From: Rhodospirillaceae bacterium
GTDB lineage: Bacteria > Pseudomonadota > Alphaproteobacteria > MPNO01 > UBA2964
NCBI GenBank assembly: GCA_038146865.1
Contig: JAYQSL010000007.1
Span: forward strand, 492,638 to 556,637
Direction of reading: 5' to 3'
DNA length: 64,000 nucleotides
Shown: positions 1 to 64,000 of the stretch, in pieces
Layout of the letters: every line of letters starts with the position of its first letter
How positions within the stretch are numbered: position 1 is the first letter of the stretch
Notes under the pieces: generated by a model
Seen by the model: the letters and a program-made list of their open reading frames with translations, nothing else
Databases searched by the model: none
What the model was told of the DNA's origin: nothing
Program-made: the position numbers and the translations under genes

Positions 1-89
1 ATCTAGTCTAGGCGGTATTAACCCACCTGAACATAGTGCAAGGACTTGTCCTCTTAACAAAGTGACCTCACAATCATCAGAGATATTTT

Positions 90-827
90 ATGGAGGCGAA
101 AATGGCATTTTCTAGTTGGCGGGGAATTATAGGTATAATTAAGCCCACGATGAGACCAGGAGGTTTAGAGGACATGATCCGCCTGTTACCCGAGGGTATC
201 GGTGTTATTCCGCTATTTAATGATATTCGCCGCGGCGAACGGACGGAATTCAAAGAGATTATGAAGGATTATGACGCGAAGGTAGCTCTGCTGGCAGAAC
301 AGGGGTGCGATGTAATACACCCTGAGGGAGCTCCACCGTTTATGGTTATGGGTTTGAAGGGAGAGGCAAAAAAGATTCGTTCTTGGGAGAGAAAGCATAA
401 AATACCGATCTTCACATCTGGGACAAATCATATAGCGGCTCTAAAAGCGCTTAAGGTAAAGCGGCTTGTGGGTGCGAGCTATTTTAGAGGTGAAATCAAT
501 GACACTTTTGCCGAATATTTTAAAGCGGCAGGATTTGACGTCCTTGATTTCCAAGGAATGGACGTAGATTTTAACCAGGCGCAAAATTTAGATCCGCATC
601 AGGTTTACGCCTTTATCAAAAATTTAGTGCTTAGGAACAAGCGCGCGCAAGGTATCTATATGCTTGGCACGGGTTGGAAGGTGCTCAGCATAATAGAGTT
701 ACTAGAACAAGATTTGGGACTTCCAGTGGTCCATCCAGTACCTTCTAGAGTTTGGGAGTTTCAAAAGCGGCTCAGGGTTCGTGAACCAAGACAGGGGTAT
801 GGGAGGCTTTTGGCAGACCTGCCGTAG
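90..827 (+). CDS. Asp/Glu/hydantoin racemase superfamily protein (maleate isomerase / arylmalonate decarboxylase-like)
   Basis: 245-aa ORF whose length and overall pattern match the Asp/Glu racemase fold, but it contains only one Cys (EQGCDV), so the family call is tentative. Confidence 0.45.
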   Translation: MEAKMAFSSWRGIIGIIKPTMRPGGLEDMIRLLPEGIGVIPLFNDIRRGERTEFKEIMKDYDAKVALLAEQGCDVIHPEGAPPFMVMGLKGEAKKIRSWERKHKIPIFTSGTNHIAALKALKVKRLVGASYFRGEINDTFAEYFKAAGFDVLDFQGMDVDFNQAQNLDPHQVYAFIKNLVLRNKRAQGIYMLGTGWKVLSIIELLEQDLGLPVVHPVPSRVWEFQKRLRVREPRQGYGRLLADLP

Positions 828-839
828 ATAGCTCTGATT

Positions 840-1316
840 TTGGGCATGCTGCTAACGATGGTGGTTGCAAAGAATGGGTTAATGGAACTTGCTCTTGAGG
901 AAGCAATAGAGGCAGCTTTAAGGGAAGAGGTGCCTGTCGGCGCTGTCGTCATTGACTCTGTCAGTGGAGAAATTTTGGCCGCCGATGGCAATCGCACTGA
1001 AGAGCTCGGGGATCCTACGGCGCATGCCGAGATGCTTGTTTTAAGAAAAGCGGCGTCTCAGTATGGCGGACACCGGCTGATCAATTGTGATCTCTACGTC
1101 ACACTTGAACCCTGCCCCATGTGTGCAGCGGCCATTTCTCTCTTCAGAATTCGCCGCCTGTACTTCGGCGTGTCAGATTCAAAAAGTGGTGGGGTCGAGA
1201 GCGGTCCTCGCATTTTTAATCAATCGACTTGTCATCATGTCCCCGAAATCTACGGCGGAATTGGCGAGGTTCGCGCCAAGGAGCTTTTACAAGAGTTTTT
1301 TAGGGCTCGGCGCTAA
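840..1316 (+). CDS. tadA: tRNA-specific adenosine deaminase (CDA-fold, TadA-like)
   Basis: Cytidine/deoxycytidylate deaminase zinc motifs HAEMLVL and PCPMCAAAI are present. The true start may be the internal Met near 882. Confidence 0.85.
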   Translation: MGMLLTMVVAKNGLMELALEEAIEAALREEVPVGAVVIDSVSGEILAADGNRTEELGDPTAHAEMLVLRKAASQYGGHRLINCDLYVTLEPCPMCAAAISLFRIRRLYFGVSDSKSGGVESGPRIFNQSTCHHVPEIYGGIGEVRAKELLQEFFRARR

Positions 1317-1405
1317 AGTCGATTTTTCCAAAACTGAATTTCCCAATAGCTATTTTACGCCGATGATTTATCTCTCTGAATGGGTAATTATTGGCGGAGT
1401 GTTTA

Positions 1406-2953
1406 TCATTCCTCGAAACCGTACTCTTTCCAGCGTGCGTTGACTTTGTCCATATCGGCTTTGTGAGGTGCCACGGTTGGTGGGTAGCGTTTTCCGCCGT
1501 ATTGCTCCTCCGGTTCAAAATCAAGATTGATTGTGGCATCTATTAAAACCCGACACCATTTTCCTGTCCCAAAAAGCATTGGGTCACGATCTTTCAAACG
1601 GGTTGAGGGATCAAGAAGGGATCCAAAATTTGCAGGAAAGAAAACAATATCATCCTCAGATGCATTTACCCTGTATGCGAAGGCCCAATCGACTGCGCCA
1701 TAATCCCGAATATCTATATCGTCATCCAGCACCCAGACATTTTTGTATCTCAGATGCGCGGAGTTTGATCCCCAAAGGGCGGCGGCGGCTTGTTTGGCTT
1801 GGCCACGATAAGTTTGATTTAATTGGATAAAAACTGTTGTGCCATTATTTGCAGGTGAACAGTGAACATCTGTTACTCCTGGTACGCCTGCCCGTTCTAG
1901 AACATTCCATGCGACCCCGGCGCGCTGTATTGAACTCATGACGCTATTCTCGTTCAACATTTTAGGCAGGGTGCCTTCAAGGGTTCCTCGGAAAATAGGA
2001 TTATTGCGGTGGGTTATGCACGTAACTTTGGTTACATGTTTTGGCCCTGCGTCTCCCCCAAAATATCCAGGGTATTCACCAAAGGGTCCTTCCATTTCGA
2101 AGGTAGAGGGATCAGGATCTATGTAACCCTCGACAACTATTTCTGCGCTAGCAGGTACGAGTAAATCATTGGTTTCGCATTTTACTAATTCGACAGGCTT
2201 TCCGCGGATAGCGCCCATCACGTCGTATTCAGAGACCCCAGTTGGAACGGGGGCTGATGCGCAATAGGGAAGGGAAGGTTCCCACCCGTAAACATGCGCG
2301 ACGGGCATTTTTTGTCCTCGTTCCGCCCATTTTTGAAAATGCACACCCCAATTTTGAGCTCTCCAAAGCAGAACAGGTAGGGTGTCTCTTTGACCAATCA
2401 TTCCACGATATATACCGAGATTATGTACTCCGGTATCCGGGTCCATCGTCACGGTGGCTTGAAAAGTGTTTATGTACCTTCCGCCGTCTTCGCGGTGCCA
2501 TTGAGGGACCGGAAAATCAAATAAATTTATCGAGTCCCCGACCAAGATGTTTTCTTTGACTGGGCCCGTGGCTACCTGAGTGGGTTCAACTCTCTGAGAT
2601 AGATAATATCTGGTTGCTAAAACGAGATCTCGCGCCGGAGAGTCCTTAGGTAAGCCAAGGGTCATCGCCAGTCTCGAGTAGTTCGACATCCCACCGGTGA
2701 AAAGTTGTGAGCATCTCGCACTGTCCTCGTTGTAACCAGTTATGTTTTTGAAGAGTATTGCAGGACCTTCCCCTGTGCCAAAAGCCTTTCGGGCAATGGT
2801 TCCAAGCTCACAATTCCAATCTACTTCAACATCAATTTCTTGAAGTGTATCTTCCTCCTTGAGCGCATCAATCCAACCCCTAAGATCCTCAAACACCCTG
2901 GGTTGCAATCTGTTCGACACCCCGCCAAATGAGTCAATATCATTACTATTCAT
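1406..2953 (-). CDS. UbiD-family (prFMN-dependent) decarboxylase, paralog A
   Basis: Contains UbiD-like motifs (GIYRGM, GYIDPDP, VTDVH). It is about 55-60% identical by eye to the adjacent paralog B. The ORF track extends it to 3118, but alignment with paralog B places the start at the internal Met (MNSNDIDSF...), which removes the overlap. Confidence 0.8.
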   Translation of the reverse strand: MNSNDIDSFGGVSNRLQPRVFEDLRGWIDALKEEDTLQEIDVEVDWNCELGTIARKAFGTGEGPAILFKNITGYNEDSARCSQLFTGGMSNYSRLAMTLGLPKDSPARDLVLATRYYLSQRVEPTQVATGPVKENILVGDSINLFDFPVPQWHREDGGRYINTFQATVTMDPDTGVHNLGIYRGMIGQRDTLPVLLWRAQNWGVHFQKWAERGQKMPVAHVYGWEPSLPYCASAPVPTGVSEYDVMGAIRGKPVELVKCETNDLLVPASAEIVVEGYIDPDPSTFEMEGPFGEYPGYFGGDAGPKHVTKVTCITHRNNPIFRGTLEGTLPKMLNENSVMSSIQRAGVAWNVLERAGVPGVTDVHCSPANNGTTVFIQLNQTYRGQAKQAAAALWGSNSAHLRYKNVWVLDDDIDIRDYGAVDWAFAYRVNASEDDIVFFPANFGSLLDPSTRLKDRDPMLFGTGKWCRVLIDATINLDFEPEEQYGGKRYPPTVAPHKADMDKVNARWKEYGFEE

Positions 2954-2987
2954 TATCTTTGTCTTTCCTGAAGGGTCCAAGTGTTGC

Positions 2988-4529
2988 TTATAGTAAGCCC
3001 TTGCCCCATTTATCGAGGCCCAATTCTTCCCATCGGGCCCTTGCCTTGTCTTGATCTTCCTTAGAGGGATGAACTGTTGGCGGCCAGCGTCGTCCCTGTT
3101 CATCCGGTTCATAATCAAGATTGATTGTGCAATCTAACAAGACACGGTGCCATTTACCTGTTCCAAATAGATGCACGTTTGAGTCTCGAGCTCGAACACT
3201 TGGATCAAGTCCTGCGCCCCAAGTCGAGGGGAATACGATTAAATCGTCTTCACCCGCATTGAATCTCCAGGCTAAAGCCCAATCGATCGCTCCATAATCA
3301 TGGACATCGATATCCTGGTCCACAACGAAGACATGTTTGTACCTAACATGTGATGCGGAGTTACCCCATAGAGCTGCCGCCACTTGTTTTGCTTGTCCAC
3401 GATAAGTTTGGTTAATTTGTACTGCCACATTAATGCCCGCTTGTATTGGCATTCCAAAAACGTCGGTAACCCCTGGGACACCTGCACTTTCTAGTGCGTT
3501 CCAAGCCGTCGCTGATCTCTGAATGGAGCTCATAATATGGTTTTCGCCGTAGGATCCAGGAACTGCACCTTCGAGGGCTCCACGTAATATGGGCCTGTCG
3601 CGATGGGTTATTGCTGTCACCCGAGCAACGTGTTTCGGTGTCTGCTCAGTCGCATAATAGCCGGTGAATTCAGCATATGGGCCCTCGGGTCTGAAAGTCT
3701 GAGGATCCGTTGATATCCATCCTTCGATTACAATCTCGGCGCTGGCCGGCACCTGCAACGGCACTGTTTCACAGTCTACTAATTCGACCGGTTCTCCTCT
3801 AATCGCACCCATAACTTCGTATTCTGAGACATCTCGAGGAACAGGTGAACCTGCCGTAAATCCCATCGTTGGCTCCCAGCCAATCACGAATGCGACGGGC
3901 ATCTCGTCAGCACGGGCCATGTGCTTTGCATAGTGGTTTCCCCATCCCTGCGCCCTCCACAGGAGAACGCCAATATTGGCTTGGTCCAGCGCCATTCCGC
4001 GATAAATACCGACGTTATGAATCCCTGATTCCGGATCCTTAGTGACGCAAGCCGAATACGTATTTATGTAACGACCACCATCGCCACGATTCCATTTCGG
4101 GATCGGGAATTTAAACAAGTCTATATCTCGCCCAGTGATAATATTGTCTTTAACCGGACCTGTGCGGACTGTTTTCGGCGGTATACGTTCTTTAAAAATG
4201 TATCGACACATTTTTACCATATCACGAATGGGGGTGTCGGGTTTTAAACCGAACATCATAGCTAAACGCGAATAGCTTCCCTGACCATTCGTGAAGACCT
4301 CGCCGCACACGCTCTCAGGTGTGTTGTAGTCTTTGATATTCTTGAAAAGGAAAGCCGGGCCAGCTCCAGTGCCTTGCGCCATGCGGACGATCGTCCCGAG
4401 CTCCGTATCCCAATCTACTTCTTGATCAAACTCCGCTAGCTCCCCGGCTTCACGCAGTGCTGCAATCCAACCCCTTAAATCTCCAAAGGCGACGGGTTTT
4501 CTCTCAATTCGGTCGCTGCTTTCATCCAA
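2988..4529 (-). CDS. UbiD-family (prFMN-dependent) decarboxylase, paralog B
   Basis: 513 aa, collinear with paralog A and with canonical UbiD (GIYRGM...VTDVF). Confidence 0.8.
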   Translation of the reverse strand: MDESSDRIERKPVAFGDLRGWIAALREAGELAEFDQEVDWDTELGTIVRMAQGTGAGPAFLFKNIKDYNTPESVCGEVFTNGQGSYSRLAMMFGLKPDTPIRDMVKMCRYIFKERIPPKTVRTGPVKDNIITGRDIDLFKFPIPKWNRGDGGRYINTYSACVTKDPESGIHNVGIYRGMALDQANIGVLLWRAQGWGNHYAKHMARADEMPVAFVIGWEPTMGFTAGSPVPRDVSEYEVMGAIRGEPVELVDCETVPLQVPASAEIVIEGWISTDPQTFRPEGPYAEFTGYYATEQTPKHVARVTAITHRDRPILRGALEGAVPGSYGENHIMSSIQRSATAWNALESAGVPGVTDVFGMPIQAGINVAVQINQTYRGQAKQVAAALWGNSASHVRYKHVFVVDQDIDVHDYGAIDWALAWRFNAGEDDLIVFPSTWGAGLDPSVRARDSNVHLFGTGKWHRVLLDCTINLDYEPDEQGRRWPPTVHPSKEDQDKARARWEELGLDKWGKGLL

Positions 4530-4710
4530 AGGTAAAACCCCTTCAATTTGCTTAAAAATATAAAAACTTTTCTGGTCTTCTATTGCATGGGCAGAGTTCT
4601 GTCCACTTTACTACCTGCCCGTTTACCTGCAACACGCCAGAACATTGCCCTCAACAGAGGTGCCGCGATATGCTATCGATAGGTTTAGATTTTTGGAGAT
4701 AAACTGGCCT

Positions 4711-5532
4711 ATGGGTAGAGTGCTGACTAATGAGCAGGTAAATAGTTATAATACCGCGGGGTTTCTTGGGCCAATCGAGCTACTAAAACCAAAAGAAGCG
4801 GCTGAGATCCGTCACAAGATAGAAAAAGTTGAGTCCGAACTTGGAGGACAAATCCAATCGCGGTGTAAGATAAAAGCTCATATACCCTTTCTTTTTTTGT
4901 GCGAGCTGATCTCGCACCCTAAACTTCTTGATGCCGTAGAAGATATTATCGGGCCAAATATAATGTGCTGGGGCTCTAGTTTTTTTCAGAAAGAGGCGGG
5001 GGATCCGGGTTTTGTCTCGTGGCATCAAGACTCGACATACTACGGTTTAGAACCTTGCGAGACACTTACAGCTTGGATTGCAATTTCTGAAGCCTCACGT
5101 GAGTCAGGCTGCATGCGTTTCTTACCCGGGTCACATAATCAGGGGATATATGATCACGAGGAGACCCTGGCTGAAAATAATATTTTATCTCGGGGCCAGA
5201 CTGTTCTGGGTATTAATGAGGAAAAGGCTATTCACGTGCCATTAAAGGCCGGTGAGTTTTCCTTTCACAAGGAGGATGTATTACATGCATCCGACCCGAA
5301 TAAGTCTGATGACCGACGTATAGGTTTATCGGTGCACTATATTGCGCCAAAAGTTAAAGAAACAGGGTTTCCCGGTGCCAGTGCCATGCTGCTCAGGGGA
5401 GAAGATCATTTTGGGTTTTGGGCCGAGGACATCTGGCCGAAAGACGATTTTGATCGCGAGGCCCTAAAAGAAGTAGATCGTGTATGGAAGATGTATCAAA
5501 TGAAGCCCGAAGACCGGCAACCTTCGCTCTGA
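4711..5532 (+). CDS. Phytanoyl-CoA dioxygenase (PhyH) family Fe(II)/2-oxoglutarate oxygenase
   Basis: Conserved WHQDSTYY and a HxD...H facial-triad pattern. The ORF track start at 4645 is also possible; the Met at 4711 (MGRVLTNEQ) fits typical family N-termini. Confidence 0.7.
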   Translation: MGRVLTNEQVNSYNTAGFLGPIELLKPKEAAEIRHKIEKVESELGGQIQSRCKIKAHIPFLFLCELISHPKLLDAVEDIIGPNIMCWGSSFFQKEAGDPGFVSWHQDSTYYGLEPCETLTAWIAISEASRESGCMRFLPGSHNQGIYDHEETLAENNILSRGQTVLGINEEKAIHVPLKAGEFSFHKEDVLHASDPNKSDDRRIGLSVHYIAPKVKETGFPGASAMLLRGEDHFGFWAEDIWPKDDFDREALKEVDRVWKMYQMKPEDRQPSL

Positions 5533-6332
5533 GTCAAAAAAAAATTCCAAATGCCAGTATCAATGTCTCGTGGCGGGAAGAGGGTCATGGGCAGCCGATT
5601 TTTTTTATTCACGGTATTGGAACCGGATCTGAATATTGGGCGGACCAATTTTCTATCCTTTCGAGTGAGTACCACACTATTGCCTGGGATATGCCCGGTT
5701 ATGGTACATCAGAAAATGTTCCTGCCCCACCGTTCGATGTGGACTCTTATACCAACGTCGCCATTGAACTTATTTCATGTTTGGGGATACGGAATTGTCA
5801 TCTAGTGGGCCAATCTCTTGGTGCATTGATCGCGGCACGGATAGCAGCTCAATTTCCGACAGTTGCATTATCTCTCACACTATCTCACCCCTTAGTTGGA
5901 CTTGGTAGGATGCCAAAGAGTGAGAGAGAAGCTGTCGCGGCCGCTAGAATTCGATTGTTTGAAGAACTGGGTCCCCTCAGATTTGCGCATGAAAAAGGCC
6001 CTGCCATATTAGCACCCAATGTAAATCACCTTCTTCGACAAAAGGTAATTGAATTAATGTCCAGTGTCAGAGCACCGGGTCTAAGAAACGCTGTTCATAT
6101 GATGAGTGAAGCGGATATTTTTGATGATCTGTCTGTAATTAAGGTTCCGACAATGGTCATCTGCGGAGATTGTGATCCTGTTGCCCCTTTGAAGGTTTGT
6201 CGGTCGATTTCAGCCGCATCAGACACCTTCATGTTAGAGGTTTTAGCAGATGTTGGGCATTATGGCGCGGTAGAACAACCCAAGATTTACGCGGACCTAC
6301 TAAAACGTTTCTTTCGTAAATCTAGTGCTTAA
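5484..6332 (+). CDS. Alpha/beta-fold hydrolase
   Basis: HGIGTGSEYW oxyanion region, GQSLG nucleophile elbow, and a C-terminal His. It overlaps the upstream gene by 49 nt, and there is an A9 run at the junction. Confidence 0.65.
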   Translation: MEDVSNEARRPATFALSQKKIPNASINVSWREEGHGQPIFFIHGIGTGSEYWADQFSILSSEYHTIAWDMPGYGTSENVPAPPFDVDSYTNVAIELISCLGIRNCHLVGQSLGALIAARIAAQFPTVALSLTLSHPLVGLGRMPKSEREAVAAARIRLFEELGPLRFAHEKGPAILAPNVNHLLRQKVIELMSSVRAPGLRNAVHMMSEADIFDDLSVIKVPTMVICGDCDPVAPLKVCRSISAASDTFMLEVLADVGHYGAVEQPKIYADLLKRFFRKSSA

Positions 6333-6432
6333 ATACCGGAAAAATAAGATTCGTACTTGAAACAGACGTTGACCTGTGTACAGTCCCAAATTGAGGGTTA
6401 TTGTTAACAGAAGAGACAGGGAGAAATCTGTA

Positions 6433-7395
6433 ATGAAGTTTATTTTTACTGGCTGCGTCGCGTTAAGTGCTATCGCTCTTTCGGCGTCGGCAACTGCTCA
6501 GACCTTTGGGATTGGGTCAACTAAGGCGGGGGCGGTAGCCCAAATTACCGCAACTATCTCAAAAGCTGTATCGGAACATGCTCCTGGCGTTCAAATGCGA
6601 AAGCAAACAATGGGTGGTACCCAACAGTACATACCCGTTGTCAACGCAGGAGAGCTTGGTTTTGGTATTTCCAACATTACCCAGTACTACATGGCACAGG
6701 AAGGAATAGCTCTTTCTAAAGGGACGAAATATAGCGATTTGCGCATTATTGCGACCATGATGAAATTCACGGTAAGCCCCGTGGTTCCCATCAAAAGTGG
6801 TATAAATAGCGTTGCAGACCTCAAAGGTAAGCGCATTTCCTCTGGTTTCAAAGGGGCCCCTTTGTTTCACTATATAACCAGTGGAGCTCTTGCGACCGAC
6901 AAACTGACTTATGATGACGTGAAAAAGGTTCCTCAGGTCGGTCTAGTTCAACATTGGCGCGCCTTTATTTCTGGAAAAACAGATATGGCAATAGCTGCCG
7001 CAGGAACAGGTTGGGTCAAGCAAATGCAGGCTAAAATTGATGGCGGCGTTAAGCACCTCTCATTCGATACGTCTCCAGAGGCTTTGGCTCGAATGCAGAA
7101 GTGGTATCCAAAGTCAGAATGGCAAATAGTTAAACCTGCCAAAGGTCTGACTGGGGTGCTAAAACCGACTAACTTTGTTGCCTATGACTTCCTTCTTTGG
7201 ACACACAAAGGGATGTCTGATGATGTTGCCTATAAAGTGACGAAAGTCATGCACACAAAGGAAAAGCAACTTAAAGCCGGGGGTCCTCTGTGGCGTTCCT
7301 ATCAAGCAAATGCCCGTCTTCAAAAAGATCAGGGCTATGCTTATCATCCAGGCGCAATTAAATATTATAAAGAAGTGGGTCTCTGGAAACGATAA
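6433..7395 (+). CDS. TRAP transporter solute-binding protein, TAXI family
   Basis: Signal peptide MKFIFTGCVALSAIALSASATAQ. The length and its position immediately upstream of a fused TRAP permease fit the family. Confidence 0.7.
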   Translation: MKFIFTGCVALSAIALSASATAQTFGIGSTKAGAVAQITATISKAVSEHAPGVQMRKQTMGGTQQYIPVVNAGELGFGISNITQYYMAQEGIALSKGTKYSDLRIIATMMKFTVSPVVPIKSGINSVADLKGKRISSGFKGAPLFHYITSGALATDKLTYDDVKKVPQVGLVQHWRAFISGKTDMAIAAAGTGWVKQMQAKIDGGVKHLSFDTSPEALARMQKWYPKSEWQIVKPAKGLTGVLKPTNFVAYDFLLWTHKGMSDDVAYKVTKVMHTKEKQLKAGGPLWRSYQANARLQKDQGYAYHPGAIKYYKEVGLWKR

Positions 7396-7511
7396 ATTCT
7401 CCTGGAGGAAACGCCTAAATTTTGATGTCGCCCGTGCACTCCCAAGGAGGCGCGGGCGATTTTCATATAAAATGATTGCGAATCTGTGTCTTAGTGGAAT
7501 AGAGGGATCTT

Positions 7512-9491
7512 GTGATGGCTGGCGATGTGATGAGTGAGGGAACACCTGAAAATAAAAAAGGTGCAGCTCTGATTGCTGAGTGGGATGAGTCTCCGTTCGT
7601 TAAGTCTTCCGCATTGATCCTCGGTGCATTTATTACCCTTATTGCCCTGGCTTGGGCGATAGAACTGCCACTTAAACTCGGACTTGAGTGGCTGGACGAA
7701 CAGGCGATGGTTGCTTGTCTTGGGTTGGTGATAGGCGTGGTCTTTATTCGATATCCCGCGAGTGGCGGGAGAAAAAGGCATTCTATTCCCTGGTATGATG
7801 CGATTTGCGCGGTGTCTGGTCTCGGGATCTCGGCTTGGCTTATATCTATCTATGGAGACATCGAACTAAATCCATTTGCCATGCGCGATCAGATGTTTTG
7901 GATCAGTATGATTTTACTGCCTTTAGTTTGGGAGTCGCTGAGACGAACTGCAGGGCTTAGCCTCACCATTATCTTTTCCGCTTTTGTTCTGTACGCTTTT
8001 ATCGGTCACTGGGTCCCAGGAGAGATGTTCAAGGGGGTTGAACAGGATCCCTATCGTCTTATAGCCGAGTTGGGCACCAACAATGCTTCCATTCTTGGTC
8101 TACCTCTCAAGATTATTGTTTTAACAGTTGTTCTCTTCATTTGGATGGGGCAATTACTCCTGCATACGGGCGCATCAGAGTGGTTTACCGATGTAGCTGC
8201 AGCTATGATGGGCCGATCCCGCGGTGGTTCTGCCAAAATAGCGGTTGTGGCCTCTGGCTTCTTCGGCTCTATTTCCGGATCGGCTGTTGCCAATGTCGCT
8301 TCGACTGGCGTCATAACAATCCCCTTAATGAAACAGGCCGGATATGACTCTAAGAGTGCCGGTGCTATCGAAGCGGTTGCTTCTACGGGTGGTCAGATAA
8401 TGCCTCCGATAATGGGTGCTGCCGCTTTTTTGATGGCAGAGATTTTGGAGCTAGAATATACAGAGATTATATTGGCAGCGTTGGTACCGGCAGCGCTTTA
8501 CTACCTTGCTGTATTTGTTCAGGTTGATCTGGAAGCTGCCAAAAATAAGATTGCTCCTCTGCCCAAAGACCGAATACCTAGAATGGCCAAAGTAATGGGT
8601 GAGGGTTGGTTCTTTATTCTTCCATACGTAATTCTTGTTTGGACATTATTTTCACTCAATATGCCCCCTCAAGAAGCGGCCTTCTGGGCGGCGATCTCTG
8701 TGGCTGTGGTAAGTATTATTTTCGGTTACAAGGGCCATCGAATTACCCCGGCCCAATTGTGGGATTCTATTGCTGGATGTGGTCGTGCATCTGCAGATAT
8801 CGTAGCGATTGGTGCAATGGCAGGAATTATAATTGCTATTCTGGATCGGACAGGGCTTGGTCAGGCACTTACATTGTTGCTGGCATCCGTTGGTGAAGAT
8901 AGCGTCTTCTTACTTTTAGTCTTGACCGCGATCGTTTCAATTTTGCTTGGCATGGGGATGCCAACATCTGCAATCTATCTGCTGTTGGCTACCATGATTG
9001 CGCCATCGCTAGTGAAGTTGGGTATCAATCCGATCGCGGCGCATATGTTCGTTCTTTATTTTGGTTTGATGTCTATGATTACGCCGCCAGTGGCGATAGC
9101 AGCTTTTGCGGCGGCCTCGCTCTCGGGGGCCAGGCCGATGGAGACAGGTGTGACCGCGGTTAGGCTCGGTTGGATCGCTTATATTATCCCATTTGTCTTT
9201 GTCCTATCTCCAGCCCTATTGGGTCAGGGATCTGCGTTTGAAATAATAGAGGCCTCAGTTACCGCTTTGGTAGGTGTTTGGGTCGGATCCTGTGGGTTAA
9301 TAGGTTTTGTCTTTGGACCGCAAAATAATTTCAACCGTCTACTGCTGTTTGCAGCAGGTGTTCTCTTGTTACTGCCGGCTTCAGCAATAGATTACGGTTT
9401 TGCGATTAATGGAATTGGATTCGTTATTGGTGCGGTTGTAGTAATTAAAGACTGGCTGAGAAATCGAGACACTGGTTCCGCTGAGGCTTAG
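7512..9491 (+). CDS. TRAP transporter fused permease (TAXI-associated DctQ/DctM fusion)
   Basis: 659-aa polytopic membrane protein with DctM-like repeats, directly downstream of the TAXI receptor. Confidence 0.75.
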   Translation: MMAGDVMSEGTPENKKGAALIAEWDESPFVKSSALILGAFITLIALAWAIELPLKLGLEWLDEQAMVACLGLVIGVVFIRYPASGGRKRHSIPWYDAICAVSGLGISAWLISIYGDIELNPFAMRDQMFWISMILLPLVWESLRRTAGLSLTIIFSAFVLYAFIGHWVPGEMFKGVEQDPYRLIAELGTNNASILGLPLKIIVLTVVLFIWMGQLLLHTGASEWFTDVAAAMMGRSRGGSAKIAVVASGFFGSISGSAVANVASTGVITIPLMKQAGYDSKSAGAIEAVASTGGQIMPPIMGAAAFLMAEILELEYTEIILAALVPAALYYLAVFVQVDLEAAKNKIAPLPKDRIPRMAKVMGEGWFFILPYVILVWTLFSLNMPPQEAAFWAAISVAVVSIIFGYKGHRITPAQLWDSIAGCGRASADIVAIGAMAGIIIAILDRTGLGQALTLLLASVGEDSVFLLLVLTAIVSILLGMGMPTSAIYLLLATMIAPSLVKLGINPIAAHMFVLYFGLMSMITPPVAIAAFAAASLSGARPMETGVTAVRLGWIAYIIPFVFVLSPALLGQGSAFEIIEASVTALVGVWVGSCGLIGFVFGPQNNFNRLLLFAAGVLLLLPASAIDYGFAINGIGFVIGAVVVIKDWLRNRDTGSAEA

Positions 9492-9585
9492 GCTTGATGA
9501 GGCCTGCCCGCTGAGTTGAATTAACCTGTCATTTCGCACTTACGATTAAGAAAACTGGTTTTTCTTAGCTGTGCTGTGCGAGGGC

Positions 9586-10029
9586 CTAGAACAGTGGTTT
9601 CTCTCTGATCAGTGATTTCCCTTTTTCATAAATGTTTTCGGGCCAGGGTACGGCTTTTCTAAAAATTGTGTCGAGGGATACGCAAATCTGATCATTTATT
9701 GCGCATATTTCTTTAGTACAAGCATCGATCATTACAGCCCATACATGCAAACTTTTGGGGGTAAAATTTATAAAACAAGATCGTATCTGAATAAGATCTC
9801 CTGGAAGAATTTCTCGTTTATACTCATAGTTCTCTGTCACTGCAGCCATACCTCTATTATTTTCACGCATGTACTGGGGAGTTATGCCTGCAGTTGTAAA
9901 GGTATAGTAGGCCGACTCATTGAAAGCTCGACTGTAATAACGAACATTTGCATGACCCATATGGTCCATTTCCATCGGGTAAAACATACCTTGGTAAGCG
10001 AGGTTAAAGTCTTCGAATTCTTGCAGCAC
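9586..10029 (-). CDS. Hotdog-fold acyl-CoA thioesterase (4HBT-like)
   Basis: 147 aa with a layout resembling YbgC/4HBT thioesterases (HANVRYY ... LPGDLIQIRS ... LHVWAVMID). Confidence 0.5.
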   Translation of the reverse strand: MLQEFEDFNLAYQGMFYPMEMDHMGHANVRYYSRAFNESAYYTFTTAGITPQYMRENNRGMAAVTENYEYKREILPGDLIQIRSCFINFTPKSLHVWAVMIDACTKEICAINDQICVSLDTIFRKAVPWPENIYEKGKSLIREKPLF

Positions 10030-10121
10030 AGGATTTGCCTAATCAGAGATAAAAAAAGCCAAAATCATCGAAAAATGATAAAAAACTAGGGGTAGGGAAA
10101 TTTTTCTGTCAATTTGATGGT

Positions 10122-10910
10122 TTATACAGTCGGAGATTTCCCACCATCCACGTTGATCGCCGTTCCTGTAATATAGCCTGCTTCGTCCGATGCTAGGAAG
10201 CATGCAATATTTGCAAATTCCTCGGTTTCTCCAATTCTCCCCATCGGAATGTTGCGGGCTTCAACCATTTCCTGGATAAAAGAGTCATAATCGAGATTTG
10301 GTTTAAGCTCTTGGTGTCGTCTCACCCATTGATCAGATTTTATAAAACCAACCAATAGTGCATTTACCAATATATTATCTGATGCAAACTCGTTTGCTAG
10401 GGTTTTGGTTAATGCCATTCCAGCCGCCCGCGTCACTGCGGTAGGTGCTCCTCTTGCCGCAGGCGCCTTAGCACCTATGTTCAAAGTATTAATTATTCGG
10501 CCCCATCTTTGTTTTTTCATTTGGGGGATAGCGTGTCTAATCAACCGCACTGCGGAGAAAAATTTTAAGTCAAAATCTGTCTGCCAATCTTTATCCGAAA
10601 TTTGCATAAAGGGTCCGGCACGAGAGGTTCCAGCATTATTAACTATGATGTCTATCTTCCCCAAGCCCTTTTCTGCTTCATCGAAAGCTCGGTCGGTTTC
10701 CGCAGCATTTAATAAATCACAGGAAATTGAGATGACCTTACCGTTGCCATGGGAACTTATTTCCGAGCGAGCTGTATCGAGGTCTTTTTGATTGCGAGCC
10801 AGTATCGCAATATCGGCACCGGCAGCTGCAAATTTTAGGGCGACACCCTTGCCCAGTCCCTTGCTGCCCCCTGTTATGAGCGCGCTTCTTCCATCTAATC
10901 TAATATTCAT
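10122..10910 (-). CDS. Short-chain dehydrogenase/reductase (SDR)
   Basis: TGGSKGLG Rossmann motif, NNAG, and a Y...K catalytic pair. The start is placed at MNIRLDG so that it only minimally overlaps purD. Confidence 0.8.
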   Translation of the reverse strand: MNIRLDGRSALITGGSKGLGKGVALKFAAAGADIAILARNQKDLDTARSEISSHGNGKVISISCDLLNAAETDRAFDEAEKGLGKIDIIVNNAGTSRAGPFMQISDKDWQTDFDLKFFSAVRLIRHAIPQMKKQRWGRIINTLNIGAKAPAARGAPTAVTRAAGMALTKTLANEFASDNILVNALLVGFIKSDQWVRRHQELKPNLDYDSFIQEMVEARNIPMGRIGETEEFANIACFLASDEAGYITGTAINVDGGKSPTV

Positions 10911-12195
10911 GACCAGATCTCCCATCTGCAATCACCCGCCACCCAATGTCGCGCCGGAAAAAACCCTCTGGCCAGTCGATAGAGTCCAGTGCTTGATACG
11001 CGTTCTCATGGGCGGCGGCTATGTTATCCCCCATAGCCGCTACCCCCAGAACTCTGCCTCCATTGGCAATCAAGTCGCCGTTTTCATTTCTAAGCGTTCC
11101 AGCATGAAATATCTTTACATTATCAGAGTGAGCAATGGGATCGGTCTTCTTTATTATACTGCCCCCCGTGTAGGAGCCTGGATACCCCCGTGCAGCCATC
11201 ACAACGATCATTGCGGCTTCTTCATACCACCTTAAATCAAAACCATTTAATACGCCGTCATGGGAGGCGATGAGCGCTGGTAAAATATCCGACTTCAAGC
11301 GCATCATGAGAACCTGGCATTCAGGGTCGCCAAACCTTACATTATACTCCAACAGCCTTGGTTCACCATTCTGGATCATTAGACCCGCGTAGAGAATGCC
11401 TTTGAAAGGCGCACCTTCTGAGGCCATACCTTTAATTGTAGGCTCAATAATCTCAAGCATAACCTTATGAGCGACCTTTTCAGTAACGACGGGTGCGGGG
11501 GAATAAGCTCCCATTCCACCCGTATTCGGGCCGGTGTCGCCCTCTCCGACCCTTTTGTGATCTTGTGCAGAGGCAAGTGGCAAAGCGGTTTTTCCATCGC
11601 ATAAAGCAAAAAAGCTTGCCTCTTCCCCTGGTAAGAATTCCTCAATTATAATTTCCGATCCAGCTTCCCCAAAAAGGCCTTGCTCAAGCATTTCCTCTAT
11701 CGCCCGGTTGGCTTCTTCCATCGTATCCGCAATCATTACACCTTTCCCGGCGGCTAAGCCGTCTGCTTTGACGACGATGGGTCCTTCAAGGGACTTGGCA
11801 AAATTGCGCGCAGAAGCGGCGTCTTTAAATCGACCATAGGCAGCGGTTGGAATATTATGTCGGGCGCAAAAATCTTTCATGAAGCCTTTTGATCCCTCGA
11901 GCTTTGCAGCTATCTGATTTGGACCGAAGTATTTAACACCAATTTTTGTGAGATGGTCCCCAAGGCCTGCCACCAGCGTTACTTCTGGTCCAATTACTAC
12001 AAATTCAACAGAATTCTCTTTAACAAAGCTGATCAAACCGGGGATATCATCTGACGCTAGCGCGACGCATTCCGCTTCTTCTGCTATGCCAGCATTGCCA
12101 GGGGCGCACCACAGTCGTGTTACCAGCGGGGATCCAGCAATTGCCCAACAGAGAGCGTGCTCACGTCCACCATTGCCGATTACTAGTACCCTCAT
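10900..12195 (-). CDS. purD: Phosphoribosylamine--glycine ligase
   Basis: Full-length ATP-grasp PurD (MRVLVIGNGGREHAL...). The start is taken at the internal Met. Confidence 0.9.
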   Translation of the reverse strand: MRVLVIGNGGREHALCWAIAGSPLVTRLWCAPGNAGIAEEAECVALASDDIPGLISFVKENSVEFVVIGPEVTLVAGLGDHLTKIGVKYFGPNQIAAKLEGSKGFMKDFCARHNIPTAAYGRFKDAASARNFAKSLEGPIVVKADGLAAGKGVMIADTMEEANRAIEEMLEQGLFGEAGSEIIIEEFLPGEEASFFALCDGKTALPLASAQDHKRVGEGDTGPNTGGMGAYSPAPVVTEKVAHKVMLEIIEPTIKGMASEGAPFKGILYAGLMIQNGEPRLLEYNVRFGDPECQVLMMRLKSDILPALIASHDGVLNGFDLRWYEEAAMIVVMAARGYPGSYTGGSIIKKTDPIAHSDNVKIFHAGTLRNENGDLIANGGRVLGVAAMGDNIAAAHENAYQALDSIDWPEGFFRRDIGWRVIADGRSGHEY

Positions 12196-12264
12196 GCTAA
12201 GCTCTCCCAATTTACATAAAAGCTATCTTGGACTTAATGTAAGTGAACATCGGTCTAACACAGA

Positions 12265-13800
12265 ATGCGAGTCGATATGACAGAACCCGATCTGCAAACC
12301 AGAGAAAAACTAGGCTCAGAGCACAATATTTCTGAGCTTTCCGTTGGAGATGTTGCACGGGCTATAAAGCGCACGCTAGAAACCGAATTTGGGCGCATTC
12401 GAATTAGAGGTGAAATATCCAGGCCAAATTACCATAGCTCTGGCCATCTTTATTTTACACTTAAAGATCAAGAAGCAGTCATAGATGGTGTTTGTTGGCG
12501 AGGAACGGTTGAAAAGTTATCTTTAACGCTTGAGGAAGGGATGGAGGTTGTATGTACTGGCCGGATCTCTTCTTATGCACGAAGTTCGAAGTATCAAATT
12601 GTAATTGAGGCGGTTGAGCTCGCTGGAGAAGGGGCGCTCCTAAAGCTGCTAGAAGAGCGGCGAAAAAAGCTCACAGATGAAGGTTTATTTTCTGATCAAA
12701 AAAAGAAAAAGCTTCCGTTCCTTCCCGAGGTAATAGGCGTTGTTACGTCTCCTTCGGGTGCCGTAATTAGAGACATCCTTCACCGGTTAACAGCGCGGTT
12801 TCCCCAACGGGTTTTATTATGGCCCGTTCCCGTTCAAGGAGACGGGGCTGCCCAAGAAATAGCTAGTGCTGTTTCCGGTTTTAATAGACTGTTGGACAAC
12901 GAAAATACTCCGAGACCGGATTTGATAATTGTTGCGCGGGGAGGTGGAAGCCTTGAAGACTTGTGGTGTTTTAATGAAGAGAGTGTTGTTCGAGCAGTGG
13001 CGAACTCCGACATACCGGTGATATCAGGTGTCGGGCACGAGACTGATGTAACTTTGATTGATTTCGCTGCAGATTTAAGGGCGCCGACTCCGACTGCTGC
13101 TGCTGAGTTGGCAGTGCCAGTTCGGGCCGAACTAACGGCTCAGGTGTTGGATTTAATGACCCGGTCGGTTAGCGCAATGGGGCGCGTCCAGCAGTCTTTT
13201 CAGCTTCAAGTCGATGCAAGCTCTCGGGGTCTCACAAAGCCGGAATTTTTTATTTCTGAGGCACAGCAGAGCCTAGATGTCTGTTCAGATAGGCTCAGCC
13301 TAACCACTTCTATTCTTTTTCAGAGATTGAGTGATCGTGTTGAAACAGTTTCAGCAAAAATCCTGCACCCCCGAGAGTTCCTGAATGCCCTGGACGAACG
13401 ATTGATACGGTTCCGTGAAAAGCTCGAATCTGGTGCGCAGATTGTGTTGGATGCGCGTTATCAAAAGCTTCGTGGATTAGATTATACAACTCGATCCTCG
13501 ATGGCAGTCCAAAGATTATTAGAAAAATGGCAAAATATCTTGGTGAGTAATGGAAAGTTGCTCGTGAGCTATTCTTACAAGGATGTTTTAAAACGTGGAT
13601 TTGCGTTGATAAGAGCAAGCGATGGAAAGCCTATAAAGCTCGCTAACACTCTAAAAACCCGAGAAAAAATCTCGATCGAATTTTTTGATGGGGTAAAGGA
13701 AGCCTCAGTCATGGGGGGTGGGACCAAAAATATCAGTAACAAGGAGAGAGACCGGAGGCAAAAGAAGGAACATCAATCTGACCAGGGGACGCTTCTTTGA
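12265..13800 (+). CDS. xseA: Exodeoxyribonuclease VII large subunit
   Basis: OB-fold N-terminus followed by a catalytic domain with conserved ARGGGS.EDL. Confidence 0.9.
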   Translation: MRVDMTEPDLQTREKLGSEHNISELSVGDVARAIKRTLETEFGRIRIRGEISRPNYHSSGHLYFTLKDQEAVIDGVCWRGTVEKLSLTLEEGMEVVCTGRISSYARSSKYQIVIEAVELAGEGALLKLLEERRKKLTDEGLFSDQKKKKLPFLPEVIGVVTSPSGAVIRDILHRLTARFPQRVLLWPVPVQGDGAAQEIASAVSGFNRLLDNENTPRPDLIIVARGGGSLEDLWCFNEESVVRAVANSDIPVISGVGHETDVTLIDFAADLRAPTPTAAAELAVPVRAELTAQVLDLMTRSVSAMGRVQQSFQLQVDASSRGLTKPEFFISEAQQSLDVCSDRLSLTTSILFQRLSDRVETVSAKILHPREFLNALDERLIRFREKLESGAQIVLDARYQKLRGLDYTTRSSMAVQRLLEKWQNILVSNGKLLVSYSYKDVLKRGFALIRASDGKPIKLANTLKTREKISIEFFDGVKEASVMGGGTKNISNKERDRRQKKEHQSDQGTLL

Positions 13801-14603
13801 GAGCACTGTTCGTTTTCCTAATTTTGATATTGCCAATTAGGCATGTTGTTGCTTTTGAGATAAGAGGGCAACTCCAACCTGGAGGGCTTGTTCATGTTCA
13901 ATTAGAACCTGGTTCCTCTGCCAGATTAAACGGTAATCAATTATCGGTTTCCCGCGATGGACTTCTGGTTTTTGGGTTTGGCCGTGATGCTTCAGTCGAT
14001 CAAGTGCTTGAAATCAAGGAGCCAAATGGATCGACAAAAAAGAAAATTTTAACTTTGCAAAAACGAAATTACAAAGTTCAAAAAATTCATGGTTTGCCCA
14101 AAAATAAAGTGATCCCACCAATTGTTCAAATAAAGCGAATTGCTAGTGAGAGGCAGTTAATAAGTAAGGCGCGAAACAAGCAGACCAATAGACGAGATTT
14201 CTTGGAAGGTTTTTCTTGGCCTACTAGAGGCAGGATCAGTGGTGTTTTTGGAAGCCAAAGAGTTTTAAATGGTGTGCCTCGTTCGCCACACTATGGGGTA
14301 GATATTGCTGCACCGATAGGAACCGCAGTGCGTGCTGCGTCGAGTGGTATTATTTCTCTAGCTCACGAGGACATGTTTTTCACAGGAAAAACCATTTTGG
14401 TAGATCATGGTTTTGGAGTTTCAACGATCTACGTCCATCTCTCAGAAATCACAGTCAGGGTTGGTCAACGAGTTGAAAAGGGTCAATTAGTGGGTCGTGT
14501 CGGGATGACTGGACGGGCGACAGGACCCCACCTTCATTGGGGTCTGAGCTGGGGTCAAGTTAAGTTAGACCCTCAGCTTGTTGTATCTCCCATGGACAAT
14601 TAG
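13797..14603 (+). CDS. M23 family metallopeptidase (secreted)
   Basis: Signal peptide and LytM-type HxxxD ... HLHWG motifs. It overlaps the xseA stop by 4 nt. Confidence 0.8.
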   Translation: MRALFVFLILILPIRHVVAFEIRGQLQPGGLVHVQLEPGSSARLNGNQLSVSRDGLLVFGFGRDASVDQVLEIKEPNGSTKKKILTLQKRNYKVQKIHGLPKNKVIPPIVQIKRIASERQLISKARNKQTNRRDFLEGFSWPTRGRISGVFGSQRVLNGVPRSPHYGVDIAAPIGTAVRAASSGIISLAHEDMFFTGKTILVDHGFGVSTIYVHLSEITVRVGQRVEKGQLVGRVGMTGRATGPHLHWGLSWGQVKLDPQLVVSPMDN

Positions 14604-15523
14604 TTCATATAATCTTGATTATTAGGCCATCGGTTATGGAGCCAGAACCATTGATCAGGGCGTTCTATAATCCAATCTTCGAGTGTTTCGTTAACCTTAG
14701 TCATCATTAATTCAAGATCCTTTTTTCGATCACCAGTTTTTTCATGGGATAACGGCGGAAATACGGTTACCCTGAAGCAGCATCCCTTAATGCGCTCAAG
14801 ACGAATTGGAATGGCGGGGCAATTATACTTAAGTGCAAGTGCTGCTAGGGCCGGAGCGGTCATCACGTCTCTCCCAAAAAACGGCACTGCTATTCCGTCA
14901 TTCATTTTTTGGTCAACCAGCATACTAATGGATTTACCATTTTTCATTAACTGAATGATCCTTCGGGCGCCTGCCGGTCCTTTGGGTATCAGATCGCTAT
15001 CTTTTTGGCGCCGGACGTATCGAACCAAAAGATCTACGATTGGATTATTGGCGGCTCGATACACGGCAGCGGTGGGTACACCTAATTCCCTTAAAATTAA
15101 TGGCAATAACTCCCAATTGGCAAAGTGACCAGAAAAGTAAATTACCGGTTGTCCATCATTTTGAAATTTCGTCAAATATTCGCGATTTATAACCTCAAGT
15201 TGATCTGTTCTTGACCAACGCGCAATATGCCTGATGTGTGCCATTTCTCCGATCACCCGTCCAAGATTCTCCCACATGCCGATAATTGAGTGTGAAATGG
15301 TTTTTTGATCGAGATCCTTTAAGGCATGGCTCATATTTTTCAGAGCACGTTTATTTATACCGAGCCTTGGACCAATTTTCCGACCGAGATAACCGCCAAC
15401 ATTGGAGGCATTAATAGGGGTTAGACATGAGAAAACTAAGAACAAAAGCAACAAACCAATGGCTTCAAAAGGGTATATCAGGAAGCGCATAAATTGGCTC
15501 AATTTTGATCTAGGTTTGCTCAT
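14600..15523 (-). CDS. lpxL: Lipid A biosynthesis lauroyl/myristoyl acyltransferase (LpxL/HtrB family)
   Basis: Consistent in length and sequence with Kdo2-lipid IVA acyltransferases. It sits in an operon with lpxK and waaA. Confidence 0.75.
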   Translation of the reverse strand: MSKPRSKLSQFMRFLIYPFEAIGLLLLFLVFSCLTPINASNVGGYLGRKIGPRLGINKRALKNMSHALKDLDQKTISHSIIGMWENLGRVIGEMAHIRHIARWSRTDQLEVINREYLTKFQNDGQPVIYFSGHFANWELLPLILRELGVPTAAVYRAANNPIVDLLVRYVRRQKDSDLIPKGPAGARRIIQLMKNGKSISMLVDQKMNDGIAVPFFGRDVMTAPALAALALKYNCPAIPIRLERIKGCCFRVTVFPPLSHEKTGDRKKDLELMMTKVNETLEDWIIERPDQWFWLHNRWPNNQDYMN

Positions 15524-16479
15524 TTAAAAAGTCCGTTTAACGCTTGATCGATTATTCCTGGGTCTTCCCAAACTAATTTTATCGGAACCTTCTTGATTAG
15601 TTGCTGGAATTCTGGGGGGAGGCGCACGTAATCTTTCTCTGTTGTAAAAAGGTCCGATGCTACTTCCGAAGCTTGAAGAAGAAGATTTTCTATTTCCATT
15701 TTTGAAAAACAGTGATGATCGGGGAAACTTTTTTTGAGAATTAAGTCTGCTCCCATTTCTCTTAATGTTTGAAAAAACTTTTCTGGCCTACCGATTCCTG
15801 CAAAAGCTGCCACTTTTCTATCACTTAAATCCAGAGGCTTTTCGGGAAGGATTTCTGCATTTGCAATGGGTAAGGTAAGTGTCTGGCTTATCAACCCAAG
15901 ATCTTTTCCAATAATAACTGCAGTATCTGCCCTGTCACATCCATCCCTAAGATGCTCACGCATAGGCCCAGCCGGAAAGATGCGCCCGTTACCAATTCCG
16001 TAAGGACCATCAAACACGAGAAATGAATAATCTTTAAAGAGGCCCGGATTTTGAAAACCGTCGTCCATAATAATACAGGTGGCTCCCTCAGCGCAGGCTC
16101 GTTTAGCTGCCGTGACTCGATCTTTATTTACCCAAACCGGAGCAAACTTTGCTAATAGAAGAGGTTCATCTCCTACGTCGTTGATGTCATGTTTTGTAAG
16201 GTCAACTTTCATAGTTGACGCGTTCTTTCGACCGTACCCGCGAGATAAAAAATGAGGATTCTGTCCGCTTGCAACAAGTTTTTCGCAGATAGAAATCGCC
16301 ACCGTGGTTTTACCTGTCCCACCCATAGTCAGATTACCAATGCAAATAACGGGAATTGGGGCTTTCCAAGAACGAACTCTACTGCGGGCCCCTTTGCTGA
16401 TGGTGTTATATAACCAGGAGGCAGGTATTAAGGAATTAGATAGTAAGCCGCATTTTGTCCAAAAATCAGGTTTTTGCAT
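15520..16479 (-). CDS. lpxK: Tetraacyldisaccharide 4'-kinase
   Basis: Walker A GNLTMGGTGKT. The 4-nt overlap with the neighbouring genes suggests translational coupling. Confidence 0.85.
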   Translation of the reverse strand: MQKPDFWTKCGLLSNSLIPASWLYNTISKGARSRVRSWKAPIPVICIGNLTMGGTGKTTVAISICEKLVASGQNPHFLSRGYGRKNASTMKVDLTKHDINDVGDEPLLLAKFAPVWVNKDRVTAAKRACAEGATCIIMDDGFQNPGLFKDYSFLVFDGPYGIGNGRIFPAGPMREHLRDGCDRADTAVIIGKDLGLISQTLTLPIANAEILPEKPLDLSDRKVAAFAGIGRPEKFFQTLREMGADLILKKSFPDHHCFSKMEIENLLLQASEVASDLFTTEKDYVRLPPEFQQLIKKVPIKLVWEDPGIIDQALNGLFK

Positions 16480-17757
16480 CTATTTTTCTTGAATTGCAAT
16501 CTCAACAATTGGCAAAAGTTGATCCCCAATGTTCTCAAGTATTTCCATCTGGCTTACCACTATTTTCTTTGCTGCATCAGTCTGTGATTTTCGGGTTGAT
16601 GCATTAATAAGTAATGAATAAACGGCGTCGACTAGGGCTGCAGGCGTATCTATCCGCACGGCGGCCGCAGTGCGAACCATTTCACAAGTTATTTCATTAA
16701 AATTCTCTGTATAAGGACCAAAGATTACAGCGCTCCCAAGTTTAGCAGCCTCCAGTATATTTTGCCCACCATGAGGAATCAGAGACCCTCCAATAAATGA
16801 AACTGGTGCAATTCGATAAAAAACTCCCAGTTCACCAATAGTGTCGGCAATATAAATGTCTGTATTAGGCCTTAACTCCGTGCCTCGCGATCTAAGTTGT
16901 CCTGTAAGCCCCTGGTTAGCAGCCAGTTCGGCTATGAAGTCCCCCCTTATGGGGTGTCTGGGGGCTATAATGGTTAATAATTTGGGCAGCTGGTCGGATA
17001 AAATCTTATGGGTATTGATAATAAATTCTTCTTCTCCAGGATGGGTGCTGGCGGCTAACCAGGTGGGACGATCCGCGATAGAATCTTTTAACTCAGTGAC
17101 TAATTGGGTTTCCGCTGGAAGGGGATCTGCTGCGTATTTGAGATTGCCTAACATTTGGACATTGGCTGCACCTAATGTTCTTAAATTTTTCATGTCGGTG
17201 TGGCTTTGGGCTAAACAAAGTCTGAAGCCTTTCAGAAGACTGGCGATTGTGCCTGGAAACCTGGACCAATTCTTTAATGAGCGAAGGGATATTCTTCCAT
17301 TTACCAGGACCATAGGAATGTCTCTGGACTCGGTAAGTTTTATCAAGTTGGGCCAGAACTCAGACTCTACCCACAGCGCCAAACTCGGTTGCCAATGGTC
17401 TAGAAATGAGTCCACCCATTGAGGGCGGTCAACGGGCACAAACTGATGTATGGCATTCTTTGGCAGCCGTTTGGAGAGCATCTTAGCCGAAGTAACCGTT
17501 CCCGTTGTGATTAAAAAGTTACACTTTTCGTAACGACGATGTAGGAGTTCAATAAGAGGTAATATCGAAAGAGACTCACCTAGGCTCGCCGCGTGGATCC
17601 ATATCAGGCTGCCCTTTGGTCTTTCTTTCGAAGGTTTTCCTTTACGTTCCTCAATTCTTGTTGGGTCCTCTTTTCCTTCCCGACATCTTTTTTTAATAAC
17701 ATAATCAATAACGGGCTTTCCTAAAGTTGCTGCTGCTCTATAGATTGAAAGGACCAT
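16480..17757 (-). CDS. waaA: 3-deoxy-D-manno-octulosonic acid transferase
   Basis: 425-aa KdtA/WaaA architecture, located between lpxK and DUF374/msbA. Confidence 0.85.
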   Translation of the reverse strand: MVLSIYRAAATLGKPVIDYVIKKRCREGKEDPTRIEERKGKPSKERPKGSLIWIHAASLGESLSILPLIELLHRRYEKCNFLITTGTVTSAKMLSKRLPKNAIHQFVPVDRPQWVDSFLDHWQPSLALWVESEFWPNLIKLTESRDIPMVLVNGRISLRSLKNWSRFPGTIASLLKGFRLCLAQSHTDMKNLRTLGAANVQMLGNLKYAADPLPAETQLVTELKDSIADRPTWLAASTHPGEEEFIINTHKILSDQLPKLLTIIAPRHPIRGDFIAELAANQGLTGQLRSRGTELRPNTDIYIADTIGELGVFYRIAPVSFIGGSLIPHGGQNILEAAKLGSAVIFGPYTENFNEITCEMVRTAAAVRIDTPAALVDAVYSLLINASTRKSQTDAAKKIVVSQMEILENIGDQLLPIVEIAIQEK

Positions 17758-17773
17758 TCTTTATCGGACCGAG

Positions 17774-18475
17774 CTATGGCTTTTTTTGGGGCTGGATCAG
17801 ATTTCTCCCCAAGCGAGTGTCAAGTTCTGCTGTCATCTCATTTAGCGTAGTCTCAAGAGCAATGGTTAATTTAGCTATTTTTTCTTTTCCAGCGTCTTTT
17901 GGGACATAAATGGGCCGGCCCCATAAAAAGATACCTGTGGTAAAGGGAAGAGGTATCATTAGTCGGTCCCAACTTGATGCTATAAAAGCTGATTTGGCGG
18001 AGAGGGCTAAGGGTATAATTGGTGCTCCTGAGAGACGGGACGCCTCGACGATACCTTTACCAGCCCTCATCCTCGGCCCTTGCGGTCCATCTGGAGTGAT
18101 TCCGACTACTTCTCCCCGATGAATCGTCCGAATGACTTTTCTCAGGGCAGAGCTACCTCCCTTTGTGGAAGACCCAGGCAATGTATTAATTCCGAAGGGA
18201 GCCACGGCTCTGGAGATTAACAACCCGTCTCGGTGCTCGGAAATCATTATATTAACGGGATTTTCAAACCGCCATGCGTGAACAAACATTCCGAGCCGCC
18301 CATGCCAGAAAGCGATGATAAAGGGTTTTTTATTCTTCAGCATCTCAGAAGGAATTTCTTTGGACTCTACTCGCCACCTTACGGTTATCTTTGCGAGGCA
18401 CAGGTAGGCTGTAATTGTGCATCGGAGAAGCACTTGAATAAGATCTGTCCTCAGGACGTTTTTGGCAAAAGCCAT
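17774..18475 (-). CDS. DUF374 / lysophospholipid acyltransferase-like protein
   Basis: 233-aa protein at the conserved position between waaA and msbA in Alphaproteobacteria. Confidence 0.6.
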   Translation of the reverse strand: MAFAKNVLRTDLIQVLLRCTITAYLCLAKITVRWRVESKEIPSEMLKNKKPFIIAFWHGRLGMFVHAWRFENPVNIMISEHRDGLLISRAVAPFGINTLPGSSTKGGSSALRKVIRTIHRGEVVGITPDGPQGPRMRAGKGIVEASRLSGAPIIPLALSAKSAFIASSWDRLMIPLPFTTGIFLWGRPIYVPKDAGKEKIAKLTIALETTLNEMTAELDTRLGRNLIQPQKKP

Positions 18476-18478
18476 TAT

Positions 18479-20329
18479 TTACCCGTTTTCTCTCTGATCG
18501 GCAGGACTTCGCGCAGATTGTTGCTCTGCAAACTGAAGCGCATAAAGCCTGGAATAGGCGCCCTTGCGCTTTAAAAGCTCTGAATGGGTCCCAGTTTCAA
18601 TAATTTTTCCATTTTCCATTACATAAATTCTATCTGCATTCACAACGGTTGATAAACGATGGGCTATAACGATTGTGGTGCGGTCTTCGGTGAGCACCGT
18701 CAGAGCATTCTGAACTAAACGTTCAGTCTCTGTATCTAAGGCAGATGTGGCCTCATCAAGCAAAAGGATAGGGGCGTCTTTTAGCATGGCTCGGGCAATC
18801 GCAATCCTCTGCTGCTGCCCGCCCGAGAGCTTAAGTCCACGCCCCCCAACATGCGTATCGTATCCCGCCGATAAGGTTTGAATGAAGTCGTGAGCATCTG
18901 CAGCTTTGGCCGCTGCAATAATTTCTTCGTCCAACGCATTGGCTTTTCCATACGCGATATTTTCGCGCACCGTATCGTCGAATAGAGATATATCCTGGGT
19001 GACCAAAGCAATATTGGAACGAAGACTTGCTAAGGTAAGAGACTTGATATCAATGCCATCGACTAAAATCCTCCCTTTTTGACAGTCATAAAATCTTGGG
19101 ATCAGATTAAGGATCGTAGATTTACCCGCTCCTGACGGCCCCACCAAAGCAACGGTTTCCCCTTGCGATATTTCGAAAGTAACACCTGAAAGAGCTTTCT
19201 GATTAGAGTCGTAACCAAAATGAACGTTTTCAAATTTTATAGACCCGAAGGATTTTCCCAATATTTTTGCGCCTTTAGCATCCTTGATTTGAGGTTCGGT
19301 ATCGATAAGTTGAAAAATACGATCAGCGGCTGCTAATCCATTCTGGAGGTTGGCGTTTAAAGTTGCCAGCCTCTTCATTGGCTCATATGCAAGTAGAAGG
19401 GCAGTAATAAATGAGAAGAATGTACCAGGTGTTGTCGTTCCCTCGAGGACTTGAGTTCCACCGTAGAGAATCACGGCAGCGATAGCCAAACCGCCCAATG
19501 TTTCCATTATGGGGTGAAATGCAGAACGGACTTTTGCTGCCCGTTGCACGAGGTTAAAGATGGTCTCTACCGCAGCGCCCGCCCGATTTATCTCGTAATT
19601 TTCCATGCCATACGCCCTTACATGTCGGGCCCCTCTGAAAGTTTCATCAAGCAAAGTGGTTAGTTGCCCAAATTCTTCCTGAGTATTCGCAGAAATTCGC
19701 CTTATTCGGCCTCCCAATCTGACAATTGGATAAATCGCAAGAGGAAAGACAAAGAATGCGATGATGGCTAAGAGCCAATCACGTTGAAACATCACCGCTA
19801 CTAAGAAGATAACCGTGAGAGAATCTCGCGCTATACCGGTAAGCGCATCAGAGACCGCTGAACGCAAAAGATTCGCATCATTATTAATTCTCGAGATTAT
19901 TCGACCAGTCGAAGTCGCGTTAAAGTACGCCACATCTGTTTTCATTAGATGGGCATACATCTGCAATTGCACAGTCGATATTATCCTCTGGCCGATATGG
20001 TTCATCGTGACAGATTGTCCGTAGGTAGCCATCCCTTTCATAATTGCAACTGTCAATATAATTAGAGGAATTAGCCACAGCATTGTTTGGTCACGTTCTA
20101 GAAAGACTTTGTCTAACATCGGCTGCATCAACCAAGCGTTAGTCGCAGTTGCTCCCGCTACGATCCCCATGCAAATGATTGCAAAAGCAAGGCGGCGGAA
20201 ATGTGGCCGCACCTGCTCTTTGACCAACCTAGATACAAGCATCGCTGTCGATCTATCGCGGCGGAGTTCTGGGGTAACTTGAACTTCTTTTTCTTCGGTC
20301 ATAGGCCTTGGCTCTTCCTCGGCCAACAT
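18479..20329 (-). CDS. msbA: Lipid A export ABC transporter ATP-binding/permease protein
   Basis: Six transmembrane helices plus an ABC nucleotide-binding domain (GPSGAGKST, LSGGQQQR). Confidence 0.85.
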   Translation of the reverse strand: MLAEEEPRPMTEEKEVQVTPELRRDRSTAMLVSRLVKEQVRPHFRRLAFAIICMGIVAGATATNAWLMQPMLDKVFLERDQTMLWLIPLIILTVAIMKGMATYGQSVTMNHIGQRIISTVQLQMYAHLMKTDVAYFNATSTGRIISRINNDANLLRSAVSDALTGIARDSLTVIFLVAVMFQRDWLLAIIAFFVFPLAIYPIVRLGGRIRRISANTQEEFGQLTTLLDETFRGARHVRAYGMENYEINRAGAAVETIFNLVQRAAKVRSAFHPIMETLGGLAIAAVILYGGTQVLEGTTTPGTFFSFITALLLAYEPMKRLATLNANLQNGLAAADRIFQLIDTEPQIKDAKGAKILGKSFGSIKFENVHFGYDSNQKALSGVTFEISQGETVALVGPSGAGKSTILNLIPRFYDCQKGRILVDGIDIKSLTLASLRSNIALVTQDISLFDDTVRENIAYGKANALDEEIIAAAKAADAHDFIQTLSAGYDTHVGGRGLKLSGGQQQRIAIARAMLKDAPILLLDEATSALDTETERLVQNALTVLTEDRTTIVIAHRLSTVVNADRIYVMENGKIIETGTHSELLKRKGAYSRLYALQFAEQQSARSPADQRENG

Positions 20330-20368
20330 ATCATGCAGCCAATGACCGGCAAAATCTCTAAAGCAATA

Positions 20369-21781
20369 TTATTCCGCGGCTATGGAAGAGGGTTTTGTGA
20401 GCCGGTTACGGGACCTGTGTTTAATTCGTGGTCGAACATTCTTCTCGATAAATTCTACTATGAGATGTGCCACATCCACACCTGACGCCCTTTCAATACC
20501 TTGTAACCCTGGTGATGAATTAATTTCCAAAACTTTAGGTCCAGTTTTGGAACGTAAAAAATCAACGCCAGCAACATTTAGGCCTAGAATTTTTGCTGCC
20601 TTTGTCGCTACTGAACGCTCGACCCGGCTTAATTTAGTCGCGGTAACGGCCCCCCCTTGATGAACATTGGCCCGGAAGTCTCCGTCTGTTGCCTTCCTCT
20701 TCATCGCTCCAACAACTTTACCACCAACTACCAGACAGCGCACATCTTCTCCTGCCGCCTCACTTATAAACTCTTGAACTAGAAAATTTGCTTTGATTCC
20801 CCTGAACGCACCGATTACAGACTCCGCGGCCTTTTTTGTTTCCGTTAGGACTACCCCCTTACCTTGAGCTGACTCCACTAATTTTACAATCAATGGGCCC
20901 CCTCCCACTATATCAATCAACTTTTTTGTATCTCGCGGAGAGTGAGCGAAGGCTGTGACTGGCATATCTACTCGATGCTGCGACAAAATTTGATGCGCCA
21001 ATAATTTGTCCCGCGAAGCACCAATTGCCGAAGCCGTATTTAGACAGAACGAACCCATTAACTCAAACTGACGGACTACCGCCATGCCATATGAGGTGAC
21101 GGAGGGGCCTATTCGTGGGATTACGGCATCAAAACGAGGTAAGGCGCCGCCGTCGATGTGGACCTCCGGGGAGCTCGCATTTATGTTCATGTAACAACGA
21201 GTGGTATTTATAATTTCGCAGACGTGACCGTGCTCCTCAATCACGTTAGCAAGACGGCGGCATGTGTAGTTGGTTGGCTCACGGGTCAGCAAACCAATCC
21301 TCAGAGGTCTACGAACCGGCCGGCTTTTTTTGAGGTTGTCGTAAAGATTGTATGACAATTCATTTTGTAGAAAAGTCCGATTTGGATCTACAATCATGTC
21401 CTTGGAGATAGCCTGGCGCCCCAGCAACATGCGACGCTGCATTGTGTCCCTATTTGTTAAAGTTACTTCGATAGGCCATTCCACCGAACCGATTTTGACA
21501 CTAGTTCGGATTACGTAGCGCAACTCAGCTTCACCATTTGAACTCGTCACTTCCCGACGACCAATCAATGGTGCAGAGCAGAAAATTTCTATGTCGGGCC
21601 TTTCGGGTATCGGATGAATTCCAAAGCGGACATTAGGCTTTTGGGCGTCACCGAATGGTTCTATGGCGAAAGCATGTAATGCTGAGGTTCGTGCTCCAGT
21701 ATCAACTTTGGCTGTCAATGCCGGTAGCCCAAGTTCTGGGAGGCTTACCCATTCCTCCCAACCCAAAATAATTTTGTCCAT
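20369..21781 (-). CDS. rimK: Fusion protein: N-terminal retropepsin-like (RimK-associated aspartic protease domain) plus C-terminal RimK-type ATP-grasp glutamate ligase
   Basis: The N-terminus (GLPALTAKVDTGARTSALHA) looks like a retropepsin. The C-terminal approximately 300 aa is an ATP-grasp RimK/LysX-like domain. Confidence 0.75.
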   Translation of the reverse strand: MDKIILGWEEWVSLPELGLPALTAKVDTGARTSALHAFAIEPFGDAQKPNVRFGIHPIPERPDIEIFCSAPLIGRREVTSSNGEAELRYVIRTSVKIGSVEWPIEVTLTNRDTMQRRMLLGRQAISKDMIVDPNRTFLQNELSYNLYDNLKKSRPVRRPLRIGLLTREPTNYTCRRLANVIEEHGHVCEIINTTRCYMNINASSPEVHIDGGALPRFDAVIPRIGPSVTSYGMAVVRQFELMGSFCLNTASAIGASRDKLLAHQILSQHRVDMPVTAFAHSPRDTKKLIDIVGGGPLIVKLVESAQGKGVVLTETKKAAESVIGAFRGIKANFLVQEFISEAAGEDVRCLVVGGKVVGAMKRKATDGDFRANVHQGGAVTATKLSRVERSVATKAAKILGLNVAGVDFLRSKTGPKVLEINSSPGLQGIERASGVDVAHLIVEFIEKNVRPRIKHRSRNRLTKPSSIAAE

Positions 21782-21946
21782 TTCCCACCTGCGGGTAGAT
21801 TAAAGTCGGCGCGAGATAATGCTTTTAATGGAAGAGTGCAAGCCTAATTCCACCCGTTGTTGTGATTTCTTTTTTTGATTTAACCGGATTTTTCAAAAAA
21901 AGCGGATACATATTCGGCCAGGTGGGAAAATAATAGAAAATAATGT

Positions 21947-23290
21947 TTATGATCCAGCAATTGTCATTCCATCAATCCTTACGGTTGGTGCATCATAACC
22001 ATACTTAAAAACCAGGTCATTTGCTGGCGTTAATGCCAAAAACATGTCACGAAGATTGCCCGCAATCGTCATTTCACTGACGGGGAAGGCGATAGCACCA
22101 TTCTCGATCCAGAATCCGCTTGCGCCTCTGCTATAGTCCCCTGTCACTCCGTTTACGCCCATTCCTATCAGCTCTGTAACATAAAAGCCTTGTTGGATAT
22201 CCGATATCAGGCCCGCAGGAGAAGCATCACCTGCTGTCATCCAGACATTGGTTGCCGATGGTCCCGGGGGTCCGCCGGTGCCTCGCGAAGCGTTACCAGT
22301 GCTTGAGCAACCAAGTTGTCGACTAGAAGATAGGTCTAGAATCCAGCTTTCTAATGTGCCCTCGTTGACTAATGACTTTGCTCTTGTAGGAAGGCCTTCG
22401 GCGTCAAACGGTTTAGAGCGTTGACCTCTCGGGCGTCGGGGATCTTCCATGATCGAGACGTTCGATGGTAATATCTGCTGTCCCAATCGATCTTTTAAAA
22501 AAGATGTACCTCGTGCGACTGACGTCCCATTGATTGCCCCTAATAAATGTCTGACTAGTCCGCTAGAAATCCTGGGGTCCAAGATAACGGGTGCCTGAGT
22601 GGTGGACATTTTCTTGGGGTTTAATCGCTTCACCGCTCGCTCGCCTGCACTCCTACCAATCGACGAAGGTGAAGGAAGGTCATCCCAGTGTACCGCAGAA
22701 GCAAAATCGTAGTCTCTTTCCATTTCGGTACCCTCGCCGGCAAGTACCGAAGCGGAGAAACTTTGACTGGTAACGGTGTATGTTTCTGAAAACCCAGTTG
22801 TCGTCGCTAGAGATATGGTTGAACGGCTCCAACCCACGTCTGCACCTTCTGAGTTGCTAATTCCCGCGACTGATCTGGCAGCATCCTCAGCCTCGAGCGC
22901 CGTATCTTTTATTTTTTCTGTAGACGGTTCATGACGATCAAATAGGTCTAAGTCTGGTGGTGCCTTTTCGAGCTGAGACCTTTCTGCTAGTCCACACCAG
23001 GGGTCCTCGGGGGCGGTTCTTGCCATTGCTACGCATCTTTCAGCCATCTCTTTGAGGCTTTCCTCAGAATGATCGGTGGAGGATACAACAGCTTGCCGTT
23101 TTCCGATTAACACCCTCAGTCCAAGATCGCGGCTCTCTGCCCTCTCTAACTTCTCGGTTTTGCCCAAGCGCACGCTTAATTCTATTGATGCGGAATCAAA
23201 CATGACTGCATCGGCGGCTTCAGCACCAAAACCCTTCGCCGAACCAATGATGTCGTTAAGGATATCTAGCGAATTTAATTTATAATCCAT
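21947..23290 (-). CDS. pmbA: Metalloprotease PmbA (TldE)
   Basis: TldD/PmbA family fold. The start is set at MDYKLNS so it does not overlap ubiD. Confidence 0.8.
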   Translation of the reverse strand: MDYKLNSLDILNDIIGSAKGFGAEAADAVMFDSASIELSVRLGKTEKLERAESRDLGLRVLIGKRQAVVSSTDHSEESLKEMAERCVAMARTAPEDPWCGLAERSQLEKAPPDLDLFDRHEPSTEKIKDTALEAEDAARSVAGISNSEGADVGWSRSTISLATTTGFSETYTVTSQSFSASVLAGEGTEMERDYDFASAVHWDDLPSPSSIGRSAGERAVKRLNPKKMSTTQAPVILDPRISSGLVRHLLGAINGTSVARGTSFLKDRLGQQILPSNVSIMEDPRRPRGQRSKPFDAEGLPTRAKSLVNEGTLESWILDLSSSRQLGCSSTGNASRGTGGPPGPSATNVWMTAGDASPAGLISDIQQGFYVTELIGMGVNGVTGDYSRGASGFWIENGAIAFPVSEMTIAGNLRDMFLALTPANDLVFKYGYDAPTVRIDGMTIAGS

Positions 23291-23319
23291 AATTTGGCTT
23301 CCTAGTGTCTTCAGTGATC

Positions 23320-24828
23320 TTACCAAATCGACTTGCCCGAACCAGGCAAGCCTAAATCGGACCAAATAGAGTCTATTTTGCTAATGGTAGCATTATCCAT
23401 GCGAATTTTTTTACCCCACTCGCGTTGCGTTTCTGGAGGTATCTTGGTCGTCGCATCGATCCCCATTTTGGATCCAAGGCCGGAGTAGGGGGAGGCAAAA
23501 TCCAAATAATCTATAGGCGTATTTTCTAACATTACGGTGTCTCTCGATGGATCAGTATGAGTTGCAACTGCCCACACCACATCCTGCCAATTTCGCGCAT
23601 CAATGTCGTCATCTACAACAATTACAAATTTAGTATAGGTAAATTGCTTAAGGTAAGACCATACGGCCATCATGATCCGTCTCGCATGCCCCGGATACGA
23701 TTTTTTAATGGAGACTACCGCTATGCGATAAGAGCATGCCTCAGGCGGTAGCCAAAAATCGACAACTTCAGGGAATTGTTTTGTAAATAATGGAACAAAA
23801 ACATCATTGAGTGCCTCGCCCAAAGTGGATGGTTCATCCGGAGGACGACCGGTGAAGGTTGAGAGATAGATGGGGTTTTGCCGCATTGTAACAGCGCTGA
23901 CCGTAAACACTGGGAATTTTTCAATTGAATTATAAAAGCCGGTGTGGTCACCGTAGGGACCTTCTGATCGATAATCTGTCACGCTTACGTGCCCTTCAAG
24001 AACAATTTCAGCTTCTGCGGGGACAGATAAGGGGACTGTTTTGCACTTTACGAGAGATAACTTCTTCCGCCGCAAAAGGCCTGAAAATTCGTACTCTGAG
24101 AGTTTTTCGGGAACAGGTGCCACTGCAGCGATGGTTGTCCCAGGATCTGCACCTAAAACTACTGCCGCGGGAAGATCAGTTCCTCGTTGAGACGCACTTT
24201 TCAGAGCCTCTGCACCGCCTCGGTGTTCGAGCCACCGCATCAGAGTTTTATTTTTAGACAACAGTTGCATACGGTAAATACCAAGGTTCGTGCGGCCATT
24301 GTCTTCGGTTACTACGATAGGCCAAGTAATTAGCGGCGCTGGTTCTCCAGGCCAACACGTTTGGATAGGAAGGCTATTTAAATTTATTTCGTCACCCTCT
24401 ATGACGATCTCTTGGCAAGGTGCACGCCTAACAGTCTTTGGTTTCATCGCTAAAACAGGTTTGACGAGTGGAACCATTGATTTAGCTTCACGGAGGTTAG
24501 AGGGGGGGTCTGGCTGTTGCAAAAATGCGAGCTGTTCCCCGAATGAACGGAGCTCCTCGCGAGAGCGGCCCATTCCAAGGGCCACGCGTTCCACCGTTCC
24601 GAAAAGATTTGCAAGAACTGGGATTTCTGATTTCGTTCCATCAGCCCTAATTGAGTTCTCAAAAATTACAGCGGGTCCCCGATCTGACAGCAGCCTCGTT
24701 TGAATCTCTGTCATTTCATGGACGGTGGAAACTGGCTCAGAAACTCGAATGAGCTCATTCCGACGTTCCAGATCAAGAATAAAATCTCTTAGACTGTCAA
24801 AAGTCATTTGCCCAAGTGTTCTAATCAA
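23320..24828 (-). CDS. ubiD: 4-hydroxy-3-polyprenylbenzoate decarboxylase (canonical UbiD)
   Basis: Full-length 502-aa UbiD, divergent from ubiA. Confidence 0.85.
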
Positions 24829-24915
24829 TAAAGGGTCTTGTTATATTCCTAAACATTTATTTGGCATGCGTATAGTGTAACATTCGACCAAGGGTTTTGG
24901 AGGCGAGGAGATGCT

Positions 24916-25635
24916 ATGAGAGAAGAGGTCGAATTTGCACTTTCTTACCCGTTTGCAATTCCTCGTTCTTCCTTCATGTTTACTGTCGACCAGACCCAAC
25001 CCCTGAAGAAGTTGAGCGATGGCTTTCGATCGAGATTGCCGGTAATCGCGGTGGGTTCAAATCAGTCACCCTCACAACTTACCCGCAAATACAAAGGTCT
25101 TGCCGACACAGGAGAAATACCTGCAGAACGTGCAGTATTAAAAAATTTTGACGTGGTTTACGCCGCACATTTAGCGGGATATGGCTCAGTGCCTGCGACC
25201 TTCCAATCCTCGCCGGGGACATTAGTTACGATATTTGTGTTATGGCTGACAGAGATCCAGCTGTCTCGGATGCATCAAACAGAGTCCAATTATTATTTTG
25301 ATAAGTTAAACGGACTTGAAATTAAAACAGAATTTGGTTTTGAACTTGATACGGCATACGCATACACCGCTCGCAATGGTTGCTTAAATATTGAAGGCAG
25401 CCCATTAGCTTTGGCTGAGATATCTGCGAAAGACAGGTACTTTGACGAAGCGACACAATTGCAGGCGCAAGAAGCTGTTCGGGATATTACCGACGCGGGA
25501 AAAGAAATCGGGACCTTTGTCCTCGAAACAATCGAAGGGGCATCGGTTCGCGACAGTCGGATTAAGTTTTTGGCAAAGAAAGCGCTGCAGCCCACTTTCG
25601 ATCGAAAACTAATTGTTGATTTGAGTGAATATTAG
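24916..25635 (+). CDS. Hypothetical protein, possibly gamma-glutamyl cyclotransferase-like (AIG2/GGCT fold)
   Basis: A weak motif VIAVGSNQSPSQL resembles the YGSN signature. I recognise no other domains. Confidence 0.35.
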   Translation: MREEVEFALSYPFAIPRSSFMFTVDQTQPLKKLSDGFRSRLPVIAVGSNQSPSQLTRKYKGLADTGEIPAERAVLKNFDVVYAAHLAGYGSVPATFQSSPGTLVTIFVLWLTEIQLSRMHQTESNYYFDKLNGLEIKTEFGFELDTAYAYTARNGCLNIEGSPLALAEISAKDRYFDEATQLQAQEAVRDITDAGKEIGTFVLETIEGASVRDSRIKFLAKKALQPTFDRKLIVDLSEY

Positions 25636-25710
25636 TAGACATCAGTTATACGGACTAATTGTCTGAGGTTGCTAGCTCGTTAGGGATAAGTCTTCTCCTA
25701 CCCATTGGGT

Positions 25711-26637
25711 TCAAAAAATTCTGCTTGCAAAAATACCTGCGAGGAAAAGCCAGCCGAAAATTTTATTTGATTGAAATTTTCTTAAGCAGTCACTGGGGCT
25801 ATTTATGTCCACGCTCCAAATTTGCCAAAATAATTGGATTGAAGCGATCCACAAACCTAGGTAGAAAGGCCAGCTCAAAGTCAATGAAAAGCCTGCCTGA
25901 AAAAACATTATTAAGGCCAGTGAATAAAAACTAAATAACCAGGGCTTGCTGCCGAGGCCAAATTTTCTTGCGGTCGACTTTACGCCCGCTTTTGGATCGT
26001 ACGCTCGATCTTGGTGTGCGTAAATTGTATCGTATCCTAGGGTCCAAAAGACTCCTCCAGCGTAAAGCCATAAAGCTTGCTCGTTGATTTCTCCTCTTAC
26101 GGCTGCCCATCCAAGCAGTGCTCCCCAATTGAATGTGAACCCCAGAAAAAGCTGCGGCCAGAATGTAATCCTTTTCATCAAGGGATAGGTGAATACGAGC
26201 AAGAGAGCAGTAGCGCCAATTATCCAAGAGAACATATTGAGGGAGAGCAGCACAACAAGTCCTACAGTTAATTGAACAAGCAAAAACAATGTTGCCCGTG
26301 TAACTGTGATCTCACCGCTAGGAAGTGGACGATTTTTAGTGCGTGCTACCTGAGCGTCAATGTTTCTATCTATTATATCGTTGAGAGTGCAGCCTGCTCC
26401 TCGCATCACAATTGCACCAAATCCAAACGTGATAAATAGCCAAAGGTCGTCATAACTCTCATAGCAAAGAGCTATGCTCCACCAGCATGGAAAAAGCAGC
26501 AGCCAAGTGCCTATAGGTCTGTCATAACGGGCTAATCGAATGTAAGGATGCAATGATGAAGGAGTGTACCTCTCAACCCAGTTATCCACTGGAATATCAC
26601 TTGCAGTCTCAATCGACGTTTTAGGTGATCGTTCCAT
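25711..26637 (-). CDS. ubiA: 4-hydroxybenzoate polyprenyltransferase
   Basis: UbiA prenyltransferase with NDxxDRxxD motifs (LNDIIDRNIDAQ) and about 8 transmembrane helices. Confidence 0.9.
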   Translation of the reverse strand: MERSPKTSIETASDIPVDNWVERYTPSSLHPYIRLARYDRPIGTWLLLFPCWWSIALCYESYDDLWLFITFGFGAIVMRGAGCTLNDIIDRNIDAQVARTKNRPLPSGEITVTRATLFLLVQLTVGLVVLLSLNMFSWIIGATALLLVFTYPLMKRITFWPQLFLGFTFNWGALLGWAAVRGEINEQALWLYAGGVFWTLGYDTIYAHQDRAYDPKAGVKSTARKFGLGSKPWLFSFYSLALIMFFQAGFSLTLSWPFYLGLWIASIQLFWQIWSVDINSPSDCLRKFQSNKIFGWLFLAGIFASRIF

Positions 26638-26694
26638 GGTTTATGCTATCCTCAGTTTATTTTCTTCAATGTAAATTACTCGTCTCTATATTTC

Positions 26695-27435
26695 ATGCCT
26701 TCTATTCGCCTATATACAGAAGTCGAGCTTTTTTCTGGTGCTTCAGTAGTATTGGGGCCCCAGCAATCGCACTACATCAATAATGTTATGCGCCAAAAGG
26801 CAGGACATTTCATCTTTCTTTTTAACGGATTGGATGGTGAGTGGAGAGGGCAAATCAAAGAGTTTGGTCGTGGGTGGTGTGACATTCTGGTCTTGGAGTG
26901 TACAAAAAAAATGACCGCTTCCCCAGACGTGTGGCTACTTTTTGCTCCGGTTAAGAAGACTAGAATTGACTTTATCGCCTCCAAGTCTACTGAGCTCGGG
27001 GCCTCGGCCATTCAGCCTGTATTCACAGAATTCACGAGGGTAGGTCGGGTCAATATAGATCGGCTTAAGTCCAATACTATAGAGGCGGCCGAGCAATGCG
27101 GTGCGCTCGTGATCCCTGAGGTTCGGGAAACTAAGAATTTATCGCAATTAATCGATCTTTGGCCTAGTGAACGGCAACTCCTAGTTTGCGATAATACAAT
27201 TGAACGAATCCCAATATTAAACGCCTTAAATAATTTTAAAGACCGAGGTTCATGGGCAATTCTCGTTGGGCCAGAAGGTGGATTTTCTGAGTACGAACTT
27301 GACCAGATTCAGCAAAAGGCTAACCCTGTGTTTGTCAGCCTTGGTCCACGTATCCTTAGAGCGGATACTGCAGTGGTGGCAGCGCTGACATGTTGGCAGT
27401 CCGTCTTCGGTGATTGGGCTTACGACACTCAGTGA
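26695..27435 (+). CDS. rsmE: 16S rRNA (uracil1498-N3)-methyltransferase
   Basis: RsmE/SPOUT family architecture with a PUA-like N-terminus. Confidence 0.85.
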   Translation: MPSIRLYTEVELFSGASVVLGPQQSHYINNVMRQKAGHFIFLFNGLDGEWRGQIKEFGRGWCDILVLECTKKMTASPDVWLLFAPVKKTRIDFIASKSTELGASAIQPVFTEFTRVGRVNIDRLKSNTIEAAEQCGALVIPEVRETKNLSQLIDLWPSERQLLVCDNTIERIPILNALNNFKDRGSWAILVGPEGGFSEYELDQIQQKANPVFVSLGPRILRADTAVVAALTCWQSVFGDWAYDTQ

Positions 27436-27462
27436 ACACTCGAACAAGCGGGAAGACAATCT

Positions 27463-28830
27463 ATGGCTGCTCCACCTTCATCGCCTGGAAATAAGATTAC
27501 TAGTAAGCAAGATCTGGTTGCTTATATCGCAAGTGGGGAACGGAACCCGGCTGAGTGGCGAATAGGAACAGAACATGAAAAATTTGTGTATAATTTAGAC
27601 ACGTTTATTCCTGCTCCCTACGGCGGGAGTTCTGGGATTAAAGCTCTCTTGGAAGCGTTGCGCCGTTTTGACTGGGAACCTGTGGTTGAGGAGGCAAACA
27701 TAATAGCGCTAACCCACAATGATGGTTGCGCTATTACTTTGGAACCTGGCGGGCAGCTAGAGTTGGCGGGGGCTCAACTAGAGACAGTTCATCAAACTTG
27801 CAATGAAGTACACAAACATTTAGCGCAGGTCAAAGAAGTGGCTCAAGAGCTTGGTCTTGGGCTGATTGGGATGGGATTCCATCCTACAGCCAAGAGAGAT
27901 GACATAGATTGGATGCCTAAAGGCCGTTATCAAGTGATGCGGAATTATATGCCTGTGGTTGGAAAACTTGGCATTGATATGATGATTAGAACTGCGACTG
28001 TGCAGGTTAACCTCGATTTTACCTCAGAAGCGGATATGGTTAAAAAGTTTCGCGTGGCCCTGGCTTTGCAGCCAATAGCCACAGCATTGTTTGCAGCCTC
28101 TCCGTTTATAGAGGGTATGCCGAGTGGTTTTGTCTCCTCACGTAGCCATGTTTGGGAAGATACAGATCCAGATCGATGCGGAATTCTCCCGTTTGTTTTT
28201 GAGGATGGCATGGGGTACGAGCGTTATGTCGATTATGCTCTGGATGTCCCTATGTATTTTGTTTATCGAGAGGGAAAATACTTAGATGCATCCGGACAGT
28301 CTTTTCGAGATTTTATGAAAGGTAGTTTGCCTGCGTTACCCGGGGAAACCCCTACTGAGGGCGACTGGTCAGATCATTTAACAACATTATTTCCGGAGGT
28401 CAGGCTTAAAAAGTTTCTTGAGATGAGGGGAGCCGATGGAGGACCGTGGAAGCGTCTCTGTGCTCTTCCCGCTCTTTGGACGGGCCTTTTGTATGATCAA
28501 ACGGCGCTCGACTCCGCTTGGGATATAGTCAAAAAATGGAGCCTCGAAGATCACAATTATTTAAGGCAAGAGGTACCAAAAACAGCGCTCAAAACGGCTT
28601 TCAAAGGAGGAACTGTTCAGGATTTGGCTCAGCAGACCTTAGAGGTTGCCGCCCTTGGTCTAAGGAACCGGAGAAAAATTGATGCTCGTGGGGCAGATGA
28701 AACTGGTTTTTTGGGCCCTCTTTTCAAAATAGCCGATAGTGGCCTGACACCAGCAGATGAAATGCTGATAAAATACGAGAACGACTGGGCTAAAGATCCG
28801 ACCAGAATTTTCTCAGAGCTCAGTTACTGA
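27463..28830 (+). CDS. gshA: Glutamate--cysteine ligase, plant/alphaproteobacterial type (GCS2)
   Basis: 455-aa GCS2-family protein. Confidence 0.8.
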   Translation: MAAPPSSPGNKITSKQDLVAYIASGERNPAEWRIGTEHEKFVYNLDTFIPAPYGGSSGIKALLEALRRFDWEPVVEEANIIALTHNDGCAITLEPGGQLELAGAQLETVHQTCNEVHKHLAQVKEVAQELGLGLIGMGFHPTAKRDDIDWMPKGRYQVMRNYMPVVGKLGIDMMIRTATVQVNLDFTSEADMVKKFRVALALQPIATALFAASPFIEGMPSGFVSSRSHVWEDTDPDRCGILPFVFEDGMGYERYVDYALDVPMYFVYREGKYLDASGQSFRDFMKGSLPALPGETPTEGDWSDHLTTLFPEVRLKKFLEMRGADGGPWKRLCALPALWTGLLYDQTALDSAWDIVKKWSLEDHNYLRQEVPKTALKTAFKGGTVQDLAQQTLEVAALGLRNRRKIDARGADETGFLGPLFKIADSGLTPADEMLIKYENDWAKDPTRIFSELSY

Positions 28831-28902
28831 TGTCTGAGATAACTTTTATATTCTATACCTAAAAGTCTACTAACGGCTTACCAAAAATTTAAAAGGTATA
28901 GT

Positions 28903-30336
28903 TTAGGCTGCGGTCCCTCCAATCGTAAGGTTGTTAACGCGGAGTGTCGGTTGTCCAACTCCCACAGGGACACCCTGGCCGTCTTTACCGCAAGTACCCA
29001 CACCTGGGTCCAGGGAAAGATCATTGCCTACCATCGCGACCCTTGTCAGAACATCGGGTCCATTCCCTATTAATGTAGCGCCTTTAACCGGAGCACCGAC
29101 TTTACCATCTTCTATCAAGTATGCCTCAGAAGCACTAAAAACAAACTTCCCCGAGGTTATATCGACTTGGCCTCCACCAAAATTTACCGCGTACAAGCCC
29201 CGTTTAACGGACGATAAAATTTCTCCTGGATCTTTATCACCCGCGAGCATGTAGGTGTTGGTCATTCGCGGCATTGGAGCGCAAGCAAAGCTCTCCCTGC
29301 GACCATTACCTGTCGGTGCATCACCCATCAGTCGCGCATTGAGGCGATCGTGCATGTATCCTTTCAGAATTCCATCTTCAATCAGGACAGTCCGACCTGA
29401 GGGAGTTCCCTCATCATCAACATTTAGCGAGCCTCGTCGGTTAGTTATATTGCCTTCATCGACTACAGTAACACCATCAGCTGCTACTCTATGACCCAAA
29501 AGCCCGGAAAAAGCAGAGGTTTTCTTGCGGTTGAAATCTCCTTCAAGCCCATGCCCAATAGCCTCGTGTAATAATATCCCAGGCCACCCAGGCCCCAGGA
29601 CTACATCCATTTCTCCTGCGGGCGCTTCAATAGAATCCAGATTTACTAAACCTAGGCGTAAGGCTTCTTTTGCTTGTTTTTGCCATGAGTCAGGTTGTAT
29701 GAAGTCTAAGTATGAAACTCGGCCTCCCAAGCCATGTCCCCCCGTCTCCATTCGCACGCCATCTTCAACAACTACTGATATGTTTAGCCTGACTAACGGT
29801 CGGATATCTGCCGTTCTAATGCCGCCTGATCGTATTATTTGGACTGCTTGCCACTCGCCAGATAAAACAGCTGACACTTGTTTGACTTTGGGGTCGAGAG
29901 CTCTTGTGTAACTATCAATGTCTGCAAGTAAGTTTACTTTATCTTCAAAGGAGACTTGTTCCAAAGGATTGTCGTCTGAATAAATTTTTTCGTTCGGGGC
30001 ATTGGGCGCCAAAGCAGTATGCCCTGAGTGTCCTGAACGAATGGAGCGGACAGTATTTGAAGCTCGTTTTATGGCGTTCTCAGAAATTTCGGTGGAATGC
30101 GAGTAGGCTACGGTATCTTCCGCAATAGCCCTTAACCCGAACCCTTGCGTGACGTCGAAAGAGGCGTTTCGGAGTCTGCCGTCATCAAAAGCTAGGCTTT
30201 CGCTTTGACGGTACTCAAGAAACAATTCTCCGTCATCGAGTCCTTCAAGGGCATCATCGACCACTTTTTGAATTCGGCCATGGTCCAGGTCCTGTTTTTT
30301 GAAAAACAAGTCGTCCGTTCGTGATAAATTAGACAA
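28903..30336 (-). CDS. tldD: Metalloprotease TldD
   Basis: HEAIGHGLE zinc motif in a TldD family fold. Confidence 0.9.
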   Translation of the reverse strand: MSNLSRTDDLFFKKQDLDHGRIQKVVDDALEGLDDGELFLEYRQSESLAFDDGRLRNASFDVTQGFGLRAIAEDTVAYSHSTEISENAIKRASNTVRSIRSGHSGHTALAPNAPNEKIYSDDNPLEQVSFEDKVNLLADIDSYTRALDPKVKQVSAVLSGEWQAVQIIRSGGIRTADIRPLVRLNISVVVEDGVRMETGGHGLGGRVSYLDFIQPDSWQKQAKEALRLGLVNLDSIEAPAGEMDVVLGPGWPGILLHEAIGHGLEGDFNRKKTSAFSGLLGHRVAADGVTVVDEGNITNRRGSLNVDDEGTPSGRTVLIEDGILKGYMHDRLNARLMGDAPTGNGRRESFACAPMPRMTNTYMLAGDKDPGEILSSVKRGLYAVNFGGGQVDITSGKFVFSASEAYLIEDGKVGAPVKGATLIGNGPDVLTRVAMVGNDLSLDPGVGTCGKDGQGVPVGVGQPTLRVNNLTIGGTAA

Positions 30337-30632
30337 GTTCTATTCCTCGGAATTAATCCTATGGATCCAATATGAGGGCAATTGTCTCTCTCGTCACCCG
30401 AAAAAAAATCTAGAGCGATTTTTCGAGTTTCTTTGCCGAAATTTTTTTTGTTGCCTGGTGGGAAGTCTGCGACATAGGGTCGCGACCCTGATTAAGACTA
30501 TGCGATTTTAGCCTCCAACCCCTACAATAAAGCTATATTTGTTGGGTTGTTAAGGGGTCATCGGTGGTATAGTTTTCGGTCCGTCGGAGACGAAAGATCC
30601 GACGACAGGGTAATCACGGACTGGCGAGAAAA

Positions 30633-33135
<2,503 letters not shown>

Positions 33136-33166
33136 GGTTTAAGGCCAGGAGTCCAACGGAGGTATC

Positions 33167-34090
33167 GTGAGCGAACCGCAGCTCGATTTGGGGTATGCCA
33201 ACGCCAGATTTTCATATCTGGACGGGGGCGCTGTTTCAGATTACTTGGCGCTTCTCAAGCCTCGAGTGATGTCTTTGGTTGTGTTTACGGGCTTTGTCGG
33301 TCTGTATCTGGCTCCTGGGGAAATACATCCATTTTTGGCTTTTATTGCTGTCCTATGTATTGCTGTAGCCGCTGGCGCGTCTGGGGCCATCAACATGTGG
33401 TACGATAGAGATATCGATGCAATTATGGAGCGCACGTGTGATCGCCCTATCCCTGCAGGGAGGCTGCAACCAGGGGTGGCGTTGGCTTTTGGTAATACCC
33501 TGGCTATCGGGTCTGTTGCCGTCATGGGGTTGTGCATTAATTGGCACGCTGCTGTCTTACTTGCTTTCACGGTTTTCTTTTATGTTTTTATCTACACTAT
33601 TTGGCTTAAACGCCGGACACCACAGAACATAGTTATTGGAGGGGCCGCAGGGGCATTCCCGCCGATGGTAGGATGGTCAGCGGTCACGGGTGAAGTGTCG
33701 ATAGATTCTCTAGTTTTGTTTGCAATAATATTTATTTGGACCCCGCCTCATTTCTGGTCTCTTTCCCTTTATCGTAGTGGCGAATATGAAAAGGCAGGGG
33801 TACCTATGCTTCCAGTTGTATCTGGAGCGCAAGAAACCCGCAGGCAGATACTTATCTACACGTTGGTTTTGGCACCTCTGGGTGTTATGCCGGCCTTCTT
33901 GGGTACCACTAGTTGGGCTTATGGATTTGTAGCTGGGTTTATGGGATTGATCTTCATTTGGCTTTCAGTCCAGATTTCACGACAAAAAACAGATCATGCC
34001 GCCAGAAAGACTTTCAACTTTTCATTATTTTATCTCTCTGTTCTTTTCGCTGCGATGATTGCGGATCGGGCAATTGGGTTTGGTAATTGA
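33167..34090 (+). CDS. ctaB: Protohaem IX farnesyltransferase (haem O synthase)
   Basis: UbiA-superfamily CtaB/CyoE located inside the cox cluster. Confidence 0.9.
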   Translation: MSEPQLDLGYANARFSYLDGGAVSDYLALLKPRVMSLVVFTGFVGLYLAPGEIHPFLAFIAVLCIAVAAGASGAINMWYDRDIDAIMERTCDRPIPAGRLQPGVALAFGNTLAIGSVAVMGLCINWHAAVLLAFTVFFYVFIYTIWLKRRTPQNIVIGGAAGAFPPMVGWSAVTGEVSIDSLVLFAIIFIWTPPHFWSLSLYRSGEYEKAGVPMLPVVSGAQETRRQILIYTLVLAPLGVMPAFLGTTSWAYGFVAGFMGLIFIWLSVQISRQKTDHAARKTFNFSLFYLSVLFAAMIADRAIGFGN

Positions 34091-34101
34091 GGGGTGCAGG
34101 A

Positions 34102-34227
34102 ATGAAATTAACAGATGAACAAAGTCGTCGGCGCCGCAGCAGAAATATTGCGATCCTGGCCCTCTTAATAGGACTGGTATGTCTTTTTTATGCCATCACT
34201 ATCATAAAAATTTCAGGCGCATCTTGA
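34102..34227 (+). CDS. Small single-TM protein (41 aa) in the cox cluster
   Basis: ATG at 34102 reads MKLTDEQSRRRRSRNIAILALLIGLVCLFYAITIIKISGAS. It fills the ctaB-ctaG gap exactly, with its stop abutting the ctaG start. Confidence 0.4.
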   Translation: MKLTDEQSRRRRSRNIAILALLIGLVCLFYAITIIKISGAS

Positions 34228-34228
34228 G

Positions 34229-34831
34229 ATGAAATTCGCAAACCCAAAATGCCGCACCGTTTTGGGGCTCTTGCTCATCGTCGGTGTGATGACAGGCCTT
34301 ACAAGTTATTCCTCAACCTTGTATAAAATGTTTTGTGATTTTACAGGTTACGGTGGCACTACGCAGCGAGCAGAGGTGCCCTCTGATACGATTCTAGATA
34401 GGGTGATCAGAGTGCGATTTAATGCAGACGTGAATTCGGCATTGGATTGGGAATTTCGACCGGTTCAAAAAGAAACGAAAATCCGAGTTGGCGAAAGAGC
34501 GCTGGCTTTCTATTTTGCTCGTTCGACTTCTGAAAAACCTATTACAGGCACTGCGACCTTCAATGTAACCCCGGCTAAAGCTGGCAAATACTTTGTCAAA
34601 ACTGAATGTTTTTGTTTTACCGAGCAAACCTTGGAGGCAGGTGAGACAATAGACATGCCGGTTCAATTTTATATTGATCCAGAGATAGCCCAAGATAAAA
34701 ATCTGGATGAAGTCGATACTATAACCCTTTCATACACGTTTTTCCGCTCTGCAAAGGCTGGTGAAGATGAGAAAAATGAAACGATTTCCGCCCGCATCAC
34801 TGGTACTTCCTTACGCAATAAAATAAACTAA
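34229..34831 (+). CDS. ctaG: Cytochrome c oxidase assembly protein CtaG/Cox11
   Basis: N-terminal transmembrane segment followed by a Cox11 domain with CFCF. Confidence 0.9.
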   Translation: MKFANPKCRTVLGLLLIVGVMTGLTSYSSTLYKMFCDFTGYGGTTQRAEVPSDTILDRVIRVRFNADVNSALDWEFRPVQKETKIRVGERALAFYFARSTSEKPITGTATFNVTPAKAGKYFVKTECFCFTEQTLEAGETIDMPVQFYIDPEIAQDKNLDEVDTITLSYTFFRSAKAGEDEKNETISARITGTSLRNKIN

Positions 34832-34859
34832 CCGCAGTATTCAAAACAGGGACATAGAC

Positions 34860-35720
34860 ATGGTTGCACCCGCTGACAGTTCAAATATTCACGCTGCTGA
34901 ACATAAACATCCTTGGCATTTGGTTGATCCAAGCGCATGGCCAATTTTGGGCGCCTTCTCAGGTGGAGTTCTTGCCGTCGGAGCGGTGATCTACATGCAT
35001 GGGGGTGGCGGCTGGTTATTGGTCTTAGGTCTTCTCGCAGTATTGGGCGTTATGGCCGGCTGGTTTGCAGATGTTATAAAAGAGGCCACGCATCAAGGGT
35101 ATCATACCCGGCCTGTCCAAATCAGTATGCGTTATGGAATGGTCCTTTTTATAGCATCAGAGGTAATGTTTTTTGTCGCTTGGTTTTGGGCTTATTTTAA
35201 TGCAGCTTTTTTTCCTCCGGAGCAGATAAAAGGGGTCTGGCCACCACCAGGGATTGAGACCTTTAACCCCTGGGAACTTCCGTTTCTGAACACACTCATT
35301 TTATTAACATCCGGGGTCACAATTACATGGGCGCATCACGCGTTACTTGAAGGAAATAAAAAGCACCTGCTTCAGGGGCTCGGTTTGACAATCTTTTTAG
35401 GTCTTGTATTCACTGGAGTCCAAGCCTACGAATACAGTCATGCAGCTTTTAGTTTTGCCTTCGAGGAAGGTGCTGCGGGTAAAGGCGGGATATATCCGAC
35501 AACCTTTTATATGGCCACCGGTTTTCATGGTTTCCATGTCATTGTCGGTACCACATTTCTGATTGTATGTTATTTCCGGGCAAAGAAAGATCACTTTAAG
35601 ACTGATCACCATTTTGGTTTTGAGGCTGCTGCTTGGTATTGGCACTTTGTTGATGTTGTTTGGCTTTTCCTTTTTGTAGCGATTTACTGGTGGGGCGCAG
35701 GGGCGCCAGGGGCTAAGTAA
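34860..35720 (+). CDS. ctaE: Cytochrome c oxidase subunit III
   Basis: 7-TM COX3 sequence. Confidence 0.9.
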   Translation: MVAPADSSNIHAAEHKHPWHLVDPSAWPILGAFSGGVLAVGAVIYMHGGGGWLLVLGLLAVLGVMAGWFADVIKEATHQGYHTRPVQISMRYGMVLFIASEVMFFVAWFWAYFNAAFFPPEQIKGVWPPPGIETFNPWELPFLNTLILLTSGVTITWAHHALLEGNKKHLLQGLGLTIFLGLVFTGVQAYEYSHAAFSFAFEEGAAGKGGIYPTTFYMATGFHGFHVIVGTTFLIVCYFRAKKDHFKTDHHFGFEAAAWYWHFVDVVWLFLFVAIYWWGAGAPGAK

Positions 35721-35886
35721 ACTTCGCAAGGTATTCCCTTTAGCCAAATTGGTCTGCGGCACTGTGAATGGTCATATTGCCAGAGAGAGTAAGCCAATAT
35801 GCAAATTCGTATGACTGCCTCCTCAAAGTTTGGCTAAATCAAACGTCACCAGAGCTATCTTGGGCTGTTAAGACCTGCAAGTCGGT

Positions 35887-36548
35887 ATGAGAGTAAGCAA
35901 ACGTTCTAGCTTTGCAATTGGGACTGCGATCGCTGTTTTAGCATGTGTTGCGTTGGGGAACTGGCAATTAGAACGCCTTAAATGGAAAAAAGATCTTATT
36001 GCTGGGATTGTTGCGGGGTTTAGCGCAATCCCGGTTGAACCTAATGCGTCACTTCCAGAATGGCGTCGCGTCAGTATATCCGGAGTATGGCTAAATAAGG
36101 CCCCTTTTTTTGTTGGACCAGTTTCCAAGAGGGGCCGTGCTGGTTGGTATGTGGTTTCACCCCTCCGTTCTAGTGACGGCAGTATTTTATTTGTTAATCG
36201 GGGTTTTCCGAGAAAAAAGCCCGGGATTTAAAGTCAGCGGGGAGAGTTAGCAACATTTTGGGTATTATAAGAAAACCAAAGCGAGCAGGCGTTTTTGCTC
36301 CCGATAATAATCCGATCTCGGGAAATTGGTTTCGAGTTGCTCCTCTGGAATTTGCCCGAGCCCGGGACTTGAAGGGGGTTTTGCCTTTTTGGGTGGATGC
36401 GCTTGAGGTTCCAGCGGGTTCACCCTTGATCGCGAACGTCACGCCCCAATTACCGCCAAACAATCATCTTGAATATGCGGTTACTTGGTATGCGTTCGCA
36501 TTTACCGCAGCACTGATTGCTTTATTATTTTGGATAAAAAATAAGTGA
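35887..36548 (+). pseudogene. surf1: SURF1 cytochrome oxidase assembly factor, split by a frameshift at an A6 run (36213-36218)
   Basis: Two adjacent ORFs in different frames (35887-36231 and 36258-36548) together reconstitute a SURF1-length protein. The C-terminus has NHLEYAVTWYAFA. Adding one A at the run fuses the two frames. Confidence 0.7.
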
Positions 36549-36549
36549 G

Positions 36550-37734
36550 TTATTTCCGTAAGAGGAATTCTCTTCCAACTTTCACCCTAGCGTCTCCATC
36601 ATATTCAACAATGTCAGCTGTGGCATAGGTTTCTGGCCAATTCTGAGGAAGGTAACTACCGGTCCCGATGACATCAATCGGGGCTTTAGCAGCAGCGAAA
36701 AGGCGACATTTGGAGGGGTTGAACCCGCTTGAACCGACGATCCTGACATTTTGGTAGCCTTCCGCATCCAGAGCGTCCCGTAGATGCCAAATTGAAGCGG
36801 CGGATACCCCTGGTCCTACAAGGTAGGCGAGTTCACTCTCTACACGATAGCTCCTGACAACATCGGGTACATGTTTTTCTAGAACAGCATATGAAACCGT
36901 AGGGTCTAAGCGTTCTACGTATCTACTGCCGGGTGTGTCCATCCGAAATGATAAAGTCCCAGCTTTTACCCTTTCGGGAAAGCGCTTGGCGACGCTCAAC
37001 GAGTCAGTTATTTCTTGGGCAAAGTAATCTACTAGCACCGTCATGGGAGCCTCTGGAAAGGACTGGTCAAACATTTCTGCCGCTCGAAGCGTGCTTCCCG
37101 CATAACCAATTAGGGCATGAGGCATTGTCCCGAGACCCTGTGGTTGTTCAAAATAGTGTGCCGTTGCATCAGTCGCGTTTCCGATGAACCCTATCGAACC
37201 GCATTTCTTTTTTGCCGCCAAAGACCCAACTGATGCGGCATAAGCCATAATTTCTGACATTCCTGTGCCGGCACAATGACGGGAATCCATGGCGAGGAAA
37301 GCGGTTTTAGGAAGGTCAGAGCACATTGAAAACGCGTTATATGCTGCGACACATGCAGGTCCAAGCTTTTGAAGCAAAAGGGTTTCAAGGTCAACAAGTT
37401 CTGAGAATAGCCCCGAGATATAGATAATAGGTTCTCCTGCGCCCACCCATGTCCCTTCAGGATATCTTATATCTTTAACAATCTTAATGTTCCGGCGGAG
37501 AGCGATGGACTCTAACCATTCAACCGCGAGCATTGGGGCGGAAATTACAGGACGCCGCATAAATACTGCGTAGGTTACTTGGGCGTCACCAAAATTTTTG
37601 ACAATTTCTTTGGTCAATACGAAGTATTTATCAGTCCAATCGGCAATTTCGTTATCTTTCGCCGGCCAATTACTCTCTGAGCGACCAGATTCATCAACAT
37701 TTAAAATTTCTTCGTGACGGCTCGGAGGCGTCAT
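36550..37734 (-). CDS. Nicotinate/nicotinamide phosphoribosyltransferase-family protein
   Basis: 394 aa that resembles the NAPRTase family overall. Family-level call only. Confidence 0.5.
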   Translation of the reverse strand: MTPPSRHEEILNVDESGRSESNWPAKDNEIADWTDKYFVLTKEIVKNFGDAQVTYAVFMRRPVISAPMLAVEWLESIALRRNIKIVKDIRYPEGTWVGAGEPIIYISGLFSELVDLETLLLQKLGPACVAAYNAFSMCSDLPKTAFLAMDSRHCAGTGMSEIMAYAASVGSLAAKKKCGSIGFIGNATDATAHYFEQPQGLGTMPHALIGYAGSTLRAAEMFDQSFPEAPMTVLVDYFAQEITDSLSVAKRFPERVKAGTLSFRMDTPGSRYVERLDPTVSYAVLEKHVPDVVRSYRVESELAYLVGPGVSAASIWHLRDALDAEGYQNVRIVGSSGFNPSKCRLFAAAKAPIDVIGTGSYLPQNWPETYATADIVEYDGDARVKVGREFLLRK

Positions 37735-37838
37735 AGTCCAGGCTCGATTATTAATCTCATTTACTACAGCTCATTGAAACATAAAGTTGTGTTCCTAGGA
37801 TAGTGTGGTTACAAGCATTTTCCAGAAGAGGGACAATA

Positions 37839-39332
37839 ATGACAAAAGCGGCTTACCAAGTTTTGGAACAACGTTATCGTAGAATCGGCGCTATAAAAGA
37901 GGCTCAAGCAATTCTTCACTGGGACATGGCGGTTATGATGCCATCAGGCTCCGCAGAAGGCAGAGCCACTCAACTCGCCGAACTGAGTCTGGTAATTCAC
38001 GAGATCTTGAAAGATCCAGAGATCGAGGATTTATTGACTATTGCAGAGAGCAAACCGCCAAGTTCTCGAGCTCAAAGGGCGAATTTGGTCGAAATGCGGA
38101 GAATGCAAATTCACGCCAACGCCATTGAGGCAGACCTAGTAGTAGCCTTAACGGAGGCCTCTTCTAAATGCGAAATGCAATGGAGGCACGCTAGGCCCGC
38201 AGGTGACCTTAAATTAGTTTCTAAAGAACTCGAGAATTTACTGTCTCTAGTTCGGAAAAAGGCCGAAGGGAAGGCGGAAATTCTAGGATGTCGACCATAT
38301 GAGGCTTTAATGGATGAGTACGAGCCAGGGGTGACTATACAAGAAATTGATACGCTTTTTAATGATCTTTTGACCTTTCTTCCAGAGCTTTTGGATAAGA
38401 TCCTTACCAAGCAAAAAGGTACTGGTGTACTTGTTGGACCTTCAGGAAGATTCCCGATCGAACGGCAAACGGAATTAGCGAAGGCCTTAATGAAGCAGTT
38501 AGGTTTTAATTTTGAGTTTGGGCGGTTAGATGTGAGTTTGCATCCCTTCTGCGGAGGTGTGCCTGAAGATATTCGGATAACGACCCGATATTCAGAAGAG
38601 AGTTTTGTAGAGAGTTTAATGGGAGTTTTGCACGAAACCGGACACGCGCTGTACGAACGAAATTTGCCGAGAGAATGGCGACTTCAACCCGCGGGGCAAG
38701 CGAGAGGGATGGCCCTTCATGAAAGCCAGTCGTTATTGGTTGAAATGCAGTTATGTCGCAGTGCCGAATTTTTAGAATTTATCTCGCCGTTAATTAAGAC
38801 GGCCTTTGATAGCCAGGCCAAACAATTAAACACCGAAAGCCTAATAGCGTATTACGGGAAGGTTGAACCGGGTTTTATCAGAGTTGACGCCGATGAGGTA
38901 ACATACCCTTTTCATGTCGTACTTCGCTACAATATCGAAAAATCGTTGGTGTCCGGAGATCTATCGGTATCAGATTTGCCGGACGCATGGAATGATGGCA
39001 TGCGAAATCTTTTGGGTATAGTACCACCGGATGATCAAAAGGGATGTCTGCAAGATATTCATTGGTTCTCCGGTTCATTTGGTTACTTCCCCACATATAC
39101 TATGGGCGCTGTTGCAGCTGCTCAAATGTATGCCGCCATTCAGCGTGAGTACCCAGACATTAGCGAGGGTGTAAGGGCGGGTGACTTTTCAAAAATCACT
39201 GAATGGTGCTGTCAAAAAATTCACCAGCAAGGTTCTTTGGAGTCAACGAGCAATATTCTTATCTCTGCGACTGGTGAGACCCTCAATGCTCGGGCTTTTA
39301 GGAGGCACATAGAAGCACGTTATCTGACTTGA
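37839..39332 (+). CDS. Carboxypeptidase Taq (M32) metallopeptidase
   Basis: HETGHALYE zinc motif and M32-family length. The start is taken at MTKAAYQ; the ORF track starts at 37803. Confidence 0.8.
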   Translation: MTKAAYQVLEQRYRRIGAIKEAQAILHWDMAVMMPSGSAEGRATQLAELSLVIHEILKDPEIEDLLTIAESKPPSSRAQRANLVEMRRMQIHANAIEADLVVALTEASSKCEMQWRHARPAGDLKLVSKELENLLSLVRKKAEGKAEILGCRPYEALMDEYEPGVTIQEIDTLFNDLLTFLPELLDKILTKQKGTGVLVGPSGRFPIERQTELAKALMKQLGFNFEFGRLDVSLHPFCGGVPEDIRITTRYSEESFVESLMGVLHETGHALYERNLPREWRLQPAGQARGMALHESQSLLVEMQLCRSAEFLEFISPLIKTAFDSQAKQLNTESLIAYYGKVEPGFIRVDADEVTYPFHVVLRYNIEKSLVSGDLSVSDLPDAWNDGMRNLLGIVPPDDQKGCLQDIHWFSGSFGYFPTYTMGAVAAAQMYAAIQREYPDISEGVRAGDFSKITEWCCQKIHQQGSLESTSNILISATGETLNARAFRRHIEARYLT

Positions 39333-39392
39333 CGATTTATGCATCGTGTTTAATCTCCGCCCCCTTGTAGGAAGAAATTCGGAGTTCAACGG

Positions 39393-40805
39393 TTGGAATA
39401 CATTAGTACGAGGGGAAACGCACCTGTCCTGAACTTTGAAGAGGTGATGCTGGCAGGCCTTGCAGATGATGGTGGACTTTATGTCCCGCGAGAATGGCCC
39501 AAATTTTCAATCGATGAAATTTTATCCCTGCAGGGATTATCTTATCCAGAGATTGCAGAATACGTGATCAGTCCTTTCGTAGGTAATGAGATAGATATTT
39601 CGACTCAGAGAGAACTGATTAGATTGGCTTATCAAGATTTTGGACACTCCTCGGTTGCGCCTTTAAGACGACTAGACAAGAACCTATCGATTCTAGAACT
39701 GTTCCACGGGCCGACTTTAGCTTTCAAAGATTTCGCTCTTCAATTACTGGGATATCTTTTTGATGAGGTTCTTCGAAAGAGAGGGGAACGTGTAACAATT
39801 GTTGGAGCCACGTCTGGAGATACTGGATCAGCGGCTATAGAGGCCTGTAAAAATAGAGATTCTATAGACATTTTTATCTTGCACCCCGATCAGAGAACTT
39901 CAGAAATTCAGCGTCGCCAAATGACTACGGTAACCGCTAAAAATGTTCACAACATTGCAATTCAAGGAACCTTTGATGATTGCCAAGATCTCGTAAAAGC
40001 TATGTTTCGGGATAGGGAATTTCGGGAGACTATGAATTTGTCGGCCGTGAACTCTATAAATTGGGCTAGAATCATGGCTCAAATTGTCTACTACTTTTCC
40101 AGCGCGGTGGCTCTTGGCATTCCAGAAAAGAAGGTTGCTTATTCAGTTCCAACGGGAAATTTTGGAGATATTTTTGCAGGTTATGCGGCAAAAAAAATGG
40201 GTCTTCCGATCGAAAAACTAATCGTGGGTACCAATTCAAACGATATCCTTAAACGATTTTTTGACTCCGGTGATATGTCTTCCCGTGCGGTAGTTCCGAC
40301 CTTAAGCCCGGCCATGGATATCCAAGTGTCAAGTAATTTTGAGAGATTGCTTTTTGATTTGGCAGGTAATGACCCCGATGTGGTAAACACGGCGATGGAA
40401 ACGTTTCGTGACTTGGGGCAGATGAAATATCCGCCCGAGATTTTATCTCTTGGCCGAGAAACTTTTTATGCGTCTAGCATTGGTGACGAGGAGATCCTTC
40501 GTGTGATCAAAAATATTTGGGAAGATTTTGATATTTTGATCGACCCTCACACAGCAACTGCTATCAGCGCTGGGAAGAAAGCTTCTTTAGAGAGTGAAGT
40601 TGAGATGGTGGTTCTGGCGACGGCGCACCCAGCGAAGTTTCCGGATGCAGTAATTAAAGCGACCGGTAAAAAACCGGAGTTGCCTCAAAGGCTAAATCAT
40701 ATTTTGTCTGCTCCTGAGTTTTACACAAAGCTACCCAATGACCTTAAATTGGTTATGGATCATATACGGGAGCCTGCCGTCCAAAAGGATAAAAATGTCA
40801 GTTAG
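39393..40805 (+). CDS. thrC: Threonine synthase
   Basis: PLP-lysine motif PTLAFKDFALQ and long-form ThrC architecture. Confidence 0.9.
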   Translation: MEYISTRGNAPVLNFEEVMLAGLADDGGLYVPREWPKFSIDEILSLQGLSYPEIAEYVISPFVGNEIDISTQRELIRLAYQDFGHSSVAPLRRLDKNLSILELFHGPTLAFKDFALQLLGYLFDEVLRKRGERVTIVGATSGDTGSAAIEACKNRDSIDIFILHPDQRTSEIQRRQMTTVTAKNVHNIAIQGTFDDCQDLVKAMFRDREFRETMNLSAVNSINWARIMAQIVYYFSSAVALGIPEKKVAYSVPTGNFGDIFAGYAAKKMGLPIEKLIVGTNSNDILKRFFDSGDMSSRAVVPTLSPAMDIQVSSNFERLLFDLAGNDPDVVNTAMETFRDLGQMKYPPEILSLGRETFYASSIGDEEILRVIKNIWEDFDILIDPHTATAISAGKKASLESEVEMVVLATAHPAKFPDAVIKATGKKPELPQRLNHILSAPEFYTKLPNDLKLVMDHIREPAVQKDKNVS

Positions 40806-42021
40806 AAAAACTGTCCTTAATAATGGGCTAGAAATTGTGACCGATGAGTTGGAAACGGTTGAAACCGTTTCTCTCGGTGTTTGGGTAAAGGTTGGATCGA
40901 GATACGAGCCAAAATCTCTGAGCGGTGTCTCCCATTTTCTCGAACACATGGCCTTTAAGGGAACGGGTCGACGAAGTGCTCGAGAGATTGCTGAGGAGAT
41001 AGAGGCAGTGGGAGGGCAGTTAAATGCGTATACTTCAAGCGAAGTTACGGCCTACCATGCTACCGTAATGAAAGAGGATATTGGGCTCGGTGTGGATATT
41101 CTCGGGGACATCCTTCAACATTCAGCCTTTGAGGTCGAGGAGTTAGAGCGTGAACGAGCGGTAATACTTCAGGAAATAGCTCATGCTCAGGACTCCCCGG
41201 AAGACCTTGTATTCGAACTTTTTCAAGAGCTTGCATATCCTGATCATTCCCTAGGCCGTCCAATTACAGGTTCACCTGAGGTTGTTAAGGCCCTCGATCG
41301 CTCAAAAATTTTTGATTATATGAAACAAAATTACGGGTCGAGTAATATAGTAATTGCCGCCGCAGGGAATATTGAACACGAGAAATTTTGTGACCTTATA
41401 GAAAATGCATTTGGTGAGTTAGGTAAAGGTAATTCACTTAAACCGGAAAAACCATCATATGCAGGCGGAGAGCGTTGTATCCGAAAAGATTTTGAACAGG
41501 TGCATCTTATTATTGGCTATCCTGGGCCTAGTGCAGTTGATTCTTTGCGTCTGGAGGCTGGGATTGGATCAATGGTCCTCGGGGGAGGAATGTCCTCAAG
41601 ATTGTTCCAAGTGATCCGTGAAAAAATGGGTCTCGCTTATTCAGTCTATAGTTTTATCTCTTCTTATCAGGACACAGGGTTGATGGGTTTTTATGCTGCA
41701 ACCAGTCCCGACCAATCCGAAAAATTACTTGAGTTTATGCAATATGAAATCGGAAATATTCTAAAAGGCATAACAACGGAAGAGTTGAAACGTGCTAAAG
41801 CGTTATTGAGATCGGGGGTTGTAATGTCACTTGAGAGCACTTCCGCGAGAGCAGAGAGGGCTGCGCGCGACCTCGTAATTTACGGGAAGATTTTGCCGAT
41901 TTCGGATCTAATAGAGCAGATTGATAATGTCTCGATCGATGGGGTAATGGAGGCTATGAATAATTACCTCAGTTCTAGTGTTATCTTATCTCAAGTTGGT
42001 CCAGCCCCGCATAACGCGTAA
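40795..42021 (+). CDS. M16 family zinc peptidase (mitochondrial processing peptidase-like)
   Basis: Inverted zinc motif HFLEHMAFKGT. The start at MSVRKTVLNNG overlaps the thrC stop by 11 nt. Confidence 0.8.
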   Translation: MSVRKTVLNNGLEIVTDELETVETVSLGVWVKVGSRYEPKSLSGVSHFLEHMAFKGTGRRSAREIAEEIEAVGGQLNAYTSSEVTAYHATVMKEDIGLGVDILGDILQHSAFEVEELERERAVILQEIAHAQDSPEDLVFELFQELAYPDHSLGRPITGSPEVVKALDRSKIFDYMKQNYGSSNIVIAAAGNIEHEKFCDLIENAFGELGKGNSLKPEKPSYAGGERCIRKDFEQVHLIIGYPGPSAVDSLRLEAGIGSMVLGGGMSSRLFQVIREKMGLAYSVYSFISSYQDTGLMGFYAATSPDQSEKLLEFMQYEIGNILKGITTEELKRAKALLRSGVVMSLESTSARAERAARDLVIYGKILPISDLIEQIDNVSIDGVMEAMNNYLSSSVILSQVGPAPHNA

Positions 42022-42041
42022 TCCCAGTGGATGTAACACGG

Positions 42042-42626
42042 TCAGGCGTGACCAGCATGACTTGAAAGCATGGTCACATCGATACCAATAGTGTTAAGTG
42101 CGGTATTCCACTTGTTTTCTATTTTTGAACCAAAGAGTATATCTGTGTCTGCAGGTGCTATTAGCCAACCGTTTGCCTGAATCTCAGAGTCGAGTTGTCC
42201 CGGGGCCCATCCTGCATATCCCAGTGCTAGGAGATAGTTTCTAGGACCGTTTCCTTTAGAAATTGCACTTAAGATGTCAACTGTAGCTGTCAGTGCAACG
42301 CCGTTCTCGATGAGAAGTGATGCGTCTTGGGTGAAATCATCTGAATGAAGCACAAATCCGCGCCCTGTTTCGACCGGCCCTCCGAAATGGACCCGCGTTT
42401 TATCACTGACTGTGGCCACAGGTAAGTTTAGCTGTTCAAGCAAATCTGAAAAATTGATGGCTTCCGCTAACTTGTTAAGAATTAGTCCCATGGCCCCGTC
42501 GTCCGTATGGGCGCAGATATACACTACCGATCTTGCAAATCTCTGATCTTCCATTTGTGGCATTGCTACAAGCAACTGTCCGGTAAGATATTCAGTTTGA
42601 TCTTTGTTTCCCGTATTATCTGGCAT
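42042..42626 (-). CDS. yqgE: YqgE/AlgH family protein (UPF0301)
   Basis: The length and sequence pattern are characteristic of the family. Confidence 0.8.
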
Positions 42627-42740
42627 GCTAAGACTATTCGACTTTTTGAGGTTTTAGACCATATGTTTTTTAGTTTAACTGATATTTTACCAGCGAGTTG
42701 ATGGATACCAACCCTTCCCAGCAAAAGAATCAAGCGCTTT

Positions 42741-44855
42741 TTGATGCAATATTATATTAGATTTTTATCCACGTTTTTCGGTTTTGTTTTTCCATTTTTT
42801 ATGGGTACAGCAGCCGCTACCAGTGTGCATAACTCAACTTTCGTTACCGATCAGGGTCGAGTAACCCTTATAGCGGGCAGCTCAGGGTCCGAAAGCCGGC
42901 AAAAGACCTTCTTGGGGCTACATTTCGAAATGAAGGAGGGGTGGAAAATTTATTGGCGTTCACCCGGGGATGCGGGTTTCCCGCCGCAAATCCGTTGGGA
43001 TAGGTCTCAGAATGTAAAAGAATTTGAGATGTTGTGGCCCCTCCCAAAGAGATTCTCGGTGTTGGGGCTCTCTACTCTTGGTTATGAGGATGAAGTTGTT
43101 CTTCCTATTGCGGTAAGGGTTTTAAATAAAAATCGTCCTGTTTTAATTAGGGCTAATCTTTCATATTTAACATGCAATAAAGTGTGTATCCCTTATGACA
43201 CCGAATTGCACTTAGATCTCAAAAGTCAGGAAGGATTTAATTCAACTGATGGGCAGTTGATCGATCGCTATTTAAAACGTGTTCCTTTGCCAGGAATTAG
43301 AGAAGAACTTTCCATTATTAGCGCGAAGTCTACCGGGCCCTCAAGGGCCTCAAAGTTGAAGATTGAGGTCCGTGCAGATGGCGGTTTCAATGAGCCCGAT
43401 TTATTTGTCGAAGGCCCTGAGGGTTATGTATTTGAACCCGCAAAATGGCAAAGTTTAAAAGCTGCTAATGACGGCCTCTTCACAGTGGGTTATCGCGATT
43501 TAATTAAAACTTCTGGAAAAAACCGCGCCCTCACGGGAGAAAAACTCCGCCTGACGTTGGTAAACGGGGAGACAGCGATCGAACATAATATTGTAGTCGA
43601 GTCAGTTGCCGGAAATAACCAAATTGAAAAAACGTATTTCCAGAGTTTTAACGAAATATTTTTTATTTTTGGATTGGCAATTTTAGGCGGCTTAATCCTT
43701 AATCTGATGCCGTGTGTATTACCCGTATTGTCGTTGAAAGCTCTTTCTTTGGTGCAAAATCTGTCGTCAGATCTAAAAGTAATTAGACGGAACTTCCTAA
43801 TAACCGCCTCGGGAATAGTTTTTTCATTTTTTGTTTTGGCAACGATGTTGACGGGTCTCAAATTGACGGGTGAACAGGTAGGTTGGGGGATGCAGTTTCA
43901 ACAGCCTATCTTTTTATCTTTTATGGCAATAGTGGTGTTGGTGTTTGGGGCTAATTTATTGGGGCTCTTTGACATTAATTTACCCAACGGGCTCAGCACC
44001 TTATTAGGTCAATATAGCCAAGGTAGTTTCTGGGACAAAAATTTTTGGACCGGGGTATTCGCCACACTGCTGGCGACACCGTGTTCAGCGCCATTCCTTG
44101 GAACTGCCGTCGGTTTTGCACTGGGGGGCAGTATTCTGCAAATATATGGAATATTTATCGCGATAGGGATCGGTTTTTCCCTCCCTTATCTTTTATTCGC
44201 TGCCATACCTGCTTCCACAAAATTCTTGCCGCGCCCTGGTATTTGGATGGTGAGGTTGAAACGGATCCTTGGAATATTACTTTTTGGCACATCCCTTTGG
44301 TTCGTCTCAATAATTAGTGATCAGTTGGGAGCTACAGCCATGATTGGAGTTGTGTCGGGGCTTTTTTTAATTATTACAGGTTTGTTAATATTAAAAATAC
44401 GCTCGCGGGCAGGTGCCTCACTCCTGGTCGTTGGAATTTCATCGATAATGTTTACTCCTATCGTTTTACAAGACGGCGAGCATAAGAATTCGGTAAAAAG
44501 TGCAATAACCTGGAAAAAATTAGATCAGGATCAGATTCCGGAGTATGTTAAACTTGGTAAAGTTGTTTTTGTTGATGTTACCGCAGAGTGGTGTGTGACC
44601 TGCAAGGCAAATAAATTTCTTACTTTGGAAACGACTGAGATTGCTCGCCAATTGAACTCAACTGGAGTTATTGCAATGCAGGGTGACTGGACAAAAGCAG
44701 ATCCATCTATTTCCACGTTCCTTAAAAAATTTAACCGCTACGGGATTCCATTTAATGTGGTGTTTGGTCCGGCAGCGCCAAAGGGCATCGTACTCTCAGA
44801 GATCCTGGTTAGTTCTAGTGTTACGCGTGCTATGCGTGAGGCCGGGTTGAAATAA
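42741..44855 (+). CDS. dsbD: Thiol:disulfide interchange protein DsbD/ScsB-like
   Basis: N-terminal periplasmic domain, a DsbD transmembrane core, and a C-terminal thioredoxin-like domain with WCVTC. Confidence 0.75.
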   Translation: MMQYYIRFLSTFFGFVFPFFMGTAAATSVHNSTFVTDQGRVTLIAGSSGSESRQKTFLGLHFEMKEGWKIYWRSPGDAGFPPQIRWDRSQNVKEFEMLWPLPKRFSVLGLSTLGYEDEVVLPIAVRVLNKNRPVLIRANLSYLTCNKVCIPYDTELHLDLKSQEGFNSTDGQLIDRYLKRVPLPGIREELSIISAKSTGPSRASKLKIEVRADGGFNEPDLFVEGPEGYVFEPAKWQSLKAANDGLFTVGYRDLIKTSGKNRALTGEKLRLTLVNGETAIEHNIVVESVAGNNQIEKTYFQSFNEIFFIFGLAILGGLILNLMPCVLPVLSLKALSLVQNLSSDLKVIRRNFLITASGIVFSFFVLATMLTGLKLTGEQVGWGMQFQQPIFLSFMAIVVLVFGANLLGLFDINLPNGLSTLLGQYSQGSFWDKNFWTGVFATLLATPCSAPFLGTAVGFALGGSILQIYGIFIAIGIGFSLPYLLFAAIPASTKFLPRPGIWMVRLKRILGILLFGTSLWFVSIISDQLGATAMIGVVSGLFLIITGLLILKIRSRAGASLLVVGISSIMFTPIVLQDGEHKNSVKSAITWKKLDQDQIPEYVKLGKVVFVDVTAEWCVTCKANKFLTLETTEIARQLNSTGVIAMQGDWTKADPSISTFLKKFNRYGIPFNVVFGPAAPKGIVLSEILVSSSVTRAMREAGLK

Positions 44856-44900
44856 TCTCCTCATTCCCAGAGTTAGACCCGATTATTATTTTGTGCAAAT

Positions 44901-45353
44901 TTATTTGGGCGCTAAGTCTATTCCGAGTCTCGCAAGGGTATCAGCTCGTTCATTTCCTGGGTGGCCGGCATGCCCCTTTACCCAACACCAATCAACCTGG
45001 TGAAGGCCTGTTGCCTGGTCAAGCCGTTGCCAAAGATCCACATTCTTGACAGGTTTTCTGGAAGCAGTTTTCCAGTCTTGATATTTCCATGCTTTGATCC
45101 ATTTGGTTATACCATCCTTAACGTATACGCTATCAGTAAAAACCTTTGCGACAACTGGTCGTTTAAGGCTTTCTAATGCCATTATCGCTGCCATTAGCTC
45201 CATACGGTTATTGGTTGTATTTAGTTCCCCTCCATAGATTTCTTTCTCTTGACCTCGCCACCGAAGGACTGCTCCCCACCCCCCTGGACCGGGATTGCCA
45301 GAGCATGCACCATCTGTATACACCTCGACCTCGTTAATGCTTGAATTTATCAT
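44901..45353 (-). CDS. rnhA: Ribonuclease HI
   Basis: 150-aa RNase H fold with the DEDD catalytic pattern. Confidence 0.9.
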
Positions 45354-46318
45354 GTTATGCTCTGCAAGTATTCTTTTGCCGTGGAGATTCGTTGGTGGAA
45401 CGATAGACGGTGCATGTAGTCTAGAGGATTCTTGGGATTAACGAGTGCGCCCGGCATCGGGTGGAGAAGATCATGAAGCCTCGTCAATAAAAATCTCAAG
45501 GATGCGCCTCGGCAAAGAATTGGTAGTGAAATTTCTTCTTTATCTTCCAATTTTCTAACCGAATTATAACCAACAAGTAGGGCTTCACCGCAATCTTTGC
45601 GATACTGGGATTTATCGTCGAAACACCAGGCATTCAAACAAATCGCAATATCATAAGCTAGAAAATCATTGCATGAGAAATAGAAGTCTATCACTCCAGT
45701 GATTTGATTTTCTTTGAAAAAGACATTGTCTGGGAATAAATCGGCATGGATGATACCTCGGGGAAGATCTCTGGGCCATGATTGTTTGAGAAAATCCAAC
45801 TCTTGAGTGATCGTTTTTATTATGTCTTCGTCTACTACTTTCGTTCCATTAACAATTGTGGAGTACAATTGCTGCCAACCAGCTAATCCCAGGGCGTTGG
45901 GTCGAGAAATATTATATCCATCACTTGCAAGGTGAAGGCGAGCCGCTGCTTCTCCGACTTTTTCACAATGTCTAGGTGTAATTTTCTTAGGCCACATTCC
46001 CTCCAGGAAAGTGCAAATCGCTGCCGGTTTACCACACAGTTCCCTAAGTGTGGTTCCATCTTTGGCGCGCACAGGAACAGGCGCCGGGAAGGACCTCTCA
46101 GAGAGGTACTCCATTAAGCCCAAAAAAAACGGAAGGTCTTTTTTCTCCACGCGCTTCTCATAAAGGGTGAGGATAAAGTCCCCTTTGGTTGTTTTTAAGA
46201 GATAATTTGAATTTTCCACACCTTCGGCTATTCCTTTGAAAGAGGTAATTTCCCCAATTTCGTATTGTTGAACGAACTCTTTCAATGTTTGGTCAGTGAC
46301 TTCTGTATAAACAGCCAT
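45350..46318 (-). CDS. thrB: Homoserine kinase, type II (APH-like)
   Basis: Aminoglycoside-phosphotransferase-fold ThrB, in conserved synteny with ispH and rnhA. Confidence 0.8.
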
Positions 46319-46334
46319 ATTTTTCTAGCCGTGA

Positions 46335-47279
46335 CTATGTTTTTAAAAGAGTAGGTAAGCTGAAGTTTATTTCTTCTGTTGCTGTGCGCACAGTCTCAAT
46401 ATCAACTGTATAGCGGAGAGATAGCCAATTAATTAGCTCTTGAACCAATATTTCAGGTGCTGACGCTCCCGCAGTCACACCAAGAGTTTTTACGCCGTCC
46501 AGCCAAGATTGTTCAAGTTCGGATGCTTCTTGAATAAGAATTGACTTCATCCCTGTCTTCGCACTGCCGACTTCAGCGAGCCGATTCGAATTAGACGAGT
46601 TTGGTGCACCTATTACAATAAGCGCATCACAATCTTTAGCGAGTGCCTTCACTGCGGCCTGCCTATTAGTGGTCGCATAGCAGATATCTTCTTGTCTAGG
46701 GCCTTGAATACGTGGAAATCGTGTTTGTAATACGCTGATAATCTCCTTCGTGTCATCGACTGACAATGTTGTCTGAGTAATAAATGATAATTCGGCTGTT
46801 CCGGGAATTTGTACTGTTTCAGCCTGCTCTTTGTTTTCCACCAGGATGATATCACCCTCAGCTAATTGACCGAGAGTGCCTATAACCTCGGGGTGACCCG
46901 AGTGGCCAATTAAAACGACTACTTTTCCATTGTTTTTGTGTCTTTCAGCATCGACGTGAACCTTTTTGACCAACGGGCACGTTGCGTCTATCTGGATCAT
47001 TTTCCGATTTTTAGCTTCGTTTATGACTGACTTAGGGACACCATGTGCAGAAAATACCACTGGGAAGTCCTCTGGCACTTCCGAGAGTTCTTCTACAAAT
47101 ATCGCCCCCTTATTGCGCAGGGCATTTACAACGTGGCGGTTATGAACAATCTCATGCCGGACGTATACGGGGCGGCCAAATTTTGCGAGAGCACGCTCTA
47201 CAATTTCGATAGCTCGATCAACACCCGCACAAAATCCGCGCGGTTCGGCAAGAATAATTTTCAGGGTGCCGCTTTTCAA
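46335..47279 (-). CDS. ispH: 4-hydroxy-3-methylbut-2-enyl diphosphate reductase
   Basis: Full-length LytB/IspH with conserved cysteines. Confidence 0.9.
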   Translation of the reverse strand: MKSGTLKIILAEPRGFCAGVDRAIEIVERALAKFGRPVYVRHEIVHNRHVVNALRNKGAIFVEELSEVPEDFPVVFSAHGVPKSVINEAKNRKMIQIDATCPLVKKVHVDAERHKNNGKVVVLIGHSGHPEVIGTLGQLAEGDIILVENKEQAETVQIPGTAELSFITQTTLSVDDTKEIISVLQTRFPRIQGPRQEDICYATTNRQAAVKALAKDCDALIVIGAPNSSNSNRLAEVGSAKTGMKSILIQEASELEQSWLDGVKTLGVTAGASAPEILVQELINWLSLRYTVDIETVRTATEEINFSLPTLLKT

Positions 47280-47425
47280 AGATTAACTCCTGGTCATTAT
47301 GTTCTTAATATGTTTGTTCGCTAGAAAAAACTCAACTCCCTCGAATTTCTTTGTCGTTTTAGGGTTTAACACGAGAGCGTTTGGCTTAAACTTTCTATAC
47401 TAATTTCAGACTACTGGTAGGAAAC

Positions 47426-47890
47426 ATGATTACCCGGCTGTTTGTTTTAATAGTTTTTACCTTTACGCTTTCCGGATGTCTTCCCTGGCCAAATGTAGCT
47501 AAGCCACCTTCGTGTCCCGAGGTAACACTTATCCAGGATCCTCCTTTGTTCGGTGACACACGAGTCCAAAGCAGTATTGTTAATTTCAGTGGAAAATGTG
47601 GCTATAAAAGAAAGAAAACAGCGCTGGAGGTATCTCTTAGTCTTGTTTTTGAAGTCAAAAGAAAAAATTCGAGTGATGTCTTCTCCCATAATCAAGTTTA
47701 CTACGTTGCTATCCCTAAATTTTACCCAAATCCAATGGGCAAACGGGTTTTCAGTTTTCCGATTAAATTTGCGGTAAATGAAGAAAGAGTAAGAGCGTCT
47801 GATAGGGTTAGGATAACTATTCCACTGAAGGTAGGGACGCCGATTGATGACTATGTTATCTATGTAGGGCTATCCAAAAGTTCTAGCTGA
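47426..47890 (+). CDS. Hypothetical lipoprotein
   Basis: Signal peptide with lipobox LSGC. I recognise no other domain. Confidence 0.5.
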   Translation: MITRLFVLIVFTFTLSGCLPWPNVAKPPSCPEVTLIQDPPLFGDTRVQSSIVNFSGKCGYKRKKTALEVSLSLVFEVKRKNSSDVFSHNQVYYVAIPKFYPNPMGKRVFSFPIKFAVNEERVRASDRVRITIPLKVGTPIDDYVIYVGLSKSSS

Positions 47891-47965
47891 AATTATTGGT
47901 GATGGAATTTAGCAAAGTCTGTTCCCATAGAACCATTCCATGCCTTTTTTCTGACGATTTATTGA

Positions 47966-48445
47966 CTATTGAAGGTTTCTGGGAAGTTCTTTAATTGCAG
48001 TGTCTATGAGTTTTTGGGATTCCTTCTGTCCCAGTCTTCGTTCCAGAAGTTCTGATGAAGCTTTGATTGCCATATCAACTGCGAGATTACGAACTTCTGC
48101 GATCGCATCAGCTTCTGCCTGAGAAATCTTTTCATGAGCTAGTTGCTCTCTGCGGGCTAACGTGTTTTTGAGAGAATATTCTGCTTCAGATCGCATGCTC
48201 TCAGTTTGAGAACGAGCATTCGCAACTAAGGCCTCGATTTCTTTCGCTGCTTCTCTTTGCTTGCGTTGATAGTCGGCTAAAAGGTGCTGCGCCTCTTCTC
48301 TCAGTTTCTCTGCTTCATCAAGGCTGGAGCGAATCTTATCTGCCCGAGAGTCCAGAGATGTTATTATCATTTTTTTTGCGGGCTTGACTAGAACTGCCAA
48401 TAGAATGAGGAACCCGACTGCTACCCAGAACTCAGGAGTATTCAT
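47966..48445 (-). CDS. atpF: ATP synthase F0 subunit b
   Basis: Single transmembrane helix plus a long charged helix, in the alphaproteobacterial atpIBEF'F operon order. Confidence 0.8.
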   Translation of the reverse strand: MNTPEFWVAVGFLILLAVLVKPAKKMIITSLDSRADKIRSSLDEAEKLREEAQHLLADYQRKQREAAKEIEALVANARSQTESMRSEAEYSLKNTLARREQLAHEKISQAEADAIAEVRNLAVDMAIKASSELLERRLGQKESQKLIDTAIKELPRNLQ

Positions 48446-48936
48446 GGTGCAGACTCCTGATTGATTGTTTCAACTGTGCTAAGAGCCTCTGCTTTCGAGA
48501 CCTCAGACCCCGAGAGCTTTAGGACTGTTATTTGAACAAGCTCTGCCGCAACTGATTTAATATCGGCAATTGCATCATGACGTGCTGCGTTAATTTTAGC
48601 CTCCGCCTCCGCGGTCATCGCAGAAATGCTTTTCAGAGCTTCAGCTTCACGATGGGCTTGACTTTCAGCTATTTGTAATACGGCTTCCTGGATAATTTTT
48701 TGAGCTTCCAACTTACCGCTAGAAATAGACTCTTCGTATGCAGCCAGGACAGACGTTGCCTCAAGCTGCAGTTGTTCAGCACGCTCCAAGTCATTTTCGA
48801 CACGAGATTGCCGTTCTTCTAAAACTCCGGAAATCCGCGGAATTACGACCTTCCACATAACTAAGTATAGCAGCAAGAACGTTATACAAAGCCAAAGAAT
48901 TTGTGTTGGGAAGGTCGCAAAATCTAATTGGGGCAT
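48442..48936 (-). CDS. atpG: ATP synthase F0 subunit b'
   Basis: Second b-type subunit, overlapping atpF by 4 nt. Confidence 0.75.
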   Translation of the reverse strand: MPQLDFATFPTQILWLCITFLLLYLVMWKVVIPRISGVLEERQSRVENDLERAEQLQLEATSVLAAYEESISSGKLEAQKIIQEAVLQIAESQAHREAEALKSISAMTAEAEAKINAARHDAIADIKSVAAELVQITVLKLSGSEVSKAEALSTVETINQESAP

Positions 48937-48982
48937 ATCTCTCTGATCCGTCGCTTATCTCGACAAAGTTGAGTCAAACTAA

Positions 48983-49210
48983 TCAGAATACGAACAGCAG
49001 CAAGAGGGCTACTACTAATGCATAAAGTGCGATTGCTTCAACGAGGGCGAAACCAATCCAGGTCATCGCAGTCACATGAGGCGCAGCGGCGGGGTTGCGG
49101 GCAACAGAGGAGATGAATGCGGCGAAAATATTTCCTATGCCGACCCCTGCGCCAATAACTCCAATAGCGGCTAAACCGGCTCCAATAAGTTTTGCTGCAG
49201 CAGCTTCCAT
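48983..49210 (-). CDS. atpE: ATP synthase F0 subunit c
   Basis: 75-aa proteolipid with the conserved carboxylate helix. Confidence 0.9.
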
Positions 49211-49262
49211 AATTTTTTCCTTTCTTTTTTTAGCGGTTAATGCGTCTGATGCTCATTAAGGA

Positions 49263-50001
49263 TTAATGAAGATGAATCGCGTCGTTTATATAAAAACAGG
49301 TCAAGATCGTGAAAACGTAAGCCTGTAAGAATGCAATTAGAAGCTCCAAACCAGTAAGGGCTACTACAAATGCCAATGGAAGAATTCCTCCAATAACCCC
49401 CATGCTCACGACAAAGCCAGCAAAAACCTTTAACATAGTATGACCAGCAGTCAGGTTAGCAAATAGACGAACTCCCTAGACTAACGGGGCGGGATAAATA
49501 TGAAATAATCTCGATAGGGATCATTAATGGCCACAAAACTACAGATACGCCTGGTGGGACGAAAAAACTAAAAAAGTGCCATCCATGTCGTACAAAACCT
49601 AAGATTGTAACACCTACGAAAACAACAATAGCCATCGTAAACGTCACAATTATGTGGCTTGTGAAAGTAAAGCTGTATGGGATCATTCCTAACATGTTGC
49701 CGAATAGAATGAACATGAACAGAGAAAACACAAAGGGAAAATATTTCCTGCCCTCATTGCCAACCGTTTCGACTAGCAGATTTGCAACAAACTCGTATGA
49801 AATCTCCGCCATGGATTGCCATCGGCCCGGTACAAGTGAGCTTTTCCGCATCCCCAAAACGAGAAACAGTGTAATCAGAAGGACAGAAAGGGCCATAAAT
49901 GCGGCCGAATTGGTAAAGGCTATACTGGTTTCACCGACGCTTATTGGCATTAATTCCTTAATTTCAAATTGTGCCAGCGGGCTCTGCGCACTCTCAGCCA
50001 C
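49263..50001 (-). pseudogene. atpB: ATP synthase F0 subunit a, interrupted by a 1-nt insertion in a G run
   Basis: The 49456-50001 ORF ends ...[16 protein letters not shown]. The next frame continues [12 protein letters not shown]...NDAIHLH* (49263-49473), which carries the essential Arg of subunit a. Removing one G at minus-strand GGG (plus-strand ccc, 49474-49476) restores a 246-aa protein. Confidence 0.8.
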
Positions 50002-50404
50002 TATCTTTGTTCCCTTCAGTCTCTTCTCTGCTAACGCTGCGATTAGAATAATTTTTTAAGTTAGCTCTGTAACCAACCGTTTGGCTTAAACCGGCGGCTG
50101 TTCTGTACACATTAAAAATACCAGCAATAGATCCCAAAACAAAAAACACCAACAAACACCAAGGATTTGTTCCTAACCAATAATCTAAAGCAAGTCCAAT
50201 TAGCACTCCAACTATTAGAGCGGAAACCAGTTCAACACCGATCCGCATCGCGAAACCTAGGCCTTGACGCACACCGCTACCAACAGTTGCACCAGGTGCC
50301 TCCGATCCAGACGATTCCCTAGCATGACTCAACCGAGTGGCCAAGGAGTTTAAGGGATCGATCTCGTTATCATTCGTCATATGATCGCTATAATAGGATC
50401 GCAC
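49994..50404 (-). CDS. atpI: ATP synthase protein I (AtpI-like)
   Basis: Small hydrophobic protein at the head of the F0 operon. Confidence 0.6.
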   Translation of the reverse strand: MRSYYSDHMTNDNEIDPLNSLATRLSHARESSGSEAPGATVGSGVRQGLGFAMRIGVELVSALIVGVLIGLALDYWLGTNPWCLLVFFVLGSIAGIFNVYRTAAGLSQTVGYRANLKNYSNRSVSREETEGNKDSG

Positions 50405-50531
50405 TGAAACTTTGCTCTACCCCTAAAAATTAGCGGCACAATAGGTGCTGGTTGAAAAGCTGTCAAGACGGAAAAAGAGGGGTGTAAGTCATTGAAAATA
50501 ATTAATAATTTCAAAAATTATGGATGCTTAT

Positions 50532-53500
50532 TCAAGCAGTCCGACGAATTTTTTCAGCTGACTGTAAATCAACAGACACAAGTTGTGAAACGCCGCGTTC
50601 ACCCATAGTTACCCCAAAAAGACGATCAACCCGGGCCATAGTAAGTCGGTGATGGGTGACCACCAAGAACCTCGTTCCTGTTTGTGCCGCGATTTCTTGG
50701 ATCAAAAGGCAGAACCTTTCCACATTTGCGTCATCAAGGGGCGCATCAACCTCATCGAGGACACAAATGGGGGCGGGATTTGTCAGAAAAACTGCAAAGA
50801 GCAGTGATAGTGCGGTAAGAGCCTGTTCTCCACCAGAGAGTAAAGACATAGATTGTAATTTTTTCCCAGGTGGGCTTGCCATAATTTCAAGACCAGCTTC
50901 CAAAGGGTCTTCATCGGTTGCGAGAGTGAGATATGCCTTACCCCCGCCGAAAAGTCGCGTGAACAACTTTTGAAAATGACCGTCCACCTCTTTGAATGCC
51001 CCTAATAACCTCTCTCTTCCCTCGCGATTTAGGCTAGAGATTCCGGTTCTCAAACGAGATATGGCCGCTAGTAGGTCTTCTCTCTCAAGTGCCATAGACC
51101 CGATTCTTTCATCTAACTCATTAGCCTCTAAATCAGCTCTTAGATTAACTGCCCCCATATTTTCTCGTTCTCTTTTTAGCTTCTCAATACGGGTTTCGAT
51201 TTGTTCGAGTTCTGGCAATTTTTCATTTTCTTTGTGCTCAAACACCTCAAGCGCCTTGGTTGGATGCCTTTTTATTCGGTCAGAAGCTCTCTCGACGATT
51301 GCCTCAAGTGCGAGGTGACACTGTTCACAGCTCGCTTGATATCGCACTCTTGACTCTCGGCCCTCTCCTAGCAGCGCTTCTTTTTGCTTTCGAATTGAGG
51401 ATATTTGCGTAAGCAAATTCTCAGCCTCCAACAGATTATCTGCGGCCTCATTTCTAGCTTGTTCGGCGTTTATAACTTTTTCGGTGAGCGAAACACGCCG
51501 TTCCGCTATTTCTGAAGGACTATTTTCAAGCTCGGTCAATTTTGTTTGATAAAGTTTGAGCCGTTCTGTTAAGATCTGAGATTGATCACGCGCATCGTCA
51601 GCGCGCGTCTGCCAAGATTGGGACTCGGTCTCAATCTCTCGGATACGTGTCTGCCGGTGAGCCGCCTGATTTGAGAGCTTTTCTTGGGCAGATCTGGCGT
51701 CAAGAAAAGCACTCCGTGCCTCGGCCAGGGAACTTTTTATTTGATTAGATTCATCCTTCATTTCTTGAATGTTTGTTAGGGAATAAAGTTCCTGCCTGGC
51801 ATTCTCAATAGTTGTTTCTTGCTCGGCATCATCAATTCGTAGCGCTTCCAATTTCTCAATGGCTGAATTTTTACGCGATCGCGCATCTGCAAGGGATTGA
51901 TTGTTCGCGATTTCCTCATCACGAATTCTCTGATAAGAAAGCTCTAGTTTCCTCACTTCATCTTTTGTTAACCTTTCGTGACTTTCAGCTTGTTGACGCT
52001 CAGTTTCAGCCTGCTCAAATTGCGTCTGAACGCCAGCTTTGGCGGAGGAAGCTGTTTTTATTTCTATACTTATTTCTTCCAACCTATTTCTCTGTGTAAG
52101 TCGGGTAGCTGCGGCTCCGGCGTCACCGTCTGCGGCGGTATAGCCATCCCATCTCCAGAGACATCCATTAAGGCTAACTAGTCTCTGACCAGTTTTAAGT
52201 TCAGGCGCCAACCGGTTCCCTGTATCCTCATTCTCTACGAGGCCAATTTGGCTTAGCCTCCGAGCAAGAGCAGCAGGCGCATCTACAAACTCTAGCAGTG
52301 GCTTGGCTCCCTCTGGGAGTGATGGGGCTGCGCTCATTGGCGGGAGTGTTTTCCAGTGAATTGGCGCGGCTTCATCTGAAGGCGCCTCTAGGTCATCTCC
52401 TAATGCAGCTGCGAGCGCCATTTCATATCCCGGTTTTACCTCAACAGCGTCAATCATCGGGGGCCATAATTCTGAGTTCCCAACTGTCAAAAATTTCTTT
52501 AGTGCTTCCTCCTCTGCATGTAGCCTATCTAAAATAGAATTTGCCTTTTGAAGGCTTTGTCTTAACTCTGCCTCCCGACCAACCAGAGTATTCCGCAAGC
52601 TAATAGCACCATCAAAAGCAGATCTGGCCTCGTCTAATTGGGTTTTTGCCGCGGCAGCTTCCAAGTCAAAGTTTTGGATTTGGGCTTGGTTATCTATTAT
52701 CTCTTGAGCAAGATCACGCTCAGCTTCGACGCTCTTCCTTCTTTGAGAAATTTTCTGCCTTTGTTCTTCTCCGTTGGCGACCTGAGCTTGAAAACTGGCT
52801 TTTAGGGTTTCTTTTTGGGCTATTACTTCTGTTATCTTAGCAAGCCTGGCCTCCAGCTCGGAAACAGAGGACTGAATTTTTTGAGAAACTGCTTCAGCAT
52901 TTACAAGCTTCTGTTGCTCATTTTTTTGAGAGTCTAGAAGAGAGGCTAATTCACTTTGCAGACGAGCTAGCGCCTGATCAGCATCTTTCTCGAGAGCAAC
53001 CTCTCTCTGAATATCAGCCTTAATTTGATTGAGGAGATTCTCTACTTCCCTTTTTTCGGTTTCAATCCTTTCTTCCTCTTTTTCTAAGCCATCCTTTTCT
53101 ATTAACAATCGTTGTAAAATTGCTGCTTTTGCCACCTCAGTTTCCCTCAATCCAGGCAGCTTAGATGCAGCATCACTCTCATCGCTACTTTTAATCGCCA
53201 CTTCTCGAGTTAGCTCTTCTACAATATGCTCCGCGTCACTTAACCTTTTTTGGGCCTCTTTTTCTTCCGCTTTTGCATAGTTCCATTGATGATGAATAGC
53301 TATTGCCTCAGCGCGTCGGATATGATCGCTTAGATTGCGGTATCTGGTGGCCTGACGGGCTTGCCTTTTTAGTGTTTTGAGTTGCTCTTCCAGAGCGCCT
53401 AGAAGATCGTCTAACCTCTCAAGATTGGTTTCCGCAGCCCTAAGCCTGAGCTCTGCTTCATGCCTCCTGGAATGAAGTCCAGTTATCCCTGCAGCTTCTT

Positions 53501-53993
53501 CCAAAATATGGCGCCGCTGTTTGGGCTTAGCGTTTATCAATGCCCCAATGCGACCCTGACTAACGAGGGCAGTTGACCGGGCGCCAGTCGCTAAATCAGC
53601 GAAAAGAGTGTGAATGTCACGGGCTCTGAATTCTGTTCCGTTTACTCGGTATTGCGACCCCTCTCCTCTTTCAATCCGTCTTGTAATTTCCAGTTCATTG
53701 GCACCGTTGAATTGGGCGGGTGCGGATCTGTCAGAGTTATCTAAACCAATAGCCACTTCTGCAAGGTTTCTTGCTGGACGTTTATCAGTGCCGCCGAAAA
53801 TAACATCATCCATCTCGCCACCACGCATCTGTTTGGCGGATGTTTCCCCCATTACCCAGCGTAAAGCCTCAACAAGGTTCGATTTTCCACATCCATTGGG
53901 ACCAACAACACCGGTAAGGCCTGGTTCAATGAGTAATTCTGTTGGCTCCACAAACGATTTGAAACCTGTGAGTTTTAACCTGGTAAAATCCAA
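50532..53993 (-). CDS. smc: Chromosome segregation protein SMC
   Basis: 1153 aa with an N-terminal Walker A (GPNGCGKSN), long coiled coils, a hinge, and a C-terminal LSGGE signature. Confidence 0.9.
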   Translation of the reverse strand: MDFTRLKLTGFKSFVEPTELLIEPGLTGVVGPNGCGKSNLVEALRWVMGETSAKQMRGGEMDDVIFGGTDKRPARNLAEVAIGLDNSDRSAPAQFNGANELEITRRIERGEGSQYRVNGTEFRARDIHTLFADLATGARSTALVSQGRIGALINAKPKQRRHILEEAAGITGLHSRRHEAELRLRAAETNLERLDDLLGALEEQLKTLKRQARQATRYRNLSDHIRRAEAIAIHHQWNYAKAEEKEAQKRLSDAEHIVEELTREVAIKSSDESDAASKLPGLRETEVAKAAILQRLLIEKDGLEKEEERIETEKREVENLLNQIKADIQREVALEKDADQALARLQSELASLLDSQKNEQQKLVNAEAVSQKIQSSVSELEARLAKITEVIAQKETLKASFQAQVANGEEQRQKISQRRKSVEAERDLAQEIIDNQAQIQNFDLEAAAAKTQLDEARSAFDGAISLRNTLVGREAELRQSLQKANSILDRLHAEEEALKKFLTVGNSELWPPMIDAVEVKPGYEMALAAALGDDLEAPSDEAAPIHWKTLPPMSAAPSLPEGAKPLLEFVDAPAALARRLSQIGLVENEDTGNRLAPELKTGQRLVSLNGCLWRWDGYTAADGDAGAAATRLTQRNRLEEISIEIKTASSAKAGVQTQFEQAETERQQAESHERLTKDEVRKLELSYQRIRDEEIANNQSLADARSRKNSAIEKLEALRIDDAEQETTIENARQELYSLTNIQEMKDESNQIKSSLAEARSAFLDARSAQEKLSNQAAHRQTRIREIETESQSWQTRADDARDQSQILTERLKLYQTKLTELENSPSEIAERRVSLTEKVINAEQARNEAADNLLEAENLLTQISSIRKQKEALLGEGRESRVRYQASCEQCHLALEAIVERASDRIKRHPTKALEVFEHKENEKLPELEQIETRIEKLKRERENMGAVNLRADLEANELDERIGSMALEREDLLAAISRLRTGISSLNREGRERLLGAFKEVDGHFQKLFTRLFGGGKAYLTLATDEDPLEAGLEIMASPPGKKLQSMSLLSGGEQALTALSLLFAVFLTNPAPICVLDEVDAPLDDANVERFCLLIQEIAAQTGTRFLVVTHHRLTMARVDRLFGVTMGERGVSQLVSVDLQSAEKIRRTA

Positions 53994-53997
53994 TTTT

Positions 53998-54717
53998 CTA
54001 ACCCTTAGGTGTTTTTAGTTTCTCTTCTATCACCGAACGCAGCTGTTCGACGTCTAACCCACCGGAGTAAAGGTCTCCATTAACTATAATGGTGGGCGTT
54101 GACCGAATAGAGAATTGTTTGGTTGCGGCAAGCCGCTCATTGATCACGGTGTCGATCATTTGTTTGTCTGAAAGGCATTTTTCGAGCGAGGCCGTTGTAA
54201 GTCCGCCCAATTTGGCCAGGGCTACTAAACCAGCAGCTGGGTCTCCAGAAGTCCATTGCTCCTGTTGAAGGAAAAAAGTTTGGATAAAGCGATATCTGCG
54301 TTTTGGTCCCGCACACCGGGCAATGATTGACGCTCTAAGAGCCCATTGGTCTAACGGAAAATCGCGATAGACGAGACGGACCTTATTCGTATCGACGAAT
54401 TCCCGTTTTATGACGGGAAGCACTTTTTTGTGGAAGTCAGAGCAATGGGGACATGTCAGTGATGAATACTCAATAATCGTGACCGGAGCGCCCTTATTTC
54501 CAACAATCAAGTCGGTTTTATCGATGGTTATCTCAGAAAAACTCGCATCAGGGGATAAGCTAAGATTCGATTCTTTATCGTTTTTCGCCGTATTAGATGA
54601 TGTTGTTTGCGTTTCACTCTCTATGATTGGTTTACTTGTAGAGATCCCATTGTAGATGGCGATAGCTCCACCTATCAGCAATACAAATCCGACGATATAA
54701 GGCCAAATGTTCCGCAT
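53998..54717 (-). CDS. DsbA-family thiol:disulfide oxidoreductase
   Basis: N-terminal transmembrane anchor and a CPHC thioredoxin motif. Confidence 0.8.
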   Translation of the reverse strand: MRNIWPYIVGFVLLIGGAIAIYNGISTSKPIIESETQTTSSNTAKNDKESNLSLSPDASFSEITIDKTDLIVGNKGAPVTIIEYSSLTCPHCSDFHKKVLPVIKREFVDTNKVRLVYRDFPLDQWALRASIIARCAGPKRRYRFIQTFFLQQEQWTSGDPAAGLVALAKLGGLTTASLEKCLSDKQMIDTVINERLAATKQFSIRSTPTIIVNGDLYSGGLDVEQLRSVIEEKLKTPKG

Positions 54718-54819
54718 ATCACAACTTCCTACACTAAATGTAGCGCATGGTTGCGGTGTCGGTCCAGTTTTCAGGCGCGATTAGGAACGATTCTGATTTA
54801 ATCCCGGTAAGCCTTCAAT

Positions 54820-55317
54820 TTATTCAATTTCTCTCGATTTTAGGGTTTTTCCGAGGGCGGTTAGGGCTTTTCTTAGTTCGTCGTGTTGGATATTTGATGT
54901 CATCGATTCGATTTTTTGGGCAGTTTCGAGGGTCAAAGGTCTGATTTTCGGAAGCTGGTGGCTAGGTAAGGAATCAACAGAGTTGCCATGTATGATTGTT
55001 ATTTTTTCAACTGCTTTGTAGCCAAAAAAAGAATTAATGCGCTCTAACAGGATAGGCTCTTCGTGCTGAAGTTCTGTGGCTAAAGGGGTGGGAGCCTGAA
55101 TTCTAAGGGTTCCGCCCGATCTTTTTCCTCTGGGAAAGGTAAGTTTTTGGGGCACGGTTTCTTTTGCTAATTTCGGGGTAACGATTTCTTCCCAAAGTCT
55201 GATAATTTCTGGTTGTAAATAACCCCGATTATTCATAGCCGATGGGGCGGATTGCGTTATCAATGAGCCGAGCGCCCTTAAGCCATGCTTGTTCCGATTT
55301 TTAAGCTTATTCGCCAA
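54820..55317 (-). CDS. DUF721 (DciA-like) protein
   Basis: 165-aa basic protein at the conserved position between smc/dsbA and mutY. Confidence 0.55.
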   Translation of the reverse strand: MANKLKNRNKHGLRALGSLITQSAPSAMNNRGYLQPEIIRLWEEIVTPKLAKETVPQKLTFPRGKRSGGTLRIQAPTPLATELQHEEPILLERINSFFGYKAVEKITIIHGNSVDSLPSHQLPKIRPLTLETAQKIESMTSNIQHDELRKALTALGKTLKSREIE

Positions 55318-55368
55318 TCAAAAAATTCCGTGACTTTATATTAACGAATTATGCTACTTTAGTGGCCT

Positions 55369-56460
55369 ATGGAGAACAAGAACCAAGTGAGCCCACAAAA
55401 AGCCGCTTTTTTGCGGAAACAGCTCTTGAATTGGTATGATTTGTTTGGACGGGAGTTGCCCTGGAGAGTTCCTTTAGGGAAATCTCCTGATCCGTATCGG
55501 GTGTGGCTTAGCGAGATAATGCTGCAGCAGACGACTGTTGCGACAGTCGGCCCCTATTTCGAAAACTTTCTTACTCGTTGGCCTAATATCAGTTCACTCG
55601 CCGATGCGTCCTTGGACGAAGTGCTGCATTCATGGCAAGGCCTAGGATATTACGCGCGGGCTCGCAATCTTCACCGTTGTGCTAAACTCTTAAAAGACCA
55701 ATACGATTGTAAATTTCCGCAAAGCGAAAAGATGTTGCTTAGTCTGCCGGGTATTGGTCAATACACGGCTGCAGCGATTTTAACTATCGCATTTAATAAG
55801 CCTGCAAATGTTGTAGATGGAAACGTAGAGAGAGTTGTCTCCAGGCTGTTTGGAATAGAGGATCCTTTGCCTTCATCAAAAAACAAACTAAGGCAGTCAG
55901 CTGAGCAGCTTATTCCCTCCAAATCCGAGGGCCGACCCGGAGATTATGCCCAGGCTTTGATGGACTTAGGGGCAATGATTTGTCTTCCCAAGAGACCGAA
56001 GTGTGATAAGTGCCCTTGGGCTAAATCTTGCAAGTCAGCCCAATCGGGTCAGGCTCAATTTTTGCCGCGGCGTGAGCCGAAGAAGATTAAGCCCGTTCGC
56101 TATGGGATCGTTTATTGGATTCAGACTGAAGATGGAGAAGTCTTGTTACGACGTAGGCCGGAAACAGGATTATTAGGTGGAATGATGGAGTTTCCCTCCA
56201 CTGAATGGGTTGAAGGGAAAGTGCAGACAGAAATGACACTTGCAGGACTTTCACTTGGCAATCGAGCCACCAGGGTCGAGGGCATTATCAGTCACACATT
56301 TACTCATTTCAAACTTGAACTTTCTCTGTCAGTAGTGCGACTGCCTCAAAGGATTGAGTTAGAGGATCTAATTTGGTGTTTGCCCCAACACTTTAGTGAG
56401 CAAGCTTTTTCTTCTTTAATGAAAAAAGTAGCTCGGCATGCGATGCGATACTTAGGGTAA
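55369..56460 (+). CDS. mutY: A/G-specific adenine DNA glycosylase
   Basis: HhH-GPD domain, a 4Fe-4S cysteine cluster (CxxxxxxCxxCxxxxxC region), and a C-terminal NUDIX-like domain. Confidence 0.9.
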   Translation: MENKNQVSPQKAAFLRKQLLNWYDLFGRELPWRVPLGKSPDPYRVWLSEIMLQQTTVATVGPYFENFLTRWPNISSLADASLDEVLHSWQGLGYYARARNLHRCAKLLKDQYDCKFPQSEKMLLSLPGIGQYTAAAILTIAFNKPANVVDGNVERVVSRLFGIEDPLPSSKNKLRQSAEQLIPSKSEGRPGDYAQALMDLGAMICLPKRPKCDKCPWAKSCKSAQSGQAQFLPRREPKKIKPVRYGIVYWIQTEDGEVLLRRRPETGLLGGMMEFPSTEWVEGKVQTEMTLAGLSLGNRATRVEGIISHTFTHFKLELSLSVVRLPQRIELEDLIWCLPQHFSEQAFSSLMKKVARHAMRYLG

Positions 56461-56541
56461 AAGCTCCGATTGTTTGATAAATTCCCGCTAGGACCAAAAC
56501 CGACAAATAATATCTTGTTTATAGTTGGTCTTGAAAAACAA

Positions 56542-57753
<1,212 letters not shown>

Positions 57754-58362
57754 TTAGCTATGACTCAAGATCTTGTTTACCGGGCTAAAAAGTTTTCTAT
57801 GGTGGGGAGTTATACCTTTACTCTCAAGCGCTTCTAAATGCTGCCGGGTGCCATAGCCAGCATTTTTAGCCCAACCATAGTCGGGATAACGTCTATCTAG
57901 CGCCTTCATGACATTATCACGATACACTTTTGCTAAGATTGAAGCCGATGCGATAGAGATCGATAGAGTATCACCTTTGATGATAGTCTTCGTTGGGCAT
58001 GGCAAAGTTGGAGCTTTGTTCCCGTCTATTAAGGCTAAGGATGGTGTTTTTGGCAAGGCGAGAACAGCGCGACGCATGGCCAGCATGGTGGCGTTTAGAA
58101 TGTTATAGCTCTCAATTTCTTTTACTGAGGCAGCACCTATACCACTTAGACCATGCTTTCTAATTTTTGATACCAGGTACTGCCGTTCTTCTGGCTTGAG
58201 TTTTTTAGAGTCATCAATCTTTTTGAAGAATTCCTTATCAAATGATTTACAACGATAAATTACCGCAGCTGCGATTACCGGGCCTGAGAGCGGACCGCGT
58301 CCAGCTTCATCAACTCCAGCGACGAGACCACTATGCGCAATTTCGTGAGAAAAATCAGGCAT
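57754..58362 (-). CDS. rnhB: Ribonuclease HII
   Basis: 202 aa with DEAGRGP near the N-terminus. Confidence 0.9.
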   Translation of the reverse strand: MPDFSHEIAHSGLVAGVDEAGRGPLSGPVIAAAVIYRCKSFDKEFFKKIDDSKKLKPEERQYLVSKIRKHGLSGIGAASVKEIESYNILNATMLAMRRAVLALPKTPSLALIDGNKAPTLPCPTKTIIKGDTLSISIASASILAKVYRDNVMKALDRRYPDYGWAKNAGYGTRQHLEALESKGITPHHRKLFSPVNKILSHS

Positions 58363-59686
58363 TATTATCTGGCTTATCGAGGAAAGTTTTATGGCAGGTT
58401 TTTCGAATTTCGTTCAGGCGGTAAAAAATAAATCTTTTGAGTTTAGCTATTCGGCGCAATGTCCAACGGAGTAGTGCTCTCTCTCTAACAAACGTTGAGA
58501 GTAGAATATCCCTCCAGCCATCAATTCCTCTGGTTGCGATTAATTGAAGCCTTCTTGTGGTGCTGAGCCAAAATGGGCTCAATCCGAGGCTTAAAGCAGT
58601 TACGGCTATTATGAGGCGAGATTCGTCGGAGGAAATAGCCCCCACCGTTAGGCCTGTGGCGGCTAAAAGGAAAGAGAACTCTCCCATTTGAGACATTAAC
58701 ACACCAGCCAAGAACGCTTTCTGCCAGGTCTCACCCAGTAATCTTAATATTGCCACATTAAGACCGGTCTTAAAGACCATAACAATAAGAAAAAGAGAGA
58801 ATACGACGCCGATATTCCGCCAAATGAAACCAAGGTCAATTAAAAGCCCGATTGAAAGAAAAAATACCATAAGTAGGACTGTCTGAATGGGTCTTACAAC
58901 TAATAACATGGGCCTCCGTTCAGCGCTGTTGCCAACAAGGAGGCCTGCCAAGAATGCTCCGTAAGCCGGAGACAGACCCATAAGACCCAGCATAGCACCG
59001 CCTCCAAAGCAGTAGACCAACCCAGCCAGGGGCGACAAGTCCGGGTATTTGGAAAACAGGCGGTAAAAGGGTAAATGAGCTCTTCCTTGTTGCAGTAAAA
59101 ATCTAATTAGGAGGGCGAGGAGAACAACTGCACCAACAAACTTTAGGGCGCCACCAAAACCCAATCCCTCACCGCCCATATTCTCCACGATCAGCATCAT
59201 GGGGAGAAAGGCGAGGTCTTGGGCGATAAGAACAGCGATGGTGATCCTTCCTATCCTGTTTCTGGAGGCTTTAACCTCATCAAGCATTTTTACCGCAACT
59301 GCCGTGCTGGATAGCGCGACCACAAAACCTAAAAGCACGGCCGTCCTTAGAGGTAGGTCGATTATCCATGCCAATAAAAAAACAACTAGGAGACTACCAG
59401 CGCTTTGCAGTAAAACTGCGGGAAGTGCGATCCGCCAGGTAAACTTGAGTGTTCTTACACTCAACTCCATACCCACTATGAATAGTAAGAGGAGAATACC
59501 TAGCTCAGCAAAGTAAGCTACTATTCCCTCGTTTTTTATTAGCCCAAATCCGGTCGGACCTAGTATGACCCCCGACAACAAATAGCCAACCAGTGGAGGT
59601 TGACCTAAACGCGCCATAAACATACCACAGATCAATGCGGTGATTATGACGAAAGCTATTCCTGATAAATCCGCTGCATGTTCCAT
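58355..59686 (-). CDS. Cation:proton antiporter (CPA family, Kef/NhaP-like membrane domain)
   Basis: 443-aa protein with about 12 transmembrane helices in a Na_H_Exchanger-like pattern, and no KTN domain. Confidence 0.7.
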   Translation of the reverse strand: MEHAADLSGIAFVIITALICGMFMARLGQPPLVGYLLSGVILGPTGFGLIKNEGIVAYFAELGILLLLFIVGMELSVRTLKFTWRIALPAVLLQSAGSLLVVFLLAWIIDLPLRTAVLLGFVVALSSTAVAVKMLDEVKASRNRIGRITIAVLIAQDLAFLPMMLIVENMGGEGLGFGGALKFVGAVVLLALLIRFLLQQGRAHLPFYRLFSKYPDLSPLAGLVYCFGGGAMLGLMGLSPAYGAFLAGLLVGNSAERRPMLLVVRPIQTVLLMVFFLSIGLLIDLGFIWRNIGVVFSLFLIVMVFKTGLNVAILRLLGETWQKAFLAGVLMSQMGEFSFLLAATGLTVGAISSDESRLIIAVTALSLGLSPFWLSTTRRLQLIATRGIDGWRDILLSTFVRERALLRWTLRRIAKLKRFIFYRLNEIRKTCHKTFLDKPDNNA

Positions 59687-60089
59687 CGCTTAAATCGACT
59701 ATAGCAGGATCAAGCTTGTTATGAAGAGTTACAAATTGTGAGTTTCAAAATTTTAAATGGGTTTTCAAAGGGACTGAGATTCTAATTAAAGATTAGCACG
59801 CTCTTTCTTATTCGGGGTAATTCGTGCAAAGACTTGCTAGTCAACAGATGTCGCAAAACAAGTGCGACGATCAGTGGATTGTTTTATAATTCTTTTCGGC
59901 AAGACCGAATTCCGCAAATCTGAATGTTAGATGTCGCAATGCACGATTAACCAATGTCTTTTTATTGATGTTGGTGTCTAAACTTTGTTCGGATCTTTCC
60001 TTGCTGTATTAAATTTTTCCAGGAGCCTGAGCTCAAAAGTAAAAACTTATGTGATCCCTATTTGGGCTTTACCATGTTAAATTAGTCAG

Positions 60090-60764
60090 GTGAAAAATGT
60101 GATCAAAATAAGTGTAATTATTCCTACTCTAAATGCCTCTGAGAGTCTTCTTAGAACCATAAATTCGGTCAAATTGGCAGCGGATGAGGTAATCGTAGTT
60201 GATGGGGGCTCAACCGACGGATCTGTTCAAATTGCTAAGGAGGCTGGAGCTAGGGTAATTAAGACCGGAAGTGGGCGAGGGCTGCAACTTTCAGTTGGCG
60301 CCAGTGGAGCCCGAAATGACCAGTTACTTTTCCTGCATGCGGACACCCACCTTGGGCCGAATTGGCCGGAGATGGCTAAAAATTTATTTTTAAAAGGCCA
60401 AAAAGCAGGCGTTTTTAAGTTTGTACTGGAAGATCAGAGTTTTTTTGCGAGATTGGTTGAGGTGTTTGTCAGCTTCCGTTGCAGATCATTAGGTTGGGCT
60501 TGGGGAGATCAAGGGTTATTGATTAATCGGAATCTCTACCTGGCTGTAGGTGGGTTCAATCCTAATATGCCCTTATTTGAAGATGTCGATATAATTCGGA
60601 GGATCGGCAAACCACGCCTAGAAATTCTAAATGAGAACGCAATTACATCTGCCACTCGGTACTTGAGAGGTGGTTACCTCTGGAGATCACTAAAAAATCT
60701 TTGCTGTTTAATTAGCTATTTCTTAGGTGTGTCGCCAGCGAAAATCCTGAGGTTTTACAATTGA
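60090..60764 (+). CDS. Family 2 glycosyltransferase
   Basis: VIIPTLNA ... VVDGGSTDGS GT-A fold motifs. Confidence 0.75.
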   Translation: MKNVIKISVIIPTLNASESLLRTINSVKLAADEVIVVDGGSTDGSVQIAKEAGARVIKTGSGRGLQLSVGASGARNDQLLFLHADTHLGPNWPEMAKNLFLKGQKAGVFKFVLEDQSFFARLVEVFVSFRCRSLGWAWGDQGLLINRNLYLAVGGFNPNMPLFEDVDIIRRIGKPRLEILNENAITSATRYLRGGYLWRSLKNLCCLISYFLGVSPAKILRFYN

Positions 60765-61366
60765 AATTTTTAAGAAGACGGCCTGTTGTAATTATTTTCG
60801 CTCGGGTCCCTCGCCTGGGCGCGGTTAAAAGGCGATTGGCTGCTGGCGTGGGAATGCATGAAGCTTTTGAATTTTATGCCCGGTCTTTTTCAAACTTGGT
60901 TAGATCACTTTCGTCAAACCCTCATTGGGATTTAGAGCTCTGTGTGACCCCAAAAAATGTTAGGGGGATCAACAGAATTTTGTGTCACTCAGAGACAATA
61001 ACATTTCAATCTTTCGGGGATTTAGGGTTAAGAATGGAGCGTGCCATCGTCAAACATAATTACAGTCCGGTTCTCCTTGTGGGTAGTGATATCCCAGGAA
61101 TACTTCCCTCTGATATCGAGAATGGAATTAGGGCACTCGGAAGAAATGATTTCGTTTTTGGCCCAACACTAGATGGAGGTTACTGGCTTACCGGGGCACG
61201 ACGAGGTAACTTAGTAAGGGGGATATACAAGCATGTTCGATGGTCAAGCCCCTATGCTTTGACCGACACTATGCGGAATACTCAAGGGAAGAAAGTAAGC
61301 ACACTCAGGCATCTGAGAGACATTGATGATGAGGAGGATTATTACGAATACATGAAGTCTGGATAA
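60761..61366 (+). CDS. DUF2064 family protein (partner of the GT2 gene)
   Basis: Translationally coupled to the GT2 gene by a 4-nt overlap. Rossmann-like IIFARVPRLG N-terminus. Confidence 0.6.
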   Translation: MKFLRRRPVVIIFARVPRLGAVKRRLAAGVGMHEAFEFYARSFSNLVRSLSSNPHWDLELCVTPKNVRGINRILCHSETITFQSFGDLGLRMERAIVKHNYSPVLLVGSDIPGILPSDIENGIRALGRNDFVFGPTLDGGYWLTGARRGNLVRGIYKHVRWSSPYALTDTMRNTQGKKVSTLRHLRDIDDEEDYYEYMKSG

Positions 61367-61404
61367 CGGGTCCTAATCTTTTGGTCCCGGGAATGCCAGA
61401 AAGG

Positions 61405-61572
61405 CTATTTTATTTTTGCTTCTTTGAATACAACGTGTTTTCGGGCAACTGGATCGTATTTCCGTTTTTCCATTTTCTCTGTGAGAGTACGAGGGTTTTT
61501 TCGGGTAATATAGTAAAAGCCAGTATCGGCCGTGCTGACCAATTTAATCTGTATCGAGTTAGCCTTCGCCAT
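61405..61572 (-). CDS. rpmG: 50S ribosomal protein L33 (bL33)
   Basis: Hand-translated 55 aa: [55 protein letters not shown], a classic bL33. It is missing from the ORF track because it is under 60 aa. Confidence 0.8.
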
Positions 61573-61745
61573 TACTTTTATTCCTTCGAAAGAATGATGG
61601 ATGCTGGAAAATACAAGCGACGTTCATTCTGTCAAGGAGTAATCATATTTGTGCCAATCTTTTACTGGACCAGGGTGCCTGCTCTTTGGGCTAGTGAGAT
61701 GCCTGACGATAGTCCCAAAATCATTCGTATTTAGAACGAAAAAAT

Positions 61746-63956
61746 TTAGCGTCTCGGTTTTTGTTTTTTATACCTTGCATTTCTTAGGGAAGAGTTCCGG
61801 AATGAAGAAAAGAGCGACACACTAATGCTCCCAGTTTGTTTATCTGCGGATTTTATGAAGACTGATAATTGGTCCCCTAATGAATATTTTACCTTTTGTT
61901 TTGGCCCGATAAGAGCTCGCGATTTTTCGTCGAATCGAAAGCGTCCCCGGCCTAGTTCAGAAATCGGTAATAAGGCATCTGATCCAAATTCGTCTAGCTC
62001 TACGAAAAGGCCAAAGCGTTCTACCCCCGTGATTCTGGCCCCGGTTTTTTTTCCAAGCTGTCCAGAGAGTAGTGCTGCGGAGTAACGATCAAAGGCATCT
62101 CTCTCAGCCAAAGCCGCGCGTCTTTCTGTCATTGAGATATGTTTGCCTATAGTCTCAAGGCTCTCTGTTGAGCCTTTTTCGATCTTATCTGGTCCCAAGC
62201 TATGGGCGCCAATAAGTGCTCTGTGCACCAAAAGATCAGAATATCTTCTTATTGGAGATGTGAAATGGGCGTAATTGTTCAGGGCTAAACCAAAATGACC
62301 TATGTTTTCTGGACTATAAATTGCCTGTGCCTGTGTCCTAAGAATCGCATCTTGGATCCCTCTCGCATCCTTTCTGGCCATGACTGTTGTCAATAAGTTT
62401 GCAAAGTGTTTCGGTCTTACAGATTGACCTCCTTTTAAGGATAAACCCAAAGTCTTAAGAAAATCCCTAAGTGACTCGATGCGATCTAGGGCAGGGTTTT
62501 CATGAACGCGAAACATACAAGGCCATCCATGTTTAATAAGTGACTCTGCGGCACAGATGTTGGCCAAGATCATGAATTCCTCAATAAGTCGATGGCTATC
62601 CAGTCGATTTTTGGAACGAATGCTGGAACAGGAGCCTTTTTCATCTAAAATAATTCTGCGCTCAGGTATCTCGAGGTCTATTGCCCCCCGTTCTTTTCTC
62701 GCAACATGAAGAGCCTGATAAGCGCCGTATAGGGCGTCCACACGTTCGTCCCCAATTGGAAAACTTTTTTCATGCCCGTTGTCTTTTGCCTCTTGGAGCT
62801 GCTCGTAAGTCAACCTTGCAGCTGAACGCATCAGCCCCCTATGAAAACTGTGACTAAGCTTTTCGCCATCTTCGGAAATATCAATCTCCACCGCGATGCA
62901 GTATCTTTCTGCTCCTGGTACCAAAGAACATACTCCATTAGAGAGCTCCTCAGGTAGCATGGGAACCACGCGATCAGGTAGATAGACTGAATTTCCCCGG
63001 TCCTGTGCAGCATGATCGAGGGCGCTATCCATGGGGACATAATGAGAGACATCAGCAATTGCAACGAGAATTCGCCAGCCTTTTGTGCCGCCTTGCAGTG
63101 GGGTCGCATAAACAGCGTCATCGAAATCTCTAGCATCTTCTCCATCAATGGTAACTAGTTCAGTTTCACGAAAATCTTTTCGGCCATCGAGTGAGAATTT
63201 TGAGGTAATTTTTATCGATTCGAGGACCTCTTTTGAGAACGCGATCGGGATCTCATTTAACGCTAATACAAGGTCGCCGATTGCCCTGGGGTCGTCCTGA
63301 TGAGCAATAATTTCGGTAACTTTTGCTAAGGGAAGCCCATATACCCTTCCTTCCAAAACCTCACAGGATACAAGATCTCCCTCTTTAGCACCGCCCAAAT
63401 TTTCTTGGGCGACCAAGAACTCTCCTTTGCGTTTCCTTGAAACAGGCTCAATTCGCCCGCCCCCTGTATGCTCTCGAACCAACCCGAAAATCTTTCCCTG
63501 ATTGCGCTCTAGTCGTCGGATGGTTCGGCCCCAAAACTGGTCTTTTTTCTTAAATAATTTTACAAGGAGCCTGTCACCGACCCCTGGTGCGGAACCATGT
63601 CTTTTATCATTAGTTAATCGTATAAAGTGGTTTAGCGCCGCGAAGTCAGGCCTAGTGGGTACTAGAACGGGATTGCCTTCTTCATCAATGGCAGTGATAT
63701 CGACAACAATAATTGAAGGAAGATGGTCCGATAAAATATAACGTCTGCTTCCCTCTCGTTTGAGCAAACCATCTTTTTCGAGGTCTCTCAATAGCCTGGT
63801 AATGTATGACCCATCCGCGCTATCCAATTGGAAGTAGCGTTTAATTTCTCTTTTCCCGCAGGGGCCTATCTGTTTGGAGAAGAACTCGAGTAATTTCTCT
63901 CGGTCAAGCGGTTTTTCTGTGATCTCAGAAGAGCTCACGGGAGCCCAAGCCATCAT
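61746..63956 (-). CDS. rnr: Ribonuclease R
   Basis: 736 aa with an RNB catalytic domain, an S1 domain, and a basic C-terminal tail. Confidence 0.9.
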   Translation of the reverse strand: MMAWAPVSSSEITEKPLDREKLLEFFSKQIGPCGKREIKRYFQLDSADGSYITRLLRDLEKDGLLKREGSRRYILSDHLPSIIVVDITAIDEEGNPVLVPTRPDFAALNHFIRLTNDKRHGSAPGVGDRLLVKLFKKKDQFWGRTIRRLERNQGKIFGLVREHTGGGRIEPVSRKRKGEFLVAQENLGGAKEGDLVSCEVLEGRVYGLPLAKVTEIIAHQDDPRAIGDLVLALNEIPIAFSKEVLESIKITSKFSLDGRKDFRETELVTIDGEDARDFDDAVYATPLQGGTKGWRILVAIADVSHYVPMDSALDHAAQDRGNSVYLPDRVVPMLPEELSNGVCSLVPGAERYCIAVEIDISEDGEKLSHSFHRGLMRSAARLTYEQLQEAKDNGHEKSFPIGDERVDALYGAYQALHVARKERGAIDLEIPERRIILDEKGSCSSIRSKNRLDSHRLIEEFMILANICAAESLIKHGWPCMFRVHENPALDRIESLRDFLKTLGLSLKGGQSVRPKHFANLLTTVMARKDARGIQDAILRTQAQAIYSPENIGHFGLALNNYAHFTSPIRRYSDLLVHRALIGAHSLGPDKIEKGSTESLETIGKHISMTERRAALAERDAFDRYSAALLSGQLGKKTGARITGVERFGLFVELDEFGSDALLPISELGRGRFRFDEKSRALIGPKQKVKYSLGDQLSVFIKSADKQTGSISVSLFSSFRNSSLRNARYKKQKPRR

Positions 63957-64000
63957 TCTAATGAACTGTCAGTAGATTTTGAAGTAGTTTGCCGTTTCAC

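Follow-up and report, generated by a model that had tools for sequence, protein, structure and literature searches.

A 64,000-nucleotide stretch of a Rhodospirillaceae genome (hereafter the window) encodes, next to tadA, two UbiD-family decarboxylases, UbiD_A and UbiD_B, that are ancient, retained paralogs, and the proposal that they are non-ubiquinone enzymes is strongly supported. Together with single-copy relatives from soil, their sequences place them in one tight, discrete and uncharacterised UbiD subfamily. On balance, we lean towards the view that the two-gene UbiD_A-UbiD_B operon serves catabolism, its enzymes using prFMN to decarboxylate a (hetero)aromatic acid that is imported and that may be an N-heterocyclic dicarboxylate.

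The UbiD pair and its genomic setting

All nine open reading frames that the original prediction placed between tadA and purD are present (Table 1), and every one of the nine proteins exceeds the Pfam or NCBIfam cut-off for the family assigned to it. The block is transcribed in three directions and is not a single unit: UbiD_A and UbiD_B, separated by a 34-nt spacer, lie on the minus strand, the PhyH-hydrolase-TAXI-TRAP genes run divergently from them on the plus strand across a 115-bp spacer, and the SDR and hotdog genes follow purD on the minus strand, where the SDR start and the purD stop overlap. The start of UbiD_B is placed at the ATG at 2953 (515 aa) and not at 3118, since the longer open reading frame would overlap UbiD_A by 131 nt and the gene calls of the source metagenome-assembled genome (MAG) also give 515 aa. 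The block leaves no room for a regulator, and an Rfam search of the block, including the divergent spacer, gave no match. In this spacer, the only element conserved across 11 related loci is TGGAC(A/G)-N17-TAnnnn, represented here on the minus strand by a -35 TGGACA (4605-4600) and a -10 TAGAAG (4582-4577), which is a putative promoter of the UbiD operon. The block proteins are 97-100% identical to those of a marine Rhodospirillaceae MAG, GCA_038112735.1.

Table 1. Features of the tadA-purD region and of the ubiquinone genes in the window, with their presence among 13 relatives whose upstream region was fully sampled
Feature	Position	Strand	Basis	Relatives
Amdase / Asp-Glu-racemase-superfamily protein, beyond tadA	90..827	+	PF17645, 61 bits	
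tadA	840..1316	+		
UbiD_B, 515-aa UbiD-family decarboxylase, second of pair, derived paralog	1406..2953	-	58% identical to UbiD_A	12/13 (pair)
UbiD_A, 513-aa UbiD-family (prFMN-type) decarboxylase, first of pair, ancestral-type paralog	2988..4529	-	UbiD_N/UbiD/UbiD_C domains	12/13 (pair)
Divergent intergenic region	4530..4644	.	conserved promoter-like element for UbiD operon	
PhyH-family Fe(II)/2-oxoglutarate oxygenase	4711..5532	+	PF05721, 109 bits	10/13
Alpha/beta-fold hydrolase	5484..6332	+	Abhydrolase_1 and Abhydrolase_6	8/13
TAXI-family TRAP solute-binding protein	6376..7395	+	TIGR02122, 138.9 (cut-off 84.35)	9/13 (TAXI-TRAP)
Fused DctQ-DctM-type TRAP permease	7512..9491	+	TIGR02123, 583.6 (cut-off 320.65)	9/13 (TAXI-TRAP)
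Hotdog-fold (4HBT_2) thioesterase-like protein	9586..10029	-	PF13279, 63.8 bits	10/13
SDR-fold protein without the canonical Ser-Tyr-Lys triad	10122..10910	-	adh_short, adh_short_C2	4/13
purD	10900..12210	-		
Genuine UbiD (4-hydroxy-3-polyprenylbenzoate decarboxylase) ortholog; control, outside cluster	23320..24828	-	PRK10922, 669 bits, top model	
UbiA (4-hydroxybenzoate polyprenyltransferase), adjoining genuine ubiD	25711..26637	-	TIGR01474, 362 (cut-off 275)	

Both paralogs contain all three UbiD domains and exceed the cut-off of the family model TIGR00148 (294.5 for UbiD_A and 287 for UbiD_B, against 244.85), and neither passes any NCBIfam equivalog model. While they share superfamily, fold and cofactor with the E. 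coli-type UbiD, they are only 29-30% identical to it, UbiD_A is 29% identical to the true UbiD of the window, and both score well short of the UbiD equivalog cut-off (171-176 bits, with 788 required). The genuine ortholog matches E. coli UbiD at 583 bits, with 56% identity across 498 residues; it lies beside ubiA, and these two genes are 19-22 kb from the pair. Thus the prediction that the paralogs do not act in ubiquinone synthesis holds, and they do not cluster with bona fide UbiD orthologs. The predicted lack of UbiX is also borne out, as tblastn with E. coli UbiX found nothing in the window better than E 1.2 and none of the tested open reading frames of 150-230 aa encodes a flavoprotein domain. 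The prFMN cofactor would come from a UbiX whose gene lies outside the window, an enzyme needed in any case because the window contains a true UbiD.

The two paralogs define separate orthology groups: the first protein of each pair is 68-96% identical to UbiD_A, the second is 70-98% identical to UbiD_B and 53-59% to UbiD_A, and UbiD_B is the more conserved of the two among relatives. In keeping with a retained pair, the UbiD proteins still share 92-93% identity in relatives whose purD has dropped to 72-73% and xseA to 60-64%. In a search of 1.84 billion representatives, the subfamily was found as a single 50%-identity representative (873 bits), and the next full-length relative scored 465 bits at 47% identity.

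Active sites and characterised relatives

Residues N172, R177, E236, E282 and E287 are invariant in UbiD_A, UbiD_B and their relatives, and align with HudA E278 and with Fdc1-type motifs. Both proteins retain the catalytic Arg/Glu/Glu set and are predicted to be catalytically intact; the alignment of the His metal ligand is ambiguous. The two groups are distinguished by 35 fixed differences, some of which fall at pocket positions (288 F/Y, 326 S/M, 439 A/S and 440 G/L in A/B, respectively).

The best solved relative of both paralogs is PhdA (7PDA; E 4e-64 for UbiD_A and 7e-72 for UbiD_B), the phenazine-1-carboxylate decarboxylase of Mycolicibacterium fortuitum (PMC10850782). PhdA, which resembles the pair in domain order and catalytic motifs, uses prFMN to decarboxylate an N-heteroaromatic acid, but the match is distant (220-246 bits), PhdA has Gln and Ser at the positions of N330 and R338, it is encoded by one gene instead of a tandem pair, and this locus has no phenazine context. 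The pyrrole-2-carboxylate decarboxylase HudA/PA0254 (7ABN) shares the catalytic Glu (HudA E278, UbiD_A E287) and the Asn that hydrogen-bonds to the ring NH (HudA N318, UbiD_A N330), which is invariant across the whole subfamily. However, identity to HudA is roughly 30% and its hydrophobic pocket residues are exchanged, with Y279 replaced by Phe in UbiD_A and kept as Tyr in UbiD_B, W322 by S334, and F432 by Ala in UbiD_A and Ser in UbiD_B. HudA N318 also has a part in cofactor binding, and conservation of the Asn is thus no sure sign of the type of substrate.

The same heteroatom-recognising position is H297 in HmfF (6H6V), which decarboxylates a heteroaromatic dicarboxylate, 2,5-furandicarboxylate, and the Arg eight residues further on in HmfF aligns with the invariant R338. 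This HmfF Arg is reportedly a ligand of the distal carboxylate; the residue that we take to be the second HmfF Arg (R331) is, by residue count, Gly in UbiD_A and UbiD_B. HmfF differs from the pair in having His where they have Asn, and the pair has no hmfABCDE or hmfG neighbours. A further parallel is the lumazine degradation cluster of Cupriavidus sp. LA-1, in which a xanthine-oxidase-family Mo-hydroxylase is combined with UbiD/UbiX for an N-heteroaromatic acid (xanthine-8-carboxylate decarboxylase; PMC12391406). The clusters around the single-copy soil relatives follow a comparable logic, but the Cupriavidus system differs in its amidohydrolase-type isomerase, pterin deaminase and purine permeases.

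Neighbouring genes and their conservation

Counted from the ATG at 4711, the PhyH protein has 273 residues; its open reading frame opens at 4645. It carries the facial triad H127-x-D129...H214 with R225 (295-aa numbering), and the Asp, in place of the Ala found in the halogenase SyrB2, marks it as a hydroxylase type. Its structural model (pLDDT 91) is nearest to ThoJ (6zyl), followed by SyrB2, CytC3 and proline hydroxylases. The hydrolase gene overlaps the PhyH stop by 49 nt, and its product best matches 3-oxoadipate enol-lactonase-like NCBIfam models, all below cut-off, with aryl esterases as the best solved relatives; no other gene of the block is conserved so poorly (42-50% identity in L008-L010). 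The TAXI protein likely starts at M20 (6433), followed by a signal peptide, and its ligand cannot be inferred because solved TAXI proteins are only distant relatives (E 5e-17 to a glutamate binder). The TRAP permease is 83-93% identical in L007-L010.

The hotdog gene, convergent with that of the permease, occurs in every relative with TAXI-TRAP as well as in L037, and is otherwise missing from relatives that lack TRAP. Its product travels with the transporter, and its tie to the UbiD pair is uncertain. In the SDR protein, the Ser-Tyr-Lys triad of FabG (S138/Y151/K155) is replaced by N/T/R, as it is in three orthologs; the SDR gene is probably co-transcribed with purD and probably unrelated to UbiD function, which speaks against its predicted membership of the module. 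Beyond tadA, the Amdase-type gene is a possible tenth associated gene: its product has only remote solved relatives and keeps 91-93% identity in L008/L009, against 70-76% for tadA. The gene is found in relatives that carry PhyH, in L061 (PhyH side unsampled) and in L026, a locus from soil, but not beside the more distant A/B pairs.

The tandem UbiD pair occurs in about 50 marine loci, and the conserved core of the block is the pair beside tadA, with PhyH, hydrolase, TAXI-TRAP and hotdog genes confined to the clade of the window. None of the neighbouring genes accompanies the pair everywhere, and more distant pairs have wholly different neighbours. Catabolic or uptake genes recur near the subfamily in several separate arrangements: Rieske dioxygenase alpha/beta, extradiol-type dioxygenase and HpcH aldolase genes (L027, L041-L051), an MFS transporter (L024, L025) and an amidase (L011, L012, L033). 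Counting against a catabolic setting, some pairs have solely housekeeping surroundings, beside ribF-ileS in L028 and behind a two-component system in L027 and L042-L047. Among the single-copy soil homologs (24 loci), the neighbours are a CoxLMS-type Mo-hydroxylase, flavoprotein/2Fe-2S genes, an MFS transporter and an alpha/beta hydrolase, and cultured Propylenella and Faunimonas have a tctCBA-ocd-ubiD_A operon. UbiX is adjacent in two loci (L070, L110). Mu-crystallin-type enzymes and TctABC or MFS carriers also adjoin the pair or its relatives. This context points to aromatic or N-heteroaromatic acids, and the isoprenoid acid that had been considered finds no support in it. Alternatively, the region upstream of the pair could just be prone to unrelated insertions.

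Possible roles of the UbiD pair

In the catabolic role that we favour, UbiD_A and UbiD_B would carry out non-oxidative decarboxylation of a (hetero)aromatic carboxylic acid that in this lineage would be taken up by TAXI-TRAP, and the PhyH-type hydroxylase and alpha/beta hydrolase may tailor the acid before or after decarboxylation. Their related but distinct pockets would most likely accommodate two related acids, or two carboxyl groups of one substrate; the most specific candidate is an N-heteroaromatic or other polar aromatic acid with a second anionic group. As an uptake and decarboxylation module, the original prediction stands insofar as non-ubiquinone UbiD proteins occur in an uptake and catabolic setting, but the counts among the 13 relatives do not bear out a single conserved nine-gene module, nor is the gene order universal core synteny.

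An unlikely, though not negligible, alternative is that three units without a functional connection (the UbiD pair, the PhyH-hydrolase-TAXI-TRAP operon and the purD-SDR-hotdog genes) have gathered at a permissive tadA-purD junction, so that the transporter imports something the UbiD proteins never meet. The three transcription directions, the gain and loss of accessory genes among close relatives, the other genes that fill the same position in distant A/B loci, the occurrence of PhyH homologs in contexts without this UbiD subfamily, and the SDR gene that overlaps purD are consistent with such a mosaic. Against it, PhyH directly adjoins and diverges from UbiD_A in 10 of the 13 relatives even though xseA identity falls to about 55%, and TAXI-type binders, alpha/beta hydrolases and carboxylate transporters recur beside the subfamily in loci that are otherwise arranged differently (L023, L026, L029, L080, L109).

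It is improbable that UbiD_A and UbiD_B form one obligate hetero-oligomer, possibly a carboxylating one, like the alpha and beta subunits of phenylphosphate carboxylase. PpcA and PpcB provide a precedent for two neighbouring UbiD paralogs, with PpcB giving the top match among plasmid records (35% identity), and the tandem arrangement with its 34-nt spacer is kept over wide divergence. Yet UbiD_A and UbiD_B each have a full catalytic set, both resemble the beta subunit rather than the alpha, the Ppc equivalog models give only 198-251 where 469-565 would be required, no gamma, delta or VdcD-like small-subunit gene is present, and the bacterium here is marine and aerobic; moreover, the single-copy relatives and L011, which keeps UbiD_A alone, evidently function without a partner, and in Propylenella UbiD_A and UbiD_B lie 7 kb apart.

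A conserved anabolic decarboxylation or carboxylation, such as an alternative quinone or cofactor step to which the neighbours are irrelevant, would fit the very strong conservation of the UbiD sequences, the stable tadA linkage over many marine lineages, the lack of an invariant neighbour and the housekeeping-only ribF-ileS surroundings in L028, but is very doubtful given the canonical ubiD and ubiA in the window, the presence of UbiD_A alone in L011, the single-copy members inside catabolic clusters (Mo-hydroxylases, Rieske oxygenases, importers) and the divergent MFS, TRAP or TTT importers that often adjoin.

What the sequences show is the gene content, the protein families, the lack of orthology to UbiD, the separate A and B groups, the conserved catalytic residues and the variable synteny; the catabolic role, the coupling of the UbiD and PhyH-TRAP operons and the substrate class are inferred. 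The UbiD_A-UbiD_B locus looks like an uncharacterised route by which a marine alphaproteobacterium would break down an imported aromatic-type acid.

Placement of the paired UbiD-family proteins

The tandem paralogs UbiD_A and UbiD_B (see table) each contain the UbiD_N, UbiD and UbiD_C Pfam domains and score 294.5 and 287.4, respectively, with TIGR00148 (cut-off 244.85), which places both in the UbiD family of prFMN-dependent (de)carboxylases. They pass this generic model only and fall below every named equivalog (VdcC, MqnL, PpcA/B, BagN and UbiD). Their best solved relative is PhdA (7PDA), a phenazine-1-carboxylate decarboxylase, followed by HudA, HmfF and fungal Fdc. Among 1.84 billion representatives clustered at 50% identity, one close full-length match was present (873 bits, 72% identity) and the next dropped to 465 bits and 47% identity; this drop after a single close representative shows that the A/B type forms a tight, discrete subfamily. 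A plasmid collection contained distant relatives only (at most 35% identity), and a literature search turned up no paper that deals with the subfamily or with UbiD clusters of marine bacteria.

The two paralogs are 58% identical to each other. Across ~100 related loci, proteins encoded first in the pair are 68-96% identical to UbiD_A and about 58% identical to UbiD_B, and those encoded second are 70-98% identical to UbiD_B and 53-59% identical to UbiD_A, so the pair stems from an old duplication of which both copies have been retained.

Several known functions were considered for these proteins. A VdcC/AroY-type hydroxyarylic acid decarboxylase (the VdcBCD system) was rejected, as the VdcC model gives 263-280 bits against 650, the block has no extra ORF of at least 80 aa for VdcD, and the window has no UbiX homolog (VdcB-like). 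Phenylphosphate carboxylase alpha or beta subunits were also rejected (198-251 bits against cut-offs of 469 and 565, with no ORFs for gamma or delta subunits in the block).

A role in ubiquinone synthesis, which the original prediction had already set aside, is ruled out by the presence of true ubiD and ubiA genes in the same window. With E. coli UbiD as the query, tblastn located a third UbiD-family gene in the window; its product matches the query along the entire length with 56% identity (583 bits), whereas UbiD_A and UbiD_B are only 29-30% identical to the query. With the UbiD equivalog model PRK10922 (cut-off 788), the third gene scores 669 bits and the paralogs 171 and 176 bits, so neither paralog belongs with the bona fide UbiD (4-hydroxy-3-polyprenylbenzoate decarboxylase) orthologs. 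The ubiA gene, two genes away from the genuine ubiD, passes its equivalog cut-off. Therefore, the database labels "UbiD" and "4-hydroxy-3-polyprenylbenzoate decarboxylase" on A/B-type proteins are wrong.

A gene for a pmbA-like metalloprotease overlaps the end of the genuine ubiD, and no ubiX adjoins the genuine ubiD or ubiA. The predicted absence of UbiX from the 64-kb window was confirmed by tblastn (best E value 1.2) and by a check of small ORFs; since a genuine UbiD is encoded here, UbiX is probably encoded elsewhere in the genome. UbiX homologs with 58-59% identity to the E. coli protein are the immediate upstream neighbours of single-copy A/B-subfamily genes in two soil loci (L070 and L110).

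Features of the window and of related loci
Feature	Locus	Position	Strand
Amdase/Asp-Glu-racemase-superfamily gene	window	90-827	+
tadA	window	840-1316	+
UbiD_B (ATG at 2953)	window	1406-2953	-
UbiD_A	window	2988-4529	-
TGGACA-N17-TAGAAG	window	4605-4577	-
PhyH, hydrolase, TAXI, TRAP	window		+
hotdog	window		-
SDR	window	10122-10910	-
purD	window	10900-12210	-
RimK/RimB-like ORF	window	20369-21781	-
pmbA-like gene	window	21947-23365	-
Genuine ubiD	window	23320-24828	-
ubiA	window	25711-26637	-
UbiX homolog	L070	506-1048	
UbiX homolog	L110	8856-9398	
Genes replacing PhyH and hydrolase	L091	5148-9000	
tctC-tctB-tctA to UbiD_A	L022	5863-11530	
tctC-tctB-tctA to UbiD_A	L023	5861-11530	
TauD/PhyH gene run	L116	7292-10640	

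Layout and conservation of the gene block

The nine ORFs predicted between tadA and purD were borne out by an ORF map, and the family proposed for each product was upheld by Pfam and NCBIfam profile searches. These searches identified the two full-length UbiD-family proteins, a PhyH-type oxygenase, an alpha/beta hydrolase, a TAXI solute-binding protein, a fused TRAP permease, a 4HBT_2 hotdog protein and an SDR-fold protein. The block holds no further ORF of at least 80 aa. UbiD_B starts at an ATG that gives 515 aa, as in the gene calls of the source assembly; a longer ORF would overlap the UbiD_A gene by 131 nt. A marine Rhodospirillaceae MAG matches the window with 97-100% protein identity over the block.

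The block comprises more than one unit, as its genes lie in three strand runs. The UbiD pair forms one run, the genes for PhyH, the hydrolase, TAXI and TRAP start in the other direction from a 115-bp divergent spacer, and SDR and hotdog follow immediately on purD, whose stop is overlapped by the start of the SDR gene. As predicted, the block contains no regulator; in addition, no riboswitch or other RNA was found in it, and scans of the block for promoters and terminators gave nothing above shuffled expectation and no convincing terminator. Across 11 related loci, the PhyH/UbiD_A spacers have diverged except for a single conserved element, TGGAC(A/G)-N17-TAnnnn upstream of UbiD_A, and the version found in the window is plausibly a sigma-70-type promoter of the UbiD operon.

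Gene calls in the related loci were made with a GC3-filtered caller and start trimming, because naive longest-ORF calls are unsuitable in GC-rich loci; small ORFs adjoining the UbiD genes ("c1" and "c42") are probably antisense artefacts. In two relatives (L008 and L009), the UbiD proteins are 92-93% identical to those of the window, compared with 72-73% for purD and 60-64% for xseA, so they are far better conserved than flanking housekeeping genes. Among 13 relatives from the clade of the window in which the upstream region was fully sampled, the A/B pair is present in 12, PhyH and hotdog in 10 each, TAXI-TRAP in nine, the hydrolase in eight and the SDR in four. For example, one relative (L011) has PhyH, an amidase and UbiD_A only, another (L013) is without the transporter, hotdog and SDR, and two (L016 and L091) are without PhyH. 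A different TAXI-TRAP occurs in L014 and L016, where it is 46-48% identical, and also in L039. In L091, genes for a DUF1877 protein, a small glyoxalase-fold protein and a 443-aa protein with no Pfam match replace PhyH and the hydrolase, and both the A/B pair and TAXI-TRAP-hotdog are retained.

A/B pairs that are further removed, at 68-73% identity to UbiD_A, still adjoin tadA, and their partners differ. These partners include a divergent MFS transporter (L024 and L025), a Rieske ring-hydroxylating dioxygenase alpha/beta with a cyclase and often a two-component system (L027 and L041-L051; L027 also has a glyoxalase-fold, extradiol-type protein and an HpcH aldolase), a molybdopterin oxidoreductase set (L053 and L054), or plain housekeeping neighbours (ribF-ileS in L028). 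PhyH homologs are also found elsewhere without the A/B subfamily. The A/B pair is the core and the rest of the block is lineage-specific; the block is not a universally conserved synteny of unrelated functions. The original prediction holds for decarboxylases outside ubiquinone synthesis in an uptake setting, but not for a single nine-gene module.

Beyond tadA lies a gene of the Amdase/Asp-Glu-racemase superfamily, the product of which is 91-93% identical in relatives in which tadA is 70-76% identical, and which has only remote solved relatives (4ix1, a hypothetical protein). It occurs in relatives that also carry PhyH, in one locus in which the PhyH side was unsampled (L061) and in a soil locus (L026), and it may be functionally part of the cluster. 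Further along the window, a 470-aa ORF encodes a RimK-type glutamate ligase (PRK10446, residues 161-453) with an N-terminal RimB-like retropepsin domain (NF052261, residues 4-141).

Catalytic residues and accessory proteins

In a 14-sequence alignment of UbiD_A, UbiD_B and relatives, N172, R177, E236, E282 and E287 are invariant, so both copies have the E(D)-R-E network with the Asn/Arg motif, the metal-binding Glu and two catalytic Glu residues; the placement of the His ligand (H199?) is uncertain. The N and R align with the N/R motif of Fdc, and E287 of UbiD_A corresponds to E278, the acid/base residue of HudA. The paralogs are fixed differently at 35 positions, some of which are equivalent to HudA pocket positions or flank the catalytic-Glu motif. 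These include (UbiD_A numbering, UbiD_A residue first) 286 (A/G), 288 (F/Y; HudA Y279), 326 (S/M), 364 (A/N), 367 (N/T), 439 (A/S; HudA F432) and 440 (G/L). At the majority of these positions, single-copy soil relatives share the residue of UbiD_A, so UbiD_B is the derived copy. The simplest reading of these alignments is that UbiD_A and UbiD_B are two active enzymes with related yet distinct pockets.

The PhyH protein (PF05721, 109 bits) is assigned to the PhyH-type Fe(II)/2-oxoglutarate oxygenases, and its H127-x-D129...H214 triad and R225 align with the iron and 2OG ligands of SyrB2 and ThoJ. Its fold is borne out by a confident predicted model (pLDDT 91) with a TM score of 0.82 to ThoJ, the protein that Foldseek identified behind the PDB codes 6ZYK/6ZYL, a match that gives no clue to substrate. 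The closest structures are ThoJ, SyrB2, CytC3 and proline or leucine hydroxylases, enzymes whose targets are amino-acid-like C-H bonds. A halogenase of the SyrB2/CytC3 type was rejected given a TIGR01762 score of 108.9 against 226.3 and Asp129 where SyrB2 has Ala118; this Asp marks PhyH as a hydroxylase despite homologs labelled "halogenase", and those JGI labels are misleading. PhyH neighbourhoods elsewhere are heterogeneous and define no pathway. In one locus (L116), a distant PhyH homolog lies in a run of two TauD and two PhyH genes adjoining a Rieske oxygenase, a creatininase and a group II intron reverse transcriptase, and this run looks like a cluster for oxidation of small polar amines or betaines.

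The hydrolase, the least conserved gene of the block, is enol-lactonase/esterase-like and under all equivalog cut-offs. The adjacent, co-directional TAXI and permease genes encode a TAXI-TRAP transporter (TIGR02122, 138.9 against 84.35; TIGR02123, 583.6 against 320.65), and the TAXI protein is so far from solved members that its ligand is not inferable from them. The hotdog gene tracks the transporter in presence and absence across relatives. The SDR protein has the Rossmann fold and glycine motif and lacks the Ser-Tyr-Lys triad of classical members, with N/T/R at the FabG S138/Y151/K155 positions; as three orthologs share this replacement, it is a non-canonical or non-catalytic SDR. It is often absent in relatives and therefore is not counted in the function of the cluster.

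Wider subfamily and substrate class

Single-copy soil and freshwater homologs (60-64% identical) occur in recurrent clusters with a CoxLMS-type molybdenum hydroxylase (24 loci), a fumarate-reductase-like flavoprotein with a 2Fe-2S partner, an MFS or TctABC importer, an alpha/beta hydrolase and a methyltransferase. There is precedent for coupling a Mo-hydroxylase with a UbiD/UbiX decarboxylase, for xanthine-8-carboxylate (PMC12391406). Two cultured strains, Propylenella binzhouense and Faunimonas sp. B44, have a co-directional run of tctC-tctB-tctA, a gene of the ornithine-cyclodeaminase/mu-crystallin type and UbiD_A, and UbiD_B lies a few kb off, beside CoA ligases; the loci from these strains (L022 and L023) contain 3-4 UbiD-family genes and two CoA ligases within 20 kb. 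A mu-crystallin and TctCA set is also near the A/B pair in L041. Together, the three groups of neighbours, which are aromatic or N-heteroaromatic ring oxygenases and hydroxylases, enzymes of cyclic imino acids, and di- or tricarboxylate-type importers, argue for a role of the A/B subfamily in catabolism of an imported (hetero)aromatic acid.

Other substrates fared less well. Catabolism of homarine or trigonelline was rejected after a literature search without relevant result, and the window encodes no Rieske demethylase. The suggestion of an isoprenoid (phytenic or geranic) acid has no supporting context in the loci examined.

For the imported (hetero)aromatic acid, some clues come from the pocket. 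The invariant N330 of the A/B subfamily aligns with HudA N318, which hydrogen-bonds the pyrrole NH and whose HmfF equivalent, H297, sets furan specificity. The invariant R338, eight residues further on, aligns with an Arg of HmfF that is reportedly part of the FDCA-binding H296-R304-R331 site, a match to be taken as a lead only. The polar pocket (Asn, two Ser and Arg), the dicarboxylate-type transporters and the two decarboxylases suggest an N-heteroaromatic acid that bears another anionic group, although this identification would be tentative and we regard it as unlikely. Even less likely is that UbiD_A and UbiD_B are dedicated to the stepwise loss of two carboxyls from an N-heteroaromatic polycarboxylate taken up by the cell (such as a pyrrole- or pyridine-dicarboxylate from breakdown of pigment, melanin or cofactors), which would be a novel route of carboxyl-rich DOM turnover, widespread in marine Alphaproteobacteria, with two new UbiD specificities.

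UbiD-family catabolic decarboxylases with an uptake system are a known kind of cluster, and the present example ranks as an ordinary orphan catabolic cluster, not as a system of a new kind; of most interest are the ancient, widely kept A/B tandem and how discrete and abundant the subfamily is. The substrate is known for few enzymes of the UbiD family, which are in demand as catalysts of reversible (de)carboxylation. This analysis delimits a tight, abundant and uncharacterised subfamily of marine tandem pairs and soil single copies, for which clear gene-context hints, together with two cultured carriers that are good experimental entry points, make the substrate question directly testable.

Follow-up and report, generated by a model that had tools for sequence, protein, structure and literature searches.

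A conserved pair of adjacent UbiD-family decarboxylase genes with a variant metal site in a Rhodospirillaceae bacterium

Two adjacent genes of the UbiD family, designated here as paralogue A and paralogue B, were analysed in a window of 64 kb (the whole stretch of Rhodospirillaceae bacterium DNA under study, 64,000 nucleotides). Our preferred reading, to which we assign a probability of about 0.55, is that they encode two distinct decarboxylases that depend on prFMN and differ in specificity, and which would serve one catabolic route for aromatic or heteroaromatic acids. The pair is a solid and fairly ordinary addition to a well-known enzyme family, and the outcome is a refinement of the annotation rather than a surprise.

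The ORF listing bore out the first impression of the locus, namely that two UbiD paralogues lie on the same strand about 34 nt apart. Both are read from the minus strand in head-to-tail orientation, with B as the upstream gene (Table 1). The open reading frame of A spans 1406..3118, with the ATG at 2953 as the true start; products of 513 and 515 aa were also called in three NCBI MAG assemblies with an identical locus. The spacer between B and A is 23-38 nt long in the lineage of the window, and the 34 nt found here are too small for a promoter or terminator, suggesting that B and then A are co-transcribed in this lineage. The other flanking gaps are ~90 nt, from the end of A to tadA, and 181 nt, upstream of B. 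In the latter, a promoter-like GTGGACA-N17-ATAGAA was found at 4577-4606 on the minus strand, and this element reappears upstream of B in close relatives; in a promoter/terminator scan of positions 700-5000, the counts were not above those of shuffled sequence.

Table 1 Features of the A/B locus and of the region around the third UbiD homologue. Positions are counted from the first letter of the window.
Feature	Position	Strand	Remarks
Paralogue A, downstream gene, UbiD-family decarboxylase, A type	1406..2953	-	515 aa
B-A spacer	2954..2987	-	34 nt, B stop codon to A start codon; AGGAAAG Shine-Dalgarno-like site
Paralogue B, upstream gene, UbiD-family decarboxylase, B type	2988..4529	-	513 aa, TTG start
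Intergenic region separating B from the divergent PhyH-type oxygenase operon	4530..4710	.	Promoter-like element
PhyH-family Fe(II)/2-oxoglutarate oxygenase	4711..5532	+	Divergent from B; kept beside the pair in 18 loci
Alpha/beta-fold hydrolase	5484..6332	+	Weakly PcaD-like; 5' end overlaps the 3' end of PhyH; accompanies the pair in 16 loci
TAXI-family TRAP transporter, solute-binding subunit	6433..7395	+	
TRAP transporter fused permease (DctQM type)	7515..9491	+	
Third homologue, canonical ubiquinone-pathway UbiD	23320..24828	-	Outside the A/B unit
239-aa ORF between ubiD and ubiA	24916..25635	+	No Pfam match
ubiA, 4-hydroxybenzoate polyprenyltransferase family	25711..26637	-	One ORF from ubiD

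Both proteins are members of the UbiD family. All three Pfam domains (UbiD_N, UbiD, and UbiD_C) were detected in A and in B, and the scores against TIGR00148 'UbiD family decarboxylase' were 287.8 bits for A and 294.5 bits for B, above the cut-off of 244.85. The AlphaFold models of A and B had pLDDT values of 82 and 79 and pTM values of 0.84 and 0.81, respectively, and Foldseek matched them to HudA, PhdA, VdcC, UbiD, HmfF, and Fdc1 with a probability of 1.0 and TM-scores of 0.7-0.8. Against NF008175, the equivalog model of canonical UbiD with a cut-off of 788, A scored 176 bits and B scored 171 bits. The source annotations of A relatives as '4-hydroxy-3-polyprenylbenzoate decarboxylase' were rejected as over-annotation; the proper name for both genes is 'UbiD family decarboxylase', not ubiquinone UbiD. 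A and B represent a subfamily without a characterised member, of which PhdA and HudA are the nearest studied relatives.

PhdA (phenazine-1-carboxylic acid decarboxylase of Mycolicibacterium fortuitum, PDB 7PDA) was the best sequence match among solved structures, with 38% identity to A (E = 7e-72) and 34% identity to B (E = 4e-64). It shares the fold and the Glu-Arg-Glu triad with the pair (PhdA Glu269 corresponds to Glu293 of A), and its substrate is an N-heteroaromatic acid; however, it retains His at the metal site, shows 'GDQ' in place of the invariant Glu-Asn motif of A and B, and is a homo-hexamer encoded by a single gene. The HMMER alignment with PhdA stops near residue 440, leaving unmatched the C-terminal helix that is common to HudA and Fdc1. 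HudA/PA0254 (pyrrole-2-carboxylate decarboxylase of Pseudomonas aeruginosa, PDB 7ABN and 4IP2), which was the top structural match of A (Foldseek E ~1e-41), was aligned over the full length including the C-terminal 'W..YGF' helix. HudA Asn318, which is hydrogen-bonded to the ring nitrogen of a bound imidazole ligand, corresponds to the invariant Asn336 in A and Asn330 in B, and HudA Tyr279 corresponds to Tyr294 in A and Phe288 in B. HudA differs from the pair in that the identity is only ~30%, His is present at the metal site, Trp322 is found where A and B have Ser, and the enzyme is a homodimer encoded by a single gene. Other pocket residues differ, and the relation of A and B to PhdA and HudA is, as far as the alignments indicate, one of resemblance and not of orthology.

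Another, only recently characterised catabolic UbiD enzyme, the xanthine-8-carboxylate decarboxylase (XCDC) of Cupriavidus sp. LA-1, is encoded together with a Mo-hydroxylase and ubiX (PMC12391406). The likeness to it lies in the N-heteroaromatic acid substrate and in the Mo-hydroxylases that also occur at some A-type and B-type loci, and the difference in that XCDC is encoded by a single gene. A role of the pair as xanthine-8-carboxylate decarboxylase in the lumazine pathway was considered and set apart by gene content, with the amidase-signature isomerase and the pterin deaminase both absent from the loci examined.

The catalytic residues were assigned with Fdc1 as the reference. The Glu-Arg-Glu triad (Fdc1 E277, R173, and E282) corresponds to E288, R183, and E293 in A and to E282, R177, and E287 in B, and the metal ligands Fdc1 N168 and E233 correspond to N178 and E242 in A and to N172 and E236 in B. 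No variation was seen at the equivalents of these five Fdc1 residues across 55 A, 55 B, and 24 solitary A-type sequences. In contrast, the position of the canonical His metal ligand (Fdc1 H191) is occupied by Asn201 in A and by Gly195 in B, so that an Asn-His-Glu set is seen in neither protein. His was found at this site in all characterised UbiD enzymes examined (Fdc1, HudA, PhdA, E. coli UbiD, ShVdcC, and HmfF). Among the 113 related cluster representatives, 31 had no His in the metal column; the 'QGWGxH' form reappears in several unrelated UbiD clusters, and Asn at the His position is also seen in A-type genes adjoining ubiX. Judged by these comparisons, the metal site without His is a variant within the UbiD family and gives no ground for excluding the pair from it. 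The preliminary description had taken the loss of prFMN-binding residues from one paralogue as the mark of a pseudo-enzyme. This mark is present in part: the triad, the Asn, and the Glu are kept in both proteins, but the His is missing from both. Nevertheless, the conservation of these residues and the strong purifying selection on both genes (dN/dS of 0.05-0.11 for A and 0.07-0.15 for B) argue against a pseudo-enzyme in either case, and both A and B are predicted to be catalytically competent.

The similarity between A and B that had been noticed by eye was confirmed by BLASTP (58% identity over 505 residues, E = 0). The nucleotide identity was likewise 58% and the identity at third codon positions was 34.5%, which indicates that the duplication is old and not a recent repeat; the earlier term 'tandem duplication' therefore holds in the evolutionary sense only. 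In the tree, the A-type and B-type proteins formed sister monophyletic clades with mirrored topology, each of which spans many genera. The pair was found side by side across dozens of marine alphaproteobacteria, and the order of B followed by A was retained in 54 of the 80 species genomes fetched. That the pair is a recent redundant duplicate serving gene dosage, with no functional divergence, would agree with the common family, strand, and adjacency of the two genes; it is refuted by the identity values at the amino-acid, nucleotide, and third-position levels, and separate clades across many genera and fixed pocket differences also stand against it, leaving it next to no likelihood.

These fixed differences form a pocket signature for each clade, consisting of Y294, N397, L401, S445, and L446 in the A type and F288, S391, V395, A439, and G440 in the B type (A/B pairs Y/F, N/S, L/V, S/A, and L/G); because the columns matching Fdc1 437-439 fall in a low-confidence AlphaFold loop, three of the signature positions were assigned by sequence alignment alone. 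The pocket background is common to both clades and comprises W197, Q200, E335-N336, S340, R344, H400, and Y403. Furthermore, each type occurs alone in other genomes. A-type genes were found alone in ~20 genomes, in three of which they lie directly beside ubiX (L074, L076, and L085), and one B-type gene was found alone, adjoining a Mo-hydroxylase cluster. An invariant pocket set of its own in each clade and the solitary occurrence of each type together suggest that A and B are separate enzymes with different specificity.

The immediate surroundings of the pair consist of tadA, an Amdase-like gene, and the PhyH, hydrolase, and TRAP genes. The HxD motif of the PhyH-family protein points to the hydroxylase type, and the best structure match of this protein was PDB 6ZYK. 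The neighbours that recur across loci are PhyH, alpha/beta hydrolase, TAXI-TRAP, Rieske alpha/beta dioxygenase, HpaB, VanA-like oxygenase, Mo-hydroxylase, and CoA ligase genes. The neighbouring oxygenase is of the PhyH type here and of the Rieske type in other genomes, and unrelated genomes likewise carry TAXI-TRAP genes next to UbiD genes of the A and B types. A cytochrome c oxidase operon at ~30.6-35.7 kb indicates that the organism is aerobic.

If A and B are two separate decarboxylases, each protein would hold prFMN, the binding of which is assumed, through the metal/phosphate site by means of the Asn and Glu ligands, complemented by Asn201 (A) or Gly195 (B). Decarboxylation would be carried out by the Glu-Arg-Glu triad, in which the proton would be donated by Glu293 (A) or Glu287 (B). 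The two proteins would be separate homo-oligomers acting on related but different substrates, in parallel or in successive steps, within a route for the catabolism of aromatic or N-heteroaromatic carboxylic acids. Uptake would be through the TAXI-TRAP transporter encoded next to the pair, and further processing of the acid would fall to the neighbouring oxygenase and hydrolase.

A different arrangement, in which A and B make up one hetero-oligomeric (de)carboxylase containing either active sites of two kinds or a catalytic and a supporting subunit, may be proposed by analogy with phenylphosphate carboxylase, and we regard it as a real but minor possibility. To our knowledge, PpcA/PpcB of Thauera aromatica is the one well-known case in which side-by-side UbiD paralogues are subunits of one enzyme. 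Both the alpha and the beta subunit of phenylphosphate carboxylase are counted as UbiD family members (PMC12391406), and of the two heteromeric precedents named in the preliminary description only this one is apt, since VdcD is a zinc-ribbon accessory protein of <10 kDa (PMC8379154) and no UbiD paralogue. Even so, A and B scored only 199 and 204 bits against TIGR02723 (alpha subunit, cut-off 565) and 228 and 251 bits against TIGR02724 (beta subunit, cut-off 469), and no gene for the phosphatase-like gamma subunit or for the delta subunit was found near the pair. The setting also differs from that of phenylphosphate carboxylase, in that the pair belongs to an aerobe and lies beside oxygenase genes. 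VdcC of the VdcC/VdcD (BsdC/D) system is itself a UbiD-family aromatic acid decarboxylase with good structural matches to B, but the scores against its model NF041204 were 263 bits for A and 280 bits for B (cut-off 650); neither ubiX (vdcB) nor a small ORF adjoins the pair, and the flanking gaps of 34, ~90, and 181 nt are too small for a VdcD-like gene. The short spacer of this lineage, the strict order and adjacency, and the mirrored trees would all suit a heteromer, as would the co-location of B-type with A-type genes, which is seen independently in no fewer than three unrelated genomic settings (L093, L095, and L069). On the other hand, all triad residues are kept in both proteins, each type occurs alone elsewhere, and in two loci nested among tandem-carrying lineages in the tree (L049 and L062) A is intact while the adjoining B is lost or a remnant. 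The B-A spacer of more than 25 species measures 83-188 nt and bears promoter-like hexamers and palindromes of its own, and in locus L020 the two genes are set apart by an inserted segment of 1.2 kb. No natural B-A fusion, that is, no protein of ~1000 aa with two matched stretches, was found among the top 150 cluster representatives. A 1048-aa ORF over both genes in locus L047 was rejected as a fusion; alignment with sister loci showed that a homopolymer close to where B ends is longer by a single A, which is probably an assembly error. The pairwise distances of A and B were correlated (r = 0.93; partial r = 0.83 controlling for TadA), but this mirror-tree signal was judged to be non-discriminating, because co-inherited paralogues under similar constraints would give the same result. 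Thus, a heteromeric enzyme is possible, and no finding here specifically favours it over separate enzymes.

It is also conceivable that B, with Gly in place of His, is catalytically impaired or cofactor-free and acts as a structural or regulatory partner of A or is heading to loss. The Gly is found in B of 21 species from the clade of the window, whereas other B-type proteins keep the His that every structurally characterised UbiD enzyme examined possesses, and B evolves ~1.5 times faster than A. However, dN/dS within the Gly clade is 0.07, N172, R177, E236, E282, and E287 are invariant in all 55 B sequences, and a nearly invariant His (H199) lies four residues past Gly195; considering also the unrelated clusters with 'QGWGxH' and the representatives without His described above, we find an impaired B improbable. 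A reversal of the direction, such that the pair mainly adds CO2 to an aromatic or heteroaromatic ring like the UbiD-like carboxylases of anaerobic aromatic degraders, would draw on the reversibility that is a general property of the family (PMC7976604, PMC8379154). Since the organism is aerobic, the neighbours are oxygenases and an organic-acid uptake transporter rather than kinases, phosphatases, or ATP-dependent activating enzymes, and the scores lie far under the phenylphosphate carboxylase models, this direction appears very improbable. A bolder proposal, which we hold to be doubtful, is that the pair constitutes either a UbiD enzyme for which both paralogues are obligatory or a module of two tightly coupled steps. 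With a metal site that lacks His and active sites of two different shapes, it would remove carboxyl groups successively from polycarboxylated aromatic or N-heteroaromatic compounds, with pyridine or benzene polycarboxylates of marine dissolved organic matter as the candidates. If so, the route marked by the pair would be widespread among oceanic Rhodospirillaceae-like bacteria and hitherto unrecognised.

UbiD enzymes are sought as catalysts of reversible (de)carboxylation, and most of the family, amounting to thousands of 50% clusters, is without a known substrate. The traits that set this subfamily apart are the conserved two-gene unit, the consistent linkage to organic-acid uptake and oxygenases, and the natural variation of the metal site. 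The substrates, once identified, would add a step to the turnover of marine aromatic acids and would provide a test of how much of the canonical Mn2+ site is needed.

The third UbiD homologue of the window shares ~27% identity with A and B and scored 669 bits on NF008175 (cut-off 788); its match to E. coli UbiD structures reached 632 bits. These matches agree with its earlier designation as a canonical ubiD, and ubiA is indeed near, but the two genes are not adjacent, being separated by the 239-aa ORF. A tblastn search with an E. coli UbiX query detected no ubiX anywhere in the 64 kb of the window or at the tandem loci; the same query found ubiX beside the A-type genes in the three loci mentioned above. 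From the canonical ubiD in the window, we infer that UbiX, the source of prFMN, exists elsewhere in the genome, and UbiX encoded outside the window would supply prFMN to A and B. The canonical ubiD at 23.3 kb itself would function in ubiquinone synthesis, unrelated to the A/B unit.

The adjacent same-strand UbiD pair of the preliminary description was borne out as two ORFs, B upstream and A downstream, separated by a 34-nt spacer with an AGGAAAG ribosome-binding site. The longest A ORF extends to 3118, the extra part overlapping the end of B; the 513- and 515-residue products were called identically in three NCBI MAG assemblies with an identical locus. The similarity of the two products, previously seen by eye, amounted to 58% identity over 505 residues by BLASTP. 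Each of them contained all three UbiD Pfam domains and exceeded the family cut-off of TIGR00148. Their AlphaFold models were confident (pLDDT 82 for A and 79 for B) except for a loop at about 432-476, and matched the structures of HudA, PhdA, VdcC, UbiD, HmfF, and Fdc. The pair belongs to the already known UbiD family, within which it is a genuine, conserved, and functional decarboxylase gene pair of an uncharacterised subfamily.

Features of the window and of homologous loci from other genomes (L numbers, own coordinates)
Feature	Location	Strand	Remark
Amdase/maleate-isomerase-superfamily gene	90-827	plus	beyond tadA; best PDB match 4IX1 (hypothetical protein)
A	1406-2953	minus	515 aa; ORF listing
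B	2988-4529	minus	513 aa; ORF listing
Promoter-like GTGGACA-N17-ATAGAA	4577-4606	minus	upstream of B, in the divergent B-PhyH region
PhyH-type Fe(II)/2-oxoglutarate oxygenase	4711-5532	plus	HxD motif
Canonical ubiD, third homologue	23320-24828	minus	NF008175, 669 bits
ORF between ubiD and ubiA	24916-25635	plus	239 aa; without Pfam match
ubiA	25711-26637	minus	
ubiX	L074 1869-2423		next to solitary A-type gene
ubiX	L076 11684-12232		next to solitary A-type gene
ubiX	L085 11697-12257		next to solitary A-type gene

At the nucleotide level, A and B were 58% identical (34.5% at third codon positions), and no stretch suggestive of gene conversion between them was found in this comparison. Homologues in a large protein collection split into two groups, one A-like, with 62-86% identity to A, and one B-like, with 61-71% identity to B. 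A scan limited to one genome per species yielded 80 loci; in 54 of them, an A-type gene immediately followed a B-type gene in the same orientation. These were mostly from marine Rhodospirillaceae and other alphaproteobacterial MAGs, together with Defluviicoccus. In a neighbour-joining tree, A and B formed sister monophyletic clades with identical internal species grouping, indicating that a single old duplication took place and that both copies were then inherited vertically together. The dN/dS values (0.05-0.11 for A, 0.07-0.15 for B) indicate strong purifying selection on both genes, B having evolved about 1.5 times faster than A.

For the catalytic residues, the A. niger Fdc1 sequence served as reference; it agreed with PDB 4ZA4 at all but one position, so that the published numbering could be applied. 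N168, R173, E233, E277, and E282 of Fdc1, of which N168 and E233 are metal ligands and the other three form the Glu-Arg-Glu triad, corresponded in the MAFFT alignment to N178, R183, E242, E288, and E293 in A and to N172, R177, E236, E282, and E287 in B. All five were invariant in 55 tandem A, 55 tandem B, and 24 solitary A-type sequences. The conservation of prFMN/Mn-binding residues raised in the preliminary description held in both paralogues for the triad, Asn, and Glu, whereas the third ligand, His191 of Fdc1, was replaced by Asn201 in A and Gly195 in B. Between the Asn-x4-Arg motif and this position, the alignment with Fdc1, HudA, and PhdA was gapless; the residue here is His in these three enzymes and in E. 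coli UbiD, ShVdcC, and HmfF. A-type sequences had Asn (n = 46) or His (n = 9), and B-type sequences His (n = 34) or Gly (n = 21), the latter only within the window's own clade.

His was also absent at this position in 31 of 113 related 50%-cluster representatives (Asp 15, Gly 9, Gln 5, Asn 2), and the representatives P0124, P0129, P0135, P0136, and P0243 showed QGWGxH, with Gly for His and a His four residues on. These clusters, together with the 15 Asp cases, show that the characterised enzymes overstate how universal the canonical Asn/His/Glu metal site is. In A and B, a nearly invariant His lies four residues downstream (H205 and H199, respectively) and might, speculatively, serve as a replacement ligand. 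From these alignments we conclude that the His-less site, which may still bind the cofactor, is a natural variant and not a sign of decay. About 20 genomes carried an A-type gene without a B-type gene, and three of these genes, with Asn among the residues found at the ligand position, adjoined ubiX (58-60% identity to E. coli UbiX; Xanthobacter sp. KR7-225 among the hosts), which speaks for the A type being prFMN-dependent, also in members with Asn at the position of the His ligand.

Pocket positions were taken from Fdc1 and HudA. W197, Q200, S340, R344, H400, and Y403 were common to A and B, as was an invariant Glu-Asn pair whose Asn aligned with Asn318 of HudA, which forms a hydrogen bond to the ring nitrogen of the imidazole ligand bound in that enzyme (PMC7976604). 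Clade-fixed differences were Y294, N397, L401, S445, and L446 in A versus F288, S391, V395, A439, and G440 in B, and N334 and S337 in A versus small residues in B. Since these signatures persisted in members beyond the tandem clade, A and B look like two specificity types.

PhdA (38% identity to A, 34% to B) and HudA, the nearest characterised enzymes, both act on N-heteroaromatic acids. Among members of the window's clade, a four-gene operon diverges from the pair and encodes a PhyH-type hydroxylase, an alpha/beta hydrolase, the solute-binding protein of a TAXI system, and a fused TRAP permease. Another large group of tandem loci has, in the divergent position, genes for both subunits (alpha and beta) of a Rieske ring-hydroxylating dioxygenase. 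Solitary relatives neighboured TAXI-TRAP genes, oxygenases of the HpaB or VanA type, Mo-hydroxylases, CoA ligases, and amidohydrolases. Such surroundings point to the import and breakdown of aromatic or N-heteroaromatic carboxylic acids. The best NCBIfam match of the PhyH-type gene was "chlorinating enzyme" (partial, below the cut-off), with further matches to SyrB2 and CytC3; its His-x-Asp motif (WHQD) indicates that it should be a hydroxylase, not a halogenase, and its best solved relative was the uncharacterised "monooxygenase" 6ZYK. On the other side, the conservation of the housekeeping flank, from tadA onward, is no more than shared synteny; within the window's clade, 13 loci retain the Amdase/maleate-isomerase-superfamily gene downstream of the pair.

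The idea that the pair acts as one enzyme had been based on VdcC/VdcD and phenylphosphate carboxylase. VdcD is a small zinc-ribbon activator and no UbiD paralogue (PMC8379154), which removes the former precedent. The alpha/beta subunits of phenylphosphate carboxylase are a true two-paralogue case, but A and B scored far below its model cut-offs, none of its accessory genes lies beside them, and their setting is, in contrast to that system, aerobic and oxygenase-rich. A single hetero-oligomer would fit the strong correlation of A and B evolutionary distances across loci and the co-location of both types in several unrelated contexts (L093, L095, L069). However, both types occur alone, one solitary B-type gene lying beside a Mo-hydroxylase cluster, and in two genomes nested among tandem-carrying lineages, B was missing altogether (L049) or survived only as a C-terminal remnant (L062) beside an intact A.

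Spacers, which ranged from 1 to 450 nt, likewise speak against a single enzyme: in more than 25 species they measured 83-188 nt and held promoter-like hexamers and palindromes. Those of L014-L026 (83-113 nt; e.g. L014, about 9900-9990) contained TTGACG-N17-TATCAC followed by the palindrome CCATACGGTAGCGTATGG, also present upstream of B in L009, and those of L028-L058 (142-188 nt) contained CATGCA-N4-6-TGCATG. In L020 (about 8800-9990), a 1.2-kb segment was inserted between B and A; one member of a LysR-family gene family (cluster 25) lies somewhere in this locus. These elements and the insertion suggest that A is regulated separately and substrate-responsively in these relatives. Taken together, the evidence on both sides favours A and B as functionally coupled but separate enzymes, with a hetero-oligomer as the less likely arrangement.

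Elements similar to the promoter-like sequence upstream of B occurred in the corresponding position in L008, L009, and L027. No natural B-A fusion was found among the top 150 cluster representatives. A single 1048-aa ORF spanned B and A in L047 (8396-11542), where B has, close to its 3' end, one more A in a short A-run than in sister genomes; a long-read assembly error is the probable cause, and not a true fusion. The soil/freshwater genomes of L090 (Burkholderiales MAG), L095 (Faunimonas), and L096 contained three or four genes of the UbiD family in a span of 20 kb, distant paralogues among them, and the paralogue at 4939-6513 of L096 has Ala instead of the first Glu of the triad.

The third homologue matched E. 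coli UbiD structures with 632 bits and showed only about 27% identity to A and B; it is the ubiquinone-type UbiD. It had been described as next to ubiA, but one unannotated ORF lies between them. A tblastn search with the E. coli UbiX sequence found no ubiX in the 64-kb window; the presence of a canonical ubiD implies that the genome encodes UbiX outside it. Two PmbA/TldD-family metallopeptidase paralogues, 5.5 kb apart (21947-23365 and 28903-30336, both minus), bracket the ubiD-ubiA region, and a RimK-type ATP-grasp ligase (20369-21781, minus) carries PF05618, a "putative ATP-dependent zinc protease" domain, fused to its N terminus.

Follow-up and report, generated by a model that had tools for sequence, protein, structure and literature searches.

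The gene for the cytochrome c oxidase assembly factor Surf1 is divided into two open reading frames in the window, that is, in the whole stretch of 64,000 nucleotides analysed here, and this split is most probably not biological. An error of assembly or consensus building is the best explanation, with a probability that we put at about two in three, and the organism, a marine alphaproteobacterium, most likely encodes an intact Surf1 protein of 220 aa.

The surf1 gene and its genomic context

The surf1 locus and the oxidase genes that precede it comprise the following features.

35887..36548, + strand: surf1, cytochrome c oxidase assembly factor, 220 aa after restoration of one G
35887..36231, + strand: N-terminal ORF, 114 aa, comprising the first transmembrane segment (TM1) and half of the periplasmic domain and ending at a TAA codon made by the frameshift
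36258..36548, + strand: C-terminal ORF, 96 aa from a TTG codon, comprising the rest of the periplasmic domain, the conserved His194 and the second transmembrane segment (TM2)
30633..35720, + strand: ctaC-ctaD-ctaB-(small ORF)-ctaG-ctaE cluster, intact and directly 5' of surf1

The first-pass annotation had recognised two halves of a SURF1 protein in different frames, at 35887-36231 and 36258-36548, and had named their alignment to SURF1 as a check beforehand. ORFs are indeed present at exactly these coordinates, and both match the Pfam SURF1 profile (PF02104) above its gathering score of 23.4 bits. The N-terminal ORF aligns to profile positions 2-105 (E 2.7e-22, 80.6 bits) and the C-terminal ORF to positions 124-205 of 205 (E 4.9e-10, 40.5 bits). 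After repair with one G, the protein gives a single PF02104 match that covers positions 2-205 of 205 with 133.5 bits, which corresponds to full length. A hydropathy scan of the repaired 220-aa protein detects exactly two transmembrane segments, at approximately residues 7-26 and 197-217, and each of the two fragments in the window possesses one of them. H194 is the sole histidine of the repaired protein and lies within the motif NNHLEYAVTWY, immediately preceding TM2. The frameshift falls at residue 106/107, parting TM1 from the histidine and TM2, and therefore neither fragment should function by itself.

Bacterial Surf1 proteins consist of a periplasmic domain flanked by two membrane anchors and are encoded by genes linked to those of the oxidase, and the conserved histidine at the junction of the periplasmic domain and the transmembrane segment is a putative ligand of heme a (PMC9145763). 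The phenotypes of surf1 loss range from moderate to complete; in Rhodobacter sphaeroides the deletion strain keeps 40% fully active oxidase (PMC9145763). The gene of the window falls in the same Pfam family as Surf1c of Paracoccus denitrificans, Surf1 of R. sphaeroides and mitochondrial SURF1/Shy1, with the same topology and histidine and the same cta linkage as surf1c (PMC9145763); it differs from them only in sequence divergence and in its one-base deletion. The full-length profile match, the two-segment topology, the histidine next to TM2 and the linkage to cta genes identify it as a member of the SURF1 family, and it is an ordinary alphaproteobacterial surf1 that ends a ctaCDBGE cluster. 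Binding of heme a by this Surf1 and its insertion into subunit I are predicted from homology to the characterised proteins. A tblastn search of the window revealed no second surf1 copy there.

The products of the cta cluster are matched in the gene calls of the relatives as COX2, COX1, UbiA, YCO2, CtaG_Cox11 and COX3, with identical products. Between ctaB and ctaG, an ORF of 46 aa (34087-34227, + strand) occupies the place of a 41-aa product with a PF27516 (YCO2) match in the relatives, and thus represents a small conserved protein of the oxidase cluster. On the other side, a gene on the minus strand (36550-37734) is convergent with surf1, the two stop codons being one base apart, and encodes a conserved protein of 394 aa. 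This protein has no Pfam match at E <= 1e-5, only a faint QRPTase_N assignment is found in the records of the relatives, and every related contig encodes this protein.

Position and nature of the surf1 lesion

The frame of the C-terminal ORF is open from about 36198, and both SURF1 frames are open together only at about 36198-36231; therefore, one +1 or -1 event within this overlap explains the split. The overlap contains several short runs, namely, G4 at 36200-36203, T4 at 36204-36207 and A6 at 36213-36218, followed by C3 and G3, and the insertion of one base anywhere in about 36198-36228 results in a 220-aa protein. Two of these runs have to be distinguished.

36200..36203, + strand: the actual lesion, G4 in the window, G5 in close relatives, CGAGGG in a second clade and CGCGGG in contig L011
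36213..36218, + strand: A6 run, not the lesion; the same A6 is found in the intact contigs L004, L005, L006, L007 and L009

The relatives were found by exact-sequence look-up of the CtaE and CtaC products, which returned a large number of independent metagenome and MAG contigs from JGI, ENA, NCBI and Logan. These contigs have the same gene order as the window, with an intact 220-aa SURF1 in place of its two ORFs. Base-level alignment to nine intact relatives assigns the one missing base to the G run, where the window reads AATCGGGGTTTTCC and close relatives AATCGGGGGTTTTCC. In its wider context, the site reads AATCGGGGTTTTCCGAGAAAAAAGCC in the window and AATCGGGGGTTTTCCGAGAAAAAAGCC in the closest relatives (L004, L005 and L009, 98-99% identical).

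The frameshift had been attributed to the A6 run, where one added A at 36213-36218 was proposed to fuse the two halves into a protein of about 220 aa. The length was correct, as was the single one-base event, but the site was not. The A6 run does exist at these coordinates, but its length is the same in five intact close relatives, and it is therefore not the lesion. The surf1 lesion is a change from G5 to G4, located 13 nt upstream of the A6 run. Over 36195-36225, repair with G leaves 0 mismatches to L005 and L009 and repair with A leaves 6; over the whole gene, the sequence repaired with G differs from L005 at 5 of 663 nt and that repaired with A at 11. The proper repaired protein accordingly reads ...VNRGFSEKKARDL... 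and not ...VNRGFPRKKARDL.... Pfam was rejected as a judge between the two repairs, which score 133.5 bits (G) and 132.8 bits (A), and only DNA alignment to close relatives discriminates between them. Among the relatives, the SURF1 column of the missing base is occupied by G, A or C. That the deletion coincides with a polymorphic column carries no significance by itself, about 20% of SURF1 columns being polymorphic and the run spanning five of them.

A pile-up of the 13 contigs that cover the site, which are 88-99% identical to the window, revealed one base more than in the window in all 13, and an intact 220-aa SURF1 was called or translated in 11 of them. The G4 allele is absent from each of these 13 related contigs. 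It was encountered 0 times in the metagenome collection, in which a pattern accepting either G4 or G5 recovered one contig, with G5. The lesion of a pseudogene would be shared by independent samples or assemblies, whereas this one is found in 0/13 relatives. Neither further lesions nor relaxed constraint were detected in surf1, judged by the 5/663 nt differences from the intact L005, a comparison with very low power for relaxed selection. In a scan of species representatives, the nearest species-level genome, with 88% amino-acid identity, was a Tara MAG labelled 'uncultured Rhodospirillaceae'; the next one was at about 34%.

The atpB disruption and other private differences

Two other single-base indels of the window, one of them in the gene for the F0 subunit a of the ATP synthase, bear on the origin of the surf1 split.

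49263..50001, - strand: atpB, encoding the F0 subunit a; an extra base at 49477 breaks it into pieces of 181 aa and 57 aa
49473..49477, - strand: the atpB lesion, coding strand CTAGGGA, where relatives have CTGGGA (L026, L029) or CTAGGG (L028)
37826..37826, + strand: third private indel, an extra A in an intergenic region, 13 nt upstream of the ATG (37839) of an M32 carboxypeptidase gene and absent in 6/6 relatives

The two pieces of atpB lie in different frames, at 49456-50001 (181 aa, matching PF00119 at profile positions 3-148) and at 49263-49436 (57 aa), and the repaired protein matches PF00119 over positions 3-217 of 217. The intact atpB product of the relatives comprises 245 aa (L026). 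An ORF at 49994-50404 was considered as the N-terminal half of atpB and rejected; by its Pfam match it is atpI (PF09527), located upstream of atpB. The first-pass annotation had listed atpB as a second homopolymer-associated disruption. The frameshift is confirmed, but the association with a homopolymer has to be withdrawn, because the extra base at 49477 (coding strand AGTCT[A]GGGAGTT) lengthens no run.

On the coding strand, the atpB site reads AGTCTAGGGAGTT in the window, AGTCTGGGAGTT in L026 and L029, and AGTCTAGGGGTT in L028. Two synonymous SNPs (CTG GGA versus CTA GGG) separate the L026 and L028 haplotypes at this site. The same difference can also be written as the insertion of an A before GGG and the deletion of an A after GGG, and of these two changes the window has only the first; the haplotypes CTGGGAGT (L026) and CTAGGGGT (L028) are thereby blended into CTAGGGAGT. 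The lesion site is the only place in the last 573 nt of atpB where a pair of L026/L028 SNPs lies no more than 6 nt apart, and the product found in the window is 1 of 2218 possible products of a single-base insertion. The window resembles L028 at 49328-49410 and L026 at 49422-49501, the switch being about 55 nt from the lesion. The form of the lesion suggests a consensus built from mixed strains. Such a blend is very unlikely to result from a spontaneous mutation, whereas consensus building or polishing on mixed haplotypes would readily generate it.

Private differences were counted in 25.6 kb of the window (23702-46930 and 47506-49838), each part being covered by at least two contigs. The contigs included have 93-99.9% identity, except for L011 with 88-89%, and amount to 171 kb of relatives overall. 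Three window-private single-base indels were found in this region, at 36200 in SURF1, at 49477 in atpB and at 37826. At the last site the window reads CCAGAAGAGGG and the relatives read CCAGAGAGGG or CCAGAAAGGG, and the insertion sets both alleles of a G/A SNP of the relatives side by side. Two of the three private indels break a reading frame, both in core genes, as would be expected of errors, which strike without regard to function in a sequence with about 90% coding content, and not of variants filtered by selection. A T/A run at 47945-47950 was dropped as a fourth private indel, its length varying among the relatives (A5 to A8). This poly-T/A tract is a naturally hypervariable homopolymer in the spacer between an ORF of 154 aa (47426-47890) and atpF.

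At positions covered by at least three relatives, the window has 48 private substitutions, comprising 30 synonymous, 11 nonsynonymous and 7 intergenic changes, and this distribution shows effective purifying selection in the lineage of the window. Among the homopolymers of at least 5 bases in the compared region, one of 179 varies in length, and it does so among the relatives as well. The window assembly is not generally error-ridden. The earlier statement that the other genes are intact holds for all others tested, which match their Pfam profiles end to end.

Gene-breaking lesions of a private kind also occur in the relatives, at about 1 per 35-57 kb, a rate similar to the 2 per 64 kb of the window. 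A 1-nt deletion private to L051 (window 28257) splits GCS2, and another, private to L002 (window 33957), shortens ctaB. Contig L043 has an in-frame stop codon in an M16 peptidase gene amid a cluster of odd substitutions (window 41281-41361), and compensating pairs of indels are present in ctaD of L005 (window 32127-32186). In L042, a scaffold N-gap (window 39834) splits the threonine synthase gene.

Several observations concern other parts of the window.

1406-3118, 2988-4529, 23320-24828 and 25711-26637, - strand: UbiD-family and UbiA genes

The 64 kb contain three genes for UbiD-family decarboxylases, two in tandem and the third near a gene for a UbiA prenyltransferase, an unusual density of paralogs for a compact genome. 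The gene at 56542-57723 (- strand), which adjoins genes for RNase HII and a MutY-like protein, specifies a DNA methyltransferase (N6_N4_Mtase) that carries a RAMA domain at its C-terminus and is possibly of the CcrM type. No Pfam match at E <= 1e-5 was obtained for the ORFs at 24916-25635 (+ strand, 239 aa), 47426-47890 (+ strand, 154 aa) and 61381-61734 (+ strand, 117 aa), and the first two of them are conserved in related contigs.

Origin of the split and its significance

The absence of one G from the G5 run at 36200-36203 would, in the favoured explanation, have arisen during assembly or consensus building and not through a biological change. The consensus would probably have drawn on several closely related strains mixed together, and the extra base at 49477 in atpB and the extra A at 37826 would be errors of the same kind. 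Assembly errors are known to include frameshifts induced by indels (PMC9262707, PMC12007338). As in the fragmented genes described for that class of error, private single-base indels, one of them homopolymeric, are found in conserved genes of the window; however, their rate is low (3 in 25.6 kb), unlike that of a raw long-read assembly. Errors in homopolymer length differ from what is seen here in that two of the three indels change no run length and coincide with SNP sites. The surf1 lesion has the properties expected of an artefact: it is private, lies in a conserved gene and is accompanied by further single-base indels that are likewise private and insensitive to coding constraint. Against an artefact stand the otherwise accurate assembly, in which the single variable homopolymer among the 179 long ones varies naturally, and the tolerance of surf1 loss in some bacteria (PMC9145763). 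Both broken genes belong to oxidative phosphorylation, which accounts for about 14% of the coding sequence as estimated from ORF lengths, and the probability of both falling there is about 2%, reckoned post hoc. This is left as a post hoc coincidence that the artefact model does not explain. The two disruptions had been suggested to form a meaningful pattern, a reading that the comparison does not sustain, since neither lesion is shared by any independent assembly and the lesions of the relatives hit unrelated genes.

As the main alternative, surf1 may have been inactivated by a real, very recent and strain-private slippage deletion of 1 bp in the G5 run, which we consider possible but unlikely. 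Contraction of a homopolymer by one unit is the commonest kind of spontaneous frameshift, and the lesion is such a contraction; furthermore, the 48 private substitutions in 23.5 kb mark a distinct lineage where mutations could arise. Loss of Surf1 is also non-lethal in R. sphaeroides (PMC9145763). Were the deletion real, assembly of the aa3 oxidase would be less efficient, and spontaneous -1 slippage might partly rescue expression. The codons of the shifted frame are CGG GGT TTT CCG AGA AAA AAG CCC GGG ATT TAA, and this rescue zone of 11 codons contains two in-frame slippery heptamers, against a background of 0.0042 per codon determined from 12 intact genes.

36201..36207, + strand: G_GGT_TTT, an in-frame X_XXY_YYZ heptamer made by the deletion; a simulated -1 slip gives the exact wild-type protein
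36213..36219, + strand: A_AAA_AAG, a dnaX-type heptamer in frame in the shifted frame; a simulated -1 slip gives ...NRGFPRKKARDL...

Two slippery heptamers being in frame, a real deletion could therefore be leaky. That G4 is real and wild-type Surf1 is made by spontaneous -1 slippage on G_GGU_UUU and/or A_AAA_AAG is nevertheless very improbable; if true, this would be a natural case of a self-suppressing frameshift in a homopolymer. Both heptamers arise incidentally from the homopolymer context, and no stimulatory RNA structure was found downstream, the minimum free energy being -22.1 kcal/mol compared with a mean of -21.2 for shuffled sequences (z = -0.32). A real deletion also fits poorly with a surf1 gene that bears neither a second lesion nor signs of relaxed constraint, with the restriction of the allele to the window among the 13 relatives and the scanned metagenomes, and with the strong purifying selection in its lineage. 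The companion lesion in atpB, if real, would leave the cell with intact atpI, E, F and F' but no F1Fo function, and its haplotype-blend form is unlike a spontaneous mutation. Should the deletion be real after all, this non-essential assembly factor would have a null allele that is probably leaky and of mild interest.

The same two heptamers, in frame and upstream of the zero-frame stop codon, could instead serve programmed recoding, in which -1 ribosomal frameshifting, or transcriptional slippage at A6, would be the normal mode of surf1 expression. As in dnaX-type -1 frameshifting (A_AAA_AAG; X_XXY_YYZ), the heptamers are canonical and have the right frame and place for restoring the protein; the window differs from that system in having neither a downstream stimulator nor conservation, which makes this a resemblance and not membership. 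The predicted fold of the downstream RNA is no more stable than that of shuffled sequences. Productive transcriptional slippage is usually associated with A/T runs of about 9 or more, and the A6 run is below that length. All 13 covering relatives carry the extra base and need no recoding, and the two-frame arrangement is unconserved; judged from these contigs, programmed recoding appears effectively refuted by the missing conservation. Genuine ongoing decay of oxidative phosphorylation, with surf1 and atpB becoming pseudogenes and aerobic respiration being lost, would account for the fact that both split genes are oxidative-phosphorylation genes, yet it is very improbable. The genes ctaC, D, B, G and E and atpI, E, F and F' are intact, and those compared (ctaC, ctaE and atpF') are identical to the relatives at the protein level. 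Each broken gene has exactly one lesion and is intact in the relatives, and the atpB lesion looks technical.

With an assembly or consensus error as the preferred explanation, the significance of the split lies chiefly in quality control. The annotation should name the gene surf1 and flag a probable sequence error, to be repaired with one G in the run at 36200-36203 instead of one A at 36213-36218. The surf1 split should not be read as a sign of respiratory functions being lost in this marine alphaproteobacterium. The lesions at 49477 and 37826 suggest that consensus building in this assembly occasionally goes wrong at sites of difference between co-occurring strains, which matters for pseudogene calls elsewhere in the genome.

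Follow-up and report, generated by a model that had tools for sequence, protein, structure and literature searches.

Mitochondrial +1 frameshift sites are found in nad3 of birds and turtles and in cox1 of Perkinsus, and frameshifting of the prfB/RF2 type combines a P-site codon able to re-pair with conservation of the site, a slow or stop codon in the A site, and an upstream Shine-Dalgarno (SD) stimulator. Reading frames are also broken by technical means: for long-read genome and MAG assemblies it is documented that consensus indels in homopolymers split gene calls (PMC9262707). Here we report that atpB, the gene for subunit a of the F-type ATP synthase, is interrupted by one extra base in a 64,000-nt stretch of contig (hereafter the window; GC 45.8%) from an uncultured marine Rhodospirillaceae-like alphaproteobacterium. 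The break is defined by homology and is not a chance pattern, and its most likely cause, as we infer from comparison with relatives, is an indel error of consensus building, sequencing or assembly within a short G/C run.

The atpB gene lies on the minus strand (50001..49263) and is 739 nt long, or 3n+1, its open reading frame being interrupted at 49474-49477, two codons ahead of the codon for the essential arginine (Table 1). Frame 0 closes as ...SLGSSSIC at a TAA stop (49458-49456), while the arginine, which belongs to the penultimate TM helix, and the last two TM helices of the product fall within the +1-frame part. This arrangement bears out the first-pass annotation, which had placed a frameshift upstream of the arginine and had assigned the conserved Arg segment and the C-terminus to the next frame; the frame table, the PF00119 match and the alignment with 5dn6_X and 6b2z_a all agree with it. 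The CGT codon at 49469-49467 encodes the counterpart of E. coli aR210. A mechanical list of open reading frames shows, of the C-terminal part, only a Met-initiated tail of 57 aa (49263..49436). The +1 frame is itself closed by a TAG at 49478-49476, immediately before GGA, so a change of frame that keeps the arginine is confined to GGG (49476-49474)/AGT (49473-49471).

Table 1. Features of the atp operon and of the SURF1 locus, in window coordinates
Feature	Coordinates	Strand	Remarks
atpI	49994..50404	-	PF09527; upstream of atpB; intact; syntenic in relatives
atpB N-terminal part, frame 0	49456..50001	-	GTG start; 181 aa; out-of-frame tail SSSIC, then stop
atpB C-terminal part, +1 frame	49263..49475	-	from GGA 49475-49473 to ...INDAIHLH, then stop; PF00119 and structure alignment
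Single extra base in atpB	49474..49477	-	CT-A-GGG-A; relatives one base shorter: CTGGGA, CTAGGA or CTAGGG
Essential Arg codon CGT	49467..49469	-	readable in the +1 frame only
atpE (c subunit)	48983..49210	-	downstream of atpB; intact; identical to the PF00137-labelled gene of relatives
atpF'	48442..48936	-	downstream; intact; b-type; syntenic with the PF00430-labelled gene of relatives
atpF	47966..48445	-	downstream; intact; b-type; syntenic with the PF00430-labelled gene of relatives
SURF1 (cytochrome oxidase assembly factor)	35887..36548	+	two ORFs through a one-base deletion; PF02104
SURF1 G4 run	36200..36203	+	relatives have five bases: GGGGG in four, GAGGG in three

The two parts of the gene add up to a single subunit a. 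The ATP synthase A chain profile (PF00119; gathering cut-off 33.9 bits) matches the first ORF over positions 3-148 of 217 (E=6e-44) and the 57-aa second ORF over positions 161-217 of 217, and after a one-base repair the product matches over positions 3-217 of 217 (E=8.7e-68, 228.9 bits). The first-pass annotation had located the break at a G homopolymer, the CCC that the plus strand indeed carries at 49474-49476, and had predicted that deletion of one G would restore an intact protein of 246 aa. The repair does give a full-length PF00119 protein, but its length is 245 aa; an extra G is possible, but the run holds only three G, and an inserted A is equally a single event. Over its length the repaired protein aligns with the structurally solved subunits a (AtpB/Atp6, PF00119) of Paracoccus denitrificans (5dn6_X, E=1e-58) and of yeast mitochondria (6b2z_a), its Arg segment being aligned with SHSIRLAGNIMAGH in Paracoccus and with SLGLRLGSNILAGH in yeast, and it shares R-L-x-x-N-x-x-A-G-H with them. 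What sets the window gene apart from its intact orthologs is the frame, broken by one extra base.

The surroundings of atpB are those of an ordinary alphaproteobacterial atpI-B-E-F'-F operon, in which the order of genes matches that of relatives. The c subunit is 100% identical to copies on many public contigs, and the operon is bordered by SMC on one side and by ispH, thrB and rnhA on the other. No ATP synthase genes beyond this operon were found within the 64-kb window.

A comparison with orthologous atpB sequences, which the first-pass annotation had called for, finds the gene intact and one base shorter in same-species and distant relatives alike. The best homologs of the repaired protein belong to uncultured marine "Rhodospirillaceae/Alphaproteobacteria bacterium" MAGs and to TARA/JGI marine metagenome contigs; the best 120 database homologs are uninterrupted without exception (120/120) and nearly all 245 aa long, and the closest among them (P0002, from a TARA marine metagenome) is intact at 98% protein identity. 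Same-species contigs, gathered through an exact look-up of the identical c subunit and a junction-pattern scan of metagenomes, comprise L083 and L084=L092 (two JGI metagenomes) together with L089 and L090 (NCBI MAGs GCA_038111995.1 and GCA_038112735.1). Over 5-12 kb their identity to the window is 97.9-98.8%, and within atpB it is 98.8-99.1% at the nucleotide level; all five, from four independent assemblies, have an intact atpB of 245 aa with one base fewer at the site. The same holds for relatives at 90-95% identity (L081, L085-L087 and L093). Of the 13 loci whose junction was aligned, not one has the extra base.

The junction varies within this population, reading CTG GGA in L083/L084 and L081, CTA GGA in L090 and CTA GGG in L089, and the CTAGGGA of the window is a single event from either direction: an extra G relative to the CTA GGA of L090, or an inserted A relative to the CTG GGA of L083/L084/L081. 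A pattern scan of metagenomes that accepted all variants of the junction returned 32-nt unshifted matches only, and exact look-ups of the truncated products, the 181-aa one among them, found no database record. Downstream of the shift, the repaired frame differs from those of eight relatives by 4-12 synonymous and no nonsynonymous codons, so atpB has not decayed, and no further stops or indels beyond the first lesion appear in the alignments with relatives. The lesion, if real, is by this comparison extremely recent.

Several shorter subunit a sequences in public data have other origins. In the 64-member protein cluster, the short sequences are either cut off at a contig edge or the result of gene-caller choices on intact DNA. 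A 57-aa member (P0123) was considered as an independent case of frameshifting and rejected as a contig-edge partial, and a 123-aa atpB call in L092 was likewise rejected as a second frameshift, the underlying DNA being intact (245 aa) and the call a gene-caller choice. An antisense ORF of 135 aa (window 49652-50059, plus strand) overlaps the 5' half of atpB, and on JGI contig Ga0255757_10005983 (L092 2142-2549) the gene caller reports the antisense ORF together with no more than a 123-aa piece of atpB, a gene-calling artefact. In one further subunit a homolog (P0001, an ENA contig, 358 aa) about 113 residues are duplicated in tandem within the protein (SHIIVTF...LIAFLQA repeated), which probably stems either from faulty assembly or from a genuine duplication on the contig.

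A second break of similar character is present 13 kb from atpB, in SURF1, which ends an otherwise intact cox operon (COX2, COX1, CtaB, CtaG, COX3). Its halves match PF02104 over profile positions 2-105 (35887..36231) and 124-205 (36258..36548). Same-species SURF1 contigs, retrieved through their identical COX3 protein, all differ from the window at the missing base (7/7) and all encode an intact SURF1 of 220 aa; against one of them (L095, 99.5% identity over 12.1 kb) the deletion in the G run is the only indel of the window.

Coverage by same-species contigs extends over 34.35 kb of the window (24860-59213), and in this region the indels in atpB and SURF1 are the only ones within coding sequences that set the window apart from all relatives. 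Long A/T runs of up to 9 nt in the covered region are mostly the same as in relatives, which indicates an assembly without a general homopolymer problem. In a greedy gene map, long ORFs tile the window densely, and Pfam scans of all neighbouring ORF pairs on the same strand, and of the large ORFs left over, gave full-length matches with SURF1 as the one exception. About 55 other genes look intact, intactness at 1-24859 and 59214-64000 being judged from ORF tiling and full-length Pfam matches only.

Relative to all covering same-species contigs the window has two private intergenic indels, one of 1 nt at 37827, upstream of the start of an M32 carboxypeptidase, and one of 2 nt at 46317, immediately ahead of the thrB ATG; these may represent true variation or additional consensus errors. 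In L099 (GCA_038109435.1, 4636-6058, corresponding to about window position 39835), threonine synthase is called as two genes because a 10-N scaffold gap lies inside it; this is another technical gene fragmentation in the public assemblies of this population. L088 (ENA ERZ28548090, a "myrmidon" contig with coverage 0.6) has 87.6% identity to the window with 152 gap openings over 7.4 kb and nearly every gene fragmented; this contig, from a related organism, is of low coverage and rich in errors, and illustrates by contrast with the window how a heavily error-laden assembly appears.

Elsewhere in the window are three full-length UbiD-family (prenylated-FMN decarboxylase) paralogs, all on the minus strand (1406-3118, 2988-4529 and 23320-24828), two of them adjacent, near a UbiA prenyltransferase (25711-26637) and two PmbA/TldD genes. 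A RimK ATP-grasp ligase is fused to an N-terminal Zn_protease domain (20369-21781, minus strand; PF05618 + PF18030 + PF08443), and a TRAP transporter of fused architecture (7512-9491, plus strand; 659 aa) is covered by PF06808 (DctM) at residues 138-576 only, with extra sequence at both ends. The largest stretch of the window without an ORF of at least 60 codons (59690-60080, 391 nt) contains no tRNA and no Rfam family at the gathering threshold, and scans of the whole window for tRNAs and Rfam families gave no hits.

Our observations are consistent with reports of consensus indel errors in long-read and MAG assemblies (PMC9262707; PMC12007338), with which the window shares a single-base change in a mononucleotide run that is private to one assembly, the fragmentation of an essential, perfectly conserved gene, and a second case nearby; it differs in that the run in atpB is short (2 to 3 nt) and long A/T runs look correct, so that the assignment to this class is one we infer. 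The technical reading is favoured because the atpB indel is private relative to all five same-species contigs, because the gene is undecayed and because a second private indel occurs in a G run. That a sequencing error is a simpler explanation than a real frameshift, as the first-pass annotation had argued, is thus supported though not proven, by the private shift, the lack of decay, the SURF1 indel and the lack of recoding signals. Both indels are private (5/5 at atpB and 7/7 at SURF1), both are one-base changes in mononucleotide runs of otherwise perfectly conserved genes, and both occur in the same assembly.

On the technical reading, the organism would carry a normal, intact subunit a of 245 aa, the extra base at 49474-49477 (CTAGGGA for CTAGGA or CTGGGA) would be a consensus, sequencing or assembly indel, and the single base missing from the G5 run of SURF1 at 36200 would be an error of the same kind. 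Aligners can render SNPs on either side of a G run as offsetting indels, and the atpB site has population SNPs on both sides of its G run, so a consensus or polishing step applied to mixed strains might have miscalled an SNP-flanked run of this sort. Only 11.5% of atpB positions have a SNP within 2 nt, while at the SURF1 site the expectation of SNP overlap is 51%, which is uninformative, and the joint expectation with atpB is 0.06; the flanking SNPs at the atpB site weakly suggest that the indel may be a mixed-strain consensus artefact.

The principal alternative is a real and very recent null allele, carried by the cell or strain that was sequenced and captured, say, in a single-cell genome or from a minor lineage. 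Such an allele would leave an F1Fo unable to translocate protons and might make SURF1 a second real lesion of the same lineage. We consider this alternative unlikely, although several observations speak for it. The extra base stands in the sequence, the G run is only 3 nt long and such short runs are not classic sites of homopolymer error, whereas short G runs are natural hot spots of replication slippage in vivo; the assembly agrees with its relatives at long homopolymers and hence is not generally error-prone. The two lesions, moreover, both strike respiratory-chain functions, which could hint at biology, but about a quarter of the covered region consists of oxidative phosphorylation genes, so two hits among them are a mild coincidence. 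Against a null allele, the shift is missing from every same-species contig, and neither the metagenome scan nor the look-up of the truncated product yielded an independent contig that carries it. The codons downstream of the shift have acquired no nonsynonymous change, and no sign of a true pseudogene, such as relaxed selection or additional downstream lesions, was seen against the eight relatives. The remaining atp and cox operon genes and about 55 others are intact. Two frameshifts per approximately 34 kb of core genes would, extrapolated genome-wide, amount to roughly a hundred or more pseudogenes, a load out of keeping with a lineage whose free-living relatives, at 98-99.5% identity, have intact genes. 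Selection should also act strongly against an aerobic marine heterotroph that loses subunit a.

The extra base may instead be real and yet harmless, if a strain-private, newly arisen +1 slippage at CUA_GGG_A yielded a functional protein: tRNA-Gly on GGG (49476-49474) would re-pair on GGA (49475-49473), and programmed or tolerated frameshifting would then produce a full-length subunit a. Like prfB/RF2-type frameshifting, such an event needs a +1 shift and a P-site codon able to re-pair, and the move from GGG to GGA is compatible with pairing (two Watson-Crick pairs and a wobble), the resulting protein (..SLGVRLFAN..) would equal that of the orthologs, and the frame-0 stop is only 6 codons downstream. 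We nevertheless regard this as very improbable. The shift is conserved in no relative, even at 99% identity; the A-site codon in frame 0, AGU, is neither a stop nor rare (8.9 per 1000; 14% of Ser codons); and 55 intact genes of the window contain 83 in-frame copies of GGG_A, which implies that the site cannot be efficiently shifty. The upstream sequence CCC GUU AGU CUA is without an SD-like stimulator, and the downstream RNA folds with z=+0.60, 147 of 200 shuffles folding at least as well. Unlike the prfB/RF2 case, the site thus lacks conservation, a slow or stop codon in the A site and an upstream stimulator; its tetranucleotide is common in frame, and on these grounds, together with the absence of structure, a programmed +1 frameshift was rejected. 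Transcriptional slippage would need a run much longer than G3, and a literature search for programmed frameshifting in bacterial ATP synthase subunit a returned, within the library searched, no paper combining these terms. The likeness to the mitochondrial +1 frameshifts is that atpB is the bacterial homolog of mitochondrial atp6. Least credible of all, to the point of being negligible, is a subunit a working as two polypeptides, the 181-aa N-terminal part and a 57-aa part from the Met at 49436: both ORFs exist and the second starts with ATG, but the essential-Arg segment is encoded in neither, no Shine-Dalgarno sequence is evident before the internal ATG, and no relative is split this way. 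This candidate was rejected because the Arg helix lies outside both ORFs.

If the frameshift were real, it would point to a free-living marine aerobe whose F1Fo has no working proton channel, or else to a new recoding of atpB, and either would be remarkable; true +1 slippage in particular would be a new recoding in an essential bioenergetic gene and would echo the mitochondrial +1 frameshifts. The evidence points instead to an ordinary consensus error. The assembly appears to hold sporadic one-base indels in short G/C runs, at least in atpB and SURF1 here, and apparent pseudogenes in it should not be taken as gene loss without read-level checks. Annotation pipelines would mis-flag atpB and SURF1 as pseudogenes, and would thereby understate the respiratory capacity of this organism.
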